Source: an uncultured Anaerolineales bacterium
GTDB taxonomy: Bacteria > Chloroflexota > Anaerolineae > UBA1429
NCBI GenBank assembly: GCA_964407215.1
Contig: CAYOUT010000006.1
Span: forward strand, 87,437-151,436
Length of the DNA: 64,000 bases
Reading direction: 5' to 3'
Positions 1-64,000 of the stretch are shown here, piece after piece. The translations under genes and the position numbers were made by a program. Every line of letters begins with the position of its first letter. Positions within the stretch are counted from its first letter, which is position 1. A model generated the notes under the pieces. It saw nothing but the letters and a program-made list of their open reading frames with translations, was not told the origin of the DNA and did no database searches.

Positions 1-172
1 AACGCGGGCACGCCCTCGCGCAGGAGAAAGAAAAAGATCAGCGCCACAAACCCCACGGTGGAAAAGCCCAACACGCGGATGAGCGCTTCGATGAGGAACT
101 CTCCCCAGCGGGGTGCGCGGTTGGCGGGGGGCCTCTCCGCGCCGGTGGTGTGTTGCGTCGCCGATCTCATCG
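1..172 (-). CDS. pstC: phosphate ABC transporter permease PstC, N-terminal fragment (gene continues beyond window start)
   Basis: Reverse-strand ATG at ~170-172 translates to MRSATQHTTGAERPPANRAPRWGEFLIEALIRVLGFSTVGFVALIFFFLLREGVPA, a typical PstC N-terminus (first TM helix then ...REGVP). It lies directly downstream of pstS on the same strand. Too short to appear in the ORF track. Confidence 0.55.
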
Positions 173-212
173 TGTTCCCTCGTCCTCTGTGCGCAATCCG
201 CTCGTGGCCGGC

Positions 213-1088
213 CTAATGCAGCGGCACAAAGCCCAGCTCCAGCACCAACGCCTGCCCCTCGGTGAGGATCCAATCCACAAACTCGGCCACCTGGCCGGTG
301 GGCTCGCCGGCGGCGATCATGAACAGCGGGCGCGAGATGGGATAGCTGCCGTCCGTCGCCGCCTGCGCCGATGGGAGCACGGCGGGCGCCCCCTCGGCCA
401 CAGCCACGGCGATCACCTTCTGGTCGGGCGTGACGTAGCCCAGGCCGTCGTAGCCGATGGCGTTGGGGTTGTGGCGCACTTCCTCGCTGATCCCCTCCGA
501 CGAGGGCATCAGCAGGGTGTCGGCCGCAAAGAGCAGGTCCGAGTCCTCGCGGCCCATGCGGATCACGTGCTCTAAAAAGTACACATAGGTGCCCGAGTTG
601 GATTCGCGCGATAGCAGCACGATAGGCCGGTCCTCGCCGCCCACCTCGCGCCAGTTGGTGATCTTGCCGGTATAGATATCCGAAATCTGCTGGATGGTGA
701 GCTCGTCCACGGGGTTGGAGGGGTTGGCCACCACGGCGATGGCGTCCAGCGCGACGGTGATCTCCACGGGGTGGATGCCCCGGGCCTCGGCCGCCGCTAT
801 TTCCTCGCGGCTCATGGCGCGCGAGGCAGTGGCCAAGTCGGCGGTCCGGCTGATCATCGCGGCGATGCCGGTTCCCGTGCCGCCCCCCGTCACCGAGACG
901 CGCGCGCCGGGGCGGAGGGCCATGTAGGCCTCGGCCCAGGCGAGGGCCAGGTTCACCAGCGTGTCGGAGCCCTTGATGCTCACGACGCTGTCCAGCTCGG
1001 TGGAGGCGGTGGGACCGGGCGCCCCGGGCGATGGACGGCATCCGCAGATGACCGTGGCGAGGACAATTAGCGAGCACAGCGCGCCCAT
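213..1088 (-). CDS. pstS: phosphate ABC transporter substrate-binding lipoprotein PstS
   Basis: C-terminal 291 aa of the 1099-aa ORF 213..3512. Internal ATG (MGALCSLIVLATVICGC, lipobox) in frame. PstS-family motifs: SIKGSDTLVNLALAWAEAYM, VSVTGGGTGTGIAAM, LLSRESNSGTYVYF. The remainder of the long ORF is R/A/P-rich overprinting. Confidence 0.85.
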   Translation of the reverse strand: MGALCSLIVLATVICGCRPSPGAPGPTASTELDSVVSIKGSDTLVNLALAWAEAYMALRPGARVSVTGGGTGTGIAAMISRTADLATASRAMSREEIAAAEARGIHPVEITVALDAIAVVANPSNPVDELTIQQISDIYTGKITNWREVGGEDRPIVLLSRESNSGTYVYFLEHVIRMGREDSDLLFAADTLLMPSSEGISEEVRHNPNAIGYDGLGYVTPDQKVIAVAVAEGAPAVLPSAQAATDGSYPISRPLFMIAAGEPTGQVAEFVDWILTEGQALVLELGFVPLH

Positions 1089-1418
1089 GGCGCGCCTCAC
1101 AGTGCTCCGTGTGTCACTCTGTGCTGGTGTTGGCAACCTCGTTACGCCTATCTCGGCGCGCGGGCGGCCAGAGAGGCGGCGCCCGAACGCCGCGCGAGTT
1201 CGTCGGAGCGCAAGCGCATCAGCACCGATTCTACATCCTGAGGCGGGCAAGTCAAATCGGCTCTTTACAGTTGGGGCGCTTTGGCATAGACTGCATTGAG
1301 GCACACGGTGAGGGCGCGCGGCAGGGGGCCGCCCCTTTTTGCAGGGGCGGTCGACCGCACCACGCCGCGCCCGTTCGATTTCGACGCTCGCTCGTTTCGA
1401 CACGCTGAGGAGGTAGCT

Positions 1419-2708
1419 ATGGATTCGACCGATCTCGCCAATCGACCATTGGCCCTGCTGGGCGGGCCCAAGACGGTGTTGCGCGACGAGCCCGATCTCT
1501 TTCACTGGCCTATCGTCGGCGAGGAGGAGGAGTGGGCCGTGGTGGAGGTGTTGCGGGCCGGCAGCATGTCGGGGCTCGACATCACCCGCCAGTTCGAGGC
1601 CGAGTACGCCGAATGGCAGGGCGTAGAGTTCGCCCTGGCGCACTGCAACGGCACGGCGGCCATCGAAGCGGCGTTCTTTGGCTGCGGCCTGGGCCGCGGC
1701 GACGAGGTCATCTGCCCCAGCCTCACGTACTGGGCGTCGGCCATGCCGGCCTTTAGGCTGGGGGCGTCGGTCGTCTTTGCCGATATCGACGCCGATACGC
1801 TGTGTATAGACCCCAACGACATCGAGCGCCGCATCACCGACCGCACCAAGGCGATTATGGTGGTGCATTATTGCGGCCACCCCGTGGATATGGACCCGAT
1901 CCTCGACATCGCCCGCCGCCACGGCCTCAAGGTGGTGGAGGACGTCTCGCACGCCCACGGCGCCATGTACAAGGGCCGGATGGTGGGCGCGTTGGGCGAC
2001 GTGTCGGCCATGTCGCTGATGTCGGGCAAGAGCCTGGCCGTCGGCGAGGGGGGGATGCTCTGCTCTAACGACCGCGAGATCTATGAGCGGGCCATCGCCT
2101 ACGGCCACTACCAGCGACACCCGGGGTCGTTGACGTTGCCCGACCTTCAGGAGCTGGGCGGGATACCGCTGGGGGGCGTCAAGTTCCGCATCAGCCAGAC
2201 GGCCTCGGCCATGGGGAGGGTCCAGCTCAGAGACTACCCCGGGCGCATGCAAGAGATCCAAGACGCCACCAACCGCTTCTGGGATCTGCTGGAGGGGACG
2301 CCGGGCCTGCGCCCGCACCGGCCCGAGGCGGGCTCTGGCACCACCATGGGCGGCTGGTACAACCCCGTGGGGCACTATGTGGCCGAGGAGCTGGGGGGGC
2401 TGCCGCTGGATCGCTTTGCCGAGGCGGTGGTGGCCGAGGGCGGCCGCGCCGGGCGGGGGGTGAACTTTCCGCTGCACCTGCACCCCGTGCTCAACCGCGC
2501 CGACGTCTACCACGACGGTGCGCCCACTCGTATCGCGTTCTCGGAGCACGACCTGCGTCAGCCGCAGGGATCGCTGCCCGTGGCCGAAGCGGCCGGCGCG
2601 CGCACTATAGGCATCCCCTCGTTCAAGCGAGATCGCCCCGAGGCCATCGCCCGGCACGCGGCCGCCTTCCGCAAGGTGGCGCTGCACGCCGCGGACCTGT
2701 TGGGGTAG
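1419..2708 (+). CDS. DegT/DnrJ/EryC1/StrS family PLP-dependent sugar aminotransferase
   Basis: ATG at 1419 preceded by GAGGAGG SD. The fold-type I aminotransferase pattern (…ALAHCNGTAAIEAAF…, …MSGKSLAVGEGGM…) is typical of the DegT family. The upstream part of the track ORF (from 1296) is probably not translated. Confidence 0.8.
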   Translation: MDSTDLANRPLALLGGPKTVLRDEPDLFHWPIVGEEEEWAVVEVLRAGSMSGLDITRQFEAEYAEWQGVEFALAHCNGTAAIEAAFFGCGLGRGDEVICPSLTYWASAMPAFRLGASVVFADIDADTLCIDPNDIERRITDRTKAIMVVHYCGHPVDMDPILDIARRHGLKVVEDVSHAHGAMYKGRMVGALGDVSAMSLMSGKSLAVGEGGMLCSNDREIYERAIAYGHYQRHPGSLTLPDLQELGGIPLGGVKFRISQTASAMGRVQLRDYPGRMQEIQDATNRFWDLLEGTPGLRPHRPEAGSGTTMGGWYNPVGHYVAEELGGLPLDRFAEAVVAEGGRAGRGVNFPLHLHPVLNRADVYHDGAPTRIAFSEHDLRQPQGSLPVAEAAGARTIGIPSFKRDRPEAIARHAAAFRKVALHAADLLG

Positions 2709-2830
2709 CTGTGCGGCGCGGGGCGCCGCGAGGACGGCGGGTTCGGCCCGTATAACGGGTTCGGCCCGTACAACGGGTTTGGGCCCGTATAGCGGAGCCT
2801 GGCACTGTAGTGCCAGGCTCCGTGTGTGTA

Positions 2831-4003
2831 TTACAGCTCCGGAGAATCGCCCGGCATCACCACGTCGCAATACTGGCGTTTCGCTGCGGATTCGCGCGCC
2901 CACAGGCACGTCAGCGCGCTGACGATCCCCGCCGAGAGGGGGCTGCGCGAGGGGGTGCCGTCGCGCATGGCCCGCAAAAAGTCCAGGCACAGCTCGCGGT
3001 CGCCGCCGAAATGCGGCATCTCGCCGGTGAACTCGATGGTGTCCACCATGGGCGATTGGTGCTTGAACACGCGGATGACGTTCTCGTACCAGTCGAACTC
3101 GATGGTCCCCTTGTAGCCGTACAGCCGCGCACCGCGGCGCGCGGCCCTGAAGCGCGCAAACACGTTCTGCGTATAGCTGAGCTGAACGCCGTTCTCGTAC
3201 TCCAGGATCAGGTTGCTCAGGTCCTCGTTGCGGATCCCCTCGGCAAAGAGGCACATACGATCCGAGGCGGTGTCCACCTCGTGCCCGTGAAAGCGCTCGC
3301 GGAACAGGTTGAAGGGGCTCTCGGGGCACGTCTCCCACTCGTCGCAATCCACACACTTGAGGTCGAAGGGCTTGTCGCCGCCGTACACCCGCTGCGCCGT
3401 CATGGCGCACAGCGAGGCGGGGCGCTGGCCCACCAGGTAGTGGATATAGTCCAGATCGTGCGTGGCCTTTTGCAAAAAGAGCCCGCCCACCTCGGCATAG
3501 TTGCGATACCACGAGTAAAAGTACACGTCGCCGTAGGGCACGTCGTTGTAGGCGATGACGTGCTCCACGGTGCCGATGGTGTCGGCCTCGATCAGCTGCT
3601 TGATGGTCTGCACGTGCAGCGTCATCCGCAGGGGGAACGACACCACCGTGGGCGCGGTGACGCTGCGATAGGCGTCGCTCAGCGCCCGCAACTGCTCAAA
3701 GTTGATGGCCACCGGCTTTTCCAAAAAGAGCGGCAGGTTGTAGCGCGCCACTTTGCAGGCCATCTCGGTGTGTAGGTGGCAGCGCGTGCCCACCATCACA
3801 CCGTCCAGCTGCGATGCGGCCAGCATCTCGTCGGCGTCGGCGAAAAACGCGGCCTCCTCGAGGAAGGGATCGCCCTCCGCCCGCAACTCCTCGGCGCGCG
3901 GGTCGACGATGGCGGCCACGCGGTAGGGTATGCCGAAAGCCGCCAGCCCCTTGGCCATAGACGACACTCGCGCCCCGTATCCGATGATTCCCACCTTCAG
4001 CAT
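2831..4003 (-). CDS. Gfo/Idh/MocA family oxidoreductase
   Basis: Internal start MLKVGIIGYGARVS (Rossmann GxGxxG) with a GAGGTG SD. C-terminal alpha/beta domain typical of the family. The ORF track frame extends upstream to 4366 but lacks a start signal there. Confidence 0.85.
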   Translation of the reverse strand: MLKVGIIGYGARVSSMAKGLAAFGIPYRVAAIVDPRAEELRAEGDPFLEEAAFFADADEMLAASQLDGVMVGTRCHLHTEMACKVARYNLPLFLEKPVAINFEQLRALSDAYRSVTAPTVVSFPLRMTLHVQTIKQLIEADTIGTVEHVIAYNDVPYGDVYFYSWYRNYAEVGGLFLQKATHDLDYIHYLVGQRPASLCAMTAQRVYGGDKPFDLKCVDCDEWETCPESPFNLFRERFHGHEVDTASDRMCLFAEGIRNEDLSNLILEYENGVQLSYTQNVFARFRAARRGARLYGYKGTIEFDWYENVIRVFKHQSPMVDTIEFTGEMPHFGGDRELCLDFLRAMRDGTPSRSPLSAGIVSALTCLWARESAAKRQYCDVVMPGDSPEL

Positions 4004-4048
4004 TGTGTCACCTCGATTGTGGATCTGCCTCAAGCGAACCGTTGCCGC

Positions 4049-4077
4049 ATTATAGGCCCCGCACCCCGCCGAGCCAA
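4049..4077 (-). promoter_or_regulatory. putative sigma70-type promoter (TTGGCT-N17-TATAAT) for the Gfo/Idh/MocA gene
   Basis: Read on the minus strand: TTGGCT, 17-nt spacer, then a perfect TATAAT about 45 nt upstream of the ATG. Confidence 0.35.
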
Positions 4078-4095
4078 ACGCCGCCGCCCTCGCCC

Positions 4096-4125
4096 TTGCT
4101 AGCCGGGCGGCTGCGCCCCTATAAT
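4096..4125 (+). promoter_or_regulatory. putative sigma70-type promoter (TTGCTA-N18-TATAAT) for the beta-helix protein gene
   Basis: cccTTGCTAgccgggcggctgcgcccctATAATgg on the plus strand, about 65 nt upstream of the 4191 ATG (SD GCAGGAGG). Confidence 0.35.
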
Positions 4126-4190
4126 GGCGGGGATGGCAGAAAAGCAGCTGCCCTTGGAGGGCGCTACCTGAGACAAGCAGGAGGCAACCG

Positions 4191-6302
4191 ATGGCCGAGC
4201 AGTTCAAAGCACAGGATTTGTACATCTCGCCACAGGGCAACGATCGCTGGTCGGGGCGGCTGGCAGCCCCCAACGCCGAGGGCACCGACGGCCCGTTGGC
4301 CACCTTGGAGTGCGCGCGCGACGTGGTGCGCGAGCGCGTGCGCACCGGCGGCTTTGCCGGCTCCACGACGGTGTGGCTGCGAGGCGGGCGCTACCCCATG
4401 ACGGAGCCCGTGGTCTTTACCCCACAGGATTCGGCGCCGGTGACCTACGCCGCCTACCCGGGCGAGGAGCCGATTTTGGACGGGGGCGCGCTCATCAGCG
4501 GTTGGCGCCAAGAGCGCCTGGGCGATCGCGTGGCGTGGGTGGCCGATGTGCCGCCGGTGGTGGGGCGGAGGCTCGGGTACCAGCGGCTCGACCCCCAGCC
4601 GTGGCGCTTCCGCCAGCTGTGGGTGAACGGCGAGCGGCGTGCGCGCCCGCGCCTGCCCAAAAAGGACTATTATTGGATGGCCGATGTGCCGGCCATCGAC
4701 CTGAACGCCCAGCTCTTTGAGGGCAGCGACACCTTTCGCTGCGAGCCGGGCGACATCCGCCCCTGGCACAACCTGGAAGAGGTGGAGGTGGTGGCCCTCC
4801 ACTACTGGGTGGAGGAGCGCATGCCCATCGCGTCGTTCGACGAGGCCACCAACACGGTGCGCTCGTCGCGGCGCAGCATCTTTGCCCTGAAGGACGACTG
4901 GCGCGAGAGCTATGCCAAATACTATGTGGAGAACGTGTTCGAGGCGCTGACAGAGCCGGGCGAGTGGTACCTGGATACGACGCAAGCCCGGGTCTACTAC
5001 CTGCCGCTGCCGGGCGAGACGCTGGAGGGCATGGAGGCCTACGCCCCCGTCGCCGAGCAGTTGATCCGCCTGGAGGGCGCGCCGGACGAGGGGCGCTATG
5101 TCGAGCACATCCGCTTCCAGGGGCTGACGCTGGAGCACACCGAATCGCGCCAGCCCTCGGGCGGCGGCGAGGCCTTTGGCATGCCCGGCATCGAGTTCGC
5201 CGCGGCGCCACAGGCGGCCATGAACATCCCCGGCGTGATCCAGATGGAGGGGGCGCGCGCCTGCGCCGTGGAGGATTGCGTCATCCGCCGCATCGGCTGG
5301 TACGGCGTGGAGATCGGCGACGGCTGCAACGGGGTGCGCGTGGTGGGCAACACCATCTCGGATATGGGCGCCGGCGGCGTCAAGCTGTCGGGCGTGGATG
5401 TCGAGGGCCCCATAGCGCGGCGCTCGGGGAACTGTCGCATCACCGATAACTGGATCCACCACGGCGGCCACGTTTTTCACAGCGCGGTGGGCGTGCTGGC
5501 GCGCCACAGCTACGGCAACGACATCTCGCACAACCATATCCACGATCTGTACTACACGGGCATCTCTTGCGGCTGGGTGTGGGGGTTCGCCGCGAGCGTG
5601 TCGTGCAACAACCGCATCGAAAAGAACCACATCCACCACTTGGGCAAGCGCCTGCTGAGCGATATGGGCGGCATCTATACGCTGGGCGTGCAGCCGGGCA
5701 CGGTGCTGCGCGGCAACCTGATCCACGACATCGAAAAGTGGAACTATGGCGGCTGGGCCATCTACCCCGATGAGGGGAGCAGCCACCTGCTCATCGAGCA
5801 CAACATTGGCTACAACACCAGCAGCCAGCCCTTCCATCAGCATTACGGGCGCGAGAACATCGTGCGCAACAACATCTGGGCCTACGGCGGGGAGGGGCAG
5901 GCGCGCACCAGCCGCGTGGGTCCCGACAAGCAGTTCACCTTCCAGCGCAACATCTTGGTGAGCAACGGCACCCCCGTCTTTATCGGGGGGTACCCCGGCA
6001 TACTGGACCAGCGCAATTTCTACAGCGACGTGAACCTGCTGTGGGATGCCTCGGGCGAGGTGCAGGTGGCGGCCAACGTGCGCACCGACGCCGAGGCGCG
6101 CCAGCTGCTCGATCGCGTCTTCTCGCTGGAGGAATGGCAGGCTATGGGGTTCGACCGACACTCGATGGTGGCCGATCCGTGCTTTGCCGACCTGGAGGCC
6201 CGCGACTTTACCCTGGCCGAGGATTCGCCGGCCTGGGCGCTGGGGTTCGAGCCGATCGACCTGTCGGACGTGGGGCCGCGCCCCAAAGATCGGCGCGAAT
6301 AG
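4191..6302 (+). CDS. right-handed parallel beta-helix repeat protein (pectate-lyase-fold, probable glycan-active enzyme)
   Basis: 703 aa with repeated beta-helix signatures (NxxIxxNxI, GGxxxH; e.g. CRITDNWIHHGGHVFHSAVG, ISHNHIHDLYYTGIS, NNRIEKNHIHHLG). No signal peptide is evident. SD GCAGGAGG. Confidence 0.8.
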   Translation: MAEQFKAQDLYISPQGNDRWSGRLAAPNAEGTDGPLATLECARDVVRERVRTGGFAGSTTVWLRGGRYPMTEPVVFTPQDSAPVTYAAYPGEEPILDGGALISGWRQERLGDRVAWVADVPPVVGRRLGYQRLDPQPWRFRQLWVNGERRARPRLPKKDYYWMADVPAIDLNAQLFEGSDTFRCEPGDIRPWHNLEEVEVVALHYWVEERMPIASFDEATNTVRSSRRSIFALKDDWRESYAKYYVENVFEALTEPGEWYLDTTQARVYYLPLPGETLEGMEAYAPVAEQLIRLEGAPDEGRYVEHIRFQGLTLEHTESRQPSGGGEAFGMPGIEFAAAPQAAMNIPGVIQMEGARACAVEDCVIRRIGWYGVEIGDGCNGVRVVGNTISDMGAGGVKLSGVDVEGPIARRSGNCRITDNWIHHGGHVFHSAVGVLARHSYGNDISHNHIHDLYYTGISCGWVWGFAASVSCNNRIEKNHIHHLGKRLLSDMGGIYTLGVQPGTVLRGNLIHDIEKWNYGGWAIYPDEGSSHLLIEHNIGYNTSSQPFHQHYGRENIVRNNIWAYGGEGQARTSRVGPDKQFTFQRNILVSNGTPVFIGGYPGILDQRNFYSDVNLLWDASGEVQVAANVRTDAEARQLLDRVFSLEEWQAMGFDRHSMVADPCFADLEARDFTLAEDSPAWALGFEPIDLSDVGPRPKDRRE

Positions 6303-6428
6303 CCCGCGCCGCGGGATGAGGCCTGTGTGAGGCGGTTCGATGCGGGGGCGCACAGCCACAGCGCCGCAGGCGCCCGCCCCCGCGTACCATGGCTCGCGTG
6401 TGAGGCTGTGTACCGCGCGCTTGCCCGC

Positions 6429-7172
6429 CTAGCTCAACACCACGGGCTCGGCGGCAAAGCGCACCAGCTCTTGCACGCCCGCGTCAATCACAGCGGCCCA
6501 CAGCTTGGCGCCCAGCTCGGCGGAGGCGTGGGTGGGGTCTCCGATGACGCCGGTGGCCGAGATTCGCGAAAAGTCCAGCTCGGGGTCGTCCCAATCGACG
6601 GGGCCGTGCCGGGGGTTGCGCACCAGCTCGTGGCGCACCGCCTCGGCCCGCAGGTAGAGCGCGAGCGATGTGGCAAAGCTATCGGCGTGGCCGCCGGGCA
6701 CGTAAGGGTCGCCAAAGCGGCACCAGATCTCGTACAGGGGCAGCCTGATGGTTGTGGCCCGCGCCAGGCCGGCGTACTCGCGGTTGAGGCGCGAGACCGG
6801 TTCGTTGAGATGGTGCTGCTTGCAGCCCGGCAGTAACAGGATGCGCCGAAAGCCCTGTGCGGCCAGCGACGCCAGTACGTGGTAGAGCACCTGTTCGTGC
6901 AGCTCCTGCGGCAGGTTGATGTAGCCGCTGCCATAGCCCACGTGCGCGGGGGTGGGGCCGAAGGGCAGCGTGGGGGCCACCAACGACCCGATACCGTGCG
7001 TGAGCTCCGCCGCCTCCGAGATCCCCTCAGCCGCTTGGCTCACCCAAAAGGTGTCCAAATCCACGGGCAGGTGGGGCCCTTGCTGCTCGGTGCAGCCGGT
7101 GGGCACAATGGCCACCCATCCGGCCTGTGCTACCTCACTCACCTCCAAGTAGGTCAGATCCCCGAATCGCAT
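6429..7172 (-). CDS. creatininase family protein (creatinine amidohydrolase-like)
   Basis: Start MRFGDLTYLEVSE matches the family N-terminus (M…ELTW.E). …LPTGCTEQQGPHLP… carries metal-binding motifs. The SD is weak (GGAAG), so the start is chosen on family consensus. Confidence 0.7.
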   Translation of the reverse strand: MRFGDLTYLEVSEVAQAGWVAIVPTGCTEQQGPHLPVDLDTFWVSQAAEGISEAAELTHGIGSLVAPTLPFGPTPAHVGYGSGYINLPQELHEQVLYHVLASLAAQGFRRILLLPGCKQHHLNEPVSRLNREYAGLARATTIRLPLYEIWCRFGDPYVPGGHADSFATSLALYLRAEAVRHELVRNPRHGPVDWDDPELDFSRISATGVIGDPTHASAELGAKLWAAVIDAGVQELVRFAAEPVVLS

Positions 7173-7322
7173 ACGGCTTCCTTTCGCACGCGGGCAGCTG
7201 TTGGTACATGCTGCGGTGAACCGGCTCACCAGACGCATCGGATTGTAGACGATGCCGCTGGGCGACGCAAGCCCCAGCGGGCCATCCGGCAGGTGGCGGG
7301 CCATCCAGCAGGTGGCGGGCCG

Positions 7323-9470
7323 TCAGCCGCGAAAGTTGCGCACGGTGATCAGCCCATAGCTGTGCAGGCGGTGGATGTGGCACTCTACGCCGCCCTCGAT
7401 GGCATTTACAGACAGCCCGTCCGCCGCCTCTACATCCTCTGCGCGGATGGGGCCGTAGAGCCGCAGCCGCACGTCGCTCACGGGGATCACCACATCGACC
7501 GAGCGGGTGATCTCGCGGCCGGGCAGGTAGGCCGGCACCGTCTGGTTGGTCAGGTGGGCGTAGAGCGTCCCCTCGGCGTCGGTCTCCATGCTGAGCTCCA
7601 CGGTGATGGGGGCGCTGAGCTGGTACCCCTTTGTGGGGGCGAGGCCGTCGAGCAGGCCCGCCAGGATCGCCAGGGTTTGGTGATAGCCGGTGCTGTAGGC
7701 CGCATAGCCCAGCGACCCCGCCAGGTACCAGGCCGTCCCCTGGCCGAAGCGGTTGCAGGTGAAGAGCGGGTACGCCGAATCGGCCCCCGGCACCAGGTCG
7801 ACCCCCGAGCCCGAATCGGGGTAATCCGGATCGGGCTCCACCAGCGCCGCCAGGCTCTCGGCCGTGGTGGGCTGCACGCGCGCGGCGGTTCCCGCCGGCG
7901 GGGGCGCGCTCACCAGCACCGAGGGCTCCTTTCCCTCCCAATAGCTCCAATAGTACGCGGCAAAGGGGTAGGGCTCCACGTAGCGCACGCCCAGCACATC
8001 CTCCAGCAACGAGCGCTCTCTGGGGCGGCCGAGCCGGTCGCAGAGGCCGGTGTTGGCGGTGGCCAGCAGCTGGCCGCCGGCGGCCACGTACCCGCGGATC
8101 GCCTCGGCCAGGGGCTCCTCCATGCAGGCCACGTTGCCCAGGATCACCAGCTCGTAGCCGGCGAGGTCGTCGGCCGAGCGGATGCGCTCGGGCACCACGA
8201 TGTCGAACAGGCGGTGGTTCTCCAGCAGCGCCCGGCAGTAGCCCAGGAACTCGAACCGGTACCGCCACGTGTCCTCGCCCGGCTCGTAAAAGTCGCGCGT
8301 ATCCTGCGACCAGATCACCGCCACGTGTTTGACCGTCTCTCGCTGCGTTGCGTCGGTATCGGCGGCCGCGCGCTTGTAATCGGCAAAGACGAGCCCCATG
8401 GTCTCCACGGCGGCCTGACTGCTGCCGGTGGAGGGGTAGGCGCCCTGGCCGCAGGAGCCCAGGATGTAGCCGCCGTTGCCGAGCAGCGAGCTCGCGTGCA
8501 TGCGGTATTCCTGCTCGGCCAGCGGCGCGTGCGAAAAGCGCGGGTGTTGCCCCGTCACCAGCACCATGCCCGGCATCCCCAGGGCGCGCAGCCACTTGGC
8601 CACGATGGTGGTGCTGTGGGTATCCGCCACGCCCGATGCCAGGCGCAGCCAGGCCTCGGTGACGTAGCTGGCCAGGTACGGCCACCATCCGGGGCTCACG
8701 GCCATGGTGGGCCAGAGGTAGATGGGGCAAAAGGCGTTGGGCGCGAGCCCCACGCCGTGGCCGTGGGCGATGTCGGCCAGCTCGGCGATCAACGAGGTGG
8801 ACACCTCTTGCCGCCAGTGCAGATACTCGCCCCAGCGCTCGGTCACCGCGCGGTAGGTGATCTCGCGGGTGCCCAGCATCTCTTCCAGGTGGGGGCGGCA
8901 GGAATCGCACAGGCAGATGCCGGTGTTGAAGAACATGTCCAGGTGAAAGGCGTCCACCGGGTAGCGCTCCACGATCTCGCGCGCCACCCGCAGGATCTCC
9001 TCGCGCCGTGGGGAGTTGATGCAGGGGGTGAACCATCTGCCGTAGGCCACCTTGTAGACGGGGCCCTTGCCCTGGGGGCGATAGGCGGCGATCTCCTCCA
9101 TGCCGCTGGGGAGCGGCTCCACGGTGTCGTCCTGTGCGAGGCGGCGCCAGTGCCACTCGGGGTGGCGCGAGTCGAGCCAGTTGGTGTAGGCGATGACCTT
9201 TTTGCCGCGCTCCTTCAGCGCGCCCACCACCTCGCCGAAATAGTCGCGCTCGCCCAGCGACGGGTGCTTGGGGAACACGTCGCTGTCATAGTAGGCGATG
9301 CCCCACTGGTTGGTGGCATAGATGGCGTAGACGTCGGCGTCGATGGCGTCCAGATCGCGCATCACGGCGTCCAGCGTATAGTCTCTAAAGCCCGCCGCGT
9401 CGTAATAGTTCTTGACGTACTGATCGTACCACATGATCGTCTTGCAGCCCGCAAAAATGTCCTCGGCCAT
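7323..9470 (-). CDS. putative glycoside hydrolase (GH42-like/GHL TIM barrel plus beta-galactosidase-trimerisation/GATase1-like domain)
   Basis: Start MAEDIFAGCKTIMWYDQY with a GGAGGG SD. TIM-barrel region (…DAFHLDMFFNTGICLCDSC…) followed by a class-I glutamine-amidotransferase-like fold (…YELVILGNVACMEEPLAEAIRGYVAAGGQLLAT…) as seen in GH42 trimerisation domains. The exact GH family is not resolved. Confidence 0.6.
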   Translation of the reverse strand: MAEDIFAGCKTIMWYDQYVKNYYDAAGFRDYTLDAVMRDLDAIDADVYAIYATNQWGIAYYDSDVFPKHPSLGERDYFGEVVGALKERGKKVIAYTNWLDSRHPEWHWRRLAQDDTVEPLPSGMEEIAAYRPQGKGPVYKVAYGRWFTPCINSPRREEILRVAREIVERYPVDAFHLDMFFNTGICLCDSCRPHLEEMLGTREITYRAVTERWGEYLHWRQEVSTSLIAELADIAHGHGVGLAPNAFCPIYLWPTMAVSPGWWPYLASYVTEAWLRLASGVADTHSTTIVAKWLRALGMPGMVLVTGQHPRFSHAPLAEQEYRMHASSLLGNGGYILGSCGQGAYPSTGSSQAAVETMGLVFADYKRAAADTDATQRETVKHVAVIWSQDTRDFYEPGEDTWRYRFEFLGYCRALLENHRLFDIVVPERIRSADDLAGYELVILGNVACMEEPLAEAIRGYVAAGGQLLATANTGLCDRLGRPRERSLLEDVLGVRYVEPYPFAAYYWSYWEGKEPSVLVSAPPPAGTAARVQPTTAESLAALVEPDPDYPDSGSGVDLVPGADSAYPLFTCNRFGQGTAWYLAGSLGYAAYSTGYHQTLAILAGLLDGLAPTKGYQLSAPITVELSMETDAEGTLYAHLTNQTVPAYLPGREITRSVDVVIPVSDVRLRLYGPIRAEDVEAADGLSVNAIEGGVECHIHRLHSYGLITVRNFRG

Positions 9471-9659
9471 GGCGCCCTCCGTGTGCGGCAGTTGTGGTGG
9501 CGGGTCAGGTGTGTGGCTGCATTCTAGCGGGCGCGCGGGCGGCGTCAAGGGCGGGAGGGGGCTTGGGGCCGGGGCGCGGGCCCTTGGGGTTGCGCTGCCG
9601 CGGCGCTGGCGGTAACATACCGCGGCTGAGCCCAGCTGATCTCACGCAAGGAGGCTACT

Positions 9660-10511
9660 ATGCTATCGTTGGCTACCGACTATCTCGCGAGCAGCGGCAA
9701 CCCCGGGCCCTACCTGCGGCGCATCGCCGAGGCGGGGTTTTCGCACATCCACTGGTGCCACCAGTGGGACACCGATTTCCTCTACGCGGATTCTGAGGTG
9801 GAGCAGATCGTACGCTGGATGCGCGAGTACGGCCTGGCGCTCACCGATCTGCACGGCTCGCAGGGCCGCGAGAAGGGCTGGGTGGCCGCCGACGAGTACG
9901 CGCGGCTGGCCGGCGTAGAGTTGGTGCTGAACCGGGTGCGCATGGTGGCCCGCCTGGGCGGCGACGTGGTGGTGATGCACCTCCCCAGCGGCCCCGAGGC
10001 CACCGAGGATCCCGAGGGCTCCGCCCTCCACTGGGAGCGGGTTCACCGCACGCTGGACGCTCTGGAGCCGCCGTGCCGCTCCTACGGCGTGCGCATCGCG
10101 CTGGAGAACCTCAACATGCCGCACTTTGCCACCATCCGGCGGGTGCTGGATCGCTACGACGCCGGGTTTGTGGGCGTCTGCTATGATTCGGGCCACGGCA
10201 ATTTGGGCGGCGACGGCCTGGCGGCCCTGGACGGCATGAAGGATCGCCTCATCTCGGTGCACCTGCACGACAACAACGGCGCGGGGGATCAGCACAAGCT
10301 GCCCTTCATGGGCACTATCGATTGGACGCGCCTCGCGGGGATACTCGCTGCGTCGTCGTACGACAAGTGGATCAGCATGGAAGTGTCGATGACCAACAGC
10401 GGCTTTGAGGACGAGGGGGCGTTCCTGCAGCGCGCGGTGGAGGTGGGCAACCGCCTGACCCGCATGGTGTGGGGCACAGGAGGCGCCAGCGCAGGAGGCG
10501 CCGGCGCGTAG
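9660..10511 (+). CDS. sugar phosphate isomerase/epimerase (xylose isomerase-like TIM barrel)
   Basis: AAGGAGG SD. Motifs …IALENLN…, …VCYDSGHGNLGGD…, …LISVHLHDNNG… are typical of the AP-endonuclease-2 / xylose-isomerase-like fold. Confidence 0.85.
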   Translation: MLSLATDYLASSGNPGPYLRRIAEAGFSHIHWCHQWDTDFLYADSEVEQIVRWMREYGLALTDLHGSQGREKGWVAADEYARLAGVELVLNRVRMVARLGGDVVVMHLPSGPEATEDPEGSALHWERVHRTLDALEPPCRSYGVRIALENLNMPHFATIRRVLDRYDAGFVGVCYDSGHGNLGGDGLAALDGMKDRLISVHLHDNNGAGDQHKLPFMGTIDWTRLAGILAASSYDKWISMEVSMTNSGFEDEGAFLQRAVEVGNRLTRMVWGTGGASAGGAGA

Positions 10512-10567
10512 GCCCGCAGCGTGTGGCGGGCGGGGTACGGGCCGCGCCCATGCCCCGCCCGTGTGCG

Positions 10568-11392
10568 TCAGTACAGCGCGCCCTGCCCCAACGGCCCGCT
10601 GGCGTCGCGCGCCGCGCGCACGGCTTTGAGCTCGGCCTCCGCCTCTTTGAGCATGAACCGCACGTCGCTGGCCAGCGCCAGGAACTGGAACCCCTGTGTG
10701 ATCCGCTGGTTCACCTCCTCCGAGGCGAAGCAGTGCTTGCCCACCGGCGTGCCCACCTTGCGGCCCGCCTCCAGCACGCTCATCATGGCCGCCTCGTGCT
10801 CGGTGCCCGGGCCGGTGTCGCTCAGCTCGATCCCCATAGAGAGCGCCAGATCCGTGGGGCCGATAAAGCAGGCGTCCACCCCCTCCACCGAGAGGATCGC
10901 CTCGGCGTTGCGCGCCGCTTCGATGGTCTCGATCATCACCACGCACAGCACGTTGCGGTCCGACCAGGCGCGATAGTCGCCGTCCACGTAGGTGCGCAGG
11001 CGGCTGCCGCCGTAAGAGCGCTCGCCCGCCGTGGCGTAGCGCATGTTGCGCACCGCGTAGGCCGCGTCGTCCGCCGTGTTGATCATGGGGATGATCAGCC
11101 CCATGGCGCCGGCGTCCAGCATACGTTGAATGCTCACCGGGTCGTTGTGGGGGATGCGGGCCATCGGCACCGACCCCGCCAGCTGGATGGCGCGATAGCA
11201 TTCGACGGCGGTCTCGAACCCCACCGGCGAGTGCTGTACATCCACCGCCACCCAATCCCACCCGACGGCGGCCAGGGCCTCGGCCGCTGCGGCGGAGCAG
11301 AGGGTGATCCAGCCCCCCACCGCGGCGCGGCCCTCATCCAGCATCTGCTTTACGGGGTTCGCGGGGATCTTGGTTATGCCCAGGCTTGGCAT
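10568..11392 (-). CDS. HpcH/HpaI family 2-keto-3-deoxy sugar-acid aldolase
   Basis: Start MPSLGITKIPANPVKQM with a GAGGAG SD. HpcH/HpaI aldolase pattern (…VDVQHSP…, …MIETIEAARNAEAIL…GVDACFIGPTDLALSMG…). Confidence 0.85.
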   Translation of the reverse strand: MPSLGITKIPANPVKQMLDEGRAAVGGWITLCSAAAAEALAAVGWDWVAVDVQHSPVGFETAVECYRAIQLAGSVPMARIPHNDPVSIQRMLDAGAMGLIIPMINTADDAAYAVRNMRYATAGERSYGGSRLRTYVDGDYRAWSDRNVLCVVMIETIEAARNAEAILSVEGVDACFIGPTDLALSMGIELSDTGPGTEHEAAMMSVLEAGRKVGTPVGKHCFASEEVNQRITQGFQFLALASDVRFMLKEAEAELKAVRAARDASGPLGQGALY

Positions 11393-11450
11393 GGTTGCTC
11401 CTCTTATGGAATGAGATGGACGGATACGTGCTGGCGCGCGCGGCCCGCGC

Positions 11451-11972
11451 TTACCAGCGGTTGACGTGAACTCGCTCGGCGTCGTACTGTGTGCGGGGCG
11501 GTTTGTCCTCGGCCGGGCGGCCGATGGCGATGTAGGCAAAGGGCACGATCTCTGGCGGGATGCCCAGGATCTCGCGCGCCGAGCGCACGCGCTCCTCCAC
11601 GGGGTGCACCCCACACCACACGGCGCCCAACCCCAAGCCGGTGGCGGCCAGCAGGATGTTCTGGGTGGCGGCCGACAGGTCTTGCACCCAGAACTCTGCG
11701 CTATCCGGGTGGGCCAGCGCGAGTACGCCGCAGGGCACGATGCACAGCGGGGCGCCGGGCAACATCTTGCCGTGGGGGTGCGGCTCGGCCAGCCTGGCGA
11801 GCAGGGCGGGGTCGGTCACCACCACGAACTGCCACGGTTTGCGGTTGCCCGCGGAGGGCGCCGCCATGGCCGCCTGCAGCAGCGTGTCGAGCTGCGCCCG
11901 AGACACCGGCTCGTCGGTGTACTTGCGGATGCTGCGCCGGGCAAAGAGGTTGTCTATCGCAAGGTGTGGCAT
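11451..11972 (-). CDS. nitroreductase family protein
   Basis: Start MPHLAIDNLFARRSIRKY with an AAAGGAG SD. NADH/flavin nitroreductase pattern (RRSIRKY…, …PSAGNRKPWQFVVV…). Confidence 0.8.
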   Translation of the reverse strand: MPHLAIDNLFARRSIRKYTDEPVSRAQLDTLLQAAMAAPSAGNRKPWQFVVVTDPALLARLAEPHPHGKMLPGAPLCIVPCGVLALAHPDSAEFWVQDLSAATQNILLAATGLGLGAVWCGVHPVEERVRSAREILGIPPEIVPFAYIAIGRPAEDKPPRTQYDAERVHVNRW

Positions 11973-12065
11973 ACGGTGCTCCTTTCGTGCGCCATGCTCG
12001 CCCGCTATCCGATGCGGGCTTGGCGCGCCCATCGAGCCGCAGTATAGGCGGCGGCCCCGGGCGCG

Positions 12066-12698
12066 TCAACGCGCTGCGTTACCCCGGCCCTCTTGCGATA
12101 TCTCTTCGTAGGCCTCGCGCAGCCAGGGGTGCACCATTACCAGAGCCTCGCGGTGCTCCCAGATATAGTTCAGCAGGAGCCGGATGGCGTCGTCCAGCGA
12201 GCGGTTGAGCTCTCTCATCACCTCGCGCAGGTAGGGCGGCTCGCCCGAGAGGTCCCATTCGGTCTTGTCCGCCAGAAAGAGCGCCTTGTCGAGCATGGTG
12301 GCGCCCGGCCGCAGGGTGGTGTGGCAGCCGATAGCGGCCAGCACTCCCTCGTCCCGCTCGCCGAACAGCTCGCGCGCGACGACGGCCGAGAGCTTTTGAT
12401 GCAGCAGCACCGGCGCGGCCTCCTCCTCGGGCAAGACGTCCAGCCCCAGAGCCCGCGCTGCCGCCACTCGCTCGTCGTTGGGGATGGGGGCGCTCACGTC
12501 GTGGAGCCACGCCGCCCGGCCCGCGCGGTCGGGGTCGAGCCCCGCCCGCAGCGCGATGCGGCGCGCCTGGGCCGCCACCGCTGCGCTGTGGTCGGCGGTG
12601 GCTCGCTTCCCGTGCATCCGCAGGAACGCGGGCACATCCCGCTCGGGGCTGCCCGTCGGCTGCGTCCCCCGCGCCAGTTGTGCGAGCAGTGGGTGCAT
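12066..12698 (-). CDS. HD-domain phosphohydrolase (YqeK-like)
   Basis: Start MHPLLAQLA with a GAGGGGG SD. HD motif …HSAAVAAQARRIA…AAWLHDV…; about 210 aa, typical of YqeK/HD hydrolases. Confidence 0.65.
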   Translation of the reverse strand: MHPLLAQLARGTQPTGSPERDVPAFLRMHGKRATADHSAAVAAQARRIALRAGLDPDRAGRAAWLHDVSAPIPNDERVAAARALGLDVLPEEEAAPVLLHQKLSAVVARELFGERDEGVLAAIGCHTTLRPGATMLDKALFLADKTEWDLSGEPPYLREVMRELNRSLDDAIRLLLNYIWEHREALVMVHPWLREAYEEISQEGRGNAAR

Positions 12699-12875
12699 AC
12701 GATCCCCCTCGGGCGCGCCCGAGCCCCCGTGCCCGCCTCTGCCCCGCTGCAACCAGTTCGATAGCCGCGACACCCGTACCTCCTTCTCCGAGGTGTGGCC
12801 GCCCCGCCTCTCGCCACCGCCGCACACTCTGGCCCCACCGCACAATATACCGCGAGGGGCCGCCATCCGCCGCGG

Positions 12876-15368
12876 CTAGATCCGCGCCACCATATCGGTC
12901 AAGCTGAACACGCGCACCTCGCCCGGGTCGCCCGAGCAGGTGATGGTGACGGGCACGCCGGGCTCGAGTACGAAATAGTTGTCGCTCAGGTCCACATCGT
13001 TGGCCGGCTCTACCACCACGCCAAAGGCCGGCACGTCGCTGCGCAGCGTGATGCGGTCGCCCTCCACCGTCAGATCGGCGCGGGCCGGCGTCAGGTTCAG
13101 CCCGCGGTACCGGCCGAACAGCAGATAGTTGCGATAGACGGCGCCGCCCGCCTCGAGCTCGACGAACAAGACGGTGTCCAACAACTCGCCGTTGACCTCG
13201 TGCACCCGCGACTCTGCCACCTCGCCCGTGGATTCGTCCACCGGCACCACCCGCGGCACGTAGCCGATCCCCAGCTCCTCCAGGCTGAACACGCGCGCCC
13301 GGACGACGTCGTTAGCGGGGAGCTCGACATCGAAGCGCTGCTCTGCCACTTTGTCGCCCGAGAGGCGGTAGGCGGCGACGCGCGCCGAGCCCTGCACGGT
13401 GTGAAGGAGGTCGTTCACCACGGTGAGGGCCACCCGGCCGCCATCCATGTGCAGCGAGGGGAGCACCGCGTCAAAGAAGCGGCGCGACGCGTACCACAGC
13501 CCCTTCTTGCGGCGGGCGTAATCCAGGCAGGACCAGCTCGCCACCGGCCAGCAGTCGTTGAACTGCCAGTAGAGCGCGCCGGAGGTGCGGAACTTGCGCC
13601 GCCGCCAGTGCTCCACGCCCGTCTTGATGGCGTCGGCCTGGTTGAGCTGCGAGAGGTAGACAAAGCTCTGCAGGTCGGCCGGCAGGCCCATGCGCCCCAC
13701 CATGAAGCGCAAGAGCTTTTCCATCCCCTCGTTCATCTTTTGGTGGGCCAGCATCACGGGGCTCAGGATGGAGAGATCTTGGGGCCCGGCATAAGAGTGC
13801 ACCGTCTTCCAGTTGGGCATGGCCTGGAAGCCGAACTCGCTGATGAACCGGCCCGTGTCGGCCAGGTAGCCCTGGTGGTCGGCCCAGCGGCTCCACACCG
13901 TCCACGAGTGGCGATCGCCCTCCGACATGCCGTTGGGGTCCTCGCCGCCGTAGGGGCTCGAAACCCAGTAGGGGCGCGAGGGGTCGTTCTCCAGCACCAC
14001 CTCGGGGAGGATCTCGCGGTAGATGGTATTGCCGAGGTACTTGGGCGTGCCGTTGTCCCACCAATCGACAAAGCCCCAGTTGTTCTCGTTGTTGCCGCAC
14101 CACAGCACGATAGAGGGGTGGTTGCGCAGAGCCCGCACCACCGTGTCGGCCTCGTCGCGCGCCAGATCCTGGAACCACTCCAACTCGTCGGGGTATTGGG
14201 CGCAGGCGTACATAAAGTCCTGCCACACCATGATCCCCATCTCGTCGCAGGCCTCGTAAAAGGCCGGGTCCTCGTAGATGCCGCCGCCCCAGATGCGCAG
14301 CATGTTCATGTTGGCGTCGCGCGCCAGGCCTATCAGCGCATAGTAATCCTGCGCCGTCAGCCGCGGCAACAGGCTGTCGGCTGGGATCCAGTTGGCGCCT
14401 TTGCAAAAGACGCGCTCGCCGTTGATATCAAAGATAAAGCTGCGCCCCTCGGCGTCGGCCTCTTGGATCACCCGCACGGTGCGAATCCCCGAGCGGAAGC
14501 GCAACTCGTCGAGCGCCTGTTCGCCGCACAGCAGGCGGATGGTGACATCGTAGAGCGGCTGGCCGCCCATGCCGTTGGGCCACCACAGCTGGGGCTGGGT
14601 GATGCGCAGCTGTGTGGCGACGCTGGGGATCCCCTTGCGTACGGCCACGGGCACGCGCTGGCGGGCCACCTCGGCGCCGCCCAGCGCCACGATGACCTCG
14701 GCCTCCAGCGGGTCGGGCACGTAGGCCTCCACCGAGGCGGAGACGCGCACCAGGGCGCCGTCGGCATCCACCGTTTCGGTGTAAAAGAAGGGGTCGTACA
14801 GCTTGCCGGCGTCGATGCGCTCCAGATAAACGGGGCGCCACAGGCCCACCTGGGTGATGCGCGGGCCCCAATCCCACCCGTAAGAGTACTGCGCCTTGCG
14901 CACATAGACGCGGGCCGTCTCGAACACCGATTCCAGCTGGAAGGGGCTGTTGGCCTCGATGCGCTTTGCCGTGGTGATGGGCGAGTCGAAATGCACCTCC
15001 ACGGTGTTCTCGCCCTCCAAGACGAGGTCCGACACGTCGAACCGGTAGGGGATGAACATATTCTCGGCGCGGCCGACGAACTCGCCGTTCAGGTAGACGT
15101 CGGCCAGTGTGTCTATCCCCTCGAACACCAGGTCGAGGCCGGGGGCCTCCAGCGTCTCGGCATCGAGCGAAAAGGTTTTGCGGTAGACCCATTCCTTGGG
15201 CTCGAGGCGATGCATCTCGATCTCGTTCATGCCCACAAAGGGGTCGGGCACCTCGCCCAGCGCGAGGAGGTCGAGCTGCACGCAGCCCGGCACGTTGCCG
15301 TGCTTCCAACCCTCCGCGCCCAACTCTCGGAACTCCCACGCGCCGTCCAGAGATATCCTCTCGTTCAT
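12876..15368 (-). CDS. glycoside hydrolase family 2, beta-mannosidase-like
   Basis: 830 aa. N-terminal sugar-binding domain, GH2 TIM barrel (…WCGNNENNW…, …FISEFGFQAMP…) and C-terminal beta-sandwich domains characteristic of beta-mannosidases and exo-glucosaminidases. Confidence 0.9.
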   Translation of the reverse strand: MNERISLDGAWEFRELGAEGWKHGNVPGCVQLDLLALGEVPDPFVGMNEIEMHRLEPKEWVYRKTFSLDAETLEAPGLDLVFEGIDTLADVYLNGEFVGRAENMFIPYRFDVSDLVLEGENTVEVHFDSPITTAKRIEANSPFQLESVFETARVYVRKAQYSYGWDWGPRITQVGLWRPVYLERIDAGKLYDPFFYTETVDADGALVRVSASVEAYVPDPLEAEVIVALGGAEVARQRVPVAVRKGIPSVATQLRITQPQLWWPNGMGGQPLYDVTIRLLCGEQALDELRFRSGIRTVRVIQEADAEGRSFIFDINGERVFCKGANWIPADSLLPRLTAQDYYALIGLARDANMNMLRIWGGGIYEDPAFYEACDEMGIMVWQDFMYACAQYPDELEWFQDLARDEADTVVRALRNHPSIVLWCGNNENNWGFVDWWDNGTPKYLGNTIYREILPEVVLENDPSRPYWVSSPYGGEDPNGMSEGDRHSWTVWSRWADHQGYLADTGRFISEFGFQAMPNWKTVHSYAGPQDLSILSPVMLAHQKMNEGMEKLLRFMVGRMGLPADLQSFVYLSQLNQADAIKTGVEHWRRRKFRTSGALYWQFNDCWPVASWSCLDYARRKKGLWYASRRFFDAVLPSLHMDGGRVALTVVNDLLHTVQGSARVAAYRLSGDKVAEQRFDVELPANDVVRARVFSLEELGIGYVPRVVPVDESTGEVAESRVHEVNGELLDTVLFVELEAGGAVYRNYLLFGRYRGLNLTPARADLTVEGDRITLRSDVPAFGVVVEPANDVDLSDNYFVLEPGVPVTITCSGDPGEVRVFSLTDMVARI

Positions 15369-15673
15369 GGTTCTCGGCTCTCGCTTTCAACAGGCTGTAC
15401 GGTTTACGCTCTCGTTGCGTGCGACGCCGGCGGGCCAGCTCGCGCCACCGGCCGGCTCACTATATCGCAGCGCGCGCGGGCGGGTCAAGCGGAGCGTTCC
15501 GCGGCGCGCTTGTCGGCATCGGCGCGGGGTGGTAATATTCCTATTATTCCACTGTCAAGGTTCGTGTTCGAGGGCGCGATGCTTTGTTGTCCCCCCGGCC
15601 CGAGCGCCAGGCGCGCCCCCTCGCCCTCGAGGCGCGTCTCGATCAGCCGCTCGGTGTGTAAAAAGAGGCCTCG

Positions 15674-16906
15674 ATGCTGTGTTCGATTGATAATGGTGAC
15701 GTTGTTGTGCGATTGTTGGTGTTGGCCGGCTCGGAAGAGGATGCTGAGCCGTTGTTGAAGGAGATAGAGCGCGCGGGGCTGGAGCTCGCCAGTTGCCGCG
15801 TAGAGACGATAGAGACCCTGCCGGCCGCGCTACAGCAGGGGACGTGGCACCTCGCGCTGCTGGACGAGGGCGCGCCCGGCGGCGTGGACGACGCCCTGCG
15901 CCTGTTGCGGGCGGGCGCCCCCGCACTGCCCGCTGTGGTGGTGGGCGCCAAGCCCAGCGAGGAGGCGGCCGTCCGCGCTCTGCGGGCGGGCGCGCAAGAC
16001 TATGTGAGCCGGCAGCACTTGGAGCGCCTGGGCTCTGTTGTGAGATGCGCCCTGTGCACGGACGAGACAGGGCCGGATGGGGCGCCCTGTGCTGGGCGCG
16101 CGAGATGCGAGCCCAACACGCACAAGATGGAGGCGCTGGCACGTTTGGCGCACGGTGTGGCCCATGATCTGAATAACCTGCTGACCATCATCAAGGGCTA
16201 CTCGGCTATGGCACACGACGCGCTGCCAGAGTATCACCATGCGCGCCGCGATATGGCCGAGGTGATGATGGCGGCGGATCGCGCCACCGCCCTGAGTCGG
16301 CAACTCACGCTGTTGGCATCGCGGCAGCCCCTCGCCCGGCGCGTGTGGGATCTCAACGAGCTGGTGTTGGGCGCACACAAGATGCTCTGCGAGCTAGTGG
16401 GAGGGGGCGAGGATGGGGCCGGCGACGAGCGCGCCATCCACCTGGAGCTCGATCTCTCGCCCGACACACTGCCGGTGGCCGTGGATGCCGCGCAGCTGCG
16501 CCGGGTGTTGGCCTCGCTCGCCCGCAACGCCCGCGACGCCATGCCCGACGGCGGCCAATTGGCCATTCGCACGCGCCGGAGGCGGCCGGACGACAGGCTC
16601 GGTTGTGGGGGCTCCGGTGTGATCCCGGGCGAGCGCGCCCAGTTGGTGGTGCGGGATACGGGCGCCGGCATGAGCGCCGATGTGCTGGAGCACCTGTTCG
16701 AGCCGTACTATACCACCAAGCGGGGCCACGGCTTGGGGCTGGGCCTGGCCGTCGTCTATGGTATTGTGAGGCGGCACGACGGTTGCATCGCGGTGCAGAG
16801 CCTGCCGGGGCTCGGCACCACCATCAGCATCTGCCTGCCACGGGCGCAAGAGGGGGGGCAGGCTCCGCCGCCCGGCTCGCTCCGTACAGAGGGAGGAAGA
16901 TCATGA
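15674..16906 (+). CDS. sensor histidine kinase with N-terminal receiver-like (possibly degenerate REC) domain
   Basis: AAGAGG SD and ATG at 15674. HisKA H-box ([16 protein letters not shown]) and HATPase_c (…[24 protein letters not shown]…[11 protein letters not shown]…). The first ~120 aa resemble a CheY-like fold but the conserved acidic pocket and Lys are not obvious. The stop overlaps the next gene (ATGA). Confidence 0.8.
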
Positions 16907-17817
16907 AGATCGGGTTCGTCAGCGCCATCCTGCCGGATCTCTCGTTGGAACAGGTGTTGGCCTTTGCGGGCCAACAGGGTTTTGCCACAGTGGAGCTGAT
17001 GTGCTGGCCGGTGGGCCGCGCCGAGCGCCGCTACGCCGGCGTGACGCATCTGGATGTGACAGAGGTCGACGAGGCCGGCGCGCGCTATGTGCAGGAGCAG
17101 CTCGTGCAGAGCCGCGTGAGCATCTCGGGCTTGGGCTACTATCCCAACCCGCTCACGCCGGTTCTCGCCGACCGCCAGCGCTTCACCGACCATCTGCGCC
17201 GCGTGATGGACGCCGCCGCTACGCTGGGCGTGGAGGTGGTCAACACGTTTGTGGGGCGCGACCCCGCTCGGCCGGTGGAGGCCCAGTGGGACGATTTTAT
17301 GGAGGTGTGGCCGCCCCTCATCGAGTTCGCCGAGCAGCGCGGCCTAAAGGTGGGGATCGAGAACTGCCCCATGCTGTTTTCGTTGGACGAGTGGCCCGGC
17401 GGGACCAACATGGCCTCCTCGCCGGCCATCTGGCGGCGGATGTTCGAGCTGATCCCCAGCCCCGCTTTTGGCCTCAACTACGACCCGTCGCACATGATCA
17501 TCCAGCACATGGACGAGGTGCGGCCCATTCGCGAGTTCGCCTCGCGCATCGTCCACGTGCACGCCAAAGACCAGCGCATAGACTATGCCCTGCGCGACGA
17601 GGTGGGCGTGTGGGGCCTGGGGTGGTATATCCCCAAGCTGCCCGGCCTGGGCGAGGTGCGTTGGGGCGACTTTTTTGCCGCCCTCACCGACGTGCGCTAC
17701 GAGGGGGCCGTCTGTATCGAGGTGGAGGACCGCGCCTACGAAGACTCGCTCAGCGCCCGCCAGCGCGCGCTGATCCAATCCAAACGGTATCTGGATCAGT
17801 TCCAGGCCTGGGGGTAG
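16903..17817 (+). CDS. sugar phosphate isomerase/epimerase (xylose isomerase-like TIM barrel)
   Basis: Start [10 protein letters not shown] with a GGGAGGAAG SD. The ATG overlaps the TGA of the upstream kinase (ATGA). Motifs …VGIENCPM…, …[11 protein letters not shown]…, …VHVHAKD…. Confidence 0.85.
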
Positions 17818-17847
17818 GGGCGGGGGGGCGCGACGCGATGGTTATGT

Positions 17848-18150
17848 GTAGGGACGCAGGGCCGCGCGTGGCGGTGTGTGTAGGGGCGCAGGGCCGCGCG
17901 TGGCGGTGTGTGTAGGGGCGCACAGCTGTGCGCCCCTACATTCCCACATCGTATCCCCACATCGTGCGCTCCTACATTCCCACATCGTATCCCCACATCG
18001 TGCGCCCCTACATTCCCGCATCGTATCCCCGCATCGCATGCGCCTTGTACATTGCAGCGCAGAGACGCGCCGCCGGGGTTGTGTGCGCGGGGCGCAGGGC
18101 CGCGTGTGGCGGTGTGTGTAGGGGCGCACAGCTGTGCGCCCCTACACGGG
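17848..18150. repeat. REP/BIME-like palindrome array, 5' of the RAYT
   Basis: Two ~32-nt direct repeats (GTAGGG[AG]CGCAGGGCCGCGCGTGGCGGTGTGT), then the full palindrome, then three 36-nt tandem units (TTCCCACATCGTATCCCCACATCGTGCGC[TC]CCTACA), then a second palindrome copy. Confidence 0.7.
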
Positions 18151-18204
18151 TGGATTTACATGGTGCGCTCTTACATGGTGGCTACGCAAAGGCGATATCA
18201 GGCA

Positions 18205-18738
18205 ATGCCCTACGATCCGGACCGGCACCACAGACGCACGTTGCGCCTACAACAGCTCTATAGCCAAACGAACACTTTTTTTGTCACCCTGACGACACAT
18301 GAACGCGTTTGTCTTTTCGGCGAGGTGGTCGGCGGGGCGATAGTGCTGTCGGCGTTCGGAAAGATCGTCGAAGAGGAGTGGCTGAAAACGCCCGAGATCC
18401 GCCCCCAGGCCGTTCTCGACGCGTATGTCATCATGCCGAACCATGCGCACCTCCTCGTGAGACTTTCGGTTCACGCGGATGCGACAGGCGCCGTAGCGGT
18501 CGTCGGCCGCGATGACAGGCCCCTGGTGCGCCCAGCGAGATCGCTGGGCTCTCTCATCGCAGGGTTCAAGGCGGCTTGTACCACGCGCATTAACACGATG
18601 CGCGATACAGCCGGAGCGCGGGTGTGGCAGAGGAACTACTATGAGCGTATCGTACGCAACGAGAGAGAGTTGAACGCTCTCCGATGCTATATCCGGGAGA
18701 ACCCATCCAACTGGGCGGCGGATCCTGACAACGTATGA
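18205..18738 (+). CDS. REP-associated tyrosine transposase (RAYT; IS200-like Y1 HUH transposase)
   Basis: MPYDPDRHHRRTLRL…FFVTLTT…IMPNHAHLLV (HuH motif)…WQRNYYERIV (catalytic Tyr region). In-frame alternative ATGs lie at 18160 and 18175. GC content is visibly lower than the neighbouring genes. Confidence 0.8.
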   Translation: MPYDPDRHHRRTLRLQQLYSQTNTFFVTLTTHERVCLFGEVVGGAIVLSAFGKIVEEEWLKTPEIRPQAVLDAYVIMPNHAHLLVRLSVHADATGAVAVVGRDDRPLVRPARSLGSLIAGFKAACTTRINTMRDTAGARVWQRNYYERIVRNERELNALRCYIRENPSNWAADPDNV

Positions 18739-18788
18739 CGGCACGGCGCCGCCGGGGTTGCGCGCGGGGATGCGACGTGATGATATAT

Positions 18789-19130
18789 GTAGGCATATGT
18801 AGGGGCGCGGAGACGCGGCGTGATGGTGTGTGGTGATATGTGTAGGGGCATATGTAGGGGCGCACAGCTGTGCGCCCCTACATTCCCGCATCACGTGCGC
18901 CCACATCACGCGCTCCCATCGCGTGCGCCTTGTATATTGCAGTGTATCAAAGCGCAGGGGCACACCGTGATGGTGCCGGGACATGTGCAGGGGCGCGGAG
19001 ATGCGACGTGATGGTGTGTGGTGATATGTGTGAGCGCACAGCTGTGCGCCCCTACACCCGCATCGCTACATTCCCGCCCCTACATTTTCGTATCGTGCGC
19101 TCCTACACCGCGTGCATTTATATGGCACCC
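18789..19130. repeat. REP/BIME-like palindrome array, 3' of the RAYT
   Basis: GTAGG half-sites, the full palindrome at ~18854-18881, a module (TGCGCCTTGTATATTGCAG…) similar to one in the 5' array, and a degenerate palindrome at ~19034-19055. Confidence 0.65.
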
Positions 19131-19152
19131 CACCCCGCCACACCTTGCGAGA

Positions 19153-20229
19153 TCAGCACACGCGCGCGATCTGTTGGACGGCGCGCTCGGCCTCGGCGGG
19201 GCCGGCGAAGCGCGGCAGAGAGAGCATCAACCCGTCGGGGCCCAGGGCGCGCGTGAGGGCGACGGCCTCTTCCACCGAGGAGCAGCCCACCAGCAGGCAA
19301 AAGCCCATCTCGCGAATGCGACGGAAGGCGTCGATCCAACGCACCGGTGAGCCCGCGCCGGGCTCGGGGTTCCACTGGATGCCGTGCAGCCCCCGCACCG
19401 TGCGCAACAGGTCGAGAAAGCGCAGCTGCGACGTGCCATCGAGGTGGTACAGTGCGTAATCCATCGCGTCGCACGTGCGCTGCAGGTCGGGCAGCACCAG
19501 CCACTGGTACATGGGCGGCGAGAGCATCACGCTGAAATCGCACTGCACGGCCTCAAAGCGCCCCTCGGCCATGGGCTGCAGCCAGGTGGACGTGTCGCCG
19601 TAACCCAGCCCCCGCAACATGCTGTAGAAATGCTCGTAGGCGGCGGTATAGATGTCGGTCAGCGCGGCGCTCCAGCGCAGCACATCGTCGGGGCGCTTCA
19701 CCACGTCGTAGCAGAGCTGCTCGGGCGTGCGAAAGCTCGATAGCGTGGTGAGACCGTCCAGCATGGACGGTGGATTGACATAACCTCTATCTCCCACCAC
19801 CGCGGCGCAGGCGCGCAGGCACGCCTCCACTTTGCCCACGAGGGGCGAGTGCGGATCGAACCGGGGGATGGGGCGCTCCCACAGGCGGGGGATGGGCTTG
19901 ATCCACGTCGAGTCGCTGTGGTAGCCGTACTCGCCGCCGGCAAAGGCGGCCACGGTCACGAGCAGTGTGCCCCAACGGAACCCCACACCGGGCATCGCCT
20001 CGGCCAGGTAGAGGTTGCAGCGCAGCGCTTCGTCGTGGTACCAGGCGTGCCAGGCGGGGTCGAGGTCGGTCTCCAACGAGGGCGCCGGCGCCCCGCGCCA
20101 GGGGATCGGCTCGGCGTCGCGGTTGGCAGCCACTATGTAGAGGGCCGGGCGCCCCAGGCTGGCACCGGCCCAGAAGGCGCGCAACCGCTCGCGCGCGTCG
20201 GCCTCGTTGGGTTTGCAGGTGAAGGGCAT
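19153..20229 (-). CDS. hypothetical protein, distant uroporphyrinogen-decarboxylase (URO-D/MtaA)-like fold
   Basis: Start MPFTCKPNEADARERLRAFWAG with GGAG upstream. The N-terminus (…ERL.A…DR.P.) and C-terminus (…HLDGTSQLRFLDLLRTVRGLHGIQWNPEP…) resemble the URO-D-like gene at 44915. The ORF track frame extends upstream without a start signal. Confidence 0.5.
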   Translation of the reverse strand: MPFTCKPNEADARERLRAFWAGASLGRPALYIVAANRDAEPIPWRGAPAPSLETDLDPAWHAWYHDEALRCNLYLAEAMPGVGFRWGTLLVTVAAFAGGEYGYHSDSTWIKPIPRLWERPIPRFDPHSPLVGKVEACLRACAAVVGDRGYVNPPSMLDGLTTLSSFRTPEQLCYDVVKRPDDVLRWSAALTDIYTAAYEHFYSMLRGLGYGDTSTWLQPMAEGRFEAVQCDFSVMLSPPMYQWLVLPDLQRTCDAMDYALYHLDGTSQLRFLDLLRTVRGLHGIQWNPEPGAGSPVRWIDAFRRIREMGFCLLVGCSSVEEAVALTRALGPDGLMLSLPRFAGPAEAERAVQQIARVC

Positions 20230-20270
20230 AGCGGGCTCCGCCTCTCGGTGTGGGGTGATGTGTGGCGCGG

Positions 20271-21410
20271 CTACGGCCGAAAGGTCTCTACCACGCCAGC
20301 GTAGTGCCCCAGCTTGTCGGGGTCGAGCGCCAGGCCCAGGCCCGGCGTGCGCGGAATCTCCAGGTAGCCCTCGGCGTCCAGCTCGGGGGGATCCACCGAT
20401 AGGTCGTCCATATACGCGGAGGGAGTGAGGTACTCCACATACCGGGCATCGGGCATGGCGGCCGTCAGGTGGAGGTCGGCGTGGAGGCCCACCACGGTGT
20501 TCCAGCCGTGGGGCACCATCTCCACGTGGTGATCGTAGGCCATCCAGGCGATGCGGCGCGCCTCCGACAGGCCGCCCACCTTGGTGACGTCGGGCTGGAT
20601 GATATCCACCGCGTGCTGTTCGATCCAGGGGATGAACGACTGGCGCCGCGTCAGCACCTCGCCGCCGGAGATGGGCACCGGCGAGTTGGTGCGCAGTGCG
20701 GCATAGCCGTCGATATCGTCCGGGCGCAGCGGCTCCTCGAACCAGGTGATGTCGTAATCGTGCAGCATGTAGGCGGTATCCAGCGCCCATTTGAACTCGT
20801 GAGGCCAGAACTCGCCGCTGCCGCCGGCGTCCACCATCAACGCCACGTCCTCGCCCACGGCCAGGCGGGCGGTGCTCACCAGCGCCTCATCGCGGGTGCG
20901 GGTGCTGAGGCCAAAGTTTCCCCAGCCCAGCTTGATGGCGCGGTAGCCCGTGCTCACCAGCTCCTGCAGCGTATCGCGCAGGGCCTCCAGTGGCCACTCG
21001 AACAGGATCGACGCGTACGGCCGCACGCGCGTGCGGTAATAGCCGCCCAACAGGCGCGCCACCGGCTGCCCGCTGGCCTGCCCCAGCAAGTCCCAGAAGG
21101 CCATATCCAGCCCTGAGATAGTGTGCGTCACCGCGCCGCCGCGCCCCTGCCAGAAGGTGGCCTGGTGCAGCTTCTCCGAGACGCGCTCCGGCTCGATGGC
21201 CGACTCGCCCTCCAGGTGCGGCATCAACAGATGCAGCGAGGCGTTCACCAGCGCGGAGCTGGTGTAGCAGCTCCCCAAGCCCACTTGGCCGTCGTCGGCC
21301 ACCACTTGAATCAACGTGTGCAGGTTGTCCTCGGGCTGGGTCTCGCGCTCCCAGCCGTTCACCGGCGTCGAGCCCACTAGGGGGATGGTGCGTATCTCCT
21401 GGATTCTCAT
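20271..21410 (-). CDS. enolase-superfamily (mandelate racemase/muconate lactonizing enzyme family) sugar-acid dehydratase
   Basis: Start MRIQEIRTIPLVG with a GGAGGAA SD. MR/MLE pattern (…AIKLGWGNFG…, …MVDAGGS…, …WFEEPL…, …ISGGE…). Likely an L-rhamnonate, L-fuconate or galactonate dehydratase type. Confidence 0.85.
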   Translation of the reverse strand: MRIQEIRTIPLVGSTPVNGWERETQPEDNLHTLIQVVADDGQVGLGSCYTSSALVNASLHLLMPHLEGESAIEPERVSEKLHQATFWQGRGGAVTHTISGLDMAFWDLLGQASGQPVARLLGGYYRTRVRPYASILFEWPLEALRDTLQELVSTGYRAIKLGWGNFGLSTRTRDEALVSTARLAVGEDVALMVDAGGSGEFWPHEFKWALDTAYMLHDYDITWFEEPLRPDDIDGYAALRTNSPVPISGGEVLTRRQSFIPWIEQHAVDIIQPDVTKVGGLSEARRIAWMAYDHHVEMVPHGWNTVVGLHADLHLTAAMPDARYVEYLTPSAYMDDLSVDPPELDAEGYLEIPRTPGLGLALDPDKLGHYAGVVETFRP

Positions 21411-21442
21411 CGCTACTCGTTCCTCCGTTATGGCGCTGTGTG

Positions 21443-21471
21443 GAGCATAGCCCAGGGGGTGGTGGTTGTCA
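21443..21471 (-). promoter_or_regulatory. putative sigma70-type promoter (TTGACA-N17-TATGCT) for the enolase-family dehydratase
   Basis: Minus-strand reading: ggTTGACAaccaccaccccctgggcTATGCTcc, followed by the GGAGGAA SD and ATG. Confidence 0.4.
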
Positions 21472-21513
21472 ACCGAGCGTGCCGGCGGAAAGGGGCACGC
21501 GAACCCCCTCGCC

Positions 21514-21542
21514 TTGCCCTCGACACAGCTTTTCCTTATAAT
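21514..21542 (+). promoter_or_regulatory. putative sigma70-type promoter (TTGCCC-N17-TATAAT) for the inositol-monophosphatase-family gene
   Basis: ccTTGCCCtcgacacagcttttccTTATAATcg about 45 nt upstream of the 21586 ATG. Confidence 0.35.
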
Positions 21543-21585
21543 CGCGCCAGATGAGCCAGTGCGCAGACTGGAAAGGAGCGGTCGG

Positions 21586-22413
21586 ATGGATCTCATGCGC
21601 TTTACGTTAGAGTTGCGTACGGCGCTGTATCAATGCGGACAAGTGGCCACGGCGCTGCAGGGGACGGTGCGACGCGAGAACAAGCCGCCCGATTCGCCCG
21701 TCCAACAGAGCACCTCTGTCAGTGTGGTGGATCGCCTCTGCCAGGAGCTGATCCTGCTCAAGGCCTTCGAGATCGCCCCCGAGATGGAGATCTACAGCGA
21801 GGAGCTGTTCGCCTGCCCCCCGCACATCCTGGGCCTCTCTGTCGGCAACCGCCACCGCTACGCGTTGATTATCGATCCAGTGGACGGCACCGAGGACTAT
21901 CTCGACGGGCTCGACACCTACGCCCATGTGCTGGGCCTCCTTGATCAGGAGGCGGGCGCTATGGACATCGGCATGTTCTTTTTCCCCGCGTCGTGCCGGC
22001 TGTTCATCGGCATGCGGGGCCAGGGCGCCTACGAGGCTCAGGGCCTGTGGACGGTGCCGATGCCCATGACGCGCGTCGAGCCCGAGCGTACTGTGGGGGA
22101 TATCAAGCGCCTGACGCCGCAGGACTATGAGGTGTTTGCGCGGCACGGGTTCGAGCTGCTCCCCCAGGCCAGCCGGTCGGCGGCGTACGAGCTGATGCGC
22201 GTGGCCGAGGGCTCGTTGGGCGCGCTGGTGATGCGAGACTACCACGGGCACGACACCGCCATGGCCAGTGTGCTCATCGAAGCGCTGGGGGGCGCGATGC
22301 TGGGGCCCGACGGCAAGCCGGTGCGCTATGTGCGCGAGATGCCGCGTATGCCGCTGGTGGTCGCCTCGTTGCAGCCCGCCTGGGCGCGAGAGCTTGTGAA
22401 GGCCCTGAGCTAG
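21586..22413 (+). CDS. inositol monophosphatase family protein (IMPase/CysQ-like)
   Basis: Start MDLMRFTLEL with an AAAGGAG SD. Family motifs …IIDPVDGTEDYL… and …WDxAA-like region. Confidence 0.75.
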   Translation: MDLMRFTLELRTALYQCGQVATALQGTVRRENKPPDSPVQQSTSVSVVDRLCQELILLKAFEIAPEMEIYSEELFACPPHILGLSVGNRHRYALIIDPVDGTEDYLDGLDTYAHVLGLLDQEAGAMDIGMFFFPASCRLFIGMRGQGAYEAQGLWTVPMPMTRVEPERTVGDIKRLTPQDYEVFARHGFELLPQASRSAAYELMRVAEGSLGALVMRDYHGHDTAMASVLIEALGGAMLGPDGKPVRYVREMPRMPLVVASLQPAWARELVKALS

Positions 22414-22484
22414 GTGTGCGCCGCGCGCGTCAACATCGGCGGTTGCTGTGCTAACCGGACCCCCGCACGGGGCCGAGGAGCGCC

Positions 22485-23045
22485 ATGAGCCACCGCCTGG
22501 AGATCGTAGCGGCCGACATCACGGGGTTGCGCGTGGACGCCATCGTCAACGCGGCCAACCGCACGCTGCTGGGCGGCGGAGGCGTGGACGGCGCCATCCA
22601 TCGCGCAGCGGGCCCCGGCCTGCTGGCCGAGTGCCGCACCCTGGGCGGCTGTGAGACGGGCCAAGCGGTGATCACCGGCGGCTATCAGCTGCCGGCTCGC
22701 TATGTGATCCACACCGTGGGGCCCGTGTGGCGGGGCGGCGGGCACGGCGAGGCCGAGTTGCTGGCCGCGTGCTACCGCAACAGCTTGGCGTTGGCCGTGC
22801 AGCACGGCGTGCGCACCATCGCCTTCCCCGCCATCAGCACGGGGGTGTACGGCTACCCGGCGGAGCGCGCCGCCCGCATCGCTGTGGGGGCTGTGCGCGC
22901 GTTCCTCGCGGGCGACGATTCGCTCCGCAAGGTGATGCTGGTTTGCTACAACCCTGAGGCCTGCCGCGCCCTGCAACGGGTGCTGGGCGAGGCGCACCCA
23001 CCACCCACCGACGCACCATCCATCGGAGAAGCGACGGACAACTGA
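22485..23045 (+). CDS. macro-domain protein (O-acetyl-ADP-ribose deacetylase / ADP-ribose-binding, YmdB-like)
   Basis: …[27 protein letters not shown]…[13 protein letters not shown]…, the canonical macro-domain motifs. GAGGAG SD. The stop overlaps the next ATG (TGATG). Confidence 0.85.
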
Positions 23046-25096
23046 TGCGTAACCGACGATACGGCCCGATCATCACCGGCGCAGTGGGTTTGTTGGCACT
23101 GGCTCTGCTGGGCGCGCTTGTGCTGCGCCAGCCCTTTTGCGCATCGCTGCCCTCGCTCGATGGGGCGCCCTGGTGCCAGCACCCCCCTGAGCGGGCGTCG
23201 GCCGAGCCCGACGCCGACTCCTGGCCGCGCTACGCCGATGCTGGCCTGGGCATCTCGTGGAGCTGCCCGCCCGGCTGGACGGCCTTTGCCCTGGCCGACG
23301 AGGCCCCGCGCCTGATCGTCTTTATGCCGCCCGATACGTGGGACGCACCCGGCATGCTCTTGTTCCTCAGCGCCTCCACGGATCCGGCCGATGTGCTGCG
23401 TTGGGACCCCAAGGCCGCCAACACGCACGTCGCGGGGCAGCTCGCCCTGCTGGAGCGCTTCCCCGGCGGCCAGAACCCGCCCATGCGGCGCGTCTCTTTT
23501 CGTGCCGACGACCGGCTCGTCAGCTTGGCGCTCTCTTATGGCGACGGCGTCGATAGCACCGTTTTCGAGCGGATTGTGGCCACCGTGTCTCCCACCGCGG
23601 AGCTGGGCGCCCACACCACTTTTGAGACGCTGGCCGATCTTTCCGCCGCCTGGGACCCCTGCTCGCCCGGCTGCAACATCAAGAGCTATGACCCCAGCTG
23701 GTGCAACCTGCTGGTGAGTGGCGCGGATTGGGGCGGTGTGCCGGTCTACTCGAACGGCACCTCGGTGAACAACATCTGTACCGACACCTACGGGCTCAAA
23801 TTCCAGTGCGTGGAGCTCGTCCAACGCTACTACTGGGAAAAGGTGGGGCACGATACGGGCACCGGCTCGCCGCGCTGGGGGATCGCCAGCGCCTACCAAG
23901 CGTGGAACACCCACCCGGCCAGCCTGGTGCCGTGCGCCAACGGCGGCGGCTCGACGCCGCAACACGGCGACATCCTGATCTGGAAGGGCGAGGGGGTTTA
24001 TTATCCGCACGGGCACGTGGCCGTGGTGTCGCACATCGAGGGTGGCCGCGTGTACTATGTGCAGCAGAACGTGTCGAGCGTCGGCGGCTGGGGCTCGCGA
24101 GAGTGGAAGGACGGCCGCATCCAGGATACGTACATCATCGGCTGGCTGCACCACCAGAGGGGCGACACCACGCCCCCCACGGGCGGCCTCACCAGCCCTC
24201 CAGAGGGCGTGTTGGTGCGGCAGAACAGGGTGTACATCGAGGGCTGGGCCAGCGACGCCGAGAGCGGCGTCAAAGAGGTGCGCCTCATGGCCCACTATGC
24301 GGGGGCGTGGCACCAGGTGGGCTCGCCCTGGAGCTCGACGACCTATGCGTTGGATTGGGACATGGCCGCGGCCGGCGTGCCGGACGGGCGCGTGCAGTTG
24401 GCGGTGGACATCCAGGATAACGCCGGCAACTGGGCCCGTTCGCCGGGCGGCCTGCGCACTTTTGTCAAGCTGACGCGCCCCACGCCCTACAAGGCGTATC
24501 TGCCCGTTTGCGCACAGGCCGGCAAGTGGGAGCTGCGCTGCCAAGAGCTGCTGCGCAACGGCGGCTACGAGGGGGGCGACGGTTGGGTGTTCGGCAGCAC
24601 GCCGCGCCCGGCGGCGTACACCACAAAGACTGTGCGCTCGGGCGGGCGGGCGCTGCGGGCGGGGATAGAGCCCGGCACGGCGAACGTCGAATCCTACTCC
24701 TCGGCGTACCAGGCCTTTCGCGTGCCCCGCGAGGCCGCCAGCGCCACGCTGCGCTTCTGGTGGTGGCGGCGCACGGAGGAAGCGCCGTTGGCCCAAGCCC
24801 AAGCCCTCTCGCTCGAGGCCGCCGCGCTGCCCGTGCTGGTGGACGGCTGGCCCGCGCTGCAGGTGGTGGCGCCCGATACGCAGCAGGCCCTGCTGCTGGA
24901 CGCCGACACTCGGGTCATCGTGGCCCGAATATCGGTCGACCGCGTCAACGACGGCGGCTGGGTGCAGCAGACCTACGACCTCATGCCGTACCGAGACCGC
25001 AACCTGCTGCTGTACCTGAACGCGTACAACGACGGGGCGGGCGGGCGCACCTGGATGTATGTGGACGATGTGAGCATCAGCTACTGTTTGCCATAA
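23045..25096 (+). CDS. membrane-anchored CHAP-domain protein (putative peptidoglycan amidase/peptidase) with C-terminal beta-sandwich domains
   Basis: N-terminal TM/signal (ITGAVGLLALALLGALVL). CHAP motifs (…CVELVQRYYW…Cys…, …HGDILIWKG…GHVAVV…His). Translationally coupled to the macro-domain gene. Confidence 0.7.
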   Translation: MRNRRYGPIITGAVGLLALALLGALVLRQPFCASLPSLDGAPWCQHPPERASAEPDADSWPRYADAGLGISWSCPPGWTAFALADEAPRLIVFMPPDTWDAPGMLLFLSASTDPADVLRWDPKAANTHVAGQLALLERFPGGQNPPMRRVSFRADDRLVSLALSYGDGVDSTVFERIVATVSPTAELGAHTTFETLADLSAAWDPCSPGCNIKSYDPSWCNLLVSGADWGGVPVYSNGTSVNNICTDTYGLKFQCVELVQRYYWEKVGHDTGTGSPRWGIASAYQAWNTHPASLVPCANGGGSTPQHGDILIWKGEGVYYPHGHVAVVSHIEGGRVYYVQQNVSSVGGWGSREWKDGRIQDTYIIGWLHHQRGDTTPPTGGLTSPPEGVLVRQNRVYIEGWASDAESGVKEVRLMAHYAGAWHQVGSPWSSTTYALDWDMAAAGVPDGRVQLAVDIQDNAGNWARSPGGLRTFVKLTRPTPYKAYLPVCAQAGKWELRCQELLRNGGYEGGDGWVFGSTPRPAAYTTKTVRSGGRALRAGIEPGTANVESYSSAYQAFRVPREAASATLRFWWWRRTEEAPLAQAQALSLEAAALPVLVDGWPALQVVAPDTQQALLLDADTRVIVARISVDRVNDGGWVQQTYDLMPYRDRNLLLYLNAYNDGAGGRTWMYVDDVSISYCLP

Positions 25097-25192
25097 GCTG
25101 AGAGCCATACGGACCGGCCGGGCCCCGCGCAAACGGCGCTCGGCCGCACTGCATCGCAAGGGCTGCCAACACGCGGCAGCCCGGGAGGTGCC

Positions 25193-25756
25193 ATGCGCAT
25201 GTTGAAACGTGTGCCCGTCCGCCGCCTCGCGCTGCCTTGGCTCTATCTGCTCTCGGCGGGGTACGTCTCCACCATGTGGCTCATAGACACCCGCCCGTAT
25301 ATCAACCTCAACGGCTACGAGCGCGCCCGCTTTGTAGACATGGTCTACGGCCGCACCTACAAGCCGTTCGTGTTGCGCGCCCTGCTGCCGCTGGTGATCC
25401 GCGGGCTGCGCGCGCTCATCCCCAACCACATCAACTACCCCATGCACGGGGTGATCTATGCCCGGTTCCCCGCACTCTACCGCGTTATGCTCTACCTGGG
25501 CTGGGAGCTGGAGTACCTCACCGAGTACGCGCTGGCGGCGCTGCTGCTGTACGCCTCGCTGCTCGGCACGATCTTGGCGCTGCGGGCCGTCTTGGCGCAT
25601 CTCGGTGGGCAGCTGCTCATCGGCGGCGCCGTGCTGGGCGCGCTCACCGCGGCCTTTCGTTGCCGGGCGCCGGCCGGCTGGGCGCCCTCTCGCAGGCTCG
25701 ACATGCTCGCGCGGGCTCGCTATCATGGCTCGCGAACCGCAACCCATTCTTTGTGA
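25193..25756 (+). CDS. hypothetical membrane protein
   Basis: GGGAGGTG SD and ATG. Aromatic-rich hydrophobic segments (…ALPWLYLLSAGYVSTMWLI…, …LLLYASLLGTILAL…). The two alternative frames over this region are R/A/P-rich junk, including the N-terminal extension of track ORF 25237..27489. Confidence 0.5.
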   Translation: MRMLKRVPVRRLALPWLYLLSAGYVSTMWLIDTRPYINLNGYERARFVDMVYGRTYKPFVLRALLPLVIRGLRALIPNHINYPMHGVIYARFPALYRVMLYLGWELEYLTEYALAALLLYASLLGTILALRAVLAHLGGQLLIGGAVLGALTAAFRCRAPAGWAPSRRLDMLARARYHGSRTATHSL

Positions 25757-25764
25757 GGTGCATC

Positions 25765-27489
25765 ATGAGAGAGATCCTCTGGCGAGATGGCAAGTTCGTG
25801 CGGCGGGACGGCTCAACGTTCGTGCCCTACGGCGGCGTGTTCGCCGAGGCGATCTTTGCCGATCGCTGCGGTATCACCATCCGCCCCGAGTGTCGCCGCC
25901 CCTGGGGCGCATCGAACCTGTTGCGCTTTGACGACGCCAACGACGACGAGCTGCTCAAATGGTTGCGCTATCTCAAGGCCGAGGGGATGAACTACATGCG
26001 CTACTTTTGCGCCTCCGCCCGGCGCATGGCCGGCGAGCCGCTGGACATCGGCGGCAAGCTCAACCCCAGCATCTGGCCCAAGCTGCTGCACTATATGGAC
26101 CTCGCCGCCCAGGAGGGGGTCTATTTCCACTTTGTGCTCTTTCCCGAGCCGCGCACCACGATCTATATGCAGCAGCGGCACCTGGAGGAGAACGCCCTGC
26201 AGTACTATACGCCCGACGAGATCGCCGCGCTGCCCGCCCATCGGCGGCGCTTTCTCGACCCCGCCCAGCCCCGCGTGGGCTATGACACCTACTTTGCCGA
26301 CGCCGACGTGTTGGCCTGCCATATAGACCTCCTGCGCGCCATGGCGCCCGATCTTGTAGACCACCCCGCGCTGCTGTGCGTAGAGCTCTACAACGAGCAG
26401 CAATGGGACAACGACCAGTTCCAGAAGGGGCGCTGCTTCCTGTGGGAGGTGCACGACCAGGAGGTGGCCTGGAGCGCCGAGCTGGTGCGCGCCGTCCACC
26501 GGGAGCTGCCCGGCGTGCCGGTGTGCTGCTCCTTCGCCGGCCTGGGCCTCGCGGCGCAAGACCCGCTCCTCTGGATCGATCGCATCCCCATGGACTTTTT
26601 CAGCCCGCACCTGTACCAGGGGCTGGCGGGGGTGCCGCTCAAGCTCGATTTCGCTGGCATCTCGGATGTGGCACTGAAATACTCGCAGCCCGAGCTGCCC
26701 ACCATGATCGGCGAGTTCGACCCCAGCGATTTCAAAGAGGGCGTGGGCAACGAGCGCCTCGTCGTGCGCGACGTGGCCTGGTTCTCGGTGTTGAACAACT
26801 GCCCCGGGTTCGGTATGTGGACCTCCCGCGGCTACGCCGAGTTCGACATCCCCCGCCGGGTGATGGAGAGCATCGATTTCGCCCACTTTCAGCCGAAAGC
26901 GCCGGCTGTGATGGTGAACATTGCGCCGCAGGTGGAGTATTTCCACAGCTTGGAGCACGGCGCCGGCCCCGATTGCCTGCTGCCCGCCGATTACTGGTGC
27001 CCCCACCGCCCCGAGGACCACGACCACATCTACTGCAAGAAATTCGCCAGCCGCGAGCTGGACGACCTCCACAACTGGGCGCACTTTGCGCTGGAGAACG
27101 GCGTCAACTATGCCTTTACGCGGCACCCCGAGCGCTACGAGCGCGTGTGGAACATCCGCGATTTCGGCGCCGACAGCCTGGCGCGCATGCCGCGGCCGTT
27201 CGTCCCGGCCGAGGGGGTGCAGCTCAAATACATGTCGTCCGCCGACGACCGCACCCACGTGGTGTACCTGCGCCAGTTCACCTACTATCGCGTAAAGGAG
27301 CACGCCGGCCGCATCAAGCGCGAGCCGGTGGAGGTGCGCGTGACGGTGGACCTGCCCGGCGGCGATTACGACGTGGAGGTGTGGAACCTGGACACGCGCC
27401 AGCGCACCGAGCGCACCTGCGGCGCCCGCGACGAGATCGCTCTGGGCACCACGGCGGACGATTTCGCCCTGGTGCTCCGCGCGAGGTAG
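25765..27489 (+). CDS. clan GH-A (GH5-like) glycoside hydrolase
   Basis: Start MREILWRDGKF with a GTGAGGTG SD. Acid/base …LLCVELYNEQ… and nucleophile …TMIGEFDPSD… motifs in the spacing expected for (beta/alpha)8 clan GH-A enzymes. Confidence 0.7.
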   Translation: MREILWRDGKFVRRDGSTFVPYGGVFAEAIFADRCGITIRPECRRPWGASNLLRFDDANDDELLKWLRYLKAEGMNYMRYFCASARRMAGEPLDIGGKLNPSIWPKLLHYMDLAAQEGVYFHFVLFPEPRTTIYMQQRHLEENALQYYTPDEIAALPAHRRRFLDPAQPRVGYDTYFADADVLACHIDLLRAMAPDLVDHPALLCVELYNEQQWDNDQFQKGRCFLWEVHDQEVAWSAELVRAVHRELPGVPVCCSFAGLGLAAQDPLLWIDRIPMDFFSPHLYQGLAGVPLKLDFAGISDVALKYSQPELPTMIGEFDPSDFKEGVGNERLVVRDVAWFSVLNNCPGFGMWTSRGYAEFDIPRRVMESIDFAHFQPKAPAVMVNIAPQVEYFHSLEHGAGPDCLLPADYWCPHRPEDHDHIYCKKFASRELDDLHNWAHFALENGVNYAFTRHPERYERVWNIRDFGADSLARMPRPFVPAEGVQLKYMSSADDRTHVVYLRQFTYYRVKEHAGRIKREPVEVRVTVDLPGGDYDVEVWNLDTRQRTERTCGARDEIALGTTADDFALVLRAR

Positions 27490-27614
27490 GCGCACACCGC
27501 AGCGCGGCGCGGCCAGTTTGTGCCCCGGCGAGCATCTGCTACACTTGTACGTACAACATCGGAGCGGGCCGGAGGAATGCCCCGCCCGCCGCCCTTTCGC
27601 ACAAGGAGCTCTCT

Positions 27615-28625
27615 ATGATCGACCTATCCGCATCCGGGGCCGCCGGCTCGTCCGCGTCGCCCCCCCTCCTGAGCATGTATCGCACCATGCTGCTCATCCG
27701 CCGTTTCGAAGAGCGCTGCAACGAACTCTACATGGAGGGCCGCATCCCCTCCACGTTGCACCTCTACATCGGCCAGGAGGCCGTGGCCACCGGCGTGTGC
27801 GCGCACCTGACGAACGACGACTATATCCTGAGCACGCATCGGCCCCACGGCCACGCGCTGGCCAAGGGGGTGGCGCCGCGCGACATCATGGCGGAGCTGT
27901 TCGCCAAGCGCACCGGCTGCTGCGGGGCCAAGGGCGGCTCGATGCACGTGGGCGACATGCGCGTGGGCGCGCTGCCCGCCATCGCCATCGTGGGCGCCAA
28001 CATCCCCATCGCCGCCGGGGTGGCGTTGGCGGCCAAGCGGTTGGGCACCGATCGCGTGTGCGCCTGCTTTTTCGGCGACGGCGCCGCCAACGAGGGCGCC
28101 TTTCACGAGGGGCTTAACATGGCGGCCATCTGGAAGCTGCCCGTGGTGTACGTGTGCGAGAACAACCTCTACGCCGCGTCCACCCCCTTTCGCACGGCGT
28201 TCGCCATCCAGCAGGTGGCCGATCGCGCCGCGGCCTACGGCATGCCCGGCGTGGTGGTGGACGGCTACGACGTGGCCGCCGTCTACGAGGCCGCCGGCGA
28301 GGCCATCGCCCGCGCGCGCCGCGGCGAGGGCCCCACGCTGCTCGAGTGTATGACCTACCGCCACTGCGGCCACTCGCGCAGCGACCCGCGCACCTACCGC
28401 ACCAAGGAGGAGGAGGCCGAGTGGAGGGCGCGCGACTCTATCGCGGTGCTGGGCCGGCAGCTGGTGGAGCTGGGCCTGGCCACCGAGGCGGATTTGGCGG
28501 CCCTGGAGGACGACGTGCAGGAGCGCCTGGCCGACGCGCTAGAGTACGCCGAATCGAGCCCCGAGCCCGAGCCGCACGAGCTGTGGGAGAACGTCTACGT
28601 CGAATCCGCGGCGGAGGAGAACTGA
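27615..28625 (+). CDS. pyruvate/2-oxoacid dehydrogenase E1 component alpha subunit (TPP-dependent)
   Basis: AAGGAG SD. E1-alpha motifs (…YIGQEAVATG…, TPP-binding …GDGAANEGAFHEGLNMAA…VCENNLYA…). Confidence 0.9.
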   Translation: MIDLSASGAAGSSASPPLLSMYRTMLLIRRFEERCNELYMEGRIPSTLHLYIGQEAVATGVCAHLTNDDYILSTHRPHGHALAKGVAPRDIMAELFAKRTGCCGAKGGSMHVGDMRVGALPAIAIVGANIPIAAGVALAAKRLGTDRVCACFFGDGAANEGAFHEGLNMAAIWKLPVVYVCENNLYAASTPFRTAFAIQQVADRAAAYGMPGVVVDGYDVAAVYEAAGEAIARARRGEGPTLLECMTYRHCGHSRSDPRTYRTKEEEAEWRARDSIAVLGRQLVELGLATEADLAALEDDVQERLADALEYAESSPEPEPHELWENVYVESAAEEN

Positions 28626-28626
28626 T

Positions 28627-29640
28627 ATGGCACAGATGAGCATCGCCCAAGCGTTGCGGCAGGCGATCCGCCAGGAGATGCTGCGCGACGAGCGCGTGTT
28701 CTGCATCGGCGAGGATATCGGCGTGGAGGGCGGCTTTGGCGGCGCGTTCACCGTCACCCAAGGGCTCTCGGCCGAGTTCGGCCACGAGCGGATCCTGGAT
28801 ACGCCCATCTCGGAGATCGGCATCGCGGGCGTGGCCATCGGTGCGGCCATGGCGGGCCTGCGCCCCATCGCCGACGTGCAGTACGGCGATTTCCTCTTTT
28901 GCATGATGGACCAGCTCGCCAACCAGGCCGCCAAGATGTGCTACATGGCCAACGGCACCGTCTCGGTGCCCATGGTGATGCGCGCGCCGGTGGGCGCCAC
29001 CTCGCGCGGGGCGCAGCACGCCCAGAGCCTGGAGGCCTTTTTCACCCACATCCCGGGCCTCAAGGTGGTGGCCCCCGCCACGGCCTACGACGCCAAGGGG
29101 CTGCTGGCGGCCGCCGTGCGCGACGAGAACCCCGTCATCGTGTTCGAGCACAAGCTGCTCTACGGCGCCCAGGGGCCGCGGTCGGAGCGGGGCGCCCTGA
29201 GCCCCATCGGCGAGGTGCCCGAGGAGGACTATATCGTGCCCATCGGCCGCGGGATCGTCCGCCGCGAGGGGGCCGACGTCACCATCGTGGGCAAGCTGCT
29301 CACGCTCTACCGCGCGCTGGCCGCCGCGGAGGAGCTGGCGGCGGAGGGGATAGACGCCGAGGTGATCGATCCGCGCACGCTGGTGCCGCTGGACAAGGAG
29401 CTGATCCTGGGCTCGGTGCGCAAGACGGGCCGGCTGGTGGTGGTGGAGGAGGACAACCTCACCAACGGCTGGGCGGCCGAGATCGCCGCCATCGCCGCGG
29501 AGGAGGCGTTCGACTATCTGGACGCGCCCATCGTGCGGGTGTCGGCGCCGGATGTGCCCCCGCCCTTTGCGCCCGTGCTGGAGGCCCACTATGTGCCCAG
29601 TGTGGAGCGCGTGGTGGCCGCGGTGAGGTCGCTGTTCTAA
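28627..29640 (+). CDS. pyruvate/2-oxoacid dehydrogenase E1 component beta subunit
   Basis: Transketolase-like pyrimidine-binding and C-terminal domains (…FCIGEDIGVEGGFGGAF…, …VVAPATAYDAKGLL…). Starts 1 nt after the E1-alpha stop. Confidence 0.9.
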   Translation: MAQMSIAQALRQAIRQEMLRDERVFCIGEDIGVEGGFGGAFTVTQGLSAEFGHERILDTPISEIGIAGVAIGAAMAGLRPIADVQYGDFLFCMMDQLANQAAKMCYMANGTVSVPMVMRAPVGATSRGAQHAQSLEAFFTHIPGLKVVAPATAYDAKGLLAAAVRDENPVIVFEHKLLYGAQGPRSERGALSPIGEVPEEDYIVPIGRGIVRREGADVTIVGKLLTLYRALAAAEELAAEGIDAEVIDPRTLVPLDKELILGSVRKTGRLVVVEEDNLTNGWAAEIAAIAAEEAFDYLDAPIVRVSAPDVPPPFAPVLEAHYVPSVERVVAAVRSLF

Positions 29641-29658
29641 ACGGGGCGGGCGCGGGGG

Positions 29659-29718
29659 CCCCGCAGCCGCTCTGGCGGCCCCGCAGCCGCTCTGGCGGCC
29701 CCGCAGCCGCTCTGGCGG
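29659..29718. repeat. 3 x 20-nt perfect tandem repeat (CCCCGCAGCCGCTCTGGCGG)
   Basis: Three identical head-to-tail units between the convergent E1-beta (ends 29640) and HTH gene (ends 29724). Confidence 0.85.
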
Positions 29719-29723
29719 CCGCC

Positions 29724-30860
29724 CTACGGATCGGGGCGTAACGTGCCGGGGCGCGCCGACACGAACGTCAGCCGATACTCTGTGCCGGTGACGGCCCGCA
29801 GCGCGTCGCACACGTCGCGATAGAGGCGCTTGTCGAGCCAATCCACCGCGATGGGCGAGCGCACGGCCACCGTCAGGCTGCGCTCGTCGTGGCCGACGGG
29901 CACCGACCCCGCCAGCCAAACGTCCACCCGCTCGGCGCCCAAGCGCTGGCGCAGCTCGGCCAGCGTGTCGAGCCAGGGCTCCACCATCACCCAGTGCGGG
30001 TGGGCGCCGGGGGCCGAGCGACACTCGATGCCGAGGTCGTCGTCGTCCAGCGCGTCGGCCTCGCCGCCCCAACCCGCTTCGTCGTCGGCGCCCGCCTCGT
30101 CCCCCACGGGGCCGTGCCCCTCCGGCGGCGCGTGCTCCGCGCCGGGCGGGCGGGGGGCGGGCAGGCACGTCTCGGGCCGGCTCAGCACCGAGGCCAGCAC
30201 GCCGGCCGGTGCGCGCACCCGCCGGTTGCCCCGCAAATGGGCCCACCAGGCCGATACGACCTCGGGCGTCACCCAGGGCTGCAGCGCCAGCCTGTGGGCG
30301 ATCCCCGGAAAGACCCCCGCCTCCAGCAGCAGGCTAAAAGCAGTAGAGTGATTATCCCCATCAGTAGGAACTACAAGCTTCTTCTCTAGTAGACCCCTGC
30401 CGTCCGCTGCGGCGGCGGGCGCACCTGCGGCGGTGGGTGTGTCCGCAGCGGGCGCACCCTCGCCGTCGGTTGCGGGGGTGGGCGAGGGGCCGGCGTCGGC
30501 GGGGGGCGAGGCGGCGCTCGGCGGCGGATCGCACGGGGGGGCGCCGTCGGCTGCGGGGGTCGGCTCCTGCGCGGGCGGGAGGCCCAGGAGCACCAGCACC
30601 AGCTTGCGCCCCTCGCGGCCGGGCAGGTTGGCCACCAGCTCGCGGCGACGCAGCTCGCGCAGGTGGGCGTCTATGGCGCGCAGGCTCACGCCGCGCAACG
30701 CCGCCAGCTCGCGCCGGCTGACGGGGGGCGTGCGGCGGCCGGGCTGGCCCCAGGCCAGCGACAGGATCAACTCGTAGGTGCGATGGAGGTGGTCGGGCAG
30801 GGACCGATCACCCAACACCCGCCAGGGCAGCACGATGTAGCAGCTGGGAGAGAAGCTCAA
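29724..30860 (-). CDS. HTH (winged-helix) DNA-binding protein with Pro/Ala-rich linker and C-terminal DnaA-N-terminal-like domain; TTG start
   Basis: The ORF track frame runs 29724..30914. A consensus promoter and AAGGAGG lie inside its first 18 codons, with TTG 6 nt after the SD (…AAGGAGGtcccgtTTG), so the start is placed at 30860. N-terminal …SRRELAALRGVSLRAIDAHLRELRRRELV…. C-terminus …WLDTLAELRQRLGAERVDVWLAGSVPVGHDERSLTVAVRSPIAVDWLDKRLYRDVCDALRAVTGTEYRLTFVS matches the DnaA_N pattern (W..L..L….F..W…L.V.PN.F..DW…Y…). Confidence 0.65.
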   Translation of the reverse strand: MSFSPSCYIVLPWRVLGDRSLPDHLHRTYELILSLAWGQPGRRTPPVSRRELAALRGVSLRAIDAHLRELRRRELVANLPGREGRKLVLVLLGLPPAQEPTPAADGAPPCDPPPSAASPPADAGPSPTPATDGEGAPAADTPTAAGAPAAAADGRGLLEKKLVVPTDGDNHSTAFSLLLEAGVFPGIAHRLALQPWVTPEVVSAWWAHLRGNRRVRAPAGVLASVLSRPETCLPAPRPPGAEHAPPEGHGPVGDEAGADDEAGWGGEADALDDDDLGIECRSAPGAHPHWVMVEPWLDTLAELRQRLGAERVDVWLAGSVPVGHDERSLTVAVRSPIAVDWLDKRLYRDVCDALRAVTGTEYRLTFVSARPGTLRPDP

Positions 30861-30878
30861 ACGGGACCTCCTTGAGGG

Positions 30879-30906
30879 CTGTACTAGAACGTATGTTCTA
30901 GTACAG
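30879..30906. promoter_or_regulatory. perfect inverted repeat CTGTACTAGAAC-GTAT-GTTCTAGTACAG (candidate operator)
   Basis: 12-bp arms with a 4-bp spacer. It abuts or overlaps the -10 and TSS of the HTH gene promoter and sits directly 5' of its SD, a classic autoregulatory operator position. Confidence 0.55.
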
Positions 30907-30933
30907 CATACCACATCGGAGCGCGTCGGTCAA
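30905..30933 (-). promoter_or_regulatory. putative sigma70-type promoter (TTGACC-N17-TATGCT) of the HTH/DnaA-N-like gene
   Basis: Minus-strand reading: ccgTTGACCgacgcgctccgatgtggTATGCTgtactagaac…, with the -10 immediately followed by the palindrome. Confidence 0.45.
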
Positions 30934-31018
30934 CGGGCGCTGCGGCGTGCAGGGGTGCTGCCCGCGGCGGAATCCGGCGCGCTGCGTAAATTCCGCAAAA
31001 ACTCTGAGCGAATTGGGG

Positions 31019-31047
31019 TTGACGTAGGGCGCGACTCTTGGTATGCT
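31019..31047 (+). promoter_or_regulatory. putative sigma70-type promoter (TTGACG-N17-TATGCT) of the large surface-protein gene; about 213-nt 5' UTR
   Basis: ggggTTGACGtagggcgcgactcttggTATGCTacc with an A-rich upstream tract. The ATG at 31267 has a GAAGGAGG SD. Confidence 0.45.
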
Positions 31048-31266
31048 ACCCACATGAGCTTGCTTTAAGCGCGCACCGCAGTGTTTGCGGCCGCCCACGG
31101 CCCTTTGGCCCCCCGTAAGCTCTGTGATGCTATCGGGTGTGTTCCGTTGGAGTACGGCGGCAGCACACCGCCTCAGCTCGGGATCCCCGCTCTTCCGCGG
31201 CGGCGAACCATAGACCCGTTACCGGAATGTGCACCGCGCAACAATTCGATCGTGAAGGAGGCTACC

Positions 31267-34200
31267 ATGTCCAAACACCGTAGGGCCGCAGAGTTCACCG
31301 GGCACGGGGCGCGCTGGCTGCGCCTGCTGCTGGCCGTCGCCCTGCTGTTGTCGTTCTCTGCCGCGGGGGCGCCGAGGCCCGTCCAGGCCGATCCGGCGAG
31401 CGATCCGGGCGCGGGCGGCGCGTCGATGAGCCCGCTGGCGGATGAGGTATGCACCACCGTCCATCTGGTGGCCGTGGCCGACACGTATATGAATGGCGCA
31501 CAGAATAGCCAGACCCGGAATTACGGCAACGAGACGACGGTGAGGCAAACTGTACCTCGCAGTCAGGTTGCCTCCGAGGGGGGCCTCTACAAGTGGAACC
31601 TCTCCAGCATCCCCGCCGGCGCCAGAGTGGATTCGGCCAGTTTAACGTTCCGCGTCACCGCCGGGTCTAGCCGGGTGTTCAACCTGTACCGCGTGCGCAA
31701 GAATTGGACCGAGGGCGGGGCGACTTGGCGCACTTATAATGGAACCACCTCTTGGAGCTCCAACGGCGCCGCCGGTACCACAGGCTTCACGCCAGACCGC
31801 GACAGCACGAGCATGTGGACGGTGCAAGCCAGTGCCTTTAACGCGACCGGCGTGCAGGAGTTCACCCTGAACGCAACCGGCCGCGGCGTTCTGGAGGACT
31901 GGATCAACAACTCCAGCACCAACTACGGGGTGACGATTCAGAACTACACGTCGGTTACGGGCACGCAGTCGAGCAATTGGACAGTGCAGTCCAGAACCGG
32001 CTCGGGTGGTGGCCCCGGTGTCCCCTCCACTCCCCCCACGCTGAACGTGACCTACTGCGTTCCGGCGGAGTACGGCGTGACGCTGACGCCCGCCGCCGCT
32101 GCGCAGTCGGGCGACTCGGGCGATACGGTGACCTACACGCTGACGGTGCGCAACACCGGCGACGTCGAGGACACGTTCACCCTGGCCCTTGGCGACAGTG
32201 ATTGGGATGCGACGCTGTCGATATCGCCCCCGAGCGTGACGCTGGCTGCGAACGCGACCGCCGTTGTGCAGGTGAGCGTCGACATCCCGGCGAACGCACT
32301 GGCGGGGGCTGAAGACGAGGTGGCGGTGACGGCCACGTCACAGGGCGACACCACAAAATCGGCCAGCGCCACCCTCACAACGAGCGCAAACACGGTGTAC
32401 GGCGTGACGCTGACGGCCGACACCAATACGCAGACGGACAACATAGGCACGACGGTGGCCTACACCCTGACGGTGACCAACACCGGCAACGACGAGGACA
32501 CGTTCGACCTGGCCCTGGGCGGCGGTACGTGGACGACGACGCTGTCGGCCGCGAGCCTGACGTTGGATGCGGGCGATAGCGACACGGTGACGGTGGAGGT
32601 AGAGATCCCCGACGACGCTTGGGGCGGAACTAGCGACGCGGTGACGGTGACGGCCACGTCACAGAGCGACGGCACAAAGTCGGCCAACGTCACCCTCACG
32701 ACCGTCGTCTCCCAGTACGCCGTGATGCTGACGCCCGACTTTCATACGCTGACGGGCGACCCGGGCGGCGCGGCGGCGGTCTACAATCTGACGGTGACCA
32801 ACAACGGCAACGTCGCGGACACGTTCGAACTGGAGCTCGGCACCAGCGCGTGGGGTGCGACGCTGTCGGACGACGAAATAACGCTGGATGCGGGCGCGAG
32901 CGCCACAGTGCAGGTGAGCGTCGCTGTTCCCGCGGGTGTGGCGGGCGGCGCCACCGACTCTGTGGAAGTGACGGCCAGGTCACAGGGCAGCAGCGGGAGG
33001 GAAACGACCAGTGTCACCCTCACGACGCGCGCCAGGAAGGTGTACGGCGTGACGCTGGAGGCCGTCGAGGGCGTCGTCGAGCTGTCGGACAACCCGGGCG
33101 AGACGGTGACCTATATGCTGACGGTGACCAACACCGGCAACACCGCGGACACTTTCAAGGTCGCTGTCAGCGGGAACGTGTGGACAGTGTCGACGGCCAC
33201 AACGGTGGGGCTGGACGCCGGTGAGAGCCTCTTGCACACGGTGAAGGTGACCATCCCGGCGGGCGCGCTGGCGGGCGCCAGCGACGCCGTGACGGTAACG
33301 GTCACGTCAGACAACGATGATGACGCAACGGACAGCGTCACCCTCACCACGAGCGCCAACACGGTGTACGGCGTGGAGGTGGCGGCCGACAACAACAACC
33401 TGACGGGCGACGCGGGCGATACGATGACCTACACGCTGACGGTGACCAACACCGGCAACGCTGAGGACACGTTCACCCTGGGCTCCGAAGACGATAGGTG
33501 GCCGACGTGGGTGTCGCCCCTGAGCGTGACGTTGGATGTGGGCGCGAGTGCAGAGGTGACGGTGGAGGTAAAGATCCCCGACGACGCGCTGGGCGGCGAC
33601 AAAGACACCGTGACGGTGACGGCCATGTCACCGAGCAGTGTATCCGACAGCGTGGACCTGACCACTCGCGTCAGGACGGCGCGCGAGGTCGAGTTGACGG
33701 CCGCCGCCGCTGCGCAGTCGGGCGACCCGGGCGTGACGGTGGTCTACAATCTGACGGTGACCAACGCCGGCAACATCGTGGACACGTTCGACCTGGACCT
33801 CAGCGTCTCTACATGGACGACGTGGTGGATGATGACGCCCGCCCAAGTGACGGTGGGACCGGGTGCGACCGCCGCGGTGACGGTGAGCGTCACCATCCCG
33901 GCGGACGCGCTGGCGGGCGCCAGTGGCGCTGCGACGGTGACGGCCACGTCGCGGAGCGACGCAACGGTATCGGACAGCATCACCCTCACGACGAGCGCCA
34001 ACGCGGTGTACGGCGTGCAGGTGGAGGCCGCCGACGTCGCTCTCTCGGACTATGCGGGCGAGACCGTGTCCTATGTGGTGACGGTGACCAACCTCGGCAA
34101 CGCTGAGGACACGTTCGACCTGGATCTCAGCGGCGCCACGTGGACGACGGATCAGTCGCGCACGAGCATGGTGTTGGCGGCGGGCGCGAGCGACACGGTG

Positions 34201-34368
34201 ACGGTGGAGGTAGAGATCCCCGGCGACGCTCGGGGCGACGACAGCGATACCGTGACGCTGACGGCCACGTCACAGGGCGACGACAACATCTCCGCCGGCG
34301 TGGAACTGACCACCACGACAGAGTATTTCTGGCTCTATCTCTATATTCCGTCCGTTAGCAGGCGGTAA
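31267..34368 (+). CDS. large secreted surface protein: signal peptide + DNRLRE-like domain + 7 tandem DUF11/CARDB-like repeat domains
   Basis: Start MSKHRRAAEF…LLLAVALLLSFSAAGAPRPVQA (signal peptide) with a GAAGGAGG SD. N-terminal domain (…LSSIPAGARVDSASLTFRV…YRVRKNWTEGGATW…) resembles DNRLRE domains. Then seven ~108-aa repeats, each with a TYTLTVTNTGN..DTF.L…W..TLS…VTL.AG.S..V.V.V.IP..A..G..D.VTVTATSQ core (nt ~32071-34330). The upstream part of the track ORF (from 31081) is not used. Confidence 0.85.
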   Translation: MSKHRRAAEFTGHGARWLRLLLAVALLLSFSAAGAPRPVQADPASDPGAGGASMSPLADEVCTTVHLVAVADTYMNGAQNSQTRNYGNETTVRQTVPRSQVASEGGLYKWNLSSIPAGARVDSASLTFRVTAGSSRVFNLYRVRKNWTEGGATWRTYNGTTSWSSNGAAGTTGFTPDRDSTSMWTVQASAFNATGVQEFTLNATGRGVLEDWINNSSTNYGVTIQNYTSVTGTQSSNWTVQSRTGSGGGPGVPSTPPTLNVTYCVPAEYGVTLTPAAAAQSGDSGDTVTYTLTVRNTGDVEDTFTLALGDSDWDATLSISPPSVTLAANATAVVQVSVDIPANALAGAEDEVAVTATSQGDTTKSASATLTTSANTVYGVTLTADTNTQTDNIGTTVAYTLTVTNTGNDEDTFDLALGGGTWTTTLSAASLTLDAGDSDTVTVEVEIPDDAWGGTSDAVTVTATSQSDGTKSANVTLTTVVSQYAVMLTPDFHTLTGDPGGAAAVYNLTVTNNGNVADTFELELGTSAWGATLSDDEITLDAGASATVQVSVAVPAGVAGGATDSVEVTARSQGSSGRETTSVTLTTRARKVYGVTLEAVEGVVELSDNPGETVTYMLTVTNTGNTADTFKVAVSGNVWTVSTATTVGLDAGESLLHTVKVTIPAGALAGASDAVTVTVTSDNDDDATDSVTLTTSANTVYGVEVAADNNNLTGDAGDTMTYTLTVTNTGNAEDTFTLGSEDDRWPTWVSPLSVTLDVGASAEVTVEVKIPDDALGGDKDTVTVTAMSPSSVSDSVDLTTRVRTAREVELTAAAAAQSGDPGVTVVYNLTVTNAGNIVDTFDLDLSVSTWTTWWMMTPAQVTVGPGATAAVTVSVTIPADALAGASGAATVTATSRSDATVSDSITLTTSANAVYGVQVEAADVALSDYAGETVSYVVTVTNLGNAEDTFDLDLSGATWTTDQSRTSMVLAAGASDTVTVEVEIPGDARGDDSDTVTLTATSQGDDNISAGVELTTTTEYFWLYLYIPSVSRR

Positions 34369-34396
34369 ACGCGCCGCAGGACGGTAGGCAGCACGA

Positions 34397-34427
34397 GGGG
34401 ACGGGCATCGCCCGTCCCCTTTTTTTC
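34397..34427 (+). terminator. rho-independent terminator of the surface-protein gene
   Basis: GGGGACGGGC-atcg-GCCCGTCCCC followed by TTTTTTT. Confidence 0.65.
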
Positions 34428-34484
34428 GTCTCGTTGGGCGGCCTGTGCGCCCCCGTGCGTCGCATACGGGGGGCCGCGCCGCCC

Positions 34485-35798
34485 TCACGCGGCGGCGTAC
34501 AGCCGCTGGGCGTTGTCGCACATCACATCCCGCGCGATCTCTATCAGCGCCCCCTCGCCCAACCCCAGCGGGCGGGCGGCCTCCGTCAGGCAGCCGGCCA
34601 GGGCCTCGCGCAGGAAGCACAGCGCGCCGACGGCCATCTCCACCGAGGTGGCGTCGTGCGAGCACATCAGCTTGTGGGCGGGCACGTAGGTGAGCCACGT
34701 GGCAAAGCTCTCTCGCAGGAAGGAGGGGCTCAGGATGGGCTGCCAGCAGGCGTCGATGTAGACGTTGGGCAGGTGCTTGGCCAGCCAGCCGGCCTCCGCC
34801 ACAAAGGGCCAACAGTGCAGCTGCACAAAGGCGATGCGCGGGTAGCGCGCCGCCAGCGCCGCCAGCGGCAGCGGGTTGGATTGCGTCAGGTTGTGGGTGC
34901 CCACGTGGACCTGGAAGGGCCAGCCGCGGGCCTCGGCCTGCTCGCAGCAGGCGTGCACCACCCAATCCTGAAAGGCGCGCACGGCGGCGGGCGCCAGGTC
35001 GCCGCGATAGGCCACCTCGTCGTCGGAGTGCGGCACGAACTCTAGCGGGCGCGTGTAGGCTTGGAGCTGCTTGATGCCCAGCGCCCCTCCGTGGGCGGCC
35101 CGCTCGAACAGCGCACCGATGAGGGCGCGCCAGCCGGCGGCGTCGCGGGGGTCCTCCACCCCCAGCCCCTGCGCCAGCTCGCTGCGGCGCGAGGACTCGG
35201 GGCGCCACATATCCAGCAGCGGGTCCACGCGCAGCATCGATCGGGTGAAAGCGCGCTCCTGCGCGGCGGTCTCGGGCGTGTCCTCGTAGAGATAGAACTC
35301 GGGCTGGGCCGGGCGGATGAGCGCGGCAAAGGGGGCGCGCTGCATAACCTCAGTATACCAAGTGAAGGGGTTGGCATAGTTGGCGGCGACGGCGTCATCC
35401 AGCGCCTGGACGCGCCGGGGGTCCGCGTCCTCGTCGATATCCACGCCGTAGAGCCGGGCGATGCCGCGGCGCAGGCACTGATAGGCGCCCACCAGGCGTT
35501 GGCGGCGCAGGGCGGGGCGCAGGGCGTTCAAAGCGCCGGGCACGGAGCGCTCCACAGCGGCGCGCATATCCGCATAGCCCGCGGCTTGTGCCAGCGCGTC
35601 GGGGTCATCGCCGCCCTGGCGCATAAAGCCGCCGAAATAGGGATCGAGCAGCAGGTCGAACAGGCCGGTGCGGCGGGTGGGCAGCGCGCCCTGTACGGAA
35701 TCGGCGCGAAAGCCCTGCGGCAGCGTGCCGATGCTGTCGATGGAGCCCCAGTGTTCGTGGGCGCAGTAGCTGGGCAGAGTGTCGAGATCGAGGGACAT
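34485..35798 (-). CDS. amidohydrolase-fold TIM-barrel metal-dependent hydrolase/isomerase (uncertain; possibly uronate-isomerase-like)
   Basis: Start MSLDLDTLPSYCAHEHWG (HxH metal motif) with a GGGAGG SD. …FQVHVGTHN…, …CSHDATS…. Track ORF frame extends to 36101 but overlaps the upstream gene. Confidence 0.5.
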   Translation of the reverse strand: MSLDLDTLPSYCAHEHWGSIDSIGTLPQGFRADSVQGALPTRRTGLFDLLLDPYFGGFMRQGGDDPDALAQAAGYADMRAAVERSVPGALNALRPALRRQRLVGAYQCLRRGIARLYGVDIDEDADPRRVQALDDAVAANYANPFTWYTEVMQRAPFAALIRPAQPEFYLYEDTPETAAQERAFTRSMLRVDPLLDMWRPESSRRSELAQGLGVEDPRDAAGWRALIGALFERAAHGGALGIKQLQAYTRPLEFVPHSDDEVAYRGDLAPAAVRAFQDWVVHACCEQAEARGWPFQVHVGTHNLTQSNPLPLAALAARYPRIAFVQLHCWPFVAEAGWLAKHLPNVYIDACWQPILSPSFLRESFATWLTYVPAHKLMCSHDATSVEMAVGALCFLREALAGCLTEAARPLGLGEGALIEIARDVMCDNAQRLYAAA

Positions 35799-35833
35799 AG
35801 CATCCTCCCTATGGGCTGGCGCACGGCGCGGCG

Positions 35834-37204
35834 CTAGAGCACCGGCTCGTCCGCGGGGCGATAGTTGGATTCCAGCGAGCGCCAGGGCTCGCCGCACAGC
35901 TCGCTGATCACCGCCCACTCGCCGGCGGTGAGGTTGCCCTGGTGATGGTAGAGGAAGCGCTGCAGGCCGGCGCCTTGGGCGGCCAAGAGCAGCTGGCGGA
36001 GTTGCCCCGGCGGCATGGGGTCGCCGTCGTGCGGGTTGCGGCCGGCCTCCACCCAGGGCACCACGCGTCGGGGGTCGTCCACGGCCGCCAGGGCGCGGCA
36101 CGTCTCGTGGGCCACCACCCCCTCGAAAAAGGCGGGCGTCAGCGCGTCCTCCAGATCCTCACGGCGCGACACGCCCGGCAGCCTCAGGCCGCAGAGCGCC
36201 TCCACCACGGCCAACGCGTCGGCGTCGCTCAGGCGCGGGCTCCAGGCAGTGAGCGTCTCGACGTAACGATACACCGTGCCGAGCAGGCCGTCGAACCCCC
36301 GGTGCCAAAAGTAGTGTTTGGGCAGCAGCACGTCCACGAACTCGGCCAGGCGCGCAAAATCGTAGCCGCAGAGCGGCGCGAACGCGGCGGTGCGCGGCCC
36401 CACGGCCAGCTTCACGGGGCGATCCAGCTCGGCGTCCAACGCGTGGCGAAAGGCGCGATAGTGCTCGGTCAGCGCGTCGGCGCGAAAGCGCATCCAGGCC
36501 AGCAGGTGAGGGTCGGCGCCCAGCAGGTGGAAGGCGCCCAACAGGCCGCCGCCGGCGTGCAGCGCCACACGGGCGGGGTCCAGCTCGTGCAAGCGGCGGT
36601 GCAGGCGCTCCATGGCGGCCACCAGCTCGGCGTAATCGTAGCCCAGCTCGGAGCATCTGCTCGCCGCAGAGGGCGGCAAGTCGTGAAAAATGTACGAGCG
36701 GTGATCCATGTGGTGCGGGGCGATCTCGTACCCCCACTCGGGGCCGTCCAGCACGGCGCCATCGGCCATGGAAAAGTGGGCCAGCGTGTCCACCGCGCGC
36801 GCCAGCAACGCGTCGCGAGCGCGGGGGTCGATCAGCGGGTGGCCCGCGCCGGCGGGGACGGGGGCGCCGTGGACGGGTTGAAAGATCCACACGGCCCAGC
36901 CGCGATCCTTGGCGGCGACGAGGGCGCGCTCCAGCGCGCGGCGCAGCTCGGGGTCGGTGCGCTCGGGCGGCGGCGGGGGCTCCACGCCGTAGCGCGCATA
37001 GACGGCGGGGTTGGGGTCGAAACAGGCGCGGGGCGGCAGGCTGCCGGGGAGGGGGCGCGCGCCGGGCAGCAGTTTGGCGGCGTGAAAGCTCAACGGCCCC
37101 ACCACCAGGCCCTCGACGCCGCCGGCGGCCCAGGCGTCGTAGAGGGGCTGCACGTCGCCCAGAAGGGGATCCAGATCGCGCATAACGTCCATCCAGAGCT
37201 TCAT
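35834..37204 (-). CDS. hypothetical protein (possible glycoside-hydrolase-like TIM barrel; family unresolved)
   Basis: Start MKLWMDVMRDLDPLLG with a strong GAGGAGGTG SD. 456 aa with a globular composition. The upstream in-frame 230 codons of the track ORF are R/A-rich with no start signal. Confidence 0.55.
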   Translation of the reverse strand: MKLWMDVMRDLDPLLGDVQPLYDAWAAGGVEGLVVGPLSFHAAKLLPGARPLPGSLPPRACFDPNPAVYARYGVEPPPPPERTDPELRRALERALVAAKDRGWAVWIFQPVHGAPVPAGAGHPLIDPRARDALLARAVDTLAHFSMADGAVLDGPEWGYEIAPHHMDHRSYIFHDLPPSAASRCSELGYDYAELVAAMERLHRRLHELDPARVALHAGGGLLGAFHLLGADPHLLAWMRFRADALTEHYRAFRHALDAELDRPVKLAVGPRTAAFAPLCGYDFARLAEFVDVLLPKHYFWHRGFDGLLGTVYRYVETLTAWSPRLSDADALAVVEALCGLRLPGVSRREDLEDALTPAFFEGVVAHETCRALAAVDDPRRVVPWVEAGRNPHDGDPMPPGQLRQLLLAAQGAGLQRFLYHHQGNLTAGEWAVISELCGEPWRSLESNYRPADEPVL

Positions 37205-37390
37205 AGCACCTCCTCGGTGAGCGCGGATCGTGGGCCACATGATGGCGCGGGGCGTGTGCGGTGTCAAGGCGCGCGGGGGGGCGTCGCTTGTGCCCGGCGC
37301 CCCACGTGTGCCATAATCCGCGTGCCAGAGCATCGCGGCCACATCCCAGCCGGGTAGGTCTGTGTAGTGTGAGCATTCAGGAGGTGTGTG

Positions 37391-38242
37391 ATGGAGAAGC
37401 GCGTGTTGGGCAGGACGGGCGCCGAGTTGTCGGTGGTGGGGTTCGGCGGCATCATCGTGATGGACGTCGAGCCCGAGGAGGCCGCTCGCAACGTGAGCGA
37501 GGCCATCGAGCGCGGTGTGAACTATTTCGATGTGGCGCCCTCTTACGGCAACGCGGAGGAGCGGCTGGGCCCCGCGCTGGAGCCCTATCGGCAGGGGGTG
37601 TTCCTGGCCTGCAAGACGGGCGAGCGCACCAAGGGCGCGGCCAGGGCCGAACTGGAGGGCTCGCTCCAGCGGCTGCGCACCGATTACTTTGATCTGTACC
37701 AGCTTCACGCGGTGACCACCGCGGAGGACGTGGAGACGATCTTTGGGCCCGGCGGCGCGATGGAGGCCCTCCTCGAGGCGAAACGAGAGGGCAAGGTGCG
37801 CTTTCTGGGGTTCTCGGCCCACTCGGAGGAGGCGGCCATCGCGTGCATGAACCGCTACCCGTTCGACAGCATCTTGTTCCCCTTTAACTGGGTGACGTGG
37901 CACGAGGGCGGGTTTGGGCCGCGCGTGCTGGATGCGGCGCAGGCCAAGGGGGCGGGGCGGTTGGCGCTGAAGGCTCTAGCCAAGCGCAAGTGGCGCGAGG
38001 GCGAGGCGCGCCAGTGGAGCAAGACCTGGTATCGCCCGGCTGAGAGCTTTGAGGACGCCGACCTGGGGTTGCGGTTCACCCTGTCGCTGCCGGTGACCGC
38101 GGCGGTGACGCCCGGGCACATCGAGCTGTTCCGTTGGGCGTGCGACAGCGCCGACCGCTACACGCCCCTCACCCCCGAGGAGGTGCAGCGGCTGGCCGAG
38201 TTGTCTCGCGGGCTCGAGCCGATCTTTGAGCACGCCTCGTAG
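37391..38242 (+). CDS. aldo/keto reductase
   Basis: AGGAGGTG SD and ATG (MEKRVLGRTGAELSVVGFG…). AKR motifs (…NYFDVAPSYGNAEERLG…, …GFSAHS…). Confidence 0.85.
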   Translation: MEKRVLGRTGAELSVVGFGGIIVMDVEPEEAARNVSEAIERGVNYFDVAPSYGNAEERLGPALEPYRQGVFLACKTGERTKGAARAELEGSLQRLRTDYFDLYQLHAVTTAEDVETIFGPGGAMEALLEAKREGKVRFLGFSAHSEEAAIACMNRYPFDSILFPFNWVTWHEGGFGPRVLDAAQAKGAGRLALKALAKRKWREGEARQWSKTWYRPAESFEDADLGLRFTLSLPVTAAVTPGHIELFRWACDSADRYTPLTPEEVQRLAELSRGLEPIFEHAS

Positions 38243-38342
38243 GGGCGGGGTCGCTCGGCCTTGCGCCGAGCGAAAGAATGCCGGGGCGGCCTCACAGCGT
38301 GGGGGGTCGCCCCGGTGCTCTCGGCAGCAAAACACACAGCCC

Positions 38343-38370
38343 GTAGAGACGGGGCACACCCCGTCTCTAC
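38343..38370 (-). terminator. stem-loop (12-bp perfect stem GTAGAGACGGGG/CCCCGTCTCTAC), candidate terminator for the SBP gene
   Basis: On the minus strand the hairpin is followed by a moderately U-rich tract (…GGGCUGUGUGUUUUG). Confidence 0.3.
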
Positions 38371-38386
38371 CTTGCACAAATCCAGC

Positions 38387-40057
38387 CTAGACTTCGGGCT
38401 GGCAATCCCACTGGGTGAGGTCCCAGTTGCCGTCCTCACTGTACTGGATGGCGTCCTCGCGTATGTCCTCGGGCGCCGCGTCGTGGGTGACGGCGGTCAT
38501 GTTGGCCATGGTCTGTTCCAGCGTCTGCTCGCCTATGAAGTACAGGTCGTTCTCGCGGTAGAGGAAGTCGCGGTACTTGCCCCCCATGCCGAACAGCCAG
38601 GTGATAGGGGGTATCGGCAGGCCGCCGCCGGGCAGGCGCGACTCGCCCACGAACAGATTGGCGATCTCGGGCAGGGCGCGCGCCTTCTTGACGGACGGGA
38701 TGAACGAAGGCACCTCGTTGACGACGAGCTCGTCGTGTTCGGGCGTGGTGAGGAACATGAGCCAGTCCACGCACTCGTCCACGTTGCCGCGCTGGAGGCA
38801 CATGCGGTTCAGGCCGAAAGCGATGGAGCCGTAGCCGCCGACGCCGACGGGCAGCAGCGGGGGATCCTTGGCGAACTCGGAGGTCTCTTGGGTGACGGGA
38901 GGCAGCCAGAACGACGAGAACTCAAAGTCGCGCCGGTCGTCGTCGCGCAGCGGGCCGTACTGCCAGGTGCCCTCCCACAGCATGGCCACTTGACCGGTGG
39001 CGAACGCCTGGTAGGCGGCGGCGCCGTCTCTCAGCGTCCAGTCCGTCGGGAAGTACTGCGCCCACTCCTTCTGGATGCGGTACATATCCTGGACCTCGGG
39101 CTGCTCGAACAGGAACCAGTCGTAGCACCAATACTGGTGGGCCGTCTCCTCCAGGCTGACATAGCCCTCCTGCTTCCACAGGGGCACCGTCTCGTGGTAG
39201 TTGAGCGTGTCCATAAAGTCGAGCCAGTTCCAGCAGAGCTCGTTCCCCAGGACGCGCCAGATCCAGTCGTGGCCCGTGCTGCTGGGGCTAAAGGGCACGA
39301 CGCCCGCGTCCTGCAGCATCTGGTGCCACTCCATGAAGGTGACCCAATCGGGGGGTGAACCCAGCTCGGGGTCGATGCCCGCCTCCAGGTCGATGCCCGC
39401 TTTCTCAAAGAGGTCTACGTTGACATAGACGCCGGTAGAAACCAGGTCCATCGGCACGCCGCCATAGTTCCCCTTGGAGCTAAAGCTCTCGATGAAGGGA
39501 TCGAGAAAGTGCTCCTTCCAAGGGGCGGGATCGTCCGGGATGTACTTGTTGGGCATCTCCAGGTAGTCGTTGAGGGGTACGCACTTGCCCTCATCGACGA
39601 AATCGTGCAGGCTGCTCAGCCACAGCCAGAAGACGTCCGGCCCCGTGCCGCCGATGAGCTGCGTCTGCAGCCAATCCACATAGTCGCCGGTGGGGGCGCC
39701 GATGAACTTCATGGTGACGCCGGGGTGGAGATCGTTCCACTCCTCCGCCAGGTCGTCCAGCGCGCGGCGCTTGGGGGCGTTGGGGTCGGGGTTGGTGTCG
39801 GCGGAGAGGGGCGTGTAAACCTGAGCATAGTGCTCGATGACGCCCTGGAAGCCCACGGGCTTGGCCTCCTCGGTCGGCTCCTCGACGGGCTCTGTCGGTT
39901 CGGCCTCTGCCTCGGGCGGCGCCTCACCCTCGGTCTCTGTCGGGGCCGTTGGGGCGGGGGGCTGGGCCGGTTGGCAGGCCGCTGCGATAGTGGCTAACGC
40001 TGCAACGCCGGAGAAACGCAAAAAGTCACGTCGCTTGAGTCGCAAGTCGTCTCGCAT
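38387..40057 (-). CDS. extracellular solute-binding protein (family 1, sugar ABC transporter) with Tat/lipoprotein signal
   Basis: MRDDLRLKRRDFLRFSGVAALATIAAAC (twin-arginine motif plus lipobox), Glu/Pro-rich linker, then an SBP family 1 fold. AAGGAG SD. No adjacent permease genes (orphan SBP). Confidence 0.85.
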   Translation of the reverse strand: MRDDLRLKRRDFLRFSGVAALATIAAACQPAQPPAPTAPTETEGEAPPEAEAEPTEPVEEPTEEAKPVGFQGVIEHYAQVYTPLSADTNPDPNAPKRRALDDLAEEWNDLHPGVTMKFIGAPTGDYVDWLQTQLIGGTGPDVFWLWLSSLHDFVDEGKCVPLNDYLEMPNKYIPDDPAPWKEHFLDPFIESFSSKGNYGGVPMDLVSTGVYVNVDLFEKAGIDLEAGIDPELGSPPDWVTFMEWHQMLQDAGVVPFSPSSTGHDWIWRVLGNELCWNWLDFMDTLNYHETVPLWKQEGYVSLEETAHQYWCYDWFLFEQPEVQDMYRIQKEWAQYFPTDWTLRDGAAAYQAFATGQVAMLWEGTWQYGPLRDDDRRDFEFSSFWLPPVTQETSEFAKDPPLLPVGVGGYGSIAFGLNRMCLQRGNVDECVDWLMFLTTPEHDELVVNEVPSFIPSVKKARALPEIANLFVGESRLPGGGLPIPPITWLFGMGGKYRDFLYRENDLYFIGEQTLEQTMANMTAVTHDAAPEDIREDAIQYSEDGNWDLTQWDCQPEV

Positions 40058-40218
40058 GTTCGATCTCCTTGTACAGAGTGGGGACGATTGCGCGCCCTAC
40101 CGCGAACGACCTCCTTTCACAGTGCGCCGGAACATATGGGGCGCAAGCAACGGTCCGGTGTGAGCAGCGCGGGCCTGCGAGCGGGCAGCCACAGTGCGGT
40201 GCAAAGCCCGAACGTACA

Positions 40219-40251
40219 AAGCAGGCGCACAAAAGCTCGTCGTGCGCCTGC
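40219..40251 (-). terminator. stem-loop (11-bp perfect stem AGCAGGCGCAC…GTGCGCCTGCT), candidate terminator of the MBL/MOSC operon
   Basis: Lies 230 nt downstream of the MBL gene stop on the minus strand. The U tract is weak. Confidence 0.3.
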
Positions 40252-40479
40252 TCTCATAGTTCGTAGCTCCTCTCTGATGCCAACCAAGAATCAGACAGTG
40301 CTCATACGGGACGCAGACTAGTTCGTGGTCCCATTATAGCGAATGGGTTATGGGGTGTCAAGGGATCGTGCTCGCGCGGCGCCGTTGCCCTTTGGCTGGG
40401 CAGGGGCGTTTGCGAGGGTTGGGTGCCCTACGCATATGGCGGTGCGTGTGCGGGCCCGCGGCCCGCAGCGGGCGCTCTC

Positions 40480-41298
40480 TCAGAACTCGACCACCGTGCC
40501 AGCGGGGCAGGGCGAGACCCGCGCCCCCATGGCCCGCGCCAGGCGTATCAGGGCCCGTTGGCCGGTGCAGTGGTTGAGGTATAGCGCCGCAGAGCCCTCC
40601 ATCAGCGTGCTGATCACATGCCCCAGGTGTGTTTCGTCCGCGGAGACGAGGTGTGCCCCCCCAAGCACCGCCGCCGGGTCGCGCCCGAAGGTGTTGCGCA
40701 CGTGCAGGAGCGTGTTCAGCAGGCCGGCGTGGCAGCAGCCACACACCAGCACCGGGCCGACGGCGGTCTCTAGCACCAGGCTCATATCGTCCTGGTAAGA
40801 GTCGGGGCTCCAACCGCGCCCCGAGCGCATATAGTGGCGCGGGCTGCGCCCCTCCGGCTCGGGCCGCTCGCGAATCTCGCCGGTGGTCCAGACGCCGGGG
40901 ATGATCTCTTGCGGCTCGGCGCTCAAGTGGAGGTCGGTCCATTGGTGCAGCAAGCTGGGCGAAAAAGGCAGGCCGATGGAGCGCATCTCGTCGCCGTTTT
41001 GTGCGAACCGCTCGCGCAGCAAAGTGGGGTGAGCGTAGATGGGCAGCCCCGGGCGGCGCTCGAGGAGGGCCTGTACGCCGCCGGTGTGGTCGTAATGGCC
41101 GTGGCTCAGCACCAAGGCGCTGATGCTGCGCGGCGCGATGCTCACCGCCTCCATGTTGTGCAGCAGCACCGTGCCGCTGGCGCCGGTATCCAGCAAAAGG
41201 CGCGCGCTGCCGGTGTCGATGAGGAATGAGAGGCCGTGTTCGCCCCACAGCGGCGAGCTCTGGCCCACAGCGTTATCCACCAGGCACGTGGCTTTCAT
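40480..41298 (-). CDS. MBL-fold metallo-hydrolase
   Basis: HGHYDHTGG (HxHxDH) metal-binding motif. 272 aa. Confidence 0.85.
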   Translation of the reverse strand: MKATCLVDNAVGQSSPLWGEHGLSFLIDTGSARLLLDTGASGTVLLHNMEAVSIAPRSISALVLSHGHYDHTGGVQALLERRPGLPIYAHPTLLRERFAQNGDEMRSIGLPFSPSLLHQWTDLHLSAEPQEIIPGVWTTGEIRERPEPEGRSPRHYMRSGRGWSPDSYQDDMSLVLETAVGPVLVCGCCHAGLLNTLLHVRNTFGRDPAAVLGGAHLVSADETHLGHVISTLMEGSAALYLNHCTGQRALIRLARAMGARVSPCPAGTVVEF

Positions 41299-41732
41299 TC
41301 CGCCTCCAGCCTCTCAATAGCGTCGCCCTGGGCTATGCGGCCGCCCCGCACAACGCGGCAAAAGACCCCCTCGCGCGGCAACACCGATACGCCCTGAAAG
41401 TTATAAGTGTGGGCTGCGCTGACGGGCTTGCCCAGCTGCACCACTTCAAGCTCCGCCTCCCCCGCGCGGAGGCGGTCGCCCACGCGCAGAGCGAGGAGGT
41501 CGATCCCCTGCACGGTGAGGTTCTCGGCAAAGGAGCCGGGGATTGCGGTGATGCCGTGCTCTCGGTTCGCGCGCTCGATGCTCTCGAGCGCCAACAGGCT
41601 GATCTCTCGCTCCGATTGGCCCGCGTGTGAATCGCCCTCGAGCCCATAGCCCGCGCGCAGCACGCCCGAGCCGATGCTCACCTTGGGCAACGCGCGCTCC
41701 TGGCTCGCACACACCGCCACCACCTTTGCCAT
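41295..41732 (-). CDS. MOSC-domain protein (YiiM-like)
   Basis: AAGGAGG SD. MOSC beta-barrel pattern (…VSIGSGVLRAGYGLEGDSHAG…). Its stop overlaps the MBL gene ATG (ATGA). Confidence 0.8.
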   Translation of the reverse strand: MAKVVAVCASQERALPKVSIGSGVLRAGYGLEGDSHAGQSEREISLLALESIERANREHGITAIPGSFAENLTVQGIDLLALRVGDRLRAGEAELEVVQLGKPVSAAHTYNFQGVSVLPREGVFCRVVRGGRIAQGDAIERLEAE

Positions 41733-41915
41733 GCATCCTCCTTACTACGGCCCCCGCACGAGTGTGAATCTATGAGGCACACCCCGGGACGCGTGCCACG
41801 GGTACAGCAGATGTCGGCAGGGGCGGGCCGCCCGCGGCGGCGTGGCTGTGTGCCCCTACCGACTCTTGCAAGTGGGCGCGCCCTCTCGCGATGTGGCAGC
41901 GCCCGCACAAACCGC

Positions 41916-42260
41916 TTAGCTCTTTAACGACCCCACCGTGGGTTCAGAGCCCGCACCCTCGTGGCCCTCGGAGAGCATCTCGTCCACCTCGGCCCGGCCC
42001 TCGGCGATCCAGCGAGCCTCGTCGCCGGTGAGGATCTCCAGCAGCCGCTCGAACTCGCCGATGTGCACGCGCTCTTCGTTGGCGATGTCTATCAGCACGC
42101 GCTTGGCCAGGGGGTGGTCGATAGCGTCGGCGTGAGACATGTAGAGGTGCACCGCTTCGTGCTCGGCGGCGATGTTCAGCCGGATGGCACGAATCAACTC
42201 CTCTTTGGAAAGCTTGCGATCAGGCACTTTGCCACTGAACGGGTTTACAAACTCGGGCAT
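41916..42260 (-). CDS. ferritin-like/rubrerythrin-family small protein
   Basis: AAAGGAG SD. Paired E..H-type helices (…IAAEHEAVHLY…, …IANEERVHIGEFERL…). Confidence 0.65.
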   Translation of the reverse strand: MPEFVNPFSGKVPDRKLSKEELIRAIRLNIAAEHEAVHLYMSHADAIDHPLAKRVLIDIANEERVHIGEFERLLEILTGDEARWIAEGRAEVDEMLSEGHEGAGSEPTVGSLKS

Positions 42261-42609
42261 AGCTCGCTCCTTTCACTTTGGGGCAGCGCTTCCCACGGCG
42301 GGCCCGCGCTGCGACGTCGCTTTGCGCGCAGTATAGCCGCGCACAACTGTTGTATACCCCATGATGGGGGTTTGCGTCAAACGCACGCGCTGCGCCCTTG
42401 ACGAGCAGCGCAATGGACGATAGGATGAGCTTGGAAGCGCCGACTCTATCCCCGCTGTGCTGTTACGCGCGCGAGAGGAGGTGATGCCGAGTTCATAACG
42501 ACCGGATCGCACTCCGTTTGATGTGCTGTCTATGCGCCTACAGGTGGCCTTTTCCCCTCTCCCCCACATCGCGGCTTCAGTGGATCACCGGCCACGGAAA
42601 GGAGCCAGC

Positions 42610-43647
42610 ATGAACGCGAGATCTGTCGCCGACCGCGTGGGGGCAACCCACGCCCACGGTTGCTATCACTTTAGCGACGAGCACTTTCTCATGGAGGGGG
42701 CGCGCGCCCTGATCGAGATGGGGACTCGGGTCATCAAGGTGTTCGCCGATCCAGATCTGTATCCGTTCAACAGCCGTTGGCCCGACGACACCCCCACACT
42801 GCTGAGTGTGCTGCAGACGGACCACTTTCGCGAGCTTTTCGATCAGCCCTTTACCACCTTTCTCGTAGAGGCCTTTGCCCGAGGGGTGCCGGCGGCGTCG
42901 GCCGTCAGGCCCCACGAGCAGCGAGAGACGGAGGGCCAATTCTACGACGCCACCCTCTGGCTGTTGGAGGCCTACGCCGGCAGCGGCAAGACTTTTGTGC
43001 TACAAAACTGGGAGGGCGACTGGGCCATGAAGCCCCGGCTCGAGTACGAGCTCGAGACCCCCCCAGAGGCCGCGCGGGCTATGGTGGCCACACTCAACGC
43101 CAGGCAGGCGGGGGTGGATCGCGCTCGCAGAGACGTTGGCGCCACGGGTGCGCAGGTGTATCACGCCGCCGAGGTGAACCACGTGGCGCGGGCCATCGAG
43201 GGGCATTGCACCATGTGTAACGATGTGCTGCCGCACACGCATTGCGACCTCTACTCGTACTCTGCTTGGGATACGAGCAACGACCGCGATGCGTTTCGCG
43301 ACGCCGTAGAGTACCTGCGCTCCAAGGCGCCGCCCAGTGAGGCGTTCGGCACCGACAACGTCTATATCGGCGAGTTCGGCTGCCCCGAGAACGAGTTCGG
43401 CGCCGAGACGCAGCTGAGGGTCACTCGCGATGTGGTGGAGGTGTCGCTGGAGCTGGGCCTGCCCTACGTAGTGTATTGGGAGCTCTATTGCAACGAGCCC
43501 AGGGGCGAGGGCGGCGGGGCGCCCGGACGCGGCTCGCGCGTCCCCAACCCCACCAACGCGGATCAGCGGGGCTTTTGGCTCATCCGCGCCGACGGCAGCC
43601 TGACGCCCACCTGCGACTATTTGCGCGCGCTGTTGGCCTCGGCCTGA
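42610..43647 (+). CDS. hypothetical protein, clan GH-A-like (beta/alpha)8 glycoside hydrolase candidate
   Basis: GAAAGGAG SD and ATG (MNARSVADRV). …VLQNWEGDW… and …YIGEFGCPENE… resemble the acid/base and nucleophile strands of clan GH-A. No signal peptide. Confidence 0.55.
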   Translation: MNARSVADRVGATHAHGCYHFSDEHFLMEGARALIEMGTRVIKVFADPDLYPFNSRWPDDTPTLLSVLQTDHFRELFDQPFTTFLVEAFARGVPAASAVRPHEQRETEGQFYDATLWLLEAYAGSGKTFVLQNWEGDWAMKPRLEYELETPPEAARAMVATLNARQAGVDRARRDVGATGAQVYHAAEVNHVARAIEGHCTMCNDVLPHTHCDLYSYSAWDTSNDRDAFRDAVEYLRSKAPPSEAFGTDNVYIGEFGCPENEFGAETQLRVTRDVVEVSLELGLPYVVYWELYCNEPRGEGGGAPGRGSRVPNPTNADQRGFWLIRADGSLTPTCDYLRALLASA

Positions 43648-43789
43648 CGCTTTGCGGGCTGCTGTCGCAGCGGGGCAGGCCGGGGGGGAAATCCCCTGGC
43701 CCAATCCGCACGGCGTGGCGGCAGGCGCTCGGCAACCCCCCGGGCGCTTTAACGCCCGGCTCGTGGCGCGGCAGCGGGCTAGCCGTTGC

Positions 43790-44911
43790 TTACCACGCCC
43801 GCGAGTCGGGCACGTCGAGCCAGCGGCCGCCCTCCAGGATCGAGCGCTGGCTTACGAGGCCGGGCAGCGTCATGTCCATCGCCTCGTGGATCCCCACCAT
43901 AGGCGGATGCTCGCCTCGCAGAGCCTCGCAAAAGTCGAGCAGCTCGAACAGGTCGCCGCCGCCGTGCCCCACGCGCTCGGCCAACGCCGCGCCCTCTCGC
44001 CAAAAGCTTGGCAGATGCTCCTCAAAGTCGAACAGGTCGCGCCAGGCGTTGGGGTCGTCAGAGTGGGCGCGCAACCACACGCGGTGCCGTTCGCCGGCGG
44101 TACGGGCCGACTCGTAACAGCCGTCGGTGCCCTGCAGGCAGTGGTTGTGCATGGCGTGGGGCCGGTCCGACAGCATATCCACTCGGATCTTGGCCAGGCC
44201 GCCGCTTTGCATCTTGCAGAGCATGACACACGAGTCCTCGTTCTCGTACAAGTCGCCGCGCGGGTCGCGATAGTGGTGGCCGCTGCCGGCGCAACAGACC
44301 GATACCACGCGCTCACCGGGCATCCACTGCAGGATGGGCCCCAGGCTGTGAGTGCCGTAGGTTACCCCGTTAATGCCCGTCTGCCATTTGCGGCGCCAGG
44401 GCGTGATCTCGTTGAGCTCTTTGAGCTCGTGGATATACTCGCCCTCTGCATAATAGGGCGTGCCGAACAGCCCCTGGCGCGAGAGCTCGCGCACCAGCAT
44501 GTTGGGACGGGTAAAGATATAGTTCTCGGCCATGGCGTAGAGGGCGCCGGTCTCGCGGGTGGCGATTACCAGCTCGCGGCACTCTTCGATGGTGACGCCG
44601 GCGGGCACTTCGCTGAGCACCGCCACCCCCTGGCGCAACGCGTCGAGGGCCTGCGGCACGTGCAGCGGCATCGGTGTGCCGATGAGCACCGCGTCCAGGT
44701 CCGAGCGTGCCAGCATGTCGTGGTAATCGGCGTAGGCCTCGTCGGCCCCCAAGCGCGCGCGCACATCGTCTAACGACTCGGCGTTGGGATCGGGCAGATC
44801 ACAAATGGCGCGCACGCGCACACCCTCCAACGCCTCAAAGACCTGCCTGAAGGAGCCGCCGCGCCCTCGCGCGCCGACGATGCCAATGTGTAGCGGTTCT
44901 CGGGTCGCCAT
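43790..44911 (-). CDS. Gfo/Idh/MocA family oxidoreductase
   Basis: MATREPLHIGIVGARGRGGSF (Rossmann) plus a C-terminal dimerisation domain. Starts 3 nt after the upstream URO-D-like gene stop. Confidence 0.85.
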   Translation of the reverse strand: MATREPLHIGIVGARGRGGSFRQVFEALEGVRVRAICDLPDPNAESLDDVRARLGADEAYADYHDMLARSDLDAVLIGTPMPLHVPQALDALRQGVAVLSEVPAGVTIEECRELVIATRETGALYAMAENYIFTRPNMLVRELSRQGLFGTPYYAEGEYIHELKELNEITPWRRKWQTGINGVTYGTHSLGPILQWMPGERVVSVCCAGSGHHYRDPRGDLYENEDSCVMLCKMQSGGLAKIRVDMLSDRPHAMHNHCLQGTDGCYESARTAGERHRVWLRAHSDDPNAWRDLFDFEEHLPSFWREGAALAERVGHGGGDLFELLDFCEALRGEHPPMVGIHEAMDMTLPGLVSQRSILEGGRWLDVPDSRAW

Positions 44912-44914
44912 GGG

Positions 44915-46063
44915 TTAGCCCTTTCCGTACGCCCCCATCCGACGCGCGGCACGGAACATCGTCAGCACGTTGGCGGGGGGGACGTCGCTTTGAATGTTGT
45001 GGGCGGCCGAAAAGATGTACCCTCCGCCGGGCTTCATGGCGTCCATCACGCGGCGCACCTCGGCCTCGATGGTTTCTCGGGTGCCAAAGGGCAGAACGTT
45101 CTGCGTATCGAACCCGCCGTGAAAGACAACCCGGTCGCCGTAGGCGGCTTTGAGCGCATCGGGCTCCATGTGCGCCGCGCCGGGCTGCACGGGGTTCAGG
45201 ATCTCCACACCGGCCGCGATGAGATCCGGCAGCAGGGCGTAGACGGAACCGCAGGTGTGGTGCCAATAGTGTGCGGCGGTGAACTCGCGGGTGTAGGCGA
45301 TCCGCTCGGCGAAATAGGGCAGCACCAGCTCGCGGAAGGCCTTGGGCGCCATAAATGGCCCCGTCTGTGTGCCGAAATCGTCGCCGCTGGTGGTGAGGTG
45401 GGCGAACTCGCCCACAGCTTGGTAGTAGGGGCGGATGAACTCTTTTTGCAGCGCCAGCAGTTTGCCGAAAAGCTTGTGCACAAAGGGTCGATCGGCCGCC
45501 AAGCGCCAGAGGATGTCCTCAAAGCCGCACATCCAGCAGGCCAGCTCGAACACGCCATAGACGGGATGCTCGGCCACCACCACATAGTCGGTCTCCTCCC
45601 ACAAGCGGCGAGCCTCGGAGCGGTAGGTCTCGAGAAGGGGCTCCAGGTTCAGCCGAGCGGGGTCGGGCCAGGGGAAGGAGTCGAGGTCGCCCAAGGTGGC
45701 ACCGCGCAGCGGCGAGTAGACGATATCCCAGTATTCGCCCGTCCAACGGCGCACCACACCCCAGATGTCCACACGGTGATCGGCCTGTAGCGGCGCCTCG
45801 GGTGCGTCTACGCCGCCCACCAGGTTGCCCACGCGGCGGAAATCCACCTCCAGCGCCTGCAACACGGGCTCGCTCAGGTGGCCGCCGGAGATGGCCGGCG
45901 CCTCGAGGCCCAGGATGCGCGCCAGCCCCGTGGCCACCTCTGGGGCGACGCTGGTGAGCGAGGTGCCGTCGAGATCCAGCGGCACGCGGTCGGCCTCCTG
46001 GTGGGCCATGATGCGGGCGAACCGCTCGCGCGGGGTGTACGTGTCGGCGCTCTGGCAAGACAT
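44915..46063 (-). CDS. uroporphyrinogen decarboxylase (URO-D)-like / MtaA-CmuA-family protein
   Basis: Start MSCQSADTYTPRERFARIMAHQEADRVPLDL with a CAGGAGG SD. URO-D fold signatures through to …HHTCGSVYALLPDLIAAGVEILNPVQP…. Confidence 0.8.
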   Translation of the reverse strand: MSCQSADTYTPRERFARIMAHQEADRVPLDLDGTSLTSVAPEVATGLARILGLEAPAISGGHLSEPVLQALEVDFRRVGNLVGGVDAPEAPLQADHRVDIWGVVRRWTGEYWDIVYSPLRGATLGDLDSFPWPDPARLNLEPLLETYRSEARRLWEETDYVVVAEHPVYGVFELACWMCGFEDILWRLAADRPFVHKLFGKLLALQKEFIRPYYQAVGEFAHLTTSGDDFGTQTGPFMAPKAFRELVLPYFAERIAYTREFTAAHYWHHTCGSVYALLPDLIAAGVEILNPVQPGAAHMEPDALKAAYGDRVVFHGGFDTQNVLPFGTRETIEAEVRRVMDAMKPGGGYIFSAAHNIQSDVPPANVLTMFRAARRMGAYGKG

Positions 46064-46208
46064 GCGAACCTCCTGGGCGGGTGTTGGGGGCAAGATAGCG
46101 CAGGGCGGCGCAACATGCAAGGCGGGGCGCGGGGCGGCATGGGCCGGGCAAAGTCCCCGGCCGGTTTACGGGATGCTCGCCGCCACGCCGCGCTCCGCCG
46201 CAGGGGGG

Positions 46209-46781
46209 CTAGGTATCCAAGATGACGTCGGCCAGGGCGTGCTTGGGCACGTGGTGCACCCCTTGGTCGTCTCGGTAGTACAGGGTGTCGGCGTCGGGCC
46301 CCACGTCCTCCAACACCACCGTCTCGTTGGGCGTGCCGAGGGCCACCGCCAGGATGATGTCGTAGCGTTCGGGGATGCGCAGCACTTTGCGCAGGGCGTC
46401 GCGGTCGATAGAGCCCAGCATGCAGCCCCCGAGGCCGCGTTCGGCAGCGCCCAGCAGAATCGTCTGCGCGGCGATCCCGTGGTCGCAGCCGGGGTTATCG
46501 GTGATCTCGCGGTCCGACAGGATGATGATATAGCCGGAGGGCCGCTCGCCCTCGGCGGGGCCGCCCCAATCCTTGAGGTCGAGCGCCCAGGCCAGGCAGG
46601 CAAAGATGCGCTCGTTGGTCTCCCGCTCGCTCGAGACGATGTACCTCAACGGCTGGCGGTTCCTGGCCGACGCCGTAACGCGCGCCAGGTCCACCAACTC
46701 TACCAATGTCTTGCGGTCCAGCGGGGCGGCTTCGTAGAACCGGCGGTAGCTGCGGTTCTTGAGCACCAGATCTCGTAACAT
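46209..46781 (-). CDS. nitroreductase family protein
   Basis: GGAGG SD. …RSYRRFYEAAPLDRKTLVELVDLARVTASARNRQPLRYIVV…. Confidence 0.8.
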   Translation of the reverse strand: MLRDLVLKNRSYRRFYEAAPLDRKTLVELVDLARVTASARNRQPLRYIVSSERETNERIFACLAWALDLKDWGGPAEGERPSGYIIILSDREITDNPGCDHGIAAQTILLGAAERGLGGCMLGSIDRDALRKVLRIPERYDIILAVALGTPNETVVLEDVGPDADTLYYRDDQGVHHVPKHALADVILDT

Positions 46782-46882
46782 AAACTATCCTCCTGATGGT
46801 TTCCGGCGGGCCGTATGGCGAGCCGCTGTGCCGCCACAGTTGGCACGAACGCGCCCCAGTGTAGACGATACCGCGCGCGGGC

Positions 46883-47431
46883 TCAACCGGAATCGGCCCG
46901 GCGCCACTCGTCCTCGAGGATGGACATCATTACATCGCTCTGCCATCGGCCCGCGACGAGGGCGCCGTCGCGTTCGACGCCCTCCACCACAAAGCCGCAT
47001 TTGCGATAGCAGGCCACGGCGCGGTGGTTGATGTCGAGCACGCGCAGATCCACTCGGTGCAGGCCCAGGCTCGTAAAGGCATAGCGCAACACCAGGCGAG
47101 TGGCTTCGGTGCCCAAGCCCAGGTTCCAGGTCGAGGGATCGTGTATGCCGATGGCGTAGCGCGCGCGCCGATCCGCCGGCTGCTCGCGCAGGCGCGCCAC
47201 ACCGATGCAACGCCCGTCCACCTCCAACACCCAGGCCAGCGGCTCGGCGCACAGGTCGCTGTACCATTGTTCGGCCACGGCGCGTGTCAGGGGCGGGGTG
47301 TGGTGCGGATCGCCCCCGCACATGAGGATGAACTCGGCGTCGCGGCCGTAGCGCAGGCGATCGTTCACGTCCTCGGGGCGCGGCGGGCGCAGGGTTACGC
47401 GCTCTCCATACAAAACGGGCACATGGTCCAA
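46883..47431 (-). CDS. GNAT family N-acetyltransferase (RimJ/RimL-like); TTG start
   Basis: …LRYAFTSLGLHRVDLRVLDINHRAVACYRKCGFVVEG… (acetyl-CoA-binding motif A). First codon is TTG, with AAAGGAG 10 nt upstream. Confidence 0.8.
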   Translation of the reverse strand: MDHVPVLYGERVTLRPPRPEDVNDRLRYGRDAEFILMCGGDPHHTPPLTRAVAEQWYSDLCAEPLAWVLEVDGRCIGVARLREQPADRRARYAIGIHDPSTWNLGLGTEATRLVLRYAFTSLGLHRVDLRVLDINHRAVACYRKCGFVVEGVERDGALVAGRWQSDVMMSILEDEWRRADSG

Positions 47432-47496
47432 TACGGTGTGCTCCTTTGGCGTGGGTGAGGCCGGCCGGCCTCAGTGGGTGTTGTGGCCGCGCGGCG

Positions 47497-48540
47497 TCAA
47501 CGCTCGGGCGGCGCTCCGCGCTTGGCCCAGCGGCTCACCTGCCGGCCTCGCTCGTGTTCGTCGCGGCGCACGCGCTGCTGGCTGCTCAGCTCGTCGATGT
47601 TCGGGTGCCTGTTGAGCCTGCGGTACCCATGCAGCCTCTCCGGCTTTACCGCGCCGGTCTCGATGGCCTCGCGCACGGCGCAACCCGGTTCATGGCGGTG
47701 GGTGCAATCGCGAAAGCGGCAGCGCTCGGCCAGGGCCTCGATGTCGTCGAAGCGGTCCTCGGCGGGCGCGGCGCCCGGCGGGCCCGCGCGGCCGGCCGTA
47801 AGCTGTAGCCCGCGCAGCGCGGCGGTGTCTATCAGCAGGCCCCCATCGGGCAGGAGGTACAGGCCGCAGCGCCCGTCGCCCCCCGGCGGTCGAGGGCTCA
47901 GCGAGGCCACCAACTGTGCGGTGGCGGCTTGGGGGCCGGGGGCGCTCAGGAAGGCGGTCGTCCAGCCGATGCGCAGCTGTGCGCGCAGGGCGTCCAATCC
48001 CTGGCCGGTGGCGACGCTGACGGGGTGCACCGCCATGCCCGGGCACACGTCGCCCACAGCGGCCGCGCGCGCCACCACGTCGGGGCAGCGATCGGCCTCG
48101 GCCAACAACACCACCGGGCTGGCGCCGCTATCCCAGGCCAGGGCCAGGTAGCCCTCCAGGGCGCGGAGCTCCGGCTCTTCGCCCAGGCTGGCCACCAGAA
48201 AGAGGACGTCGACGTTGGCGGCCAGCACCCGCCCCCGGTGGGCGATGCGGGTTCGGGCGGGCAGCACGGCATGGATCGTCGCTTTGCGGCTGCCGCTACC
48301 TTGCGGGCGGATGGCCACCCAATCGCCCACGGCGGCACGGTCCGCGTCGGCTTGCGCTTCGCGAAGGGGCTCCGAGGGGGCGGCCATCCACGCGTCGGTG
48401 GCGTCGCGCTGATCGGGCCCCAACACAAAGCAGACTCCATGCTCTTCGTGTGCGACCCGGGCGGGGATGAGCCCATGCGGTTCGTACTCGCGGAACTGCT
48501 GTCGAAGCTGATAGTTCCATCCAAGCGTTGTGAGGTCCAA
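47497..48540 (-). CDS. RsgA/YjeQ-like protein with degenerate GTPase motifs and intact C-terminal zinc finger; TTG start
   Basis: Circularly permuted RsgA architecture is recognisable. The G4 position is AEAD instead of NKxD. The P-loop position is GPQAATAQ instead of GQSGVGKS. G3 is DTAA instead of DxPG. CRFRDCTHRHEPGCAV matches the RsgA Zn-finger. GAGAGGAG SD and TTG. Confidence 0.7.
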   Translation of the reverse strand: MDLTTLGWNYQLRQQFREYEPHGLIPARVAHEEHGVCFVLGPDQRDATDAWMAAPSEPLREAQADADRAAVGDWVAIRPQGSGSRKATIHAVLPARTRIAHRGRVLAANVDVLFLVASLGEEPELRALEGYLALAWDSGASPVVLLAEADRCPDVVARAAAVGDVCPGMAVHPVSVATGQGLDALRAQLRIGWTTAFLSAPGPQAATAQLVASLSPRPPGGDGRCGLYLLPDGGLLIDTAALRGLQLTAGRAGPPGAAPAEDRFDDIEALAERCRFRDCTHRHEPGCAVREAIETGAVKPERLHGYRRLNRHPNIDELSSQQRVRRDEHERGRQVSRWAKRGAPPER

Positions 48541-48625
48541 AATCTCACTCCTCTCAAGTCACCGAGGCGATGGCTCGTAGAGGAATCGCGCTAGCGATCG
48601 GGTGCTGTGCATCGGAGGGACGCGA

Positions 48626-48682
48626 TTACCCCTGCGAGCCCCTATACAACGCGGGACGTCGGTTGGTGGATGGATGTCGCAT
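48626..48682 (-). CDS. 18-codon leader ORF (MRHPSTNRRPALYRGSQG) upstream of the rsgA-like gene
   Basis: Perfect SD CAAAGGAGG-6nt-ATG, about 45 nt downstream of a near-consensus promoter. Ends ~85 nt before the rsgA-like TTG. Confidence 0.35.
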   Translation of the reverse strand: MRHPSTNRRPALYRGSQG

Positions 48683-48739
48683 GCGGATCCTCCTTTGCGG
48701 GGTGTTGCACAATGCATAGATAGCCCAACATTGGCGGCG

Positions 48740-48767
48740 ATTATACCGCTGTGGCGCGTGGCGTCAA
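48740..48767 (-). promoter_or_regulatory. near-consensus sigma70 promoter (TTGACG-N16-TATAAT)
   Basis: Minus-strand reading: gcTTGACGccacgcgccacagcggTATAATcgcc. Drives the leader ORF and the rsgA-like-GNAT-nitroreductase gene string. Confidence 0.5.
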
Positions 48768-48896
48768 GCGGACGCGCTGCGCCGTGGCGAGCGGGCCGAC
48801 GGGGCGGCTGGATGGTACGCTACGGGGGCCCCAGCGAAGGCTGTGAAGAGCGAGGGCGCCCGCCAGCGTACCTTAGGGGGCGTCTTAGGCGGCGCC

Positions 48897-50369
48897 CTAG
48901 GGCGCGCCCTCGGGTGTGCCGAGGGGTGCCTGTAGGCTGATGCGTGTGCCGAGGCCGGGCGCGGAGGCGATGGCCATCCGCCCGCCCACCATCTCCAGCC
49001 GCTCGCGAATGCTGAGGAGGCCGTAGCCGCTAGAGGGCGACACGTCGCTCAGGCCGTCGGTGGGGGCGAACCCCCGGCCGTCGTCGGCCACCTCGATCTC
49101 CAGCCATCCGCTGGCGGGGCGCCGCAACAGTACGCGGGCATGTTGGGTGTCGGCGTGTTTGACGACGTTGAACAACAGCTCGCGCACCGCCTGAAAGAGC
49201 AGCACGCGCACCCCCTCCGCCGCGGGCGGCGCCTCGTCATCCGCCTGCAGCTCGACGGTGAGCCCGTGGTTATCGTGCATCCAGCTGGCCAGCCAGCGCA
49301 GCGCGGGCCCCAGGCCCAGGTCGTAGAGTACGGGCGGACTGATATCCATAGAGAGCGAGCGGCAGGCTTGGATAGACTGATCCAGCAGCTCGTCGGCGAG
49401 GCGCAGCGTCTCCTGCATCGTGCTGGCTTGCGCCTGCCTGGCCGCCGCCGCCAGCCGCAGCCTGATGGCCGCCAACAGCTGCTGCAGGTCGTCGTGGAGC
49501 ATCTGCGCCAGCCGACGGCGCTCGCGCTGCTCGGCCACCGAGAGCTCGAACACCAGGCCGCGCAGCTGCTCGGTGCGCCGCTCCAGCTCTCGGTGGGTGC
49601 GCTGGAGCGCCTCCTCCGCGCGTTTGCGCTGGGTAACGTCGCGTGCGGCGGCGAAAACGCCCTGCAGCTCGCCGGCCTCGTTGCGGTAGACGCTGGCGTT
49701 ATAGAGCACGTCTATGGTGCGCCCCGAGGTGTGGCGGATCGTCAGCGGGTAGTCTCGCACCTCGCCCTCGGAGAGGACGCGCCGATAGCCCTCGCGCGCC
49801 CTCTCCGGCTCGGTAAAGCTGGCGCCGAAATCGCTGCCGATGAGCTGCTCGCGGGGCAGGCCGGTGGCATCCTCGGTGGCGCGGTTGACGTCGGTGATGA
49901 CGCCGGCGGGGCTGATGGCCACCAACGGGTCGGGGCTGGCCTCGAGCAGGCTGCGGGCGTAGCGCGAGGCGCGCGCCATCTCCACCTCGTGGCGTTTGCG
50001 TTCGATGGCGTAGCGCAGCGTACGCACAAGCAGCGTGCCGTGCGCCTCCCCTTTGAGGAGGTAATCTTGGGCCCCGCTCTCCATGGCGCGCAGCGCGATG
50101 GCCTCGTCGTGCAGGCCGCTCAACAGCACCACGGGCAGGTCGGGTGCGTGGGCGTGCACGCGCAGGAACGTCTCCAGCCCCTGGCTGTCGGGCAGGCCCA
50201 GGTCGAGCAGCATCACCGCCGGCTCGATCTCGGCCAGGCGCTGTAGGCCATCCTGCAGGGTGGTGGCCAGCTCCAGCTGAAACGGCGCGCCCGCATCGCG
50301 GAGCAGCTCGTGCGTCAGCCGCGAGTCGCCCGGGTTGTCCTCAACGAGAAGAACGATCTCCTTGATCAT
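48897..50369 (-). CDS. hybrid sensor kinase: N-terminal REC domain + PAS + HisKA_3 (NarL-type H-box) + HATPase_c
   Basis: [15 protein letters not shown]…LLDLGLPD… (receiver with conserved Asp), PAS region, H-box …[13 protein letters not shown]… (HisKA_3), HATPase (…EVADDGRGF…[12 protein letters not shown]…). GGGAGGGG SD. Confidence 0.85.
49645..49963. repeat. ~319-bp segment, apparently nucleotide-identical to 51579..51897 (PAS-domain coding region shared between two kinase genes)
   Basis: Encodes …[108 protein letters not shown]… in both genes. Flanks diverge immediately outside. Confidence 0.8.
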
Positions 50370-50829
50370 CGGGACCCCTCCCGTTGGGTGGCAAAACCAC
50401 GACCGTGAACCAAAACTCTTGGATAGACTTGACGACGCTCAGGAACTCTTCGAGGCCCACCGGCTTGGTGATGTAGCAGTTGGCGTGCAAACCGTAGCTT
50501 CGCAGGACGTCCTCCTCGTCGCGCGACGTCGTCAGAATGACCACGGGGATGCGTCGCAGGTCGGGGTCCTCTTTGATCTCCGCCAAGACCTCGCGCCCGT
50601 CCTTGCGGGGCAGGTTCAGGTCTAACAGGACGAGATCGGGGCGCACGGTGTTGGTGTAATGGCCTTGGCGGCGCAGATACGCCAGCGCCTCCACGCCGTC
50701 GCCCACGATGTTGAGGCGATTGAGCACGCGCCCCTCTTTGAGCGCCTCCTGCGTGAGGCGCACGTCGCCCGCGTTGTCCTCTACCAACAGGATCTCGATG
50801 GGGCGGCCTACCGATAGGTTACCGGCCAT
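50341..50829 (-). CDS. single-domain response regulator (CheY-like receiver)
   Basis: …[13 protein letters not shown]…[13 protein letters not shown]…PVVILTTS…. No output domain. Overlaps both flanking kinase genes (29 nt and 11 nt). Confidence 0.85.
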
Positions 50830-52834
50830 GATGTGTACGTTTCCTTTCGGGGATGGAAAAGTAGAATGTGGATCCGCTGCCGGGTGTGGATTCGACCCAA
50901 ATGCGTCCTCCGTGGCGCTCTACGATCCGCTTGCACACGGGCAAGCCGATGCCGCTGCCCGCGTAGCGATCGCGGCTGTGCAGCCGCTGAAAGAATAAAA
51001 AGATGCGATCGCTGTATTCGGGCGAGATGCCGATGCCGTTGTCTTGGACGGCGAACACCCACTCGCCGCGCTTGCGCTGCGCCGAGATCGCAACGCGCGG
51101 GGGGGCGTCGCCGCGGAATTTGATGGCGTTACTCACCAGGTTCTGCAGCAGCTGTTCCATCTGCGTGGCATCGGCCGAGATGGCGGGCAGTGGGCGGTGA
51201 GTGACGATGGCGTCGTGCTCGTGGATGGCCAGCTGCAGGTTTGCGAGCACCTGCGCCAGTATACGGTTCATATCCACCGGTTCAAAGTCGGCGCCCCGGG
51301 TGTTGACGCGCGAGTACACCAGCAGGTCGTTGATCATGTGCTGCATGCGGTTGGCGCCATCCACGGCAAAGCCGATGAACTCGTTGGCCGCCTCGTCCAG
51401 CTGGTCTGCATAGCGCTGCTGCAGCAGCTGGGTAAAGCTCGCCACCATGCGCAGGGGTTCCTGCAGGTCGTGCGAGGCCACGTAGGCGAACTGCTGCAGG
51501 TCGGCGTTGGAGCGCTCCAGCTCGGCGGCCTGGCGTTGCAGCGCCTCCTCGGCGCGCTTGCGCGCGGTGATGTCTCGCGCGGCGGCGAAAACGCCCTGCA
51601 GCTCGCCGGCCTCGTTGCGGTAGACGCTGGCGTTATAGAGCACGTCTATGGTGCGCCCCGAGGTGTGGCGGATCGTCAGCGGGTAGTCTCGCACCTCGCC
51701 CTCGGAGAGGACGCGCCGATAGCCCTCGCGCGCCCTCTCCGGCTCGGTAAAGCTGGCGCCGAAATCGCTGCCGATGAGCTGCTCGCGGGGCAGGCCGGTG
51801 GCATCCTCGGTGGCGCGGTTGACGTCGGTGATGACGCCGGCGGGGCTGATGGCCACCAACGGGTCGGGGCTGGCCTCGAGCAGGCTGCGGGCGTAGCTCG
51901 AGGCGGCGCGCAACTCGGCGGTGCGCTCGCGCACGCGCTCGTCCAGCTCGTCGTTGGCCCGGCGGAGCGCCTCCTCGGCGTGCCTGCGCTCGGTGATGTC
52001 TATCCCCATGCCGATGAGGTACGGGGCACCGTCGATCTCGATCCGCAACCCGCTGAAATCGTAGGGGATTTTGCGGCCGTCTTTGGTGATGATCTCCGCC
52101 TCGATGCGAGCCTCGCCCTGTGAGAACACTTGGCGGATCCGCTCCTCCAGCAGGCGCCGGTCCTCACCCTCGAAATAATCCAGCGGGCTCCTCCGGACCA
52201 CCTCTTCGGAGGTGTACCCGGTGACGCGCTCCCAGTTCCTGTTCCAGCGGATAAAGCGCCCCTGCTCGTTGTAGAGGTAAAAGATGCCCGGCAGGCTCTC
52301 CAGCGTTCGCTCGGAGAGGGTGGCCAGCTGGTGCAACTCGGCGGTGCGCTCGGCCACGCGGCGCTCCAGCGACTCGTTAGCCTCTTTGAGGGCGCTCTCG
52401 GCGCGCACGCGCTCGGTGATATCCAGGCCCACCTCGAGTATCTGTTGCGCCCCATTCGCCCCCTGAAAGGGGTAATCGTAGATGTCGTAGATGCGGCGGT
52501 CGGGGCCCGTCCACACCCAGTGGTGGGGGGCGCCGGTTTGCAGGGAGTGGTAGGTCTCGCAATCCTCGCAGGGGGCGCCGCGCTCGAACAGATATTCGTA
52601 ACAGGGGCGGCCGTCGGCCTCACCGAAGCGCTCTGTGAAGAAGCGGTTGGTAAAGGTGACGCGGTAATCCGCGGATAGCAGGATAATGTACACCGGCAGT
52701 GTGTCGAGCAGGTGGTAGAGCTGCTCGCGCCCCAGGATCGCGCCGTGCATCGGCGCTGTCTCGAGCTCGGCCACGCGGCGTCGCAGGGCGGTCAGCTCCT
52801 CGCGCAACCGCGCTATCTCTGCGTCACGATCCAT
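50819..52834 (-). CDS. multi-PAS sensor histidine kinase (HisKA + HATPase_c), cytoplasmic
   Basis: N-terminal coiled coil, at least three PAS/PAC units, H-box …[14 protein letters not shown]…, HATPase …[11 protein letters not shown]…[13 protein letters not shown]…. AGGAGG SD. Confidence 0.85.
51579..51897. repeat. second copy of the ~319-bp PAS-coding segment (see 49645..49963)
   Basis: Apparently identical nucleotide sequence in the same orientation. Confidence 0.8.
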
Positions 52835-52948
52835 GCGCCTGCCTCCTGGTCACAGCAAAGCGTCCGGCCGAGCTCCCCGGGCGAGGCCCGCCACCATGTT
52901 CGGTAAGCTGAGCCGGGCACGCCAACCCCTGGCCGACCCGACGCGGCA

Positions 52949-53548
52949 TCAGTAATAGATGTTGTCCATCACCACCCGGCCGTTGGGGTGGAAGCGCACG
53001 CCCTCCAGTTCGAGCAGCGCGCGCTTTAACGGCAAGCCCCCGCCAAAGCCGCTCAGGGCGCCGTCGGAGCGCACCGTGCGGTGGCACGGGATCACCAGCG
53101 GGAACGGGTTGGTCGCAAGGGCGCGCCCCACCGCTCGCGGGCCCCTGGGCACGCCCAGGTGCTGCGCGATGCGGCCATAAGTGCTCACCATGCCGCGCGG
53201 GATGGCGTACTCGGCCAGCAGCACACGGCGCTGAAAGGGCCTCATCACCGCGCCGGGGGGCGCATCGTCCAACGCCAACAGGTCCAGCGGCAATGTTACG
53301 TCGTCGCCGCGCAGGCTGCGCTCCAAGCGATCGCCCAGATCGTCCACCTCGGGGCACGACGCCGCATGGCAACCGGGGCAGGCCCGCTGGGCCAGCGCCG
53401 CCGCGGACACCTCGGGGCCGACGGGCAGCAGGATGCGCACGACGCGGGGTTCGTTGCAGCCGTCAACGCCGGCCGCCGCGCGCCAGATCAGCGCCACGTC
53501 GCCAAAGGGGGAGGGGACGCCCACAAAGCTCAGGGGTGTGGGATCCAT
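52949..53548 (-). CDS. ogt: methylated-DNA--protein-cysteine methyltransferase (Ogt/MGMT family)
   Basis: Start MDPTPLSFVGVPSPFGDVALIW with an AAAGGAAG SD. Active-site …VIPCHRTV… (PCHR motif) and the HTH of the DNA-binding domain. Confidence 0.8.
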   Translation of the reverse strand: MDPTPLSFVGVPSPFGDVALIWRAAAGVDGCNEPRVVRILLPVGPEVSAAALAQRACPGCHAASCPEVDDLGDRLERSLRGDDVTLPLDLLALDDAPPGAVMRPFQRRVLLAEYAIPRGMVSTYGRIAQHLGVPRGPRAVGRALATNPFPLVIPCHRTVRSDGALSGFGGGLPLKRALLELEGVRFHPNGRVVMDNIYY

Positions 53549-53688
53549 GCGCGTTCTTCCTTTCAGGACAAGGCCAAGCCATACCATATGATAGCCCGCT
53601 CGCGCGCGAATCACAAACCCCGCTTGCCACGGTGTGCCGAGCTGTCTTGTGAATATGTCGTGCATGTGAAATTCATCGCAAAAAAGGG

Positions 53689-53717
53689 TTGACATCCCAG
53701 TACAGATGTGGTAATAT
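53689..53717 (+). promoter_or_regulatory. consensus sigma70 promoter (TTGACA-N17-TAATAT) with A-tract UP-like element
   Basis: aaaaagggTTGACAtcccagtacagatgtggTAATATcatagttg. TSS predicted at ~53722-53725. Confidence 0.6.
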
Positions 53718-53722
53718 CATAG

Positions 53723-54074
53723 TTGCAGAGCCTCGAGAGATTAGAGTCACTTTAACTACCTTAGGGCAGGCGAACGATCAGCGGCGACCATGACGCGAGT
53801 TGTGGCGGCACCGTAAGCTGGACGAAAGGGAACCCGTCAAACAGGCTCCCGAGGATGCCAGCGAGCGAGTACACCGAGAGATCGGAGGAAAGCGAGTCGG
53901 AAGCGAGCCCAGCATGGGTGTTGGGCCAGTAGCACAGCTCGAGACCCAGGTGGGGGGTAGTTGAAGCGGATGAAGGTCACTTGAGGCTCTGCGTTTTCGA
54001 GGTTCTGCGAGTTGTAGGGTTCCGTGTGGGAAGCCGTGCCGGGTGAGTGTTTGCCCGGCACGGCTTCGTTTTGC
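53723..54074 (+). ncRNA. candidate ~350-nt non-coding RNA of unknown family (promoter to intrinsic terminator, no ORF)
   Basis: Bounded by the consensus promoter and a 14-bp GC-rich terminator. No plus-strand ORF of 60 aa or more, and stop codons are frequent in all three frames. Lower GC than flanks at the 5' end. Not recognisable by eye as RNase P, tmRNA, SRP or 6S. Confidence 0.45.
54030..54074 (+). terminator. rho-independent terminator (14-bp perfect stem GAAGCCGUGCCGGG…CCCGGCACGGCUUC + GUUUUG)
   Basis: gaagccgtgccggg-tgagtgtttg-cccggcacggcttc gttttg. Confidence 0.65.
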
Positions 54075-54095
54075 CCCCCAGAGGGTGCGGCGTCG

Positions 54096-55829
54096 TTAGC
54101 GCTCCACCGCCAGCGCGCGCACCCGCAACGTGTGGCCCGCCGCGCCGCCGTGTTGCCGCACGCGCAGCTCGGCGCCATCGGCCAGCGCGCTCGCCGCGTA
54201 GAATGCGCCCACCCAAGAGATGCCGGCCCAGATGGGCACGTCCGGCAGGATGCGGAGCGGCGCTATGGGGCGCCCCCCAACCGTGAGCTCGATGTGCACC
54301 TGCTCGCGCGAGGCGGGCTCCGTAGGGCGCTGGCCCTCGCGTGTCGTCTCTTGGCCGAACCGCACCGGCAGGCCGCCGCCACCCACACCCGAGGAGTCGG
54401 TTGCGCTGTGAGCCTGCGCAAACACAACCACCTCGTCAGCCTGGGGAGGGGCACCGCGCCACACACCGGTGAGCTCGCCGGGCCCGGTGGGGGCGAAAGC
54501 GATATCCAGCGGCCGCATGCATCGCGGTACGGGGCAATCGGCGGCGGGCGTTAGCGCGAGGTCGGCGCTGGCGTAGGCGCCCAGCCCGATGACGGCCATC
54601 TGCTCGGGCGCAAGCTCCACCAGCAGCGCGCCCTCGCCAGCGATCTGTACGGCGGCATCGGGCCCCGCGTCGGCGTACAAGGCCGTCGCTCGGGCGAGGC
54701 CGGGCAGCGCCAGCTCGATCTGCTGGGAGGTTCGCGAGCCGTTCACCAAGGAGAGCAGGCCACGCGCCGCACCGCCCGTGAGGCAGCCGTGCCAGGGCGC
54801 TACGCCGGGCTCTCCCCCCAACCAAGCGGTGCTCAGCCCCCGGCCAAAGGCGTCGAAATAGAGGCGCCGCGCCGCCGCCATAAAAGCCACGTCGCCGTCC
54901 GCCAGCAGGGTGGGGTCGCCGTAGTAGAGATCGCGCCGGCCGCCGCGCGCCAGATGGGCCAGGTAGGTGCGCCGGAAGCCGTGGGCGCCCTGGTAAAAGC
55001 TGGTGTTGGTGCCGCCCACCATGCAGCCGTGGTCATCTATGCGCTCCATGGGGAAGCCCAGCCGGCTCAGAAGCCACACTTGGTGATCTTGGAAGGCGTC
55101 GATGGAGCGGCGCAGGTCGGTGCGCGGCAGGTCGCTGGGGCGCGGATCGCCCGAGTAGACGTAATCGAACACCTCGAGCCACGAGAGATCAAAGCCGGGG
55201 TGCGTGGGCGAGCCCATGGGGCGCGACAGGTAGCCCGGCCAGCGTTCGATGCCGTTGTAGGCGATGATCACCAGGTCGGGGTATTCGGCGCGCAGGCGCG
55301 AGAGGATGCTGCGCAGGGCGGCGCCGTTGGCCTGCCCGGCCTCTTCGGGCGTGGCCCAGCCGCAGCCGGGCGGCCGCGCAGAGAGGTTGGCGAAATCGAG
55401 CTTGAAGAGGCGCACGCCCCACGTTTCCAGCGCGTGGCGCCAGCCGGCCTCGAGAGAGGGGCCGTAGGGGCCGTAGGCCAGGCTGTGGGCCCGCCGCTCC
55501 GGGTCGTAGCTGGGGGCCCATTCGGCCACCTGCAAATGGCTGCCGGAGAGGTCGAACCAGAGCCCCGGCAGCATCCCCAGCTCGCGGATGCGCGCCAAGG
55601 CCGGCGCAAAGCCCCGCGGCCAGTGGGGGCGTTTAAAGGCGGTGTACGGCTGGCCCGGGTCGAACCAGAAGGCGTCCAGCAAATAGTAATCGAACCCCAC
55701 GCCGTGGCGCGCCCGCCAGCCCGCCAGGGTGTCGAGGGCGGTCATCGTCATGGCCTCGTCGAGCTCGACGCGGTCTCCCAGTTCGTCGTGAAAGGCCCAA
55801 TCGCAGTAGATGGAGAAGGGACGTTGCAT
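54096..55829 (-). CDS. putative clan GH-D (GH36/GH27-like) glycoside hydrolase
   Basis: Start MQRPFSIYCDWAFHD with an AGGAG SD. …FDYYLLDAFWFD… (compare the DDGWF motif) and …VRLFKLDFANL… (compare the nucleophile K.D motif of alpha-galactosidases). Track ORF extends to 56006 with R/W/A-rich junk. Confidence 0.5.
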   Translation of the reverse strand: MQRPFSIYCDWAFHDELGDRVELDEAMTMTALDTLAGWRARHGVGFDYYLLDAFWFDPGQPYTAFKRPHWPRGFAPALARIRELGMLPGLWFDLSGSHLQVAEWAPSYDPERRAHSLAYGPYGPSLEAGWRHALETWGVRLFKLDFANLSARPPGCGWATPEEAGQANGAALRSILSRLRAEYPDLVIIAYNGIERWPGYLSRPMGSPTHPGFDLSWLEVFDYVYSGDPRPSDLPRTDLRRSIDAFQDHQVWLLSRLGFPMERIDDHGCMVGGTNTSFYQGAHGFRRTYLAHLARGGRRDLYYGDPTLLADGDVAFMAAARRLYFDAFGRGLSTAWLGGEPGVAPWHGCLTGGAARGLLSLVNGSRTSQQIELALPGLARATALYADAGPDAAVQIAGEGALLVELAPEQMAVIGLGAYASADLALTPAADCPVPRCMRPLDIAFAPTGPGELTGVWRGAPPQADEVVVFAQAHSATDSSGVGGGGLPVRFGQETTREGQRPTEPASREQVHIELTVGGRPIAPLRILPDVPIWAGISWVGAFYAASALADGAELRVRQHGGAAGHTLRVRALAVER

Positions 55830-55839
55830 CGGCGTGCTC

Positions 55840-56733
55840 CTATGGGGCATCCGGCCAGTACTTGGATGCCAGCTCGCGGGCGGCCACGACGCTGCGCAGC
55901 GTCTCGGGCTCGCCATCGCCCAAGTATTCGATGGCCACATGGCCCGTGTAGCCGCGCTCCAGGAAGGTGCGCAGGATCCAATCCAGGTCCAGCGTGCCCT
56001 CGCCAAAGGGCACCTGGATTCGCCCCGGGGCGGCGTCTCGCAGGTGTACGTGAGCGGCCGCGTCCATCAGGGGGATGGCGTCGCGCGGGTCGATCTCTTG
56101 CGCGGCGAGATGCGACGGGTCGTAGGCCAGGCGCAGGCCGGGCACCGCATCGAGCAGCCACAGGGCGCCGTCGAGGGTCTCGGCCACCGAATCGATATGG
56201 TTCTCTAGCGCCAAGACCACGCCGGCCTCGTCCGCGATGGCCACCATCTCGCGCAGCGATGCGGCGGTGTCGTCCATGACGCTGGCCAGCGGGCGGGTGG
56301 GGTCTATCTGGCGCGGCTGCAGCGAGGCCACGGCGATGCCCATGTCGCGCATAAAGCGCACGATGGCGCGTGTCTCGGCGTCGCGGGCGGCGCAGGCCTC
56401 CGGCGAGCGGTCGTAGGTTTGCGGCGAGACGCCGGTGTTGATGGCGCCCAACGCGAGACCGGCGCGTTGCAGGGCGGCCCGCGTGCGCGCCAGCACGCCG
56501 TCATAGTCGGTGACCAGCTCGGACGGGTGCACGTGGTTCCAGCCGTCGACGGCCAGCAGGTCGACCGAGGCGAAGCCGAGGCCGGCGATGGCGTCGAGCG
56601 CCGCTTGCAGCGGCGACTTGTTGACTGCTGTGGTAGAACAGAGGATAGACAGCGCGGTGCCTCCTTTCGTGTGCGGGCCAGCGTCAGGGGTCGGTAACTC
56701 TGGCTCGGTTGGCGGCGTGTGATGGCGAGCCAT
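55840..56733 (-). CDS. sugar phosphate isomerase/epimerase (xylose isomerase-like TIM barrel); start uncertain
   Basis: …LALENHIDS…, …LAYDPSHLAAQEID…, …HVHLRDA…. The only ATG (56733) lacks an SD, whereas a strong AAAGGAGG lies 25 codons inside, followed by CTG (…GGAGGcaccgcgCTG TCT ATC…). The true start may be non-canonical. Confidence 0.7.
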   Translation of the reverse strand: MARHHTPPTEPELPTPDAGPHTKGGTALSILCSTTAVNKSPLQAALDAIAGLGFASVDLLAVDGWNHVHPSELVTDYDGVLARTRAALQRAGLALGAINTGVSPQTYDRSPEACAARDAETRAIVRFMRDMGIAVASLQPRQIDPTRPLASVMDDTAASLREMVAIADEAGVVLALENHIDSVAETLDGALWLLDAVPGLRLAYDPSHLAAQEIDPRDAIPLMDAAAHVHLRDAAPGRIQVPFGEGTLDLDWILRTFLERGYTGHVAIEYLGDGEPETLRSVVAARELASKYWPDAP

Positions 56734-56800
56734 TCGGGCGGCTCAGCCGGACACTTTCGATGGATCGCCTGGCCCGGCTGAGCGTCATTACACCACGAGC

Positions 56801-57871
56801 TTACGAGGGGAAGGTGCCGTCCTCTACCATGGCCAGGAACGGGTTGTCGGGGATGTCGGCCGGGAAGCGCACGATGCCCCGGCGCCGCGACGACTCGTAA
56901 ATCCCCATCATGATCTCCATGGTGGCGCGCCCGTTCTCTCCGCTCAGCGGGTGCGGGGCGCCCGTCTCGATGGATTTGATGACATCCTGCACCTCCAGGG
57001 CGATGGCGCCCGGCTTGGTAAAGATGTCCACCGGCACCACTTCTACGTCGCCGCCGCGCAGGATGCGCACGAACCAGCGATCCTCCTCGGGGTCGTAGCC
57101 GTCGCCCGAGACTTCGATGGTGCCCGTCTCCCCGTGGATGGCGAACGCGTGATAGTTCAGCGCGGCGTCGTCCCAAGCGGGGTTGATGCGAACGTCCGGG
57201 TCGCGCGACACGCGGCCCCAGATCAGGTAGGCGTAGGTGCCGTTGTCAAAGGCGAGATAGGCGTTGCCGGCCTCCTCGCAGCGGTGCCCAAAGTAGACAT
57301 AATCAGAGTGGCCGTCGATCTGGCCGATGAGATGGGTGACTTTGGGCTCGCCCATGAGGTGCATGAGCATGTTGATAGTGTGGGTGTGGTCCGTCATGAG
57401 GCACTGGTACTTGCCCCAACCCTCGCCAAAGCGCACCTTGCCGATGGCGCCCTGGCGGATCAGGTCGCGCGCGCGGGCGTACTGCGGCGAGTAGTAGCGC
57501 TGATGGCTGACGGTGAGCACGGCGCCGTTGGCGCGGCAGGCCTCGATCATGCGGTCGGCCTCGGGCAGGTTCATGGCCATCGGCTTTTCGCAGATGATCC
57601 CTTTGACCCCCGCCTCGGCGGCGGCCACGACGGCGGCGCAGTGCAGCTGCTCCGCGGTGACCACCGAGACCAGGTCGGGCCGCACCTCTTTGAGCATGAC
57701 GTTGAAATCGGCGTATTTGCCCTGCATGCCGAACGATTCTTCGTACTGGTCCAGCGCCTCGGGCGCGATATCGGCCCCGGCGACGAGGGGGATGCCCAGT
57801 TCCAAGAACGAGTGGGCGTGGCCTCGGCCCATGCGTCCACACCCGATGATGGCGGCACGATAGTCGGACAT
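56801..57871 (-). CDS. Gfo/Idh/MocA family oxidoreductase
   Basis: Start MSDYRAAIIGCGRMGRGHA with an AGGAGG SD. …EKPMAMNLPEADRMIEAC… is typical of the family. Confidence 0.85.
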   Translation of the reverse strand: MSDYRAAIIGCGRMGRGHAHSFLELGIPLVAGADIAPEALDQYEESFGMQGKYADFNVMLKEVRPDLVSVVTAEQLHCAAVVAAAEAGVKGIICEKPMAMNLPEADRMIEACRANGAVLTVSHQRYYSPQYARARDLIRQGAIGKVRFGEGWGKYQCLMTDHTHTINMLMHLMGEPKVTHLIGQIDGHSDYVYFGHRCEEAGNAYLAFDNGTYAYLIWGRVSRDPDVRINPAWDDAALNYHAFAIHGETGTIEVSGDGYDPEEDRWFVRILRGGDVEVVPVDIFTKPGAIALEVQDVIKSIETGAPHPLSGENGRATMEIMMGIYESSRRRGIVRFPADIPDNPFLAMVEDGTFPS

Positions 57872-58098
57872 TGTGTTGCCTCCTGCGTTACGGAAAGGAT
57901 GCGTGAGCGGCGAGCAGGTGCCACCGCCGCGCCGCCCCAAAAGCGTATACAGTGGGCCCGATCGGGTAGGGCGGGTTGTGTGCCCTTTGGGGCCAGGGGC
58001 GCAAGCACACGCCCGGCCCGAGGGCACCCACCCAGGGGTGCAACGCGTGCGCCCCTGGGTGCGCGGTGAGATCTGTCTCGTGCCTCTCGAAACAGGCG

Positions 58099-59085
58099 TT
58101 ACTTGCTATGGCGGGCGACGATGTCGTCGCGCAGTTTAAAGGCGTACTCGGCGCTGTGCCACATGCGCGAGGCCATCACCATGGGCACGTCGTAGCTCTT
58201 GAACTCCTCGGGGCGCGGATGCATGCCCGCTTCGAGCTGTTTGCGGCCTTTTTCCAGGAACTGGAAGAACTTGGCCATTTTGGTGGGCGTGAGGTCGTCA
58301 AAGCTCTCGAGGAACGCCTCGTCGTACATGGGGATGGCGATAAAGCCAAAGCCATCCTCGATGTTGAGGTTGATATCCGGGTTGTGCTGGTAGAGCAGCT
58401 CGGTGATGGTGGGAAGATCCACCAGGCCGGTGCCCAGCGGGGCGCCGCCCTGCCAGTTGTACCCCTCGGGCGTCGCGTAGACGCAGGTGTCTTTGTAGTG
58501 CGTCGTCTTGGCGTACGGTGCGAGAACGCGCGCCGCCTCCACTGGGTCCTCCATCATGCCCAGGGCGTTGGCGGTGTCGAGGTTCACGCCGATGCCGGGG
58601 GAGTTGACCTGTGTCATCATGTTGGCCAACTCGGTGTAGGTCAGGTCCACGTGCAGCTCCATGGTCACCACCACGTTGTGCTCTTCGGCTATAGGGGCCA
58701 GCTTGCTGAGCACCTCGGTGGTCATCTTGTACTGCTCGGCAAAGGTGGGGGAGGCCATGGTGCGCTCTTTTAACAGGCCAAAGCAGGTGTTGAGGGTGGG
58801 AGAGCCCATCTCGGCCGCCAGCGGGAAGAGCGGCTTCCACGACTCGACCAAGTCGTCGACCGACTTGCCCGAATCCCGCGGGTTGACGCCGCTGCCACCC
58901 AGCTCCACGTACATATCGTGGGCCTGTAGCTTGTCCATAAAGCGCTTGCGCAGGTCGGCGTCCTTGAGGAAGGCCTGCGAGCCGAGCTGCAGTCCCTCGA
59001 GCCGATAGTCGATGGCCTTTTGCAGGAGGCCCATCGAATCCAGGTTCCAAGAACTGAAGGAAATAGTGTCCAGTCCAACGCGCAT
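58099..59085 (-). CDS. sugar phosphate isomerase/epimerase (xylose isomerase-like TIM barrel)
   Basis: AAGGAG SD. …VVTMELHVDL…, …GVNLDTANALG…, …HYKD…. Confidence 0.85.
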   Translation of the reverse strand: MRVGLDTISFSSWNLDSMGLLQKAIDYRLEGLQLGSQAFLKDADLRKRFMDKLQAHDMYVELGGSGVNPRDSGKSVDDLVESWKPLFPLAAEMGSPTLNTCFGLLKERTMASPTFAEQYKMTTEVLSKLAPIAEEHNVVVTMELHVDLTYTELANMMTQVNSPGIGVNLDTANALGMMEDPVEAARVLAPYAKTTHYKDTCVYATPEGYNWQGGAPLGTGLVDLPTITELLYQHNPDINLNIEDGFGFIAIPMYDEAFLESFDDLTPTKMAKFFQFLEKGRKQLEAGMHPRPEEFKSYDVPMVMASRMWHSAEYAFKLRDDIVARHSK

Positions 59086-59137
59086 GATGTTCGATTCTCC
59101 TTGTCTGCTGAAAAACGGTCTTTACGCCCGGCCGGTG

Positions 59138-60154
59138 TTACAGATCGCCGTTGGCGATCATAGCCTGTAAGGGATTATCCAGCACATCGATGGGCAGCGT
59201 CAAGCGGCAGCGCCGGCGAGAGGATTCGAAAATCGCCACGATGATCTCCAGCGCCGCACGGCCCGATTCGCCGCTGAGGATGTGGTTGGGGATATCGCCC
59301 TCGATCCAACGCATCAGGTCGCGCATGTACATGCCGAACGGGTTCATGACGCTGCTCTGGTCCACCTCGTGGAGCACCCAGCCGGCCTGCTGGCCGTTGC
59401 AGATGCGCCAGCGCTCCTCGCTGTCGCCACCGATCTCGATGCGGCCCTCGGTGCCCTGCAGGGTGATGCGCTGGTAGGCGGGCTGCGGCGAGACGTCTCC
59501 CGTCTGCACGATGCCGCGCACGCCGCTGGCAAAGCTGAGGAAAGCGAACGCCGCATCCTCCACGTCGTGGCCGAAGCGGCTGTTGCCGCGCTTGCGCTCG
59601 ATCTGCCCCAGCACCCAATCCACCGGGGAGTCGTCTACAAAGAAGCGCATCAGGTCGAGGCTGTGGGTGGCGTCGGTAAAGAGGTCGCCACGGCACAGGC
59701 TCTGTACCTCCACCAGCTCGCCGATGGCGCCGCTATCGAGCGCAGCCTTGGCCTGGGTGTAGCGCAGGTTGTAGCGCCGCTGATGGCCCACCACGAGCTT
59801 GGTGCCCGACGCGGCGCAAGCCTCCACCATGCGGTTGGCGTCGCTGCGGGTGAGGGCCATCGGCTTTTCGCAGGCGATCCCCTTGACGCCGGCCTCGGCG
59901 GCGGCCACCACCATATCGGCGTGCAGGGGCGGCCAGGTGCAAATGCTGACGATATCGAGCCGCTCTTTGGCGAGCATCTCGATGTAATCGCTATAGAGCG
60001 CGGTGCCCGGCCACTGCTCGCCGAACTTGTCCAGCGCCGCCTGCGAGACATCCGCTGCAGCGACGACCTGGGCCTCCGGCAGGCTGGTGTAGCCGTGCAT
60101 GTGGGCGCGAGAGATGCCGCCCAGCCCAATCAACCCAACACGATACTCGGCCAT
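59138..60154 (-). CDS. Gfo/Idh/MocA family oxidoreductase
   Basis: MAEYRVGLIGLGGISRAHMHGY… with an AGGAGG SD. …ACEKPMALTRSDANRMVEAC…. Confidence 0.85.
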   Translation of the reverse strand: MAEYRVGLIGLGGISRAHMHGYTSLPEAQVVAAADVSQAALDKFGEQWPGTALYSDYIEMLAKERLDIVSICTWPPLHADMVVAAAEAGVKGIACEKPMALTRSDANRMVEACAASGTKLVVGHQRRYNLRYTQAKAALDSGAIGELVEVQSLCRGDLFTDATHSLDLMRFFVDDSPVDWVLGQIERKRGNSRFGHDVEDAAFAFLSFASGVRGIVQTGDVSPQPAYQRITLQGTEGRIEIGGDSEERWRICNGQQAGWVLHEVDQSSVMNPFGMYMRDLMRWIEGDIPNHILSGESGRAALEIIVAIFESSRRRCRLTLPIDVLDNPLQAMIANGDL

Positions 60155-60344
60155 TCGAAACGTCCTCCTGAGAAAAGAGTGATGAGAGTGGCGGCGCTAG
60201 CAATCTGGATGGGCGCACACCGAGTGCGCCCGCGCGCCGCCAACGGGCTGCGATGAATCTGTGTGACGTAGCGTGGGTGGAAGCGTGTGCGCCCGCGCGC
60301 CCGCATACTGGGTGCTCTCGCAAGGGTGCACGCCGCTACCCCGC

Positions 60345-63212
60345 TTACGTCATCGCCTCGCCAAGCTTGAGCGCCTCGAACACGCGGATGCGCGTGAGGA
60401 ACCAGATGACGCCCAAGTTGGTGGCGAAAGAGGTGACGAGCATGGCCAAGACAGCTTTGGCCACGTCGCCCCAGGCCATGGTCACCAGGAAGGGGGGCAC
60501 CAGATCGGCCGCGGTGTAGCCCACCTGCAGGAAGGGAATAAAGAGCTCGCTGGTGATGAGCCCCACATAGAGCCCCACGCCGATGCCCACTAGGGTGATG
60601 AGCGCCAACTCGCTGGAGAGCGACACGGCCAGCTGCCACGATGAGAGGCCGATGGCGCGGATCATGCCGAACTGGATGAAGCGCTGGCGGAACGAGAGCA
60701 GCGCATAGATCACCTGCGCCAACATGCTCAGCCCCACAGTGACGACAAAGCCCACCGAGAGAAAGCCGAACAGCCCTGTGCGCTCGGGGCGCGTCTGGGC
60801 GGCGGCGATCTGCACACGCGCATCCTGCGAGCTCATGATGCGGAACCCGATGCGCTCCAGGTCGTCCACCAGCGTTTCGAGATCCACCTCATCGGCCACG
60901 GAGAGCCACACATCGTAGGGCACTTCGCCGCCGATGTTCTCAAAGATGTAATCCAGGTTGGTCACAAAGATCGAGCCCTTGTCTGGCAGGGCGGTGGGAA
61001 AGTAGTGGATCACGCCGACGATGGTAAAGGGCACCGTCTTGTTGCCGGTGGAGAACAGGCCGGCCAAAGGGAGCGTATCGCCCAGGGTGAGGCCGGTGGC
61101 AGAGAGGACGTCTTCGCTCACCAGGATCCCGTCGCGGTGGGAGGCCAGGGCGTTCATCAACGCGCCCAGCGACTGGTCGGCGAAATCGGAGCGAAAGAAC
61201 CCCACTTGCGGAAAGTCGAGCCGGTCGATGCCGTACACATTGCCGACGGCGTAGCCGCTGGCGCGGGCCTGCCCTTTGAACTGGCCCACGCGGGCCACGG
61301 CGCGCACGCCTTGGGCGTTGAGGTGCTCTTGCACCGGCGCCATAAGGTACACCGGGCGCTCGTCGCTCGGCCCCTCGTCGTCCTCGGCGCCCGCAACGTC
61401 GCCCGGCTGCGATGCGATGGCCACGCCCTCGCGCAGGGCGACGTCCGCGCCCACGCGGTAGCGTATCTGGCTCACCACATTCTCATCCATGGTGCGCGCG
61501 GCCGAGGCGGTAAAGGTGCCCAAGCCCGTGGTGAGGATCAGGATCAGCAGCAAGCCTACGTGAGCGTACCCGGCGCGCGTGAGGTTGCGCATGGCCAACA
61601 ACAGAGATACGCCGCTGGTCTGCCCCACAATCCAACTGGGGAGCCACAGGAGCGCCGGAAAGATGCGTACACTCACCAACCCGGCCGCCAGGATGAACAG
61701 CGCCGGCGCCAAGAAGAGGAGCGGGTTGGAGAAGGGGCTCTCTTGCCGCCCCATCTGCAAAAACGCGATGCGGCCCTGGCCAAAGAGCTGGTAGTAGCCG
61801 TAGATGGCCACGGCCAGCAACAGCAGGTCGAGGTAGTAGCGCTGCCAAAAGGGCCGGTTGGTGGAGCGGGCCGATTCGGCGCGTGCGCCCACCACCGTCA
61901 TGCGCGAGGCGCCCACGGCGGGCAACACGGTGGCCAACATGGCGATGATCAGGCCGCCCAGCGCGTAGCGCAGCGCCGGCACGGTGATGGCGACGTTCAA
62001 CGGCTCGCGCGTGGTAAAAGAGAGAAAGCTGTAGGTGGCGCCGATGGCTTGGGCGATGTAGCGCCCCAGGATGGGGCCGATGACGATGGCCGCCGCCCCC
62101 AGGAGCGCAGCTTGAAAGATATAGATCCCGAACACTTGCATGCTGCTGGAGCCGCGCGACTTGAGCATGGCGATCTCGAGGCGCTGCCGAGCCACCGATC
62201 CGCTGGCCACCAGTACGATGAAATAGATCACCAGCCCGATAAAGGGGATCAAAAAGCTGACCAACTGGATGGCCTGGGCCGAGGCGGCGCGCTGGTAGCG
62301 CAGCAACGCCGACACGGGCGAGACGGTGAGGCCGGTGCCGGGCAGCAGCACGTTGATGCGCGAATTGACGCGGTTGATGCGCCGCAAGAGGCCGGGCACG
62401 TTCTCGGCGCGGACGTGGCTGCCGTCGAACTCTTGGTACCACCCCAGGCTGTAGAGCGCATGGGGCACCCTGCCCGAGGCGGCCAGGGAGACGTACTGCG
62501 GCTCCAGCAGCAGGAAGGTGGTGTCGAACGCACTGGGCGAAACGTACCAGAACCTGGAGGTGGCATCTTTTACCTGCCACACGCCGACGATGCGCGCCTG
62601 CAGCTCCAGGCGGGGGCGCACGCCAGCCGCCGTCTCGCCGCCCTGGTCGAACAGCGTGATCAGCTCGCCCGGCTGCAGCCCCAAGTCCTGAGCCAGCTTC
62701 TGGCTGATGAGGACCTCCAGCGGCCCGTCCTCGGCCGCGGGCTGGGGCATGCCCCCTTCGACGACGGTGATCTGTTCCTCCAGGCCGCGGATGAACCCCA
62801 GGTTGCCGCGAGTCAGCAGCTCGCGAGCGGTGTACTGCCCGCCGGCGGGGTAGACGGCAAAGAGGTCGCTCTTGCCATAGTGCATATCCTGCGTCCGGCG
62901 CAGGCCCATGGCTTGGGGGAGGTTGGCAGCCATATACTGCCGCAACGCGTCATAGTTCTCCCAAGTGGCGCCCGCCGACGTGCCGCCGGTGTAGGTGTAG
63001 TGAAAGCCGTAGGTGGGCGCTGTGCTGGAGCGCTTGGAGAGCTCGCGGGCGAGAAGTTGCTGGTTTACGGCGTCCGTGTACATGGGGATGGCCGCCGTCA
63101 GAGCCACGAACGCGGCCCAGCCGAACAAGAGGCTCACGGTCAACGCGGGTTCGGCGAGCAGGCGAGCGAACACGAGACGCCATAACCCGGTGAATCTCAA
63201 AAGTGCGCGCAT
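60345..63212 (-). CDS. FtsX-like ABC transporter permease (two FtsX domains, MacB/YknZ-like, ~10 TM)
   Basis: 955 aa with a large extracytoplasmic domain after TM1 and two FtsX-type 4-TM bundles (…MLKSRGSSSMQVFGIYIF…, …MIRAIGLSSWQLAVSLSSELALI…). No adjacent ATPase in the window. Confidence 0.8.
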   Translation of the reverse strand: MRALLRFTGLWRLVFARLLAEPALTVSLLFGWAAFVALTAAIPMYTDAVNQQLLARELSKRSSTAPTYGFHYTYTGGTSAGATWENYDALRQYMAANLPQAMGLRRTQDMHYGKSDLFAVYPAGGQYTARELLTRGNLGFIRGLEEQITVVEGGMPQPAAEDGPLEVLISQKLAQDLGLQPGELITLFDQGGETAAGVRPRLELQARIVGVWQVKDATSRFWYVSPSAFDTTFLLLEPQYVSLAASGRVPHALYSLGWYQEFDGSHVRAENVPGLLRRINRVNSRINVLLPGTGLTVSPVSALLRYQRAASAQAIQLVSFLIPFIGLVIYFIVLVASGSVARQRLEIAMLKSRGSSSMQVFGIYIFQAALLGAAAIVIGPILGRYIAQAIGATYSFLSFTTREPLNVAITVPALRYALGGLIIAMLATVLPAVGASRMTVVGARAESARSTNRPFWQRYYLDLLLLAVAIYGYYQLFGQGRIAFLQMGRQESPFSNPLLFLAPALFILAAGLVSVRIFPALLWLPSWIVGQTSGVSLLLAMRNLTRAGYAHVGLLLILILTTGLGTFTASAARTMDENVVSQIRYRVGADVALREGVAIASQPGDVAGAEDDEGPSDERPVYLMAPVQEHLNAQGVRAVARVGQFKGQARASGYAVGNVYGIDRLDFPQVGFFRSDFADQSLGALMNALASHRDGILVSEDVLSATGLTLGDTLPLAGLFSTGNKTVPFTIVGVIHYFPTALPDKGSIFVTNLDYIFENIGGEVPYDVWLSVADEVDLETLVDDLERIGFRIMSSQDARVQIAAAQTRPERTGLFGFLSVGFVVTVGLSMLAQVIYALLSFRQRFIQFGMIRAIGLSSWQLAVSLSSELALITLVGIGVGLYVGLITSELFIPFLQVGYTAADLVPPFLVTMAWGDVAKAVLAMLVTSFATNLGVIWFLTRIRVFEALKLGEAMT

Positions 63213-63309
63213 ATCCCTTCCAACATAAGTCTGGGCTCCGCTGTTCGGGACCCCATACAGTCGGTTTCGCTTCGGCCGGGCTCGTTTTTACACGGTACGC
63301 ACGAGCTCG

Positions 63310-63407
63310 CCGCCGGGCTGGCCAGGGGGTAAAGCCCCGGCACAGGTTCCTGGGCGTGCCAAGGGCACCCGGCAGACCCAGCCCGGTACTGCAGTGTCGG
63401 GCGCGCC
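63310..63407. repeat. ~100-nt structured intergenic repeat, copy 1
   Basis: CGCCGGGCTGGCCAGGGGGTAAAGCCCCGGCACAGGTTCCTGGGCGTGCCAAGGGCACCCGGCAGACCCAGCCCGGTACTGCAGTGTCGGGCGCGCC. Contains two hairpins. Confidence 0.7.
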
Positions 63408-63439
63408 CCCGCGCACGCACCCCATTCGGTGGCGCGCGG

Positions 63440-63537
63440 CGCCGGGCTGGCCAGGGGTTGAAACCCCTGGCACAGGTTCCTGGGCGTGCTGAGAGCACTC
63501 GGCAAACCCAGCCCGGTACTGCAGTGCCGGACGCGCC
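63440..63537. repeat. ~100-nt structured intergenic repeat, copy 2 (about 85-90% identical)
   Basis: Same order of motifs. Hairpin 2 differs by a compensatory pair (GUGCC-AAG-GGCAC versus GUGCU-GAG-AGCAC). Hairpin 1 is perfect in copy 2 (GCCAGGGG-uugaaa-CCCCUGGC). Ends at the stop codon of the permease gene. Confidence 0.7.
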
Positions 63538-63539
63538 TC

Positions 63540-64000
63540 TTAGACTTTGAGCGCGCCCGAGGCGAGGCCCTCGACGAACAGCCTGCTGGTAAAGGCGAAC
63601 AGGATGATCATCGGGATGGAGGCGATGACATAGCCCGCCATCAACGTACCCCAGCGCGTGTACATCTCGTTGCGGAACGCGTACAGGCCGATGGTCAGCG
63701 TCATGAGCTTTTTGGTGTTGACAGTGATCATGGGCCAGATCAGGTCGTTCCACGTGCTGGTGATGTGCATGATGGCCACCACACCCACGATCGAGTTGGC
63801 CAGCGGCATCGCCACCCGCAAAAAGGTAGAGATCTCGCTGGCGCCGTCGATGCGGGCCGCCTCGAATAGCTCCTCGGGCATCCCCTCAAAGAACGAGCGC
63901 AACACAAAGATGGCGAACACCTGCCCGCCCGCCATGTAGGGCAGCATCAGCACCCAGCGGGTGTTGAGCAACCCCAAGGAGTTCACCAACAGGAACGAGG
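63540..64000 (-). CDS. carbohydrate ABC transporter permease (MalG/UgpE-like), C-terminal part; gene continues beyond window end
   Basis: EAA loop (…FEAARIDGASEISTFLRVAMPLA…) and terminal TM helices. Open at the window edge. Confidence 0.8.
   Translation of the reverse strand, partial: SFLLVNSLGLLNTRWVLMLPYMAGGQVFAIFVLRSFFEGMPEELFEAARIDGASEISTFLRVAMPLANSIVGVVAIMHITSTWNDLIWPMITVNTKKLMTLTIGLYAFRNEMYTRWGTLMAGYVIASIPMIILFAFTSRLFVEGLASGALKV

Follow-up and report, generated by a model that had tools for sequence, protein, structure and literature searches.

Locus and genomic context

The locus between position 17814 and about position 19106 of the 64-kb window (the whole stretch of DNA that was analysed) consists of one RAYT (TnpA_REP) transposase ORF bracketed by four repeat clusters, designated A to D. 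These REP clusters lie at 17814-18147 and 18746-19106, on both flanks of the gene and within ±400 nt of it. A sequence-only reading had delimited the element as 17848-19130; the locus itself is real, and its bounds are corrected here. The features are as follows.

17814-17847, plus strand: outermost half-site unit GTAGGGGCGGGG..., whose TAG also serves the xylose-isomerase-like gene as its stop codon
17845-17922, plus strand: tandem array of a 32-nt unit, 2.4 copies, 97% matches; left arm of cluster A
17912-17939, no strand assigned: REP copy 1, exact 28-mer with a double foot, in the middle of cluster A
17928-18036, plus strand: tandem array of a 36-nt unit, 3.0 copies, 94% matches; right arm of cluster A
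18039-18057, plus strand: module TGCGCCTTGTACATTGCAG, copy 1
18067-18090, plus strand: 24-nt direct repeat GCGCCGCCGGGGTTGTGTGCGCGG, copy 1, at the start of cluster B; 88% identical to 18746-18769
18118-18145, no strand assigned: REP copy 2, exact 28-mer; with its flanks, the perfect palindrome extends to 32 nt; 59 nt before the RAYT ATG
18205-18738, plus strand: RAYT / TnpA_REP gene, 177 aa; HUH = H80/H82
18493-18524, plus strand: segment GTAGCGGTCGTCGGCCGCGATGACAGGCCCCT that may be what is left of a decayed REP inside the ORF; it encodes VAVVGRDDRPL
18746-18769, plus strand: 24-nt direct repeat, copy 2, at the start of cluster C, directly after the RAYT stop codon
18794-18850, plus strand: left-arm unit of cluster C, 57 nt, with (+) half-sites inside; repeated at 18982-19038 (88%)
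18854-18881, no strand assigned: REP copy 3, exact 28-mer, 115 nt after the RAYT stop codon
18885-18942, plus strand: right arm of cluster C, degenerate repeats of about 15 nt followed by module TGCGCCTTGTATATTGCAG, copy 2 (18924-18942)
18982-19106, plus strand: cluster D, with the left-arm unit, the degenerate REP copy 4 and, at its end, two (-) half-sites (19075-19083 and 19096-19106)

The RAYT gene and the REP clusters are located between two convergent genes. The upstream neighbor is a xylose-isomerase-like gene (16903-17817), whose stop codon overlaps the outermost half-site at 17814, and the downstream neighbor is a gene on the minus strand (19153-20229), 47 nt short of whose stop codon cluster D ends. 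The products of the neighboring genes are a TIM-barrel isomerase, a protein without a Pfam match, and an enolase-family protein. The named best matches of the adjoining isomerase are from Anaerolineae and Chloroflexi (64-77% identity), and it is this one gene that makes an Anaerolineae host probable. As the sequence-only reading had stated, no TnpB gene lies beside the RAYT gene and there are no IS200-type ends, the ends being symmetric REP clusters; the 64-kb window contains no second RAYT copy. Rfam and tRNA scans of the whole window gave no matches, and when the locus was scanned for promoters and terminators, no promoter-like site, no T-tracts, and no terminator-like site were detected. 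Another, different double-foot palindrome was observed at 38343, likewise between a convergent pair of genes.

The transposase

The ORF of 177 aa corresponds well to the Y1 HUH transposase of about 178 aa that had been proposed amid the REP clusters; the database copy has 192 aa because it begins at an upstream ATG (18160). The Pfam model Y1_Tnp (PF01797) matched the ORF marginally (24.4 bits against a cutoff of 23). The best NCBIfam match was REP_Tyr_transpos, and the equivalog cutoff of NF047646 was missed (61.5 against 80 bits). This model is presumably centered on proteobacterial RAYT groups; therefore, the missed cutoff weighs little against wider RAYT membership.

When the single RAYT sequence was used in a phmmer search against PDB, no transposase was matched, and a profile search was needed. 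The profile of 29 homologues gave 4ER8, TnpA_REP of E. coli, as the top match (E = 7.5e-6), with an alignment that covers the HUH motif and the stretch WQ...E.IRN...YI..NP. The AlphaFold model of the protein (pLDDT 85.8) also had 4ER8 as its top Foldseek match (TM 0.57/0.60), followed by the TnpA proteins of ISDra2 and IS608, and the top 30 PDB matches were all TnpA_REP or IS200/IS605 transposases. On these profile and model-based comparisons, the RAYT is a Y1 HUH transposase with a predicted TnpA-type alpha/beta fold. The residues around 88-112 form a disordered linker.

Two motifs pointed out earlier, IMPNHAHLLV and YDPDRHHRR, are both present in the ORF (the latter as MPYDPDRHHRR). The catalytic tyrosine had been placed in NYYERIV. 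In the alignment with 4ER8 it is instead Y162, in CYIRENP, which corresponds to Y115 of the E. coli protein, and N166 aligns with N119. The stretch VWQRNYYERIVR matches the segment of 4ER8 that contacts the GTAG sequence (W94/Q95/E100/H101/R104) and not the catalytic tyrosine; the equivalents of these contact residues are W141, Q142, E147, R148, and R151. Among 44 homologues, H80, H82, W141, Q142, R151, Y162, and N166 are invariant. This agrees with the family layout of an HUH metal-binding motif on a beta strand and one catalytic Tyr on a C-terminal helix. The protein search gave 5160 homologues of the RAYT, many of which are named RayT and many of which are from Chloroflexota.

The gene is poorer in GC than its surroundings, as had been noticed from the letters. 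Its GC content is 0.597, in the lowest 0.8% of 534-nt windows, and its GC3 is 0.713, compared with 0.82-0.905 in four neighboring genes. In most close homologues, an intact in-frame REP lies between the HUH and Tyr motifs. Here it is absent as an intact copy, and the segment 18493-18524 occupies the corresponding site. As the alignment of this segment with a REP is not significant by itself, its position makes it only possibly a decayed trace of a REP.

The palindrome and the repeat arrays

The REP of this locus is the 28-nt palindrome GTAGGGGCGCACAGCTGTGCGCCCCTAC, which is exact in three of its copies; the fourth (19028-19055) is degenerate, its 3 mismatches all falling within the left half. 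It has the form GTAG-GGG...CCC-CTAC, that is, a double foot with three G-C pairs at the base of the stem. No match to the 28-mer is expected by chance in shuffled sequence, and neither the 28-mer nor its variants occur in the other 62.7 kb or so of the window. The genome-wide REP family that had been predicted from the sequence is therefore no more than a possibility for this genome. The half-sites GTAGGGGCGCA and TGCGCCCCTAC are concentrated at 17848-18145 and 18799-19106.

In cluster A, the 32-nt unit is composed of the (+) half-site GTAGGGGCGCA and a G/T-rich spacer, and the 36-nt unit of the (-) half-site TGCGCCCCTAC and a C/A-rich spacer. REP copy 1 lies between the two arms, and the outer half-sites at 17880 and 17965 are predicted to pair around it in a nested hairpin. 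As single-stranded DNA, the copy is predicted to fold into a hairpin of -16.8 kcal/mol (z -5.9), and the nested fold has -34.7 kcal/mol (z -6.0). It had been claimed that each cluster contains 36-nt repeats. Palindromes and half-sites are indeed found on both sides of the gene, but the 36-nt array is on the left side only; the degenerate 15-nt repeat of cluster C spans 18885-18929. The shared module TGCGCCTTGTAYATTGCAG occurs on both sides as described earlier (18039-18057 and 18924-18942; 0 expected by chance), and from its letters we read copy 1 as the degenerate last unit in the right arm of that cluster A. A CRISPR-like nature of the 32-nt and 36-nt arrays was considered and rejected: they have 2-3 units only, the units are REP half-sites, and there are no cas genes.

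The same palindrome in other genomes

Dispersed copies of the exact 28-mer were found in at least 30 genomes, which represent about 6 phyla; the hosts are Cyanobacteria, Chloroflexota, Gemmatimonadota, Binatia, Deinococcota, and a gammaproteobacterial MAG. At least 28 stretches with the 28-mer were found in Nostoc calcicola and at least 6 in a 3.9-Mb chromosome of Dehalococcoidia. Near RAYT homologues of 40-51% identity, the palindrome has positions of roughly -20 to -97 and +25 to +40 relative to the gene. In relatives it is also usually present in frame inside the RAYT gene itself, where it codes for VGAHSCAPL.

The retrieved loci together contained 150 exact 28-mers and 24 variants; among the variants, a double change was symmetric (compensated) in 11 and asymmetric in 2, and 6 had a single change. 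Of 126 copies from other genomes, 111 are palindromic over exactly 28 nt, and no target-site duplication or flank consensus emerged around these copies. A metagenome scan with the 31-nt extended palindrome gave 10 stretches, none of which was a new locus of the source organism.

RAYT cores that carry the 28-mer are only about 58% identical, so that they resemble one another scarcely more than they resemble cores with other REP types (0.584 within the type, 0.557 between types), and the GC content of the host genomes ranges from 40% to 71%. As the 28-mer is perfect despite these divergent cores and this wide range of GC, either the DNA itself would have to be under selection or the copies would have to be reseeded continually. 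One tentative explanation, which we regard as possible but doubtful, is that the 28-mer is a single, sequence-invariant REP 'species' across phyla, with its heritable master copy in frame inside the RAYT gene.

Relationship to known systems

Taken together, the locus is probably a REPtron, that is, one chromosomal TnpA_REP/RAYT gene bracketed by its cognate double-foot REP clusters, of subclass 2.4. This architecture had been proposed from the sequence, and the first rank of 4ER8 in both the profile and fold searches and the conservation of the key residues bear it out. A REPtron has at least two REP hairpins with a 5' GT[AG]G foot within about 1 kb of the gene, and the four clusters here agree with this. 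Subclass 2.4 was described by Quentin et al. 2018 (BMC Genomics 19:475, PMC6006769) and equals RAYT Group 4 of Bertels et al. 2017 (GBE 9:2110).

The protein resembles members of this subclass in length (about 180-195 aa for the subclass), in the motifs NHxH, WQ, and YI..NP, in the variable linker between the HUH and Tyr motifs, and in the Glu at the position equivalent to E100. Subclasses 2.5 and 2.7 have Asp at that position (Quentin et al. 2018, PMC6006769), where this RAYT keeps Glu (E147). As for the DNA, the locus shares with the subclass the chromosomal REPtron arrangement, the GTAG foot followed by three G-C pairs (GTAGGGG...), and the double-foot GTAG...CTAC palindromes, which have been described for subclass 2.4 only (Quentin et al. 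2018, PMC6006769). The table of the same study lists the REP head GTAGGGGCG 68 times for REPs of subclass 2.4. The 12-mer GTAGGGGCGCAC had no occurrence in the literature searched.

There are also differences from the subclass. The motifs NHAH, WQ, and YIRENP are near to, but not literally, the subclass consensus NH[IFV]H, WQ, and YIxNNP. The intact in-gene REP, a predominant but not universal feature of subclass 2.4 (Quentin et al. 2018, PMC6006769), is missing, at most a decayed trace being left. The flanks, with mirror-image tandem arrays of half-sites, are unusually elaborate.

The E. coli REPtron (TnpA_REP, 4ER8; Group 2, subclass 2.2) is the best profile and fold match. It shares the HUH motif, the catalytic Tyr, the Asn, and the GTAG-contact residues with the present RAYT, and its gene is likewise flanked by its own REPs. 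The structure-based identity between the two proteins is only about 18%, and the NCBIfam equivalog cutoff is missed here. The REPs also differ: those of E. coli form hairpins with a bulge and only one foot, a GTAG on the 5' side, and occur in a BIME arrangement, whereas the present palindrome is perfect and strand-symmetric, with a foot at each end. In the REPIN-RAYT system of Pseudomonas (Group 3; Bertels & Rainey 2011), a lone RAYT gene similarly has the repeat on its flanks, and the repeats form a homogeneous population with a master sequence and maintained palindromy. However, a REPIN consists of two inverted REPs and a spacer, in hundreds of copies per genome; here, the half-sites abut without a spacer, and the reported abundance of Group 4 REPs is about one order of magnitude lower than that of Pseudomonas REPINs (the flanking 16-mers occur only about 14 times per replicon). 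GTAG-tagged palindromes outside Proteobacteria were also described by Di Nocera et al. 2013 (BMC Genomics 14:522), for example, the cyanobacterial GTAG-12/15/16 and GTAG-23 of Thermomicrobium roseum; as here, they are often dimers and often lie within longer palindromes. The main text of that paper names neither the exact 28-mer nor the sharing of a REP across phyla at 100% identity. The literature contains no biochemistry of any Group 4 RAYT, only that of Groups 2 and 3.

Variation between close strains and alternative explanations

A close strain, whose flanking genes are 98.6% identical, has the RAYT at the same locus. The differences between the arrays of the two strains amount to entire 32-nt and 36-nt units plus an 87-nt block. 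In the first 77 RAYT codons there were 3 nonsynonymous and 1 synonymous substitutions, compared with 1 and 13, respectively, in the neighboring genes; this substitution pattern hints at relaxed constraint. The counts are tiny, and the three amino-acid changes are conservative and at non-conserved positions.

These observations bear on the possibility that the locus is a decaying relic, a fossil REPtron with an inactive RAYT whose arrays change by slippage and recombination only. The nonsynonymous excess and the differences by whole units, as expected of slippage, are in line with this explanation, as are the possible decay of the in-ORF REP, the degenerate REP copy 4, the confinement of the 28-mer to this locus in the window, and the lack of a promoter-like site. 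Nevertheless, the ORF is intact with all catalytic and GTAG-contact residues conserved, the nature of the three changes speaks against loss of function, and the three flanking 28-mers are perfect, although palindromes would soon lose perfection without selection. We thus consider a relic unlikely.

It is still less probable that the gene and its palindromic ends move as a unit, as an autonomous IS200/IS605-like insertion sequence recently gained by horizontal transfer. The IS608 and ISDra2 TnpA proteins do share the Y1 HUH fold, single-stranded hairpin substrates, and a 5' guide tetranucleotide. The low GC and GC3 of the gene, the identical palindromes on either side of it, and a synteny break at the locus in comparison with an Anaerolineae relative without the RAYT also agree with such a gain. 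The diverged strain, however, has the RAYT at the same locus, and no TnpB or second copy accompanies it in the window. Moreover, the ends are symmetric, multi-copy REP clusters, whereas an insertion sequence would have one hairpin for the left end and a different one for the right, and the Tyr motif YI..NP has the Asn of TnpA_REP and is not Y[IV]ENQ. The copy statistics reported for Group 4 are housekeeping-like and not IS-like. Members of the family are on only 3 of 72,556 plasmid records, none of them mobilizable, and in a single phage record, and the 28-mer is absent from the IMG/VR viral contigs scanned.

Finally, the strong hairpins between two convergent genes, together with the different palindrome between the convergent pair at 38343, could suggest that the clusters are structural or regulatory DNA of the host (transcript-end hairpins or protein-binding sites) with the transposase gene as a bystander, but this is very improbable, as the locus has no T-tracts or terminator-like sites, the 28-mer is at no other convergent gene pair of the window, and in unrelated genomes it is tied to RAYT genes, even inside the ORFs.

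Proposed mechanism

For the REPtron, we infer the cleavage chemistry and cleavage sites, the current activity, and the origin of the arrays as follows. The 28-mer, when transiently single-stranded, would fold into a hairpin with a stem of 12-13 bp and an AGCT loop. A monomeric RAYT would bind the hairpin and its GTAG foot via W141/Q142/E147/R148/R151. Y162, together with the metal held by H80/H82, would then cut beside the hairpin at a CT or CA dinucleotide and become linked to the DNA through a 5'-phosphotyrosine; a candidate CT for this cleavage is available within the CTAC foot. The link could be resolved by the 3'-OH of another single strand, by which the REP would be copied or moved. Repeated local events of this kind, together with replication slippage, may have produced the nested, mirror-image arrays of half-sites and their fast turnover.

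Significance

The locus is genuine, but it is an ordinary representative of a known bacterial element, and its subtype had been reported before from phyla other than Proteobacteria. It had been regarded as noteworthy on the ground that RAYTs are reported mainly in Proteobacteria. This argument does not hold: many homologues are from Chloroflexota, and a likely Anaerolineae host is not remarkable because subclass 2.4 (Group 4) is already known to be common in Cyanobacteria, Chlorobia, and Caldilineae. All that is unusual is the recurrence of one 28-base palindrome, without any change, in very distant bacteria. For the window itself, the result is the annotation of a Group 4 / subclass 2.4 RAYT REPtron in a probable Anaerolineae genome, with little further import, and the hypervariable arrays could be used as a strain marker.

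If the 28-mer is indeed one invariant REP across phyla, then the in-ORF REP would be a functional cis element that might serve autoregulation or act as a protected source copy, and the RAYT of the window, which has lost the in-ORF REP and kept elaborate arrays, would represent a derived state. Subclass 2.4 provides a minimal, strand-symmetric 28-nt substrate that combines a hairpin, a guide GTAG, and a candidate CT cleavage site. Together with its base-for-base conservation across phyla, this makes the 28-mer an attractive model for the recognition, copying, and homogeneity of REPs, and the system could also be used to probe the function of a REP embedded in a transposase gene.

Organization of the locus

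Two convergent genes are separated by a 1.3-kb stretch (17814-19106) that consists of repeats and a single short ORF, the gene for a REP-associated tyrosine transposase (RAYT, or TnpA_REP). The features are as follows.

Features of the locus and its neighbours
16903-17817, + strand: xylose-isomerase-like TIM-barrel gene (PF01261), upstream neighbour
17814-18058: repeat cluster A
17845-17922: 32-nt tandem array of half-sites in cluster A (2.4 copies)
17928-18036: 36-nt tandem array of half-sites in cluster A (3 copies)
18059-18147: repeat cluster B
18205-18738: RAYT ORF (177 aa; in the database copy, an ATG 45 nt further upstream gives 192 aa)
18746-18944: repeat cluster C
18945-19106: repeat cluster D
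19153-20229, - strand: gene for a 358-aa protein with no Pfam match, downstream neighbour

The sequence-only reading had described a 28-nt perfect palindrome on both sides of the gene, and we found three exact copies of this sequence, GTAGGGGCGCACAGCTGTGCGCCCCTAC (the 28-mer), at 17912, 18118, and 18854, and a degenerate one at 19028 (3 mismatches, left half only). No copy was found in the remaining about 62.7 kb of the window, where 0 are expected by chance; at about 14 copies per replicon, as in RAYT Group 4, this absence is expected and uninformative. A genome-wide REP family, which the sequence-only reading had taken the palindrome to imply, is for this genome a possibility only. Oriented half-sites surround the palindromes: the left side has GTAGGGGCGCA units and the right side TGCGCCCCTAC units. 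Each of the clusters A to D is built of a core palindrome between left-arm units rich in G/T and right-arm units rich in C/A. A 24-nt direct repeat at 18067 and 18746 starts clusters B and C and therefore brackets the RAYT gene, and clusters A and C both close with the module TGCGCCTTGTAYATTGCAG. In single-stranded form, the 28-mer is predicted to fold with -16.8 kcal/mol (z = -5.9), and a nested hairpin of cluster A, in which outer half-sites pair around an inner palindrome, with -34.7 kcal/mol (z = -6.0).

The TAG stop codon of the isomerase gene lies in the first half-site (17814). The 12-mer GTAGGGGCGGGG at this position (17814-17825) occurs once more in the window (38239-38250), and each time a + strand gene (16903-17817 and 37388-38242) terminates at its TAG. 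These half-site-like sequences over stop codons could be coincidental or could go back to old insertions of REPs at the ends of genes.

The RAYT protein

In single-sequence searches, the protein matched Pfam Y1_Tnp (PF01797), the check that had been proposed for it, marginally above the cutoff (24.4 bits against 23), and its sole NCBIfam match, REP_Tyr_transpos, fell short of the curated cutoff of 80 with 61.5 bits. With a profile of 29 homologues, the best solved relative was the E. coli TnpA_REP (4ER8; E = 7.5e-6). The AlphaFold model (pLDDT 85.8) had 4ER8 as its top Foldseek match (TM 0.57/0.60), followed only by IS200/IS605 transposases. Disorder is predicted for residues about 88-112, between the HUH and Tyr motifs. 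The functional residues were assigned by alignment to 4ER8.

Functional residues of the RAYT protein and their 4ER8 counterparts
HUH motif: H80 and H82; EHMH in 4ER8
GTAG contacts: W141, Q142, E147, R148, and R151; W94, Q95, E100, H101, and R104 in 4ER8
Catalytic tyrosine: Y162 (in CYIRENP); Y115 in 4ER8
Essential asparagine: N166; N119 in 4ER8

All of these except E147 and R148 are invariant across 44 homologues. The catalytic tyrosine had earlier been placed in NYYERIV; the alignment puts it at Y162, and NYYERIV is thus the GTAG-contact segment, not the catalytic motif. No second RAYT copy was found in the window. Neither a TnpB gene nor asymmetric IS ends were found, in agreement with the sequence-only reading, which had also rightly called the ORF AT-richer than its surroundings: its GC is 0.597 and its GC3 0.713, as against a GC3 of 0.82-0.905 in the neighbours, in the lowest 0.8% of windows.

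Relation to known RAYT groups

A protein search gave 5160 relatives, many of them named 'REP element-mobilizing transposase RayT', and the named sources included Chloroflexota, Armatimonadota, and others. TnpA_REP subclass 2.4 (Quentin et al. 2018, PMC6006769) corresponds to RAYT Group 4 (Bertels et al. 2017). Its proteins have the motifs NH[IFV]H, WQ, and YIxNNP with a variable linker between HUH and Tyr, and its REPs have three G-C pairs at the stem base; 'double foot' REPs (5' GT[AG]G, 3' C[TC]AC) and in-frame intragenic REPs are unique to it (Quentin et al. 2018, PMC6006769). Like this subclass, the window has a double-foot REP (GTAG and CTAC) with the head GTAGGGG, and its protein has the WQ motif, a variable linker, and Glu at the position equivalent to E100, in contrast to the Asp of subclasses 2.5 and 2.7. 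In Table S1 of Quentin et al. (2018), the REPs of subclass 2.4 contain the string GTAGGGGCG 68 times. Unlike the consensus, the window protein has NHAH and YIRENP, and its gene has no intact in-ORF REP.

Group 4 is rare in Proteobacteria but often found in Cyanobacteria, Chlorobia, and Caldilineae; it resembles housekeeping genes in its copy statistics, and its flanking 16-mers occur only about 14 times genome-wide (Bertels et al. 2017). The neighbouring isomerase has its named best matches in Anaerolineae and Chloroflexi (64-77% identity). The locus had been thought noteworthy because RAYTs are mainly proteobacterial; as Group 4 is already known from Chloroflexota, the probable host phylum, this chief ground for interest falls. 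With the flanking REP clusters, the 4ER8-like fold, the conserved residues, and the absence of TnpB, the interpretation as a REPtron, a RAYT gene bracketed by its own REPs, is essentially right, and the locus belongs to a kind of element already described.

REPs within the genes of homologues

In homologues with 40-51% identity, from two Nostoc genomes, an Anaerolineaceae MAG, and several metagenome contigs, the same 28-mer lies near both gene ends and also within the gene, where it is in frame between the HUH and Tyr motifs and codes for VGAHSCAPL.

In-frame 28-mers in RAYT homologues (comparison locus and position)
L042:7232-7259, L074:3595-3622, L027:3964-3991
L122:3280-3307, L124:3286-3313, L128:980-1007

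Some relatives (L120 and L122) have only the in-ORF copy, and their RAYT gene abuts its neighbours. In the 120 best homologues, the linkers consist of REP-coded peptides, VGAHGRAPL (corresponding to GTAGGGGCGCACGGCCGTGCGCCCCTAC), VGAYCNTPL, VGATGRSPL, and others, and also include in-frame tandem half-site repeats. The window protein has only VAVVGRDDRPL at this site, where the DNA likeness to a GGCC-type REP is weak and non-significant.

In the P0036 locus, seen in three independent contigs (L124-L126), the RAYT gene has REPs at -20, in the ORF, and at +30, and sits between the genes for the R and S subunits of a type I restriction-modification system.

Comparison with a close strain and alternative explanations

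Two short metagenome contigs (L117 and L118) represent a strain that is 98.6% identical across the flanking genes and has the RAYT gene at the same locus. The upstream REP regions (17790-18300 against L117:3220-3755 and L118:2766-3442) differ by whole units: the window has one additional 32-nt and one additional 36-nt unit, and the strain has a block of 87 nt that adds two half-site units. Turnover of the arrays is thus much faster than that of the surrounding genes, and the RAYT gene itself is inherited in place. A more distant Anaerolineae MAG (L139/L140; isomerase 77% identical) has the order isomerase, DegT-type aminotransferase, and MR_MLE enolase without a RAYT gene; in the window (16903-21407), the place of the aminotransferase is taken by the REPtron and the 358-aa gene (19153-20229, - strand), so that the REPtron lies at a synteny break.

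The first 77 RAYT codons, which could be compared with the close strain, had 3 nonsynonymous and 1 synonymous differences; for 716 codons of the neighbouring genes, the counts were 1 and 13 (Fisher p about 0.02). These very small counts hint at relaxed constraint on the RAYT gene. The nonsynonymous excess, the decay of the internal REP, and the absence of dispersed copies from the rest of the window would suit the main alternative, a fossil REPtron with an inactive gene and arrays that change by slippage only; however, the catalytic residues are intact and three 28-mers are perfect, and we consider this alternative improbable. An autonomous IS200/IS605-type element is unlikely in view of the lack of TnpB, the symmetry of the ends, the TnpA_REP-type Tyr motif, the shared location in the diverged strain, and the near-absence of the family from plasmids and phages. 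A purely host-structural role of the hairpins is very hard to credit, as it leaves their tie to RAYT genes across genomes unexplained.

Distribution of the 28-mer

In other genomes the 28-mer is clearly a dispersed family. Nostoc calcicola FACHB-3891 has it in at least 28 separate 8-kb stretches, Nostoc sp. CreGUA01 in at least 22, and Chroococcidiopsis FACHB-1243 in at least 10, and a complete Dehalococcoidia chromosome of 3.9 Mb has at least 6 such stretches, spread over its length. Of 97 copies in the low-GC cyanobacteria, 90 are located outside long open frames. Palindromy stops exactly at 28 nt in 111 of 126 copies in the genome-contig loci, and no target duplication is visible there. The copies are very homogeneous: all fetched loci together contain 150 exact ones and 24 variants (L124:5329-5356, L074:4020-4047, L105:5778, L111:1974, and others). 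Symmetric, compensated double changes (11, for example GTAGGGGCGTACAGCTGTACGCCCCTAC) outnumber single changes (6) and asymmetric doubles (2); palindromy is thus actively maintained, which points to some process that keeps both arms identical.

In Nostoc, the 28-mer is often mid-way in longer MITE-like repeats. In a Binatia MAG (L116) and a Gemmatimonadales MAG (L059), it lies inside open frames of 1111 and 663 codons; in-frame REP insertion into unrelated genes is possible, and long frames are common by chance at that GC.

Another double-foot GTAG palindrome in the window, GTAGAGACGGGGCACACCCCGTCTCTAC (38343-38370; 13-bp stem with one mismatch), is of a different type and lies between convergent ORFs at 37388-38242 (+ strand) and 38387-40057 (- strand, solute-binding protein). 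No RAYT gene is nearby. Palindromes of the GTAGAGACG...CGTCTCTAC types were also found in Nostoc loci. This suggests a second REP family elsewhere in the genome, perhaps with a second RAYT.

Possible mechanism

The studied enzymes belong to Groups 2 and 3 (Messing 2012, structure 4ER8; Corneloup 2021). By homology with these, the protein would bind the folded REP on single-stranded DNA, reading the GTAG foot with its W/Q/E/R/R segment, and would cut at a nearby CT or CA by means of HUH-bound metal and Y162, with subsequent strand transfer. In a double-foot REP, the 3' CTAC foot would pair with GTAG and also holds a CT, so that a hairpin, a guide, and a candidate cleavage site for each strand may all be contained in 28 nt. 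The nested mirror-image half-site arrays may have arisen by repeated local events at or within hairpins that were already present, together with slippage. The seating of such REPs inside longer palindromes (Di Nocera 2013) and the in-frame half-site repeats of the homologues agree with this origin.

Identity of the 28-mer across phyla

At least 30 genomes, from about six phyla, contain the exact 28-mer; their GC spans 0.36-0.71, and the flanks of the copies are unrelated. The carriers are Cyanobacteria including Sericytochromatia, Chloroflexota, Gemmatimonadota, Binatia, a Meiothermus MAG, and a gammaproteobacterial MAG. The chance expectation of a given 28-mer in the scanned collection is about 2e-5. 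The string is absent from the REP table of Quentin et al. (2018) and from the literature searched. With the linker masked, RAYT cores carrying this type in frame were 58.4% identical to each other and 55.7% identical to cores with other types, and REP type barely follows the protein core tree. The closest relatives of the window RAYT (62%) carry a GGCC-type REP. Recent transfer of a gene-plus-REP package thus fails to explain the identity of the 28-mer.

In-ORF REPs and double-foot REPs were already known; their base-perfect sharing across phyla has apparently not been pointed out previously. This lead concerns the RAYT/REP family and not the window's own copy, which has lost its internal REP; within the family, the DNA sequence of the 28-mer itself appears to be constrained or continually reseeded.

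Follow-up and report, generated by a model that had tools for sequence, protein, structure and literature searches.

The locus raises the question of what a large secreted repeat protein does at the surface of a Chloroflexota cell, and of how it would be held there. An earlier note on this DNA had described a secreted surface protein with strong expression signals, S-layer-like in character. Analysis of the window (the whole stretch of DNA analysed, 64 kb in length) retains the secreted and modular nature of the product as well as the strength of the signals, whereas the S-layer part of the description is not favoured. The reading that we prefer, with a probability of about one half, is that of a Sec-exported, surface-displayed glycan-binding protein made of a DNRLRE/CBM96-like head, an Ig stalk and a YLP-box-like retention or sorting tail.

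Gene organization and expression signals

The ORF 31081–34368 (+ strand) is the sole long high-GC3 ORF of the region. In-frame GC3 rises from 0.68 over residues 31081–31266 of the DNA to 0.87 from 31267 onwards and, since this jump coincides with an ATG located 5 nt downstream of a Shine-Dalgarno sequence AAGGAGG (31255–31261, + strand), the real start codon is ATG 31267 and the coding sequence (31267–34368, + strand, stop codon included) specifies a protein of 1033 residues. The in-frame upstream GTG 31081, considered as an alternative start, is ruled out by GC3 and by the position of the ribosome-binding site. We are dealing with a real gene for a secreted modular protein of Chloroflexota; a protein identical to its product (P0001) is present on one NCBI contig, and an exact-product look-up of contigs gave no record.

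The gene is preceded by a near-consensus promoter-like element, TTGACG-17-TATGCT (31019–31047, + strand; 9 of 12 matches plus TG), with the extended -10 sequence TGGTATGCT at 31039–31047. A divergent twin promoter, TTGACC-17-TATGCT with the same extended -10 sequence (30905–30933, − strand), serves the upstream gene, which probably starts at TTG 30860, a codon with an AAGGAGG ahead of it. Whereas 0.04 occurrences of the extended promoter pattern would be expected in the window, three are present; two of them form the divergent pair in the intergenic region 5′ of the CDS. Downstream, an intrinsic terminator (34395–34430, + strand) comprises a 12-bp G+C-rich stem (34395–34421) with a 3-nt loop, followed by a U-run (−27.1 kcal/mol, z = −5.25). 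The consensus-type promoter, strong Shine-Dalgarno sequence and strong terminator noticed earlier are all confirmed, and the gene is probably well expressed. The UP-like A tract and the ~213-nt leader of the same description call for more reserve: an A5 tract (30997–31001, + strand) is present in the UP-element zone, some 53 to 57 nt ahead of the transcription start as predicted, and is a weak feature read from the sequence, while the length of the predicted 5′ leader (31054–31266, + strand) follows from the promoter position, which alone places the transcription start. In view of its in-frame GC3 of 0.68 the leader is considered non-coding. Neither the whole window nor the leader matched any Rfam family, and the fold of the leader (z-score −0.44) is no better than that of shuffled sequence; both a riboswitch and a stabilising structure in the leader were ruled out on these two grounds. 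Genes for glycoside hydrolases and sugar uptake are frequent in the window, a setting that agrees with the glycan-binding reading.

Signal peptide and overall composition

Residues 1–41 (31267–31389, + strand) constitute a Sec-type signal peptide, recognized by sequence inspection only, in which the hydrophobic core LRLLLAVALLLSFSAAG follows a basic n-region and cleavage is predicted between VQA and DP. Tat export was rejected, again by inspection, as the RR pair is situated 10 residues ahead of the hydrophobic core and is not part of an RRxFLK motif. The full protein has a mass of ~106 kDa and the mature one of ~101 kDa; the latter is acidic (pI 4.05), rich in Thr, Ala, Val and Ser, and contains two Cys only, a composition that fits an envelope protein. 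Judging from these sequence features, the protein is probably surface-associated.

The N-terminal head

The head is a predicted β-sandwich comprising residues 56–268 (31432–32070, + strand) and containing the invariant residues Cys62 and Cys264. It is recognized over residues 71–262 by the NCBIfam DNRLRE model NF033679 at 46.3 bits, above its cut-off of 34 (E = 4.6e-12), all 164 profile positions being covered, in agreement with the DNRLRE-like N-terminal domain of the earlier description. The head is 42% identical to three copies found in protein P0050. A Pfam search with residues 42–269 retrieved no family at E ≤ 10, CBM96 (PF24517) included, a PDB sequence search gave no match, and a word-indexed search using the N-domain alone brought up no relatives; the relatives of this domain came from an exhaustive HMMER search, and the Ig repeat type of the 1033-residue protein is absent from all of the 148 best among them.

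A structural model of the head was built from an alignment of seven sequences. At its moderate confidence (pLDDT 69.8), this model yields only three Foldseek matches in the PDB at E ≤ 1e-3, all of them in two entries that correspond to polysaccharide-binding modules, namely the chondroitin-sulfate-binding module 8wab (E = 2.4e-6, TM 0.60/0.72) and the alginate-binding founder of CBM96, 7vbo (E = 3.7e-5, TM 0.54/0.63). CBM96 is itself described as ~30% identical to members of the DNRLRE domain (PMC9971899). The modelled similarity suggests that the head may bind a polysaccharide, putatively of an acidic type.

Seven Ig-like repeats

Repeat alignment delimits seven tandem Ig-like repeats of 104–109 residues between residues 269 and 1018, all encoded on the + strand: repeat 1 (residues 269–377, 32071–32397), repeat 2 (residues 378–483, 32398–32715), repeat 3 (residues 484–592, 32716–33042), repeat 4 (residues 593–700, 33043–33366), repeat 5 (residues 701–806, 33367–33684), repeat 6 (residues 807–914, 33685–34008) and repeat 7 (residues 915–1018, 34009–34320). 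Their pairwise amino-acid identity is 38–60%, with the common cores YxLTVTNxGNxxDTF and VTVTATSQ, in agreement with the seven tandem domains recognized before. The corresponding DNA copies are only 60–78% identical, and Tandem Repeats Finder detected no array of ~320 nt; because of this limited identity, the proposal that the repeat DNA is prone to recombination and to copy-number phase variation is unsupported.

The assignment of the repeats to DUF11 is upheld in part. The DUF11-type repeat model TIGR01451 is passed with 54.1 bits against 24, in five stretches, the best of which covers profile positions 9–26 of 53 only, i.e. the TVTNTGN motif, whereas Pfam DUF11 (PF01345) scores 16.1 bits, under its gathering cut-off of 24.6. 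On the other hand, the repeats pass the Pfam gathering scores of FixG_C (170.5 bits), Ig_VWA7 (116.6 bits) and NPCBM_assoc (NEW3; 95.0 bits), and the NCBIfam model choice_anch_T (NF041740, choice-of-anchor T) reaches 209.1 bits against a cut-off of 70, in seven stretches. On profile scores the family is thus best described as FixG_C/NEW3-type Ig domains and NCBIfam "choice-of-anchor T". The structure prediction of a single repeat, proposed earlier as a check, was carried out for repeat 2 with AlphaFold2 and gave a nine-strand sandwich of Ig-like type (pLDDT 98.1), to which Foldseek matched the FixG-related structure 2r39 (TM 0.71/0.69). According to this model, the repeats are non-catalytic Ig/PapD/FixG_C-like sandwiches.

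The C-terminal tail

The protein ends in ...LTTTTEYFWLYLYIPSVSRR, the final residues being LYLYIPSVSRR. In agreement with the earlier statement that this C-terminus is unlike LPXTG or PEP-CTERM signals, the last 15 residues EYFWLYLYIPSVSRR (34321–34365, + strand) contain no LPXTG or PEP motif with transmembrane helix and basic cluster; they are too short to span a membrane, and the NCBIfam sorting-signal models gave no match with the 1033-residue protein. The further statement that the anchoring mode is unclear has to be revised. The tail presents an aromatic-[LI]-P-hydrophobic pattern with an R/K end, at most ~10 residues from the C-terminus and directly after the last repeat, in the form of the divergent YLP-box-like motif YIPSVSR. 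Among the matches listed, 54 of 119 other homologs carry the pattern [YFW][LIMFV]P among the final 14 residues, and the tail occupies the same place as in these homologs, after the last ...LTTT strand. The homolog tails are matched by NCBIfam NF050076 (sort_motif_YLP) and NF053834 (ultrashort_CTERM), both catalogued as "YLP-box putative sorting motif": eight of nine match at least one of the two models at E ≤ 0.1, the curated cut-off being reached by seven only. The same models gave no match at E ≤ 10 with the last 24 residues of the present protein, nor with its full length; the tail carries I and S at the positions of the YLP-box consensus L and L.

A PSSM was built from 52 YLP-type homolog tails, with a training range of 14.1–31.3 bits. 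The present tail scores 15.5 bits, a value reached by only one of 3419 control ORF C-termini; that single control sequence itself looks like a genuine YLP-box. Moreover, a six-frame translation of the window contains the motif pattern a single time, at the C-terminus of the 1033-residue protein, and in the homolog sample secreted multidomain proteins show a strong enrichment of the YLP motif at their C-termini. By these sequence comparisons, the tail represents a divergent version of the catalogued YLP-box, a putative sorting motif. A literature search found no paper naming the YLP-box, no experiment and no processing enzyme, and the gene neighbourhoods of two YLP-tail homologs revealed no conserved partner gene as a candidate for a sorting enzyme.

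Relatives and distribution

The homologs bearing such a tail have varied heads, including S8, M36, M28 and M14 peptidases, a GH9 cellulase with carbohydrate-binding module, β-helices and propellers. No ortholog was found in the other sampled genomes, and no relative of the 1033-residue protein among GTDB representative genomes. A scan with the neighbouring PDH-E1-beta retrieved taxonomic neighbours only, namely MAGs of Anaerolineales/Caldilineales at 84–87% and Chthonomonadaceae at 78–81%, the host being an uncultured Chloroflexota lineage close to Anaerolineales/Caldilineales; since none of 80 PDH-E1-beta loci contains a homolog of the 1033-residue protein or of the upstream gene, there is no synteny. 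Litorilinea aerophila was rejected as the source of the DNA: a match of ~100% to its representative genome would have been expected in the PDH-E1-beta scan, and the DNRLRE proteins of its proteome table have masses of 118.7 and 171.7 kDa, to be compared with ~106 kDa here.

Proposed role and alternatives

In the preferred reading, removal of the signal peptide would release the mature protein, whose head would bind polysaccharide while the seven rigid Ig-like domains would serve as a spacer stalk and the LYLYIPSVSRR tail would retain or sort the protein at the envelope. The head would project outward from the cell and serve to adhere, to capture polysaccharide or to bind a matrix, and the gene would be transcribed as a monocistronic unit from the strong extended -10 promoter to the strong terminator.

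Alternatively, the protein could be a building block of an S-layer or sheath, i.e. a very abundant lattice former attached through its CBM-like domain to a secondary cell-wall polysaccharide, with the Ig domains as lattice contacts. We consider this rather unlikely, and the sequence evidence does not favour it. The strong promoter, ribosome-binding site and terminator of a monocistronic gene and its long predicted leader would suit such a role, as would the acidic, Thr/Ala/Val/Ser-rich and Cys-poor mature chain, the original description of DNRLRE domains from archaeal disaggregatases and S-layer proteins, the lattice-like protein layer carried by the filamentous Caldilineae member Litorilinea aerophila, and a sub-threshold similarity to NF033506 ("putative S-layer protein"). 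On the other side, codon usage and GC3 of the CDS are no more biased than those of the neighbouring genes, the leader shows neither conserved structure nor exceptional stability, and the Pfam results contain neither SLH nor any other domain known to anchor S-layer proteins. The NF033506 match amounts to 89.4 bits, the cut-off being 110, and concerns a single Ig domain, and the Foldseek matches of the repeat model are generic Ig/PapD-like structures with no S-layer structure among them. Nor was an ortholog found in any other sampled genome. Homologs carry exoenzymes on the equivalent cassette of Ig repeats and tail, and a display stalk is therefore favoured over a lattice. A head that bound the cell's own envelope polymer would nevertheless fit an S-layer-type design equally well.

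It is unlikely that the protein is freely released, to act in the medium or biofilm matrix as a lectin in solution or as a cross-linker of the matrix, and that its tail has no sorting role, the hydrophobic C-terminal residues being no more than a linker or the end of the last domain. The failure of the tail with both NCBIfam YLP-box models, its shortness as a membrane anchor and the lack of an experimentally shown YLP-box function in the literature would agree with release, whereas the resemblance to the homolog motif is far above chance, at the equivalent position after the last ...LTTT strand, and the enrichment of this motif in secreted multidomain proteins likewise speaks for a role of the tail. 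Tandem Ig/DUF11-type domains are known to form a trimeric filament, GhlA, in a member of the class Caldilineae (PMC13319060), hence in a related taxonomic neighbourhood, and the present protein could by analogy be an appendage subunit whose Ig chains bundle and whose CBM-like domain forms the tip. With seven domains against 49, another Ig subfamily (Pfam DUF11 being sub-threshold) and a classical signal peptide that GhlA does not have, we regard this as most improbable. Finally, no protein has been assigned to the lattice-like outer layer of the filamentous Caldilineae member Litorilinea aerophila (PMC13319060). That the protein, or the class defined by a DNRLRE head, an array of Ig domains and a YLP-type tail, forms the lattice-like layer of Anaerolineae/Caldilineae-type filaments and is attached by a sorting pathway for an ultrashort C-terminal Y-[LI]-P tail devoid of transmembrane segment is very unlikely; if true, it would mean that Chloroflexota anchor envelope proteins in a way not described before.

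Taken as a single gene, this is a commonplace assembly of catalogued modules and therefore an ordinary representative of a class that has been little studied. Chloroflexota cell envelopes are poorly understood, and the YLP-box tail, on which the literature search found no experimental work, ends a large share of the secreted multidomain proteins sampled from this group. The present protein, simple in architecture and putatively well expressed, offers a convenient handle on the role of this tail and on the ligand of the head.

Comparison with known systems

GhlA of Litorilinea aerophila, a grappling-hook-like filament protein of 49 × DUF11 that is trimeric and has no signal peptide (PMC13319060), is likewise a Chloroflexota surface protein whose Ig-like domains follow one another in tandem like beads on a string, and differs from the present one in the number and subfamily of these domains and by the signal peptide and CBM-like head found here. 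S-layer proteins built from Ig arrays are, like our protein, acidic, Thr-rich and Cys-poor, with tandem β-sandwiches and strong expression signals including a long leader; in contrast to them, it has no known anchoring domain, no S-layer HMM above cut-off and no structural match. As for CBM96-type modules, the β-sandwich predicted for the head (pLDDT 69.8) superposes at E ≤ 1e-3 on no structures other than TM6-N4 (7vbo) and 8wab, at 14–15% identity and without a Pfam CBM96 match, and it differs from such modules by the absence of an attached lyase or hydrolase and by its invariant terminal Cys pair. Gram-positive stalk adhesins consist of a ligand-binding head, tandem Ig-like spacers and a C-terminal LPXTG sorting signal. 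The protein described here may work in an analogous manner, its binding head lying distally on a stalk of Ig repeats and a sorting element closing the C-terminus, but it has no LPXTG, transmembrane segment or sortase-type signal; its domain families are unrelated to theirs, and it falls outside that group. Close counterparts are the choice-of-anchor T/YLP-box proteins of Chloroflexota (for example P0013, P0060 and P0075), which possess the same Ig-like repeat family (38–50% identity over the repeats) and, as secreted multidomain proteins, also end in a short Y-[LI]-P-x-[VI]-x-[RK] tail straight after the last repeat; whereas the tail is divergent here (YIPSVSRR) and fails both HMMs, and their heads are peptidases, GH9 cellulase, β-helices or propellers, the present protein combines this cassette with a DNRLRE head.

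Gene and domain organization

The single long plus-strand open reading frame with high GC3 in the region extends from 31081 to 34368. Its in-frame GC3 is 0.68 at 31081–31266 vs 0.87 from 31267 onward, and an AAGGAGG sequence (31255–31261) lies 5 nt 5' of the ATG at 31267; based on these two features, this ATG was taken as the coding start (CDS 31267–34368, plus strand). Translation from it yields the product of 1033 residues described in the earlier note, whose observation is confirmed and whose interpretation is partly supported. The signal peptide is of the Sec type by inspection, with a basic n-region, the hydrophobic core LRLLLAVALLLSFSAAG and a cleavage site between VQA and DP. The mature protein has a computed mass of ~101.5 kDa and pI of 4.05. 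Thr makes up 17.5% of its residues; Ala, Val, Ser, Gly and Asp are also abundant, whereas Cys occurs only twice.

No ortholog was found, the exact protein being a singleton on one NCBI contig, and the next best match (43% identity) is confined to the repeats.

The N-terminal head

The DNRLRE-like N-terminal domain noticed earlier is recognized by the NCBIfam DNRLRE model at residues 71–262 (46.3 bits vs a cut-off of 34). An exhaustive HMMER search with the head retrieved 2761 representative proteins at E ≤ 1e-3, mostly very large and containing several copies of the domain. Three tandem copies, each 42% identical to the head, are present in a multidomain metallophosphoesterase protein (P0050 among the listed relatives). 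The sole cysteines of our protein, Cys62 and Cys264 (31450–31452 and 32056–32058), lie at the ends of the domain and are conserved without exception across the seven copies aligned; a disulfide between them, clamping the domain termini, is therefore probable. Eleven N-x-S/T sequons fall within the head (residues 88–262, positions 31528–32055) vs six in the 750-residue repeat region.

Archaeal disaggregatases and S-layer proteins were the first proteins in which the DNRLRE domain, named in PMC2447325, was recognized, its function being unknown at the time (PMC9971899). The structural model of the head is of moderate confidence (pLDDT 69.8), and only three PDB matches were obtained at E ≤ 1e-3, namely both chains of 8wab, a chondroitin-sulfate-binding module, and 7vbo, an alginate-binding module. 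The latter is the founder of CBM96, for which its authors reported ~30% identity to DNRLRE-domain proteins (PMC9971899); the Pfam CBM96 model gave no match to the head. We infer that the head would be a polysaccharide-binding module.

The Ig-like repeats

The remainder of the protein is covered in seven stretches by the NCBIfam model NF041740 (choice-of-anchor T; 209 bits vs a cut-off of 70). The seven repeats (residues 269–377, 378–483, 484–592, 593–700, 701–806, 807–914 and 915–1018) are 38–60% identical at the protein level. The best Pfam families are FixG_C (170 bits), Ig_VWA7, HYDIN/VesB-like Ig and NPCBM_assoc/NEW3. The previous assignment as seven DUF11 domains is thus close, as the short model TIGR01451 ("DUF11-type repeat") passes at 54 bits via the TVTNTGN motif, but imprecise, since Pfam DUF11 stays at 16.1 bits, under its cut-off of 24.6: the repeats are Ig-like domains that are siblings of DUF11. 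The structure check proposed for one repeat was run on repeat 2, for which the AlphaFold2 model (40-sequence alignment, pLDDT 98.1) is a nine-strand β-sandwich. Its Foldseek matches in the PDB (TM-scores 0.6–0.74) are generic Ig, PapD, ASH, MSP and FixG-related domains and Ig linkers of sialidases and peptidases, and nothing else.

The idea that the repeat DNA is recombination-prone and might vary in copy number is not supported. The copies are 60–73% identical in codon-threaded alignment and 60–78% as ungapped repeat families, a Tandem Repeats Finder run gave no array of period ~320 nt, and the longest stretch of exact identity shared by two copies mostly measures 14–26 nt, and at least 30 nt in one pair. 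The array is an old, diverged duplication and lacks the near-identity at the DNA level by which copy-number switching is driven. In contrast, the protein repeats within the homologs from Candidatus Poribacteria are almost identical to one another. These relatives (P0004–P0007, P0010, P0011 and others) carry an N-terminal domain with a CxxCH motif, 8–12 such Ig repeats and a C-terminal dockerin; the number of such near-identical repeats could vary, unlike that of the repeats described here.

A divergent YLP-box at the C-terminus

The C-terminal sequence TTTEYFWLYLYIPSVSRR resembles neither LPXTG nor PEP-CTERM signals, as already stated in the earlier note, where the mode of anchoring was left unclear; comparison with homologs now identifies the sequence. 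A [YFW][LIMFV]P motif is present within the last 14 residues of 54 of the 119 other listed relatives, and after the P there are typically two hydrophobic residues, then a variable one and finally R or K (e.g. RIYLPVVAR, LFLPLILR, IYLPVILKP). These homolog tails are matched by NF050076 (sort_motif_YLP) and NF053834 (ultrashort_CTERM), both described in NCBIfam as "YLP-box putative sorting motif"; neither model matches the tail of our protein, even at E ≤ 10. On a position-specific scoring matrix trained on 52 distinct homolog tails, its LYLYIPSVSR scores 15.5 bits, at the low end of the training range (14.1–31.3) and against a control mean of -12.5. This score is reached by a single sequence, EALYLPVVAR, among 3419 control ORF C-termini, and that sequence itself looks like a genuine YLP-box member from an Anaerolineales-type locus. 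Across all six reading frames of the 64-kb window, this C-terminus is the sole occurrence of the motif pattern, and some homologs have I in place of the L or an S following the P (LYIPLIFR, VFIPVVSR, VYFPSLSK). We conclude that the tail is a divergent form of this putative sorting motif. A literature search found no paper describing the YLP motif.

Relatives bearing the tail have in common a C-terminal cassette of Ig repeats and YLP tail, and differ widely in their N-terminal parts, which according to Pfam include S8, M36, M28 and M14 peptidases, a GH9 cellulase with a carbohydrate-binding module, β-helix and NosD domains, and Kelch propellers. The Poribacteria relatives have the dockerin in place of the tail, and in a few others a transmembrane helix and a basic cluster form the C-terminus; such swapping of ends is the behaviour implied by the name "choice-of-anchor". 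The 148 best relatives of the N-terminal domain all lack this type of repeat, and a YLP-like tail is present in only four of them. Given the varied heads on a common cassette, the latter would therefore behave as a generic spacer-and-retention module for exoproteins. The neighbourhoods of two YLP-tail homologs contain no conserved partner gene.

In five homologs the YLP-box is also internal, directly after the last Ig repeat. It lies ~121 residues from the C-terminus in P0003, P0008 and P0021, followed by a ~120-residue domain whose sequence resembles a pre-peptidase C-terminal domain, and ~300 residues from it in P0002 and P0018, followed by a ~300-residue domain, maybe a propeller. These internal copies suggest that the YLP-box may mark a processing or attachment site and need not be strictly C-terminal.

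Expression signals and genomic context

The promoter and the strong ribosome-binding site (the AAGGAGG sequence) proposed for the gene were located, the former as TTGACG-17-TATGCT with an extended TG (31019–31047, plus strand). A divergent twin, TTGACC-17-TATGCT, occupies 30933–30905 on the minus strand, and the two have an identical extended -10 element, TGGTATGCT. Across the window, three matches to the extended pattern were counted vs 0.04 expected; the two divergent sites are probably real promoters. With a predicted start near 31054, the predicted leader is ~213 nt long; it has no Rfam match, and its predicted fold is no more stable than those of shuffled sequences (z = -0.44). The strong intrinsic terminator is corroborated (-27.1 kcal/mol, z = -5.25). 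The gene downstream is convergent, so that the unit is monocistronic. The GC3 of the gene is 0.86 vs 0.87–0.94 for neighbouring genes, and its codon usage is likewise no more biased.

On the other side of the divergent promoter region (30860–31047) lies an upstream gene (29724–30860, minus strand; probable start TTG 30860 after AAGGAGG). Its product combines a winged-helix-like N-terminus and a middle part of low complexity with a C-terminus that resembles DnaA_N below threshold (21.5 vs 24.6 bits), and could be a regulator sharing the control region with our gene. The third promoter match, TTGACA...TGGTAATAT (53689–53717, plus strand), lies at a 400-nt gap (53696–54095) flanked by two minus-strand genes; neither a convincing plus-strand ORF nor an Rfam match was found in the gap, and the site could drive an unannotated small RNA or antisense transcript.

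The neighbouring PDH-E1-beta is 84–87% identical to proteins of Anaerolineales/Caldilineales MAGs and 78–81% to those of Chthonomonadaceae. Taken with the YLP-type tail, which is typical of Chloroflexota, these identities point to an uncultured lineage of that phylum with ~67% G+C; Litorilinea aerophila is rejected as the source of the window. The gene is surrounded by metabolic genes, glycoside hydrolases, a sugar-binding protein and two-component systems, with no adjoining secretion or sorting gene. A few kb upstream, a 683-residue protein with a CHAP domain of the cell-wall amidase/peptidase type (23045–25096, plus strand) is followed by a 750-residue protein without Pfam match (25237–27489, plus strand), and both may also be envelope-related. 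Clustered glycan-degradation genes at 4191–15368 and 38387–40057 (β-helix/GH141-like, GHL6 with a GH42 trimerisation domain, GH2 mannosidase-like), accompanied in these regions by a sugar ABC-transporter binding protein, indicate a saccharolytic lifestyle.

Functional implications

The most likely function, to which we assign a probability of about 0.5, is that of a surface-displayed protein whose glycan-binding head sits on an Ig stalk ending in a divergent YLP-box, the cassette of Ig repeats and YLP-box then carrying a CBM96-like head. That the protein instead builds an S-layer is a less likely possibility: its expression signals, the composition of the mature protein and the earlier occurrence of DNRLRE domains among archaeal disaggregatases and S-layer proteins are consistent with such a role, as is the lattice-like protein layer, of undescribed composition, of the filamentous Litorilinea aerophila from the class Caldilineae (PMC13319060), but no S-layer structure is found among the PDB matches of the repeat 2 model, and the signals of the gene fit good expression and do not show abundance at the S-layer level. 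Tandem DUF11 domains can also build a trimeric grappling-hook filament (PMC13319060), and an appendage filament is accordingly kept as a minor reading.

As a surface-displayed glycan-binding protein, it would work like the stalk adhesins of Gram-positive bacteria, in which the binding head is distal, Ig domains form the stalk and a sorting element makes up the C-terminus; it does not itself belong to this class.

Follow-up and report, generated by a model that had tools for sequence, protein, structure and literature searches.

An identical 319-nt PAS-coding block in two neighbouring histidine kinase genes as a probable footprint of ectopic gene conversion

In bacterial paralogues, ectopic gene conversion and concerted evolution are exemplified by the tufA/tufB genes and the rRNA operons. 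Concerted evolution has been described for the rRNA operons (PMC6002687), and gene conversion for the repeat genes of M. tuberculosis (PMC12046097) and for ntrX of Ehrlichia (PMC9937504). Here we analysed a 64-kb stretch of DNA (the window, to which all positions refer) in which two neighbouring sensor kinase genes, designated A and B, share a PAS-coding block. As in known gene conversion, the identity of the two copies was complete including the synonymous sites and lay inside homology that was older and more diverged, the paralogues of one genome were closer to each other than to their orthologues, and the tracts were mosaic, lineage-specific, non-reciprocal and limited by homology. In contrast to the known cases, the tract was confined to one domain of approximately 107 residues, and the two multi-domain genes were otherwise unalignable in DNA and encoded transmitters of different classes, HisKA and HisKA_3. 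Gene conversion as a mechanism is already well established, and the locus is fairly ordinary. On the protein side, the LOV-FixL fusion YF1 is an engineered chimeric histidine kinase made by a PAS swap. As in YF1, a PAS sensor appears to have been swapped at the signalling-helix junction while the helix specific to each kinase was kept together with the phospho-acceptor domain, but here the exchange would have arisen in nature, repeatedly, and with both genes resident in the genome.

The kinase genes form one operon on the minus strand with a small gene, R, between them, in the order B (first)-R-A (last). Kinase B (50819..52834, 671 aa), defined by its open reading frame and Pfam, consisted of three PAS domains, namely PAS1 with a Cys motif (52385-52723), PAS2 (51965-52306) and PAS3 adjoining the kinase core (51554-51889), followed by HisKA (51302-51499) and HATPase_c (50843-51172), and was 100% identical to the database protein P0121. 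Gene R (50341..50829, 162 aa), which shares 11 nt with the end of B and 29 nt with the start of A, encoded a stand-alone receiver domain of the Rcp1-like kind; its homologues with 70-81% identity are named Rcp1 or CheY-like in JGI. Kinase A (48897..50369, 490 aa), defined in the same way, had the architecture REC (50028-50354), PAS (49620-49955), HisKA_3 (49329-49523) and HATPase_c (48921-49208). The assignment of the two kinase cores to different families in the initial annotation was thus borne out by Pfam. The HisKA_3 domain of A scored 37.4 bits (cut-off 24) at residues 283-347, the His box was LHDDLQQ with His292, and HATPase_c followed at 51.2 bits, placing A in the HisKA_3 class of the NarX/DesK/LiaS type. 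No named equivalog scored above its cut-off in NCBIfam, neither a lost C-terminal receiver of A nor a NarL-type partner was found beside the operon, look-ups of the exact products of B, A and the upstream gene returned nothing on record, and Rfam gave no match over the whole 64-kb window. The Cph1/Rcp1 phytochrome system was considered as a counterpart and rejected, as B had no GAF/PHY module and carried only PAS, HisKA and HATPase_c; R alone was Rcp1-like.

Base-by-base alignment confirmed the reported identity of the shared DNA: 49645..49963 in A and 51579..51897 in B matched at all 319 of 319 positions, with an offset of 1934. On the minus strand, the two copies are read in an identical codon phase and encode residues 136-242 of A and residues 313-419 of B, the latter forming the core of PAS3. 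Beyond the block, one mismatch (49964/51898) was followed by seven identical bases, giving 327 nt with a single mismatch. On the high-coordinate side, toward the PAS N-terminus, identity then dropped to 22% across 60 nt. Toward lower coordinates it was 71% across 62 nt, corresponding to the linker helices that follow the PAS domains on the minus strand (49583..49644 in A and 51517..51578 in B), and then 48%. The initial annotation had described divergence immediately outside the block, which was correct for the N-terminal side only; on the C-terminal side approximately 60 nt at 71% remained in the linker helix, which marks the C-terminal edge of the tract. This 71% similarity is an older, unconverted homology. 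The block was the sole long near-exact repeat within the 64-kb window, and its identity covered every third codon position, compared with 48-65% third-position identity in unconverted comparisons. When the 82% paralogue identity of one relative was taken as the baseline, the probability of 319 consecutive matches was approximately 1e-28. Purifying selection was rejected as the cause of the similarity, which reached all synonymous sites; the partly homogenised pair of copies in the relative L086 differed at 9 of 107 residues.

The PAS of the block was scored with Pfam (PF00989/PF08448) and with the NCBIfam sensory box TIGR00229. In A, residues 139-250 gave 56.7 bits for PAS (cut-off 22.6) and 56.2 bits for PAS_4 (cut-off 23.1); the score for TIGR00229 was 71.6 bits. 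At the protein level, the PAS units of multi-PAS proteins (PAS S-box, TIGR00229), numbering in the hundreds and spread over many phyla, were 60-70% identical to it, and this subfamily is unusually conserved. DNA repeats of PAS-unit size with 81-91% identity were frequent in related loci, mostly in tandem within one gene and none of them exact; unlike in such multi-PAS arrays, the exchange here would be between two genes, and the identity was complete. A search of solved structures with the PAS returned only weak matches to the PAS domains of FixL and BvgS, and thus gave no clue to a ligand. The distance from the PAS to the catalytic His was 48 residues in A and 34 in B, a difference of 14 that equals two heptads, and the PAS-His phase modulo 7 was equal in five of the six genes examined.

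Contigs of near-identical strains (L082-L085) allowed the two copies to be compared over a short evolutionary distance. Outside the blocks, L082 was about 99.5-99.6% identical to the window; inside them, it differed at 25 sites in the B copy (between 51593 and 51843) and at four in the A copy. The A copy of the window differed at only 4-5 sites from the L082 and L085 contigs. In the central patch of the B copy (51671..51759, minus strand), L082 and L083 differed from the window at 20 of 89 positions, and A and B of L082 formed a mosaic with identities of 98.5% in the N part, 78.5% in the centre and 95.5% in the C part. The L082 patch encoded ADYF.EPD, close to SDYFTEPDK of other lineages, whereas the window had GASFTEPER, the A-specific form. 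At the concerted sites 49869/51803 and 49846/51780, A equalled B in each strain while the strains differed from each other. The A-type G of the window B copy at 51593, only 14 nt from the shared region's edge, contrasted with T in L082 and L083. The window strain was distinct from L082, L084 and L085, with differences shared by these contigs at 50941, 50924, 50686, 50623 and 50001. L082, assembled with MEGAHIT, spanned both copies with the same flanks and the diverged centre in B, and in all three independent datasets with this species (ERR1880914, ERR1880915 and MTKW01) the B copy was of the unconverted or mosaic type. In L083, the N-terminal flank of A led through the block into the C-terminal flank of B, a junction that a duplication or circle would give. 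Only the window carried the fully identical haplotype, whose diagnostic pattern, a B-specific flank together with the A-type central patch, was unmatched in JGI metagenomes. The central patch is where either a fresh conversion took place in the window lineage or the assembler flattened the sequence. The partial proteins of the strain contigs were absent from the collection used for the cluster look-up.

The operon and its domain order recurred in two diverged relatives (L081 and L086/L087), which carried a PAS at each of the two positions; in L081 and L086 the PAS of both genes lay at the same position, and its spacing to the catalytic histidine was the same. The genes A2 (L081) and A3 (L086) were the orthologues of A. 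This comparison of orthologous loci showed that the common ancestor already had a PAS at both positions. The A-vs-B identity of the block was 99.4% in the window (across a 321-nt codon-aligned block), 91.6% in the L082 strain, 92.8% in L086 (90% at third codon positions) and 81.6% in L081, compared with 74-83% between orthologous blocks across lineages (48-65% at third codon positions). In a neighbour-joining tree and an identity matrix, covering three lineages only, the window and L082 copies clustered together and L086_A grouped with L086_B, while the signal of L081 was weaker. L081 was also a mosaic, with an A-vs-B identity of 90.3% in the centre and 76-80% in the flanks. L086 and L087 had no differences over approximately 3.8 kb including the A block, yet 13 inside the B block, where converted sites were interleaved with unconverted ones in a pattern that a single long tract does not account for. 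Homogenisation had occurred in at least three lineages, with tracts that differed by lineage. As the copies within a genome were more alike than the orthologues across lineages, the paralogy is an old one with repeated homogenisation.

Wider searches added context to these loci. A scan of the genome collection with B gave best matches of just 48-60% identity and no orthologous locus. The protein searches with A and B were dominated by multi-PAS proteins that scored via summed PAS repeats, the only useful matches being P0090 and P0123 (L081). A metagenome scan with an alignment of the A orthologues, with receiver-domain motifs selected, detected distant relatives only (26-56% identity) and no further orthologous operons. 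The gene order of kinase, receiver and hybrid kinase was found in L081 and L086 and also in L172, L174 and L175. The shared PAS block was absent from the latter three operons, which were reached via R homologues, indicating that sensor sharing is not general to this operon type.

We consider it likely that the block was left by ectopic gene conversion involving two paralogous PAS segments, directed from A to B in the window lineage. Such conversion would be a homology-dependent, non-reciprocal recombination between direct repeats 1.9 kb apart in one operon, presumably dependent on RecA-type recombination. The tract ends where homology runs out, the N-cap forming one limit and the signalling helix specific to each kinase the other. 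Since A was near-constant between the close strains and B differed at 25 sites, the copy in B was most likely overwritten by that in A, with the A copy as the probable donor and the B copy as the probable recipient. The initial annotation had proposed a recent conversion or duplication. As both kinases carried the PAS in the common ancestor, conversion was retained, and a fresh duplication was discarded by the presence of both PAS domains at the same positions in L081 and L086/L087.

A chimera or misjoin, raised at the outset, was excluded because the B-R-A gene order and all four flanks agreed with L081, L086 and L082. Signs of misjoining or repeat collapse were also absent, with both open reading frames intact and in phase and no copy lost. 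The assembler may instead have homogenised the copies, in which case the true genome would be L082-like, and its B centre, approximately 22% diverged, would have been merged so that the A type was written at both places. A bulge-collapsing, pair-aware assembler could have done so, as the near-identical shared flanks (approximately 140 nt in the N part and 90 nt in the C part) around a diverged patch of approximately 90 nt could anchor an equal-length bulge at typical k-mer sizes. In agreement with this, the other assemblies of the species either had the diverged B patch (L082 and L083) or broke within the shared parts (L084 and L085), and neither the assembly comparison nor the JGI metagenomes contained the window-type haplotype elsewhere. 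However, the window strain differs from L082, L084 and L085, and its B copy need not be L082-like. In addition, the A-type base at 51593 in the window B copy cannot be explained by bulge collapse, as no shared k-mer of at least 21 exists downstream, and MEGAHIT did separate the two copies in L082. We thus regard homogenisation by the assembler as a realistic but rather unlikely source of the complete identity. Even if it were true, the near-identity over more than 220 nt remains and is recent conversion.

Conversion with the opposite history, in which the full identity of A and B is the older state and the B centre of L082 was replaced later, either by allelic recombination with a diverged relative or by conversion from a third PAS paralogue, was judged quite improbable. 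The strain comparison alone indicates that B changed in one of two strains and not in which one, the 13 interleaved differences between the B blocks of L086 and L087 resemble an imported allele, and donors could exist given that PAS-unit repeats with 81-91% identity are common in related loci. Nevertheless, a third copy of this PAS subfamily was not present within the 64-kb window, and the L082 B patch bore family-consensus residues. Among all the DNA compared, it matched the A type best (80%) and orthologous B copies next (74-76%), which is what an old resident B sequence should show. That a PAS cassette was recently duplicated or inserted de novo into one kinase, with no earlier paralogy, would fit the sharpness of the N-terminal edge and the domain size of the block; it is extremely improbable, as both genes in the operons of L081 and L086 have a PAS of the same subfamily at exactly the same position and with the same spacing to the catalytic His, and the adjoining linker retains 71% older homology.

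Under A-to-B conversion, the PAS directly before the phospho-accepting helix would be the same protein module in both kinases. The identical module suggests that one and the same cue gates both transmitters. The N-terminal receiver of A probably receives phosphate from B, which would create a two-level relay reading one signal twice. That selection has kept the identity, because the operon needs the same transmitter-proximal PAS in both kinases, and that it is not a neutral by-product of proximity, appears unlikely to us. Under such selection, one ligand may gate both levels of a relay from B through R and the A receiver to A, or alternatively the kinases may associate via PAS dimer surfaces that are identical. 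The homogenisation of at least three lineages with tracts always ending at the signalling helix would then mark a design of one shared sensor and two transmitters, and the pair would be a natural demonstration of one PAS driving a HisKA and a HisKA_3 core with an equal heptad register.

At this locus, natural bacterial signalling proteins cleanly exemplify concerted evolution at the level of a domain: a single operon keeps one sensor module alike in two kinases whose transmitter classes differ, and has done so repeatedly in several lineages. The PAS/signalling-helix junction is a natural swap point, and the kinase pair lets the same sensor be compared on two outputs. Repeats of this kind are among the least reliable places in short-read metagenome assemblies, and strain-resolved or long-read assembly could usefully be tried on this locus. 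The perfect direct repeat of 319 nt also lends itself to deletion or duplication of the intervening 1.9 kb, and a deletion between the repeats would join the sensors of B to the kinase core of A.

Base-by-base alignment of the two sensor kinase genes, REC-PAS-HisKA_3 (kinase A) and PAS×3-HisKA (kinase B), detected 319 identical positions out of 319 between 49645-49963 and 51579-51897 (offset 1934 nt), bearing out the identical PAS-coding DNA claimed in the initial annotation. The copies, both on the minus strand, shared their codon phase and corresponded to residues 136-242 of A (490 aa) and 313-419 of B (671 aa). At the high-coordinate edge, a single mismatch (49964/51898) was followed by seven identical bases, beyond which the identity was 22% across 60 nt; the low-coordinate flank showed 71% identity across 62 nt and then 48%. 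Assuming a paralogue identity of 82% as in a relative, the chance of 319 matches in a row was about 1e-28. Neither another long near-exact repeat nor a third copy of this PAS type was found in the 64-kb window.

The genes of A (48897..50369, minus strand; Pfam REC, PAS, HisKA_3 and HATPase_c) and B (50819..52834, minus strand; three PAS, HisKA and HATPase_c) were separated by that of a stand-alone receiver, R (50341..50829, minus strand, 162 aa; Pfam). The overlaps of 11 nt and 29 nt between the three genes indicated that B-R-A formed one minus-strand operon. In A and B alike, the block encoded the PAS that leads directly into the signalling helix and phospho-accepting histidine. From the PAS end (FAAARD), the catalytic histidine was 48 residues away in A and 34 residues away in B (49329-49644 and 51302-51578), a difference of two heptads that was also seen at the diverged locus L086; in A of another relative, L081, the spacing was 98 residues. 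R belonged to a very conserved group bearing the JGI names Rcp1 or CheY-like; the operon was, however, not a Cph1 system, as the phytochrome module was absent from B. No named NCBIfam equivalog fitted A, B or R, and no NarL-type partner was found near the operon, whose flanks were not related to signalling (upstream, an Ogt-like DNA-binding protein; downstream, an RsgA-like GTPase, a nitroreductase and others). Matches of the block PAS among solved structures were weak throughout (FixL and BvgS, for example). The subfamily of this PAS was unusually conserved, sharing 60-70% protein identity with multi-PAS protein units across many phyla. The first PAS of B contained a cysteine motif, C-x10-C-x2-C (52547-52603, residues 78-96), which was kept in L081, L086 and distant relatives (Planctomycetota, Chloroflexota and methanogenic archaea) and could serve to sense metal or redox state.

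The same operon was present on L081 (GCA_040960625.1) and on L086 and L087 from two JGI metagenomes, at an overall DNA identity to the window of 71-73%. A PAS of the same subfamily occupied the same position in A and B of these loci, indicating that both genes already had it in the common ancestor, which excluded a fresh duplication or insertion. Of the recent domain-level conversion or duplication proposed in the initial annotation, only conversion was thus retained. Identities were computed across the codon-aligned 321-nt block. A and B shared 99.4% of nucleotides and 99% of third codon positions in the window, 92.8% and 90% in L086, 91.6% and 89% in the close strain L082, and 81.6% and 61% in L081, when orthologues across lineages shared 74-83% and 48-65%. 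Residues common to A and B were specific to each lineage, namely DPLVTISP(Q/R)GV in L081 and DPMVTISPQGK in L086, and A and B of the window likewise had their own common 11-residue form at this stretch. The A-B identities of the N-terminal, central and C-terminal parts of the block were 98.5%, 78.5% and 95.5% in L082, and 80.1%, 90.3% and 76.4% in L081; repeated and independent conversion tracts would be expected to leave such differing homogenised parts. Selection on the protein would not be expected to do so, as the partly homogenised L086 pair still differed at 9 of 107 residues. Outside the block, A of L081 (2970-5072) and of L086 (3524-5428) had an extra C-terminal receiver missing from A of the window, downstream of which no remnant of it was found, and B of L081 (142-2523) had at its N-terminus one more PAS of this subfamily, with 77% nucleotide identity to the last PAS.

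An exact look-up of the R protein retrieved four short same-species contigs, originating from Danish anaerobic digester metagenomes (PMC5481317, PMC5480151). L082, a MEGAHIT contig across both copies, was colinear with 52219..49611 without gaps and showed 38 mismatches, of which 25 fell in the B block (20 of them within its central patch, 51671-51759), four in the A block and nine in the remaining ~1970 nt. The four A-block variants were also present in L085 and the between-block variants in L084, indicating that the window represented a distinct strain, ~0.4-0.5% diverged. As A was nearly constant and B changed between the strains, the simplest reading of these sequences is that A likely overwrote B in the window lineage. 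Comparison with the relatives, suggested in the initial annotation for finding the ancestral copy, agreed with this direction: the B patch encoded ADYF.EPD in L082, near SDYFTEPDK of other lineages, and GASFTEPER, the A-specific form, in the window. At 49869/51803 and 49846/51780, A equalled B inside each strain, yet the strains differed. The 99.5% identical strains L086 and L087 showed 13 differences in the B block (L086 2000-2303, offset 1920) and none across the adjoining ~3.8 kb, A block included. L086 B had the A base at 12 of the 13 sites, which were interleaved with 23 still-different sites and did not fit a single long tract. This second lineage behaved like the window and L082, with A constant or nearly so and B varying.

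The initial annotation had also considered a collapse or chimera artefact. A misjoin or copy loss was excluded, as both ORFs were intact and the four flanks and the gene order matched L081, L086 and L082. What survived of this alternative is that the assembler flattened a true L082-like B centre, which would form a bulge of equal length flanked by ~140 nt and ~90 nt of shared sequence, a case that we regard as rather unlikely. Some pair-aware assemblers collapse equal-length bulges regardless of sequence, the fully identical haplotype was seen in the window only, and a diagnostic pattern search for it in JGI metagenomes gave no match. However, the window is a different strain from L082, and at position 51593, only 14 nt away from where the shared region ends, L082 and L083 had T but B of the window had the A-type G. 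Bulge collapse cannot give this state, because no k-mer of at least 21 was common downstream of 51593. Recent conversion stands even if the flattening were true, as the independent MEGAHIT contig L082 showed near-identity over >220 nt.

Another same-species contig, L083 (ENA ERZ925726, 1869 nt), corresponded to window 50882..49579 followed by 51911..50948, reading from R through the N-terminal portion of A and the PAS block into the C-terminal kinase core of B. Its length was near one repeat period (1934 nt), and in the N part of the block it showed a third haplotype. Recombination between the two repeats, giving a tandem duplication or excised circle, would leave such a junction, which may also be no more than an assembler loop through ~137 nt of shared sequence.

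The locus showed old paralogy, homogenised synonymous sites, and lineage-specific tracts bounded by the limits of homology. Conversion from A to B would proceed by RecA-type recombination, with the two direct repeats, 1.9 kb apart, pairing either on a single chromosome or across sister chromosomes. The tract ends would be fixed at the PAS start and the kinase-specific signalling helix by a lack of homology beyond these points or by the harm that longer tracts would do to coupling to two different phospho-acceptor domains. The same PAS input would gate both transmitters, and B may phosphorylate the N-terminal receiver of A, so that one signal would be read at two levels.

Bacterial paralogues are well known to undergo gene conversion, among them rRNA operons (PMC6002687), the repeat genes of M. 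tuberculosis (PMC12046097) and ntrX of Ehrlichia (PMC9937504). In the related loci fetched, PAS-unit-sized DNA repeats were common at 81-91% identity, suggesting that the block PAS subfamily is generally dynamic, with common module duplication or homogenisation. Such repeats were observed in many multi-PAS kinase loci of unrelated organisms (L003, L018, L026, L028, L052, L058, L065, L113, L154 and others), mostly as adjacent units inside one gene. Particular to the window locus are the complete identity, the exchange across two transmitter classes and the recurrence in several lineages. No shared block was found in L172, L174 and L175, operons of the same gene order retrieved through R homologues.

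Other repeats were observed elsewhere in the window. A 1095-aa ORF (31081-34368, plus strand), probably encoding a cell-surface protein, contained at least six Ig-like domains in tandem (FixG_C / NEW3 / VWA7-Ig matches), which showed in the DNA as repeats 60-78% identical with a period of 315-327 nt. In 17845-19056, short tandem repeats with periods of 32 nt and 36 nt (94-97% matches) clustered together with several copies of the palindromic unit GGGGCGCACAGCTGTGCGCCCC. A perfect 20-nt tandem repeat of 3.2 copies was located at 29657-29720, and two 77-nt direct repeats, 88% identical and 130 nt apart, lay near the window end (63331-63537).
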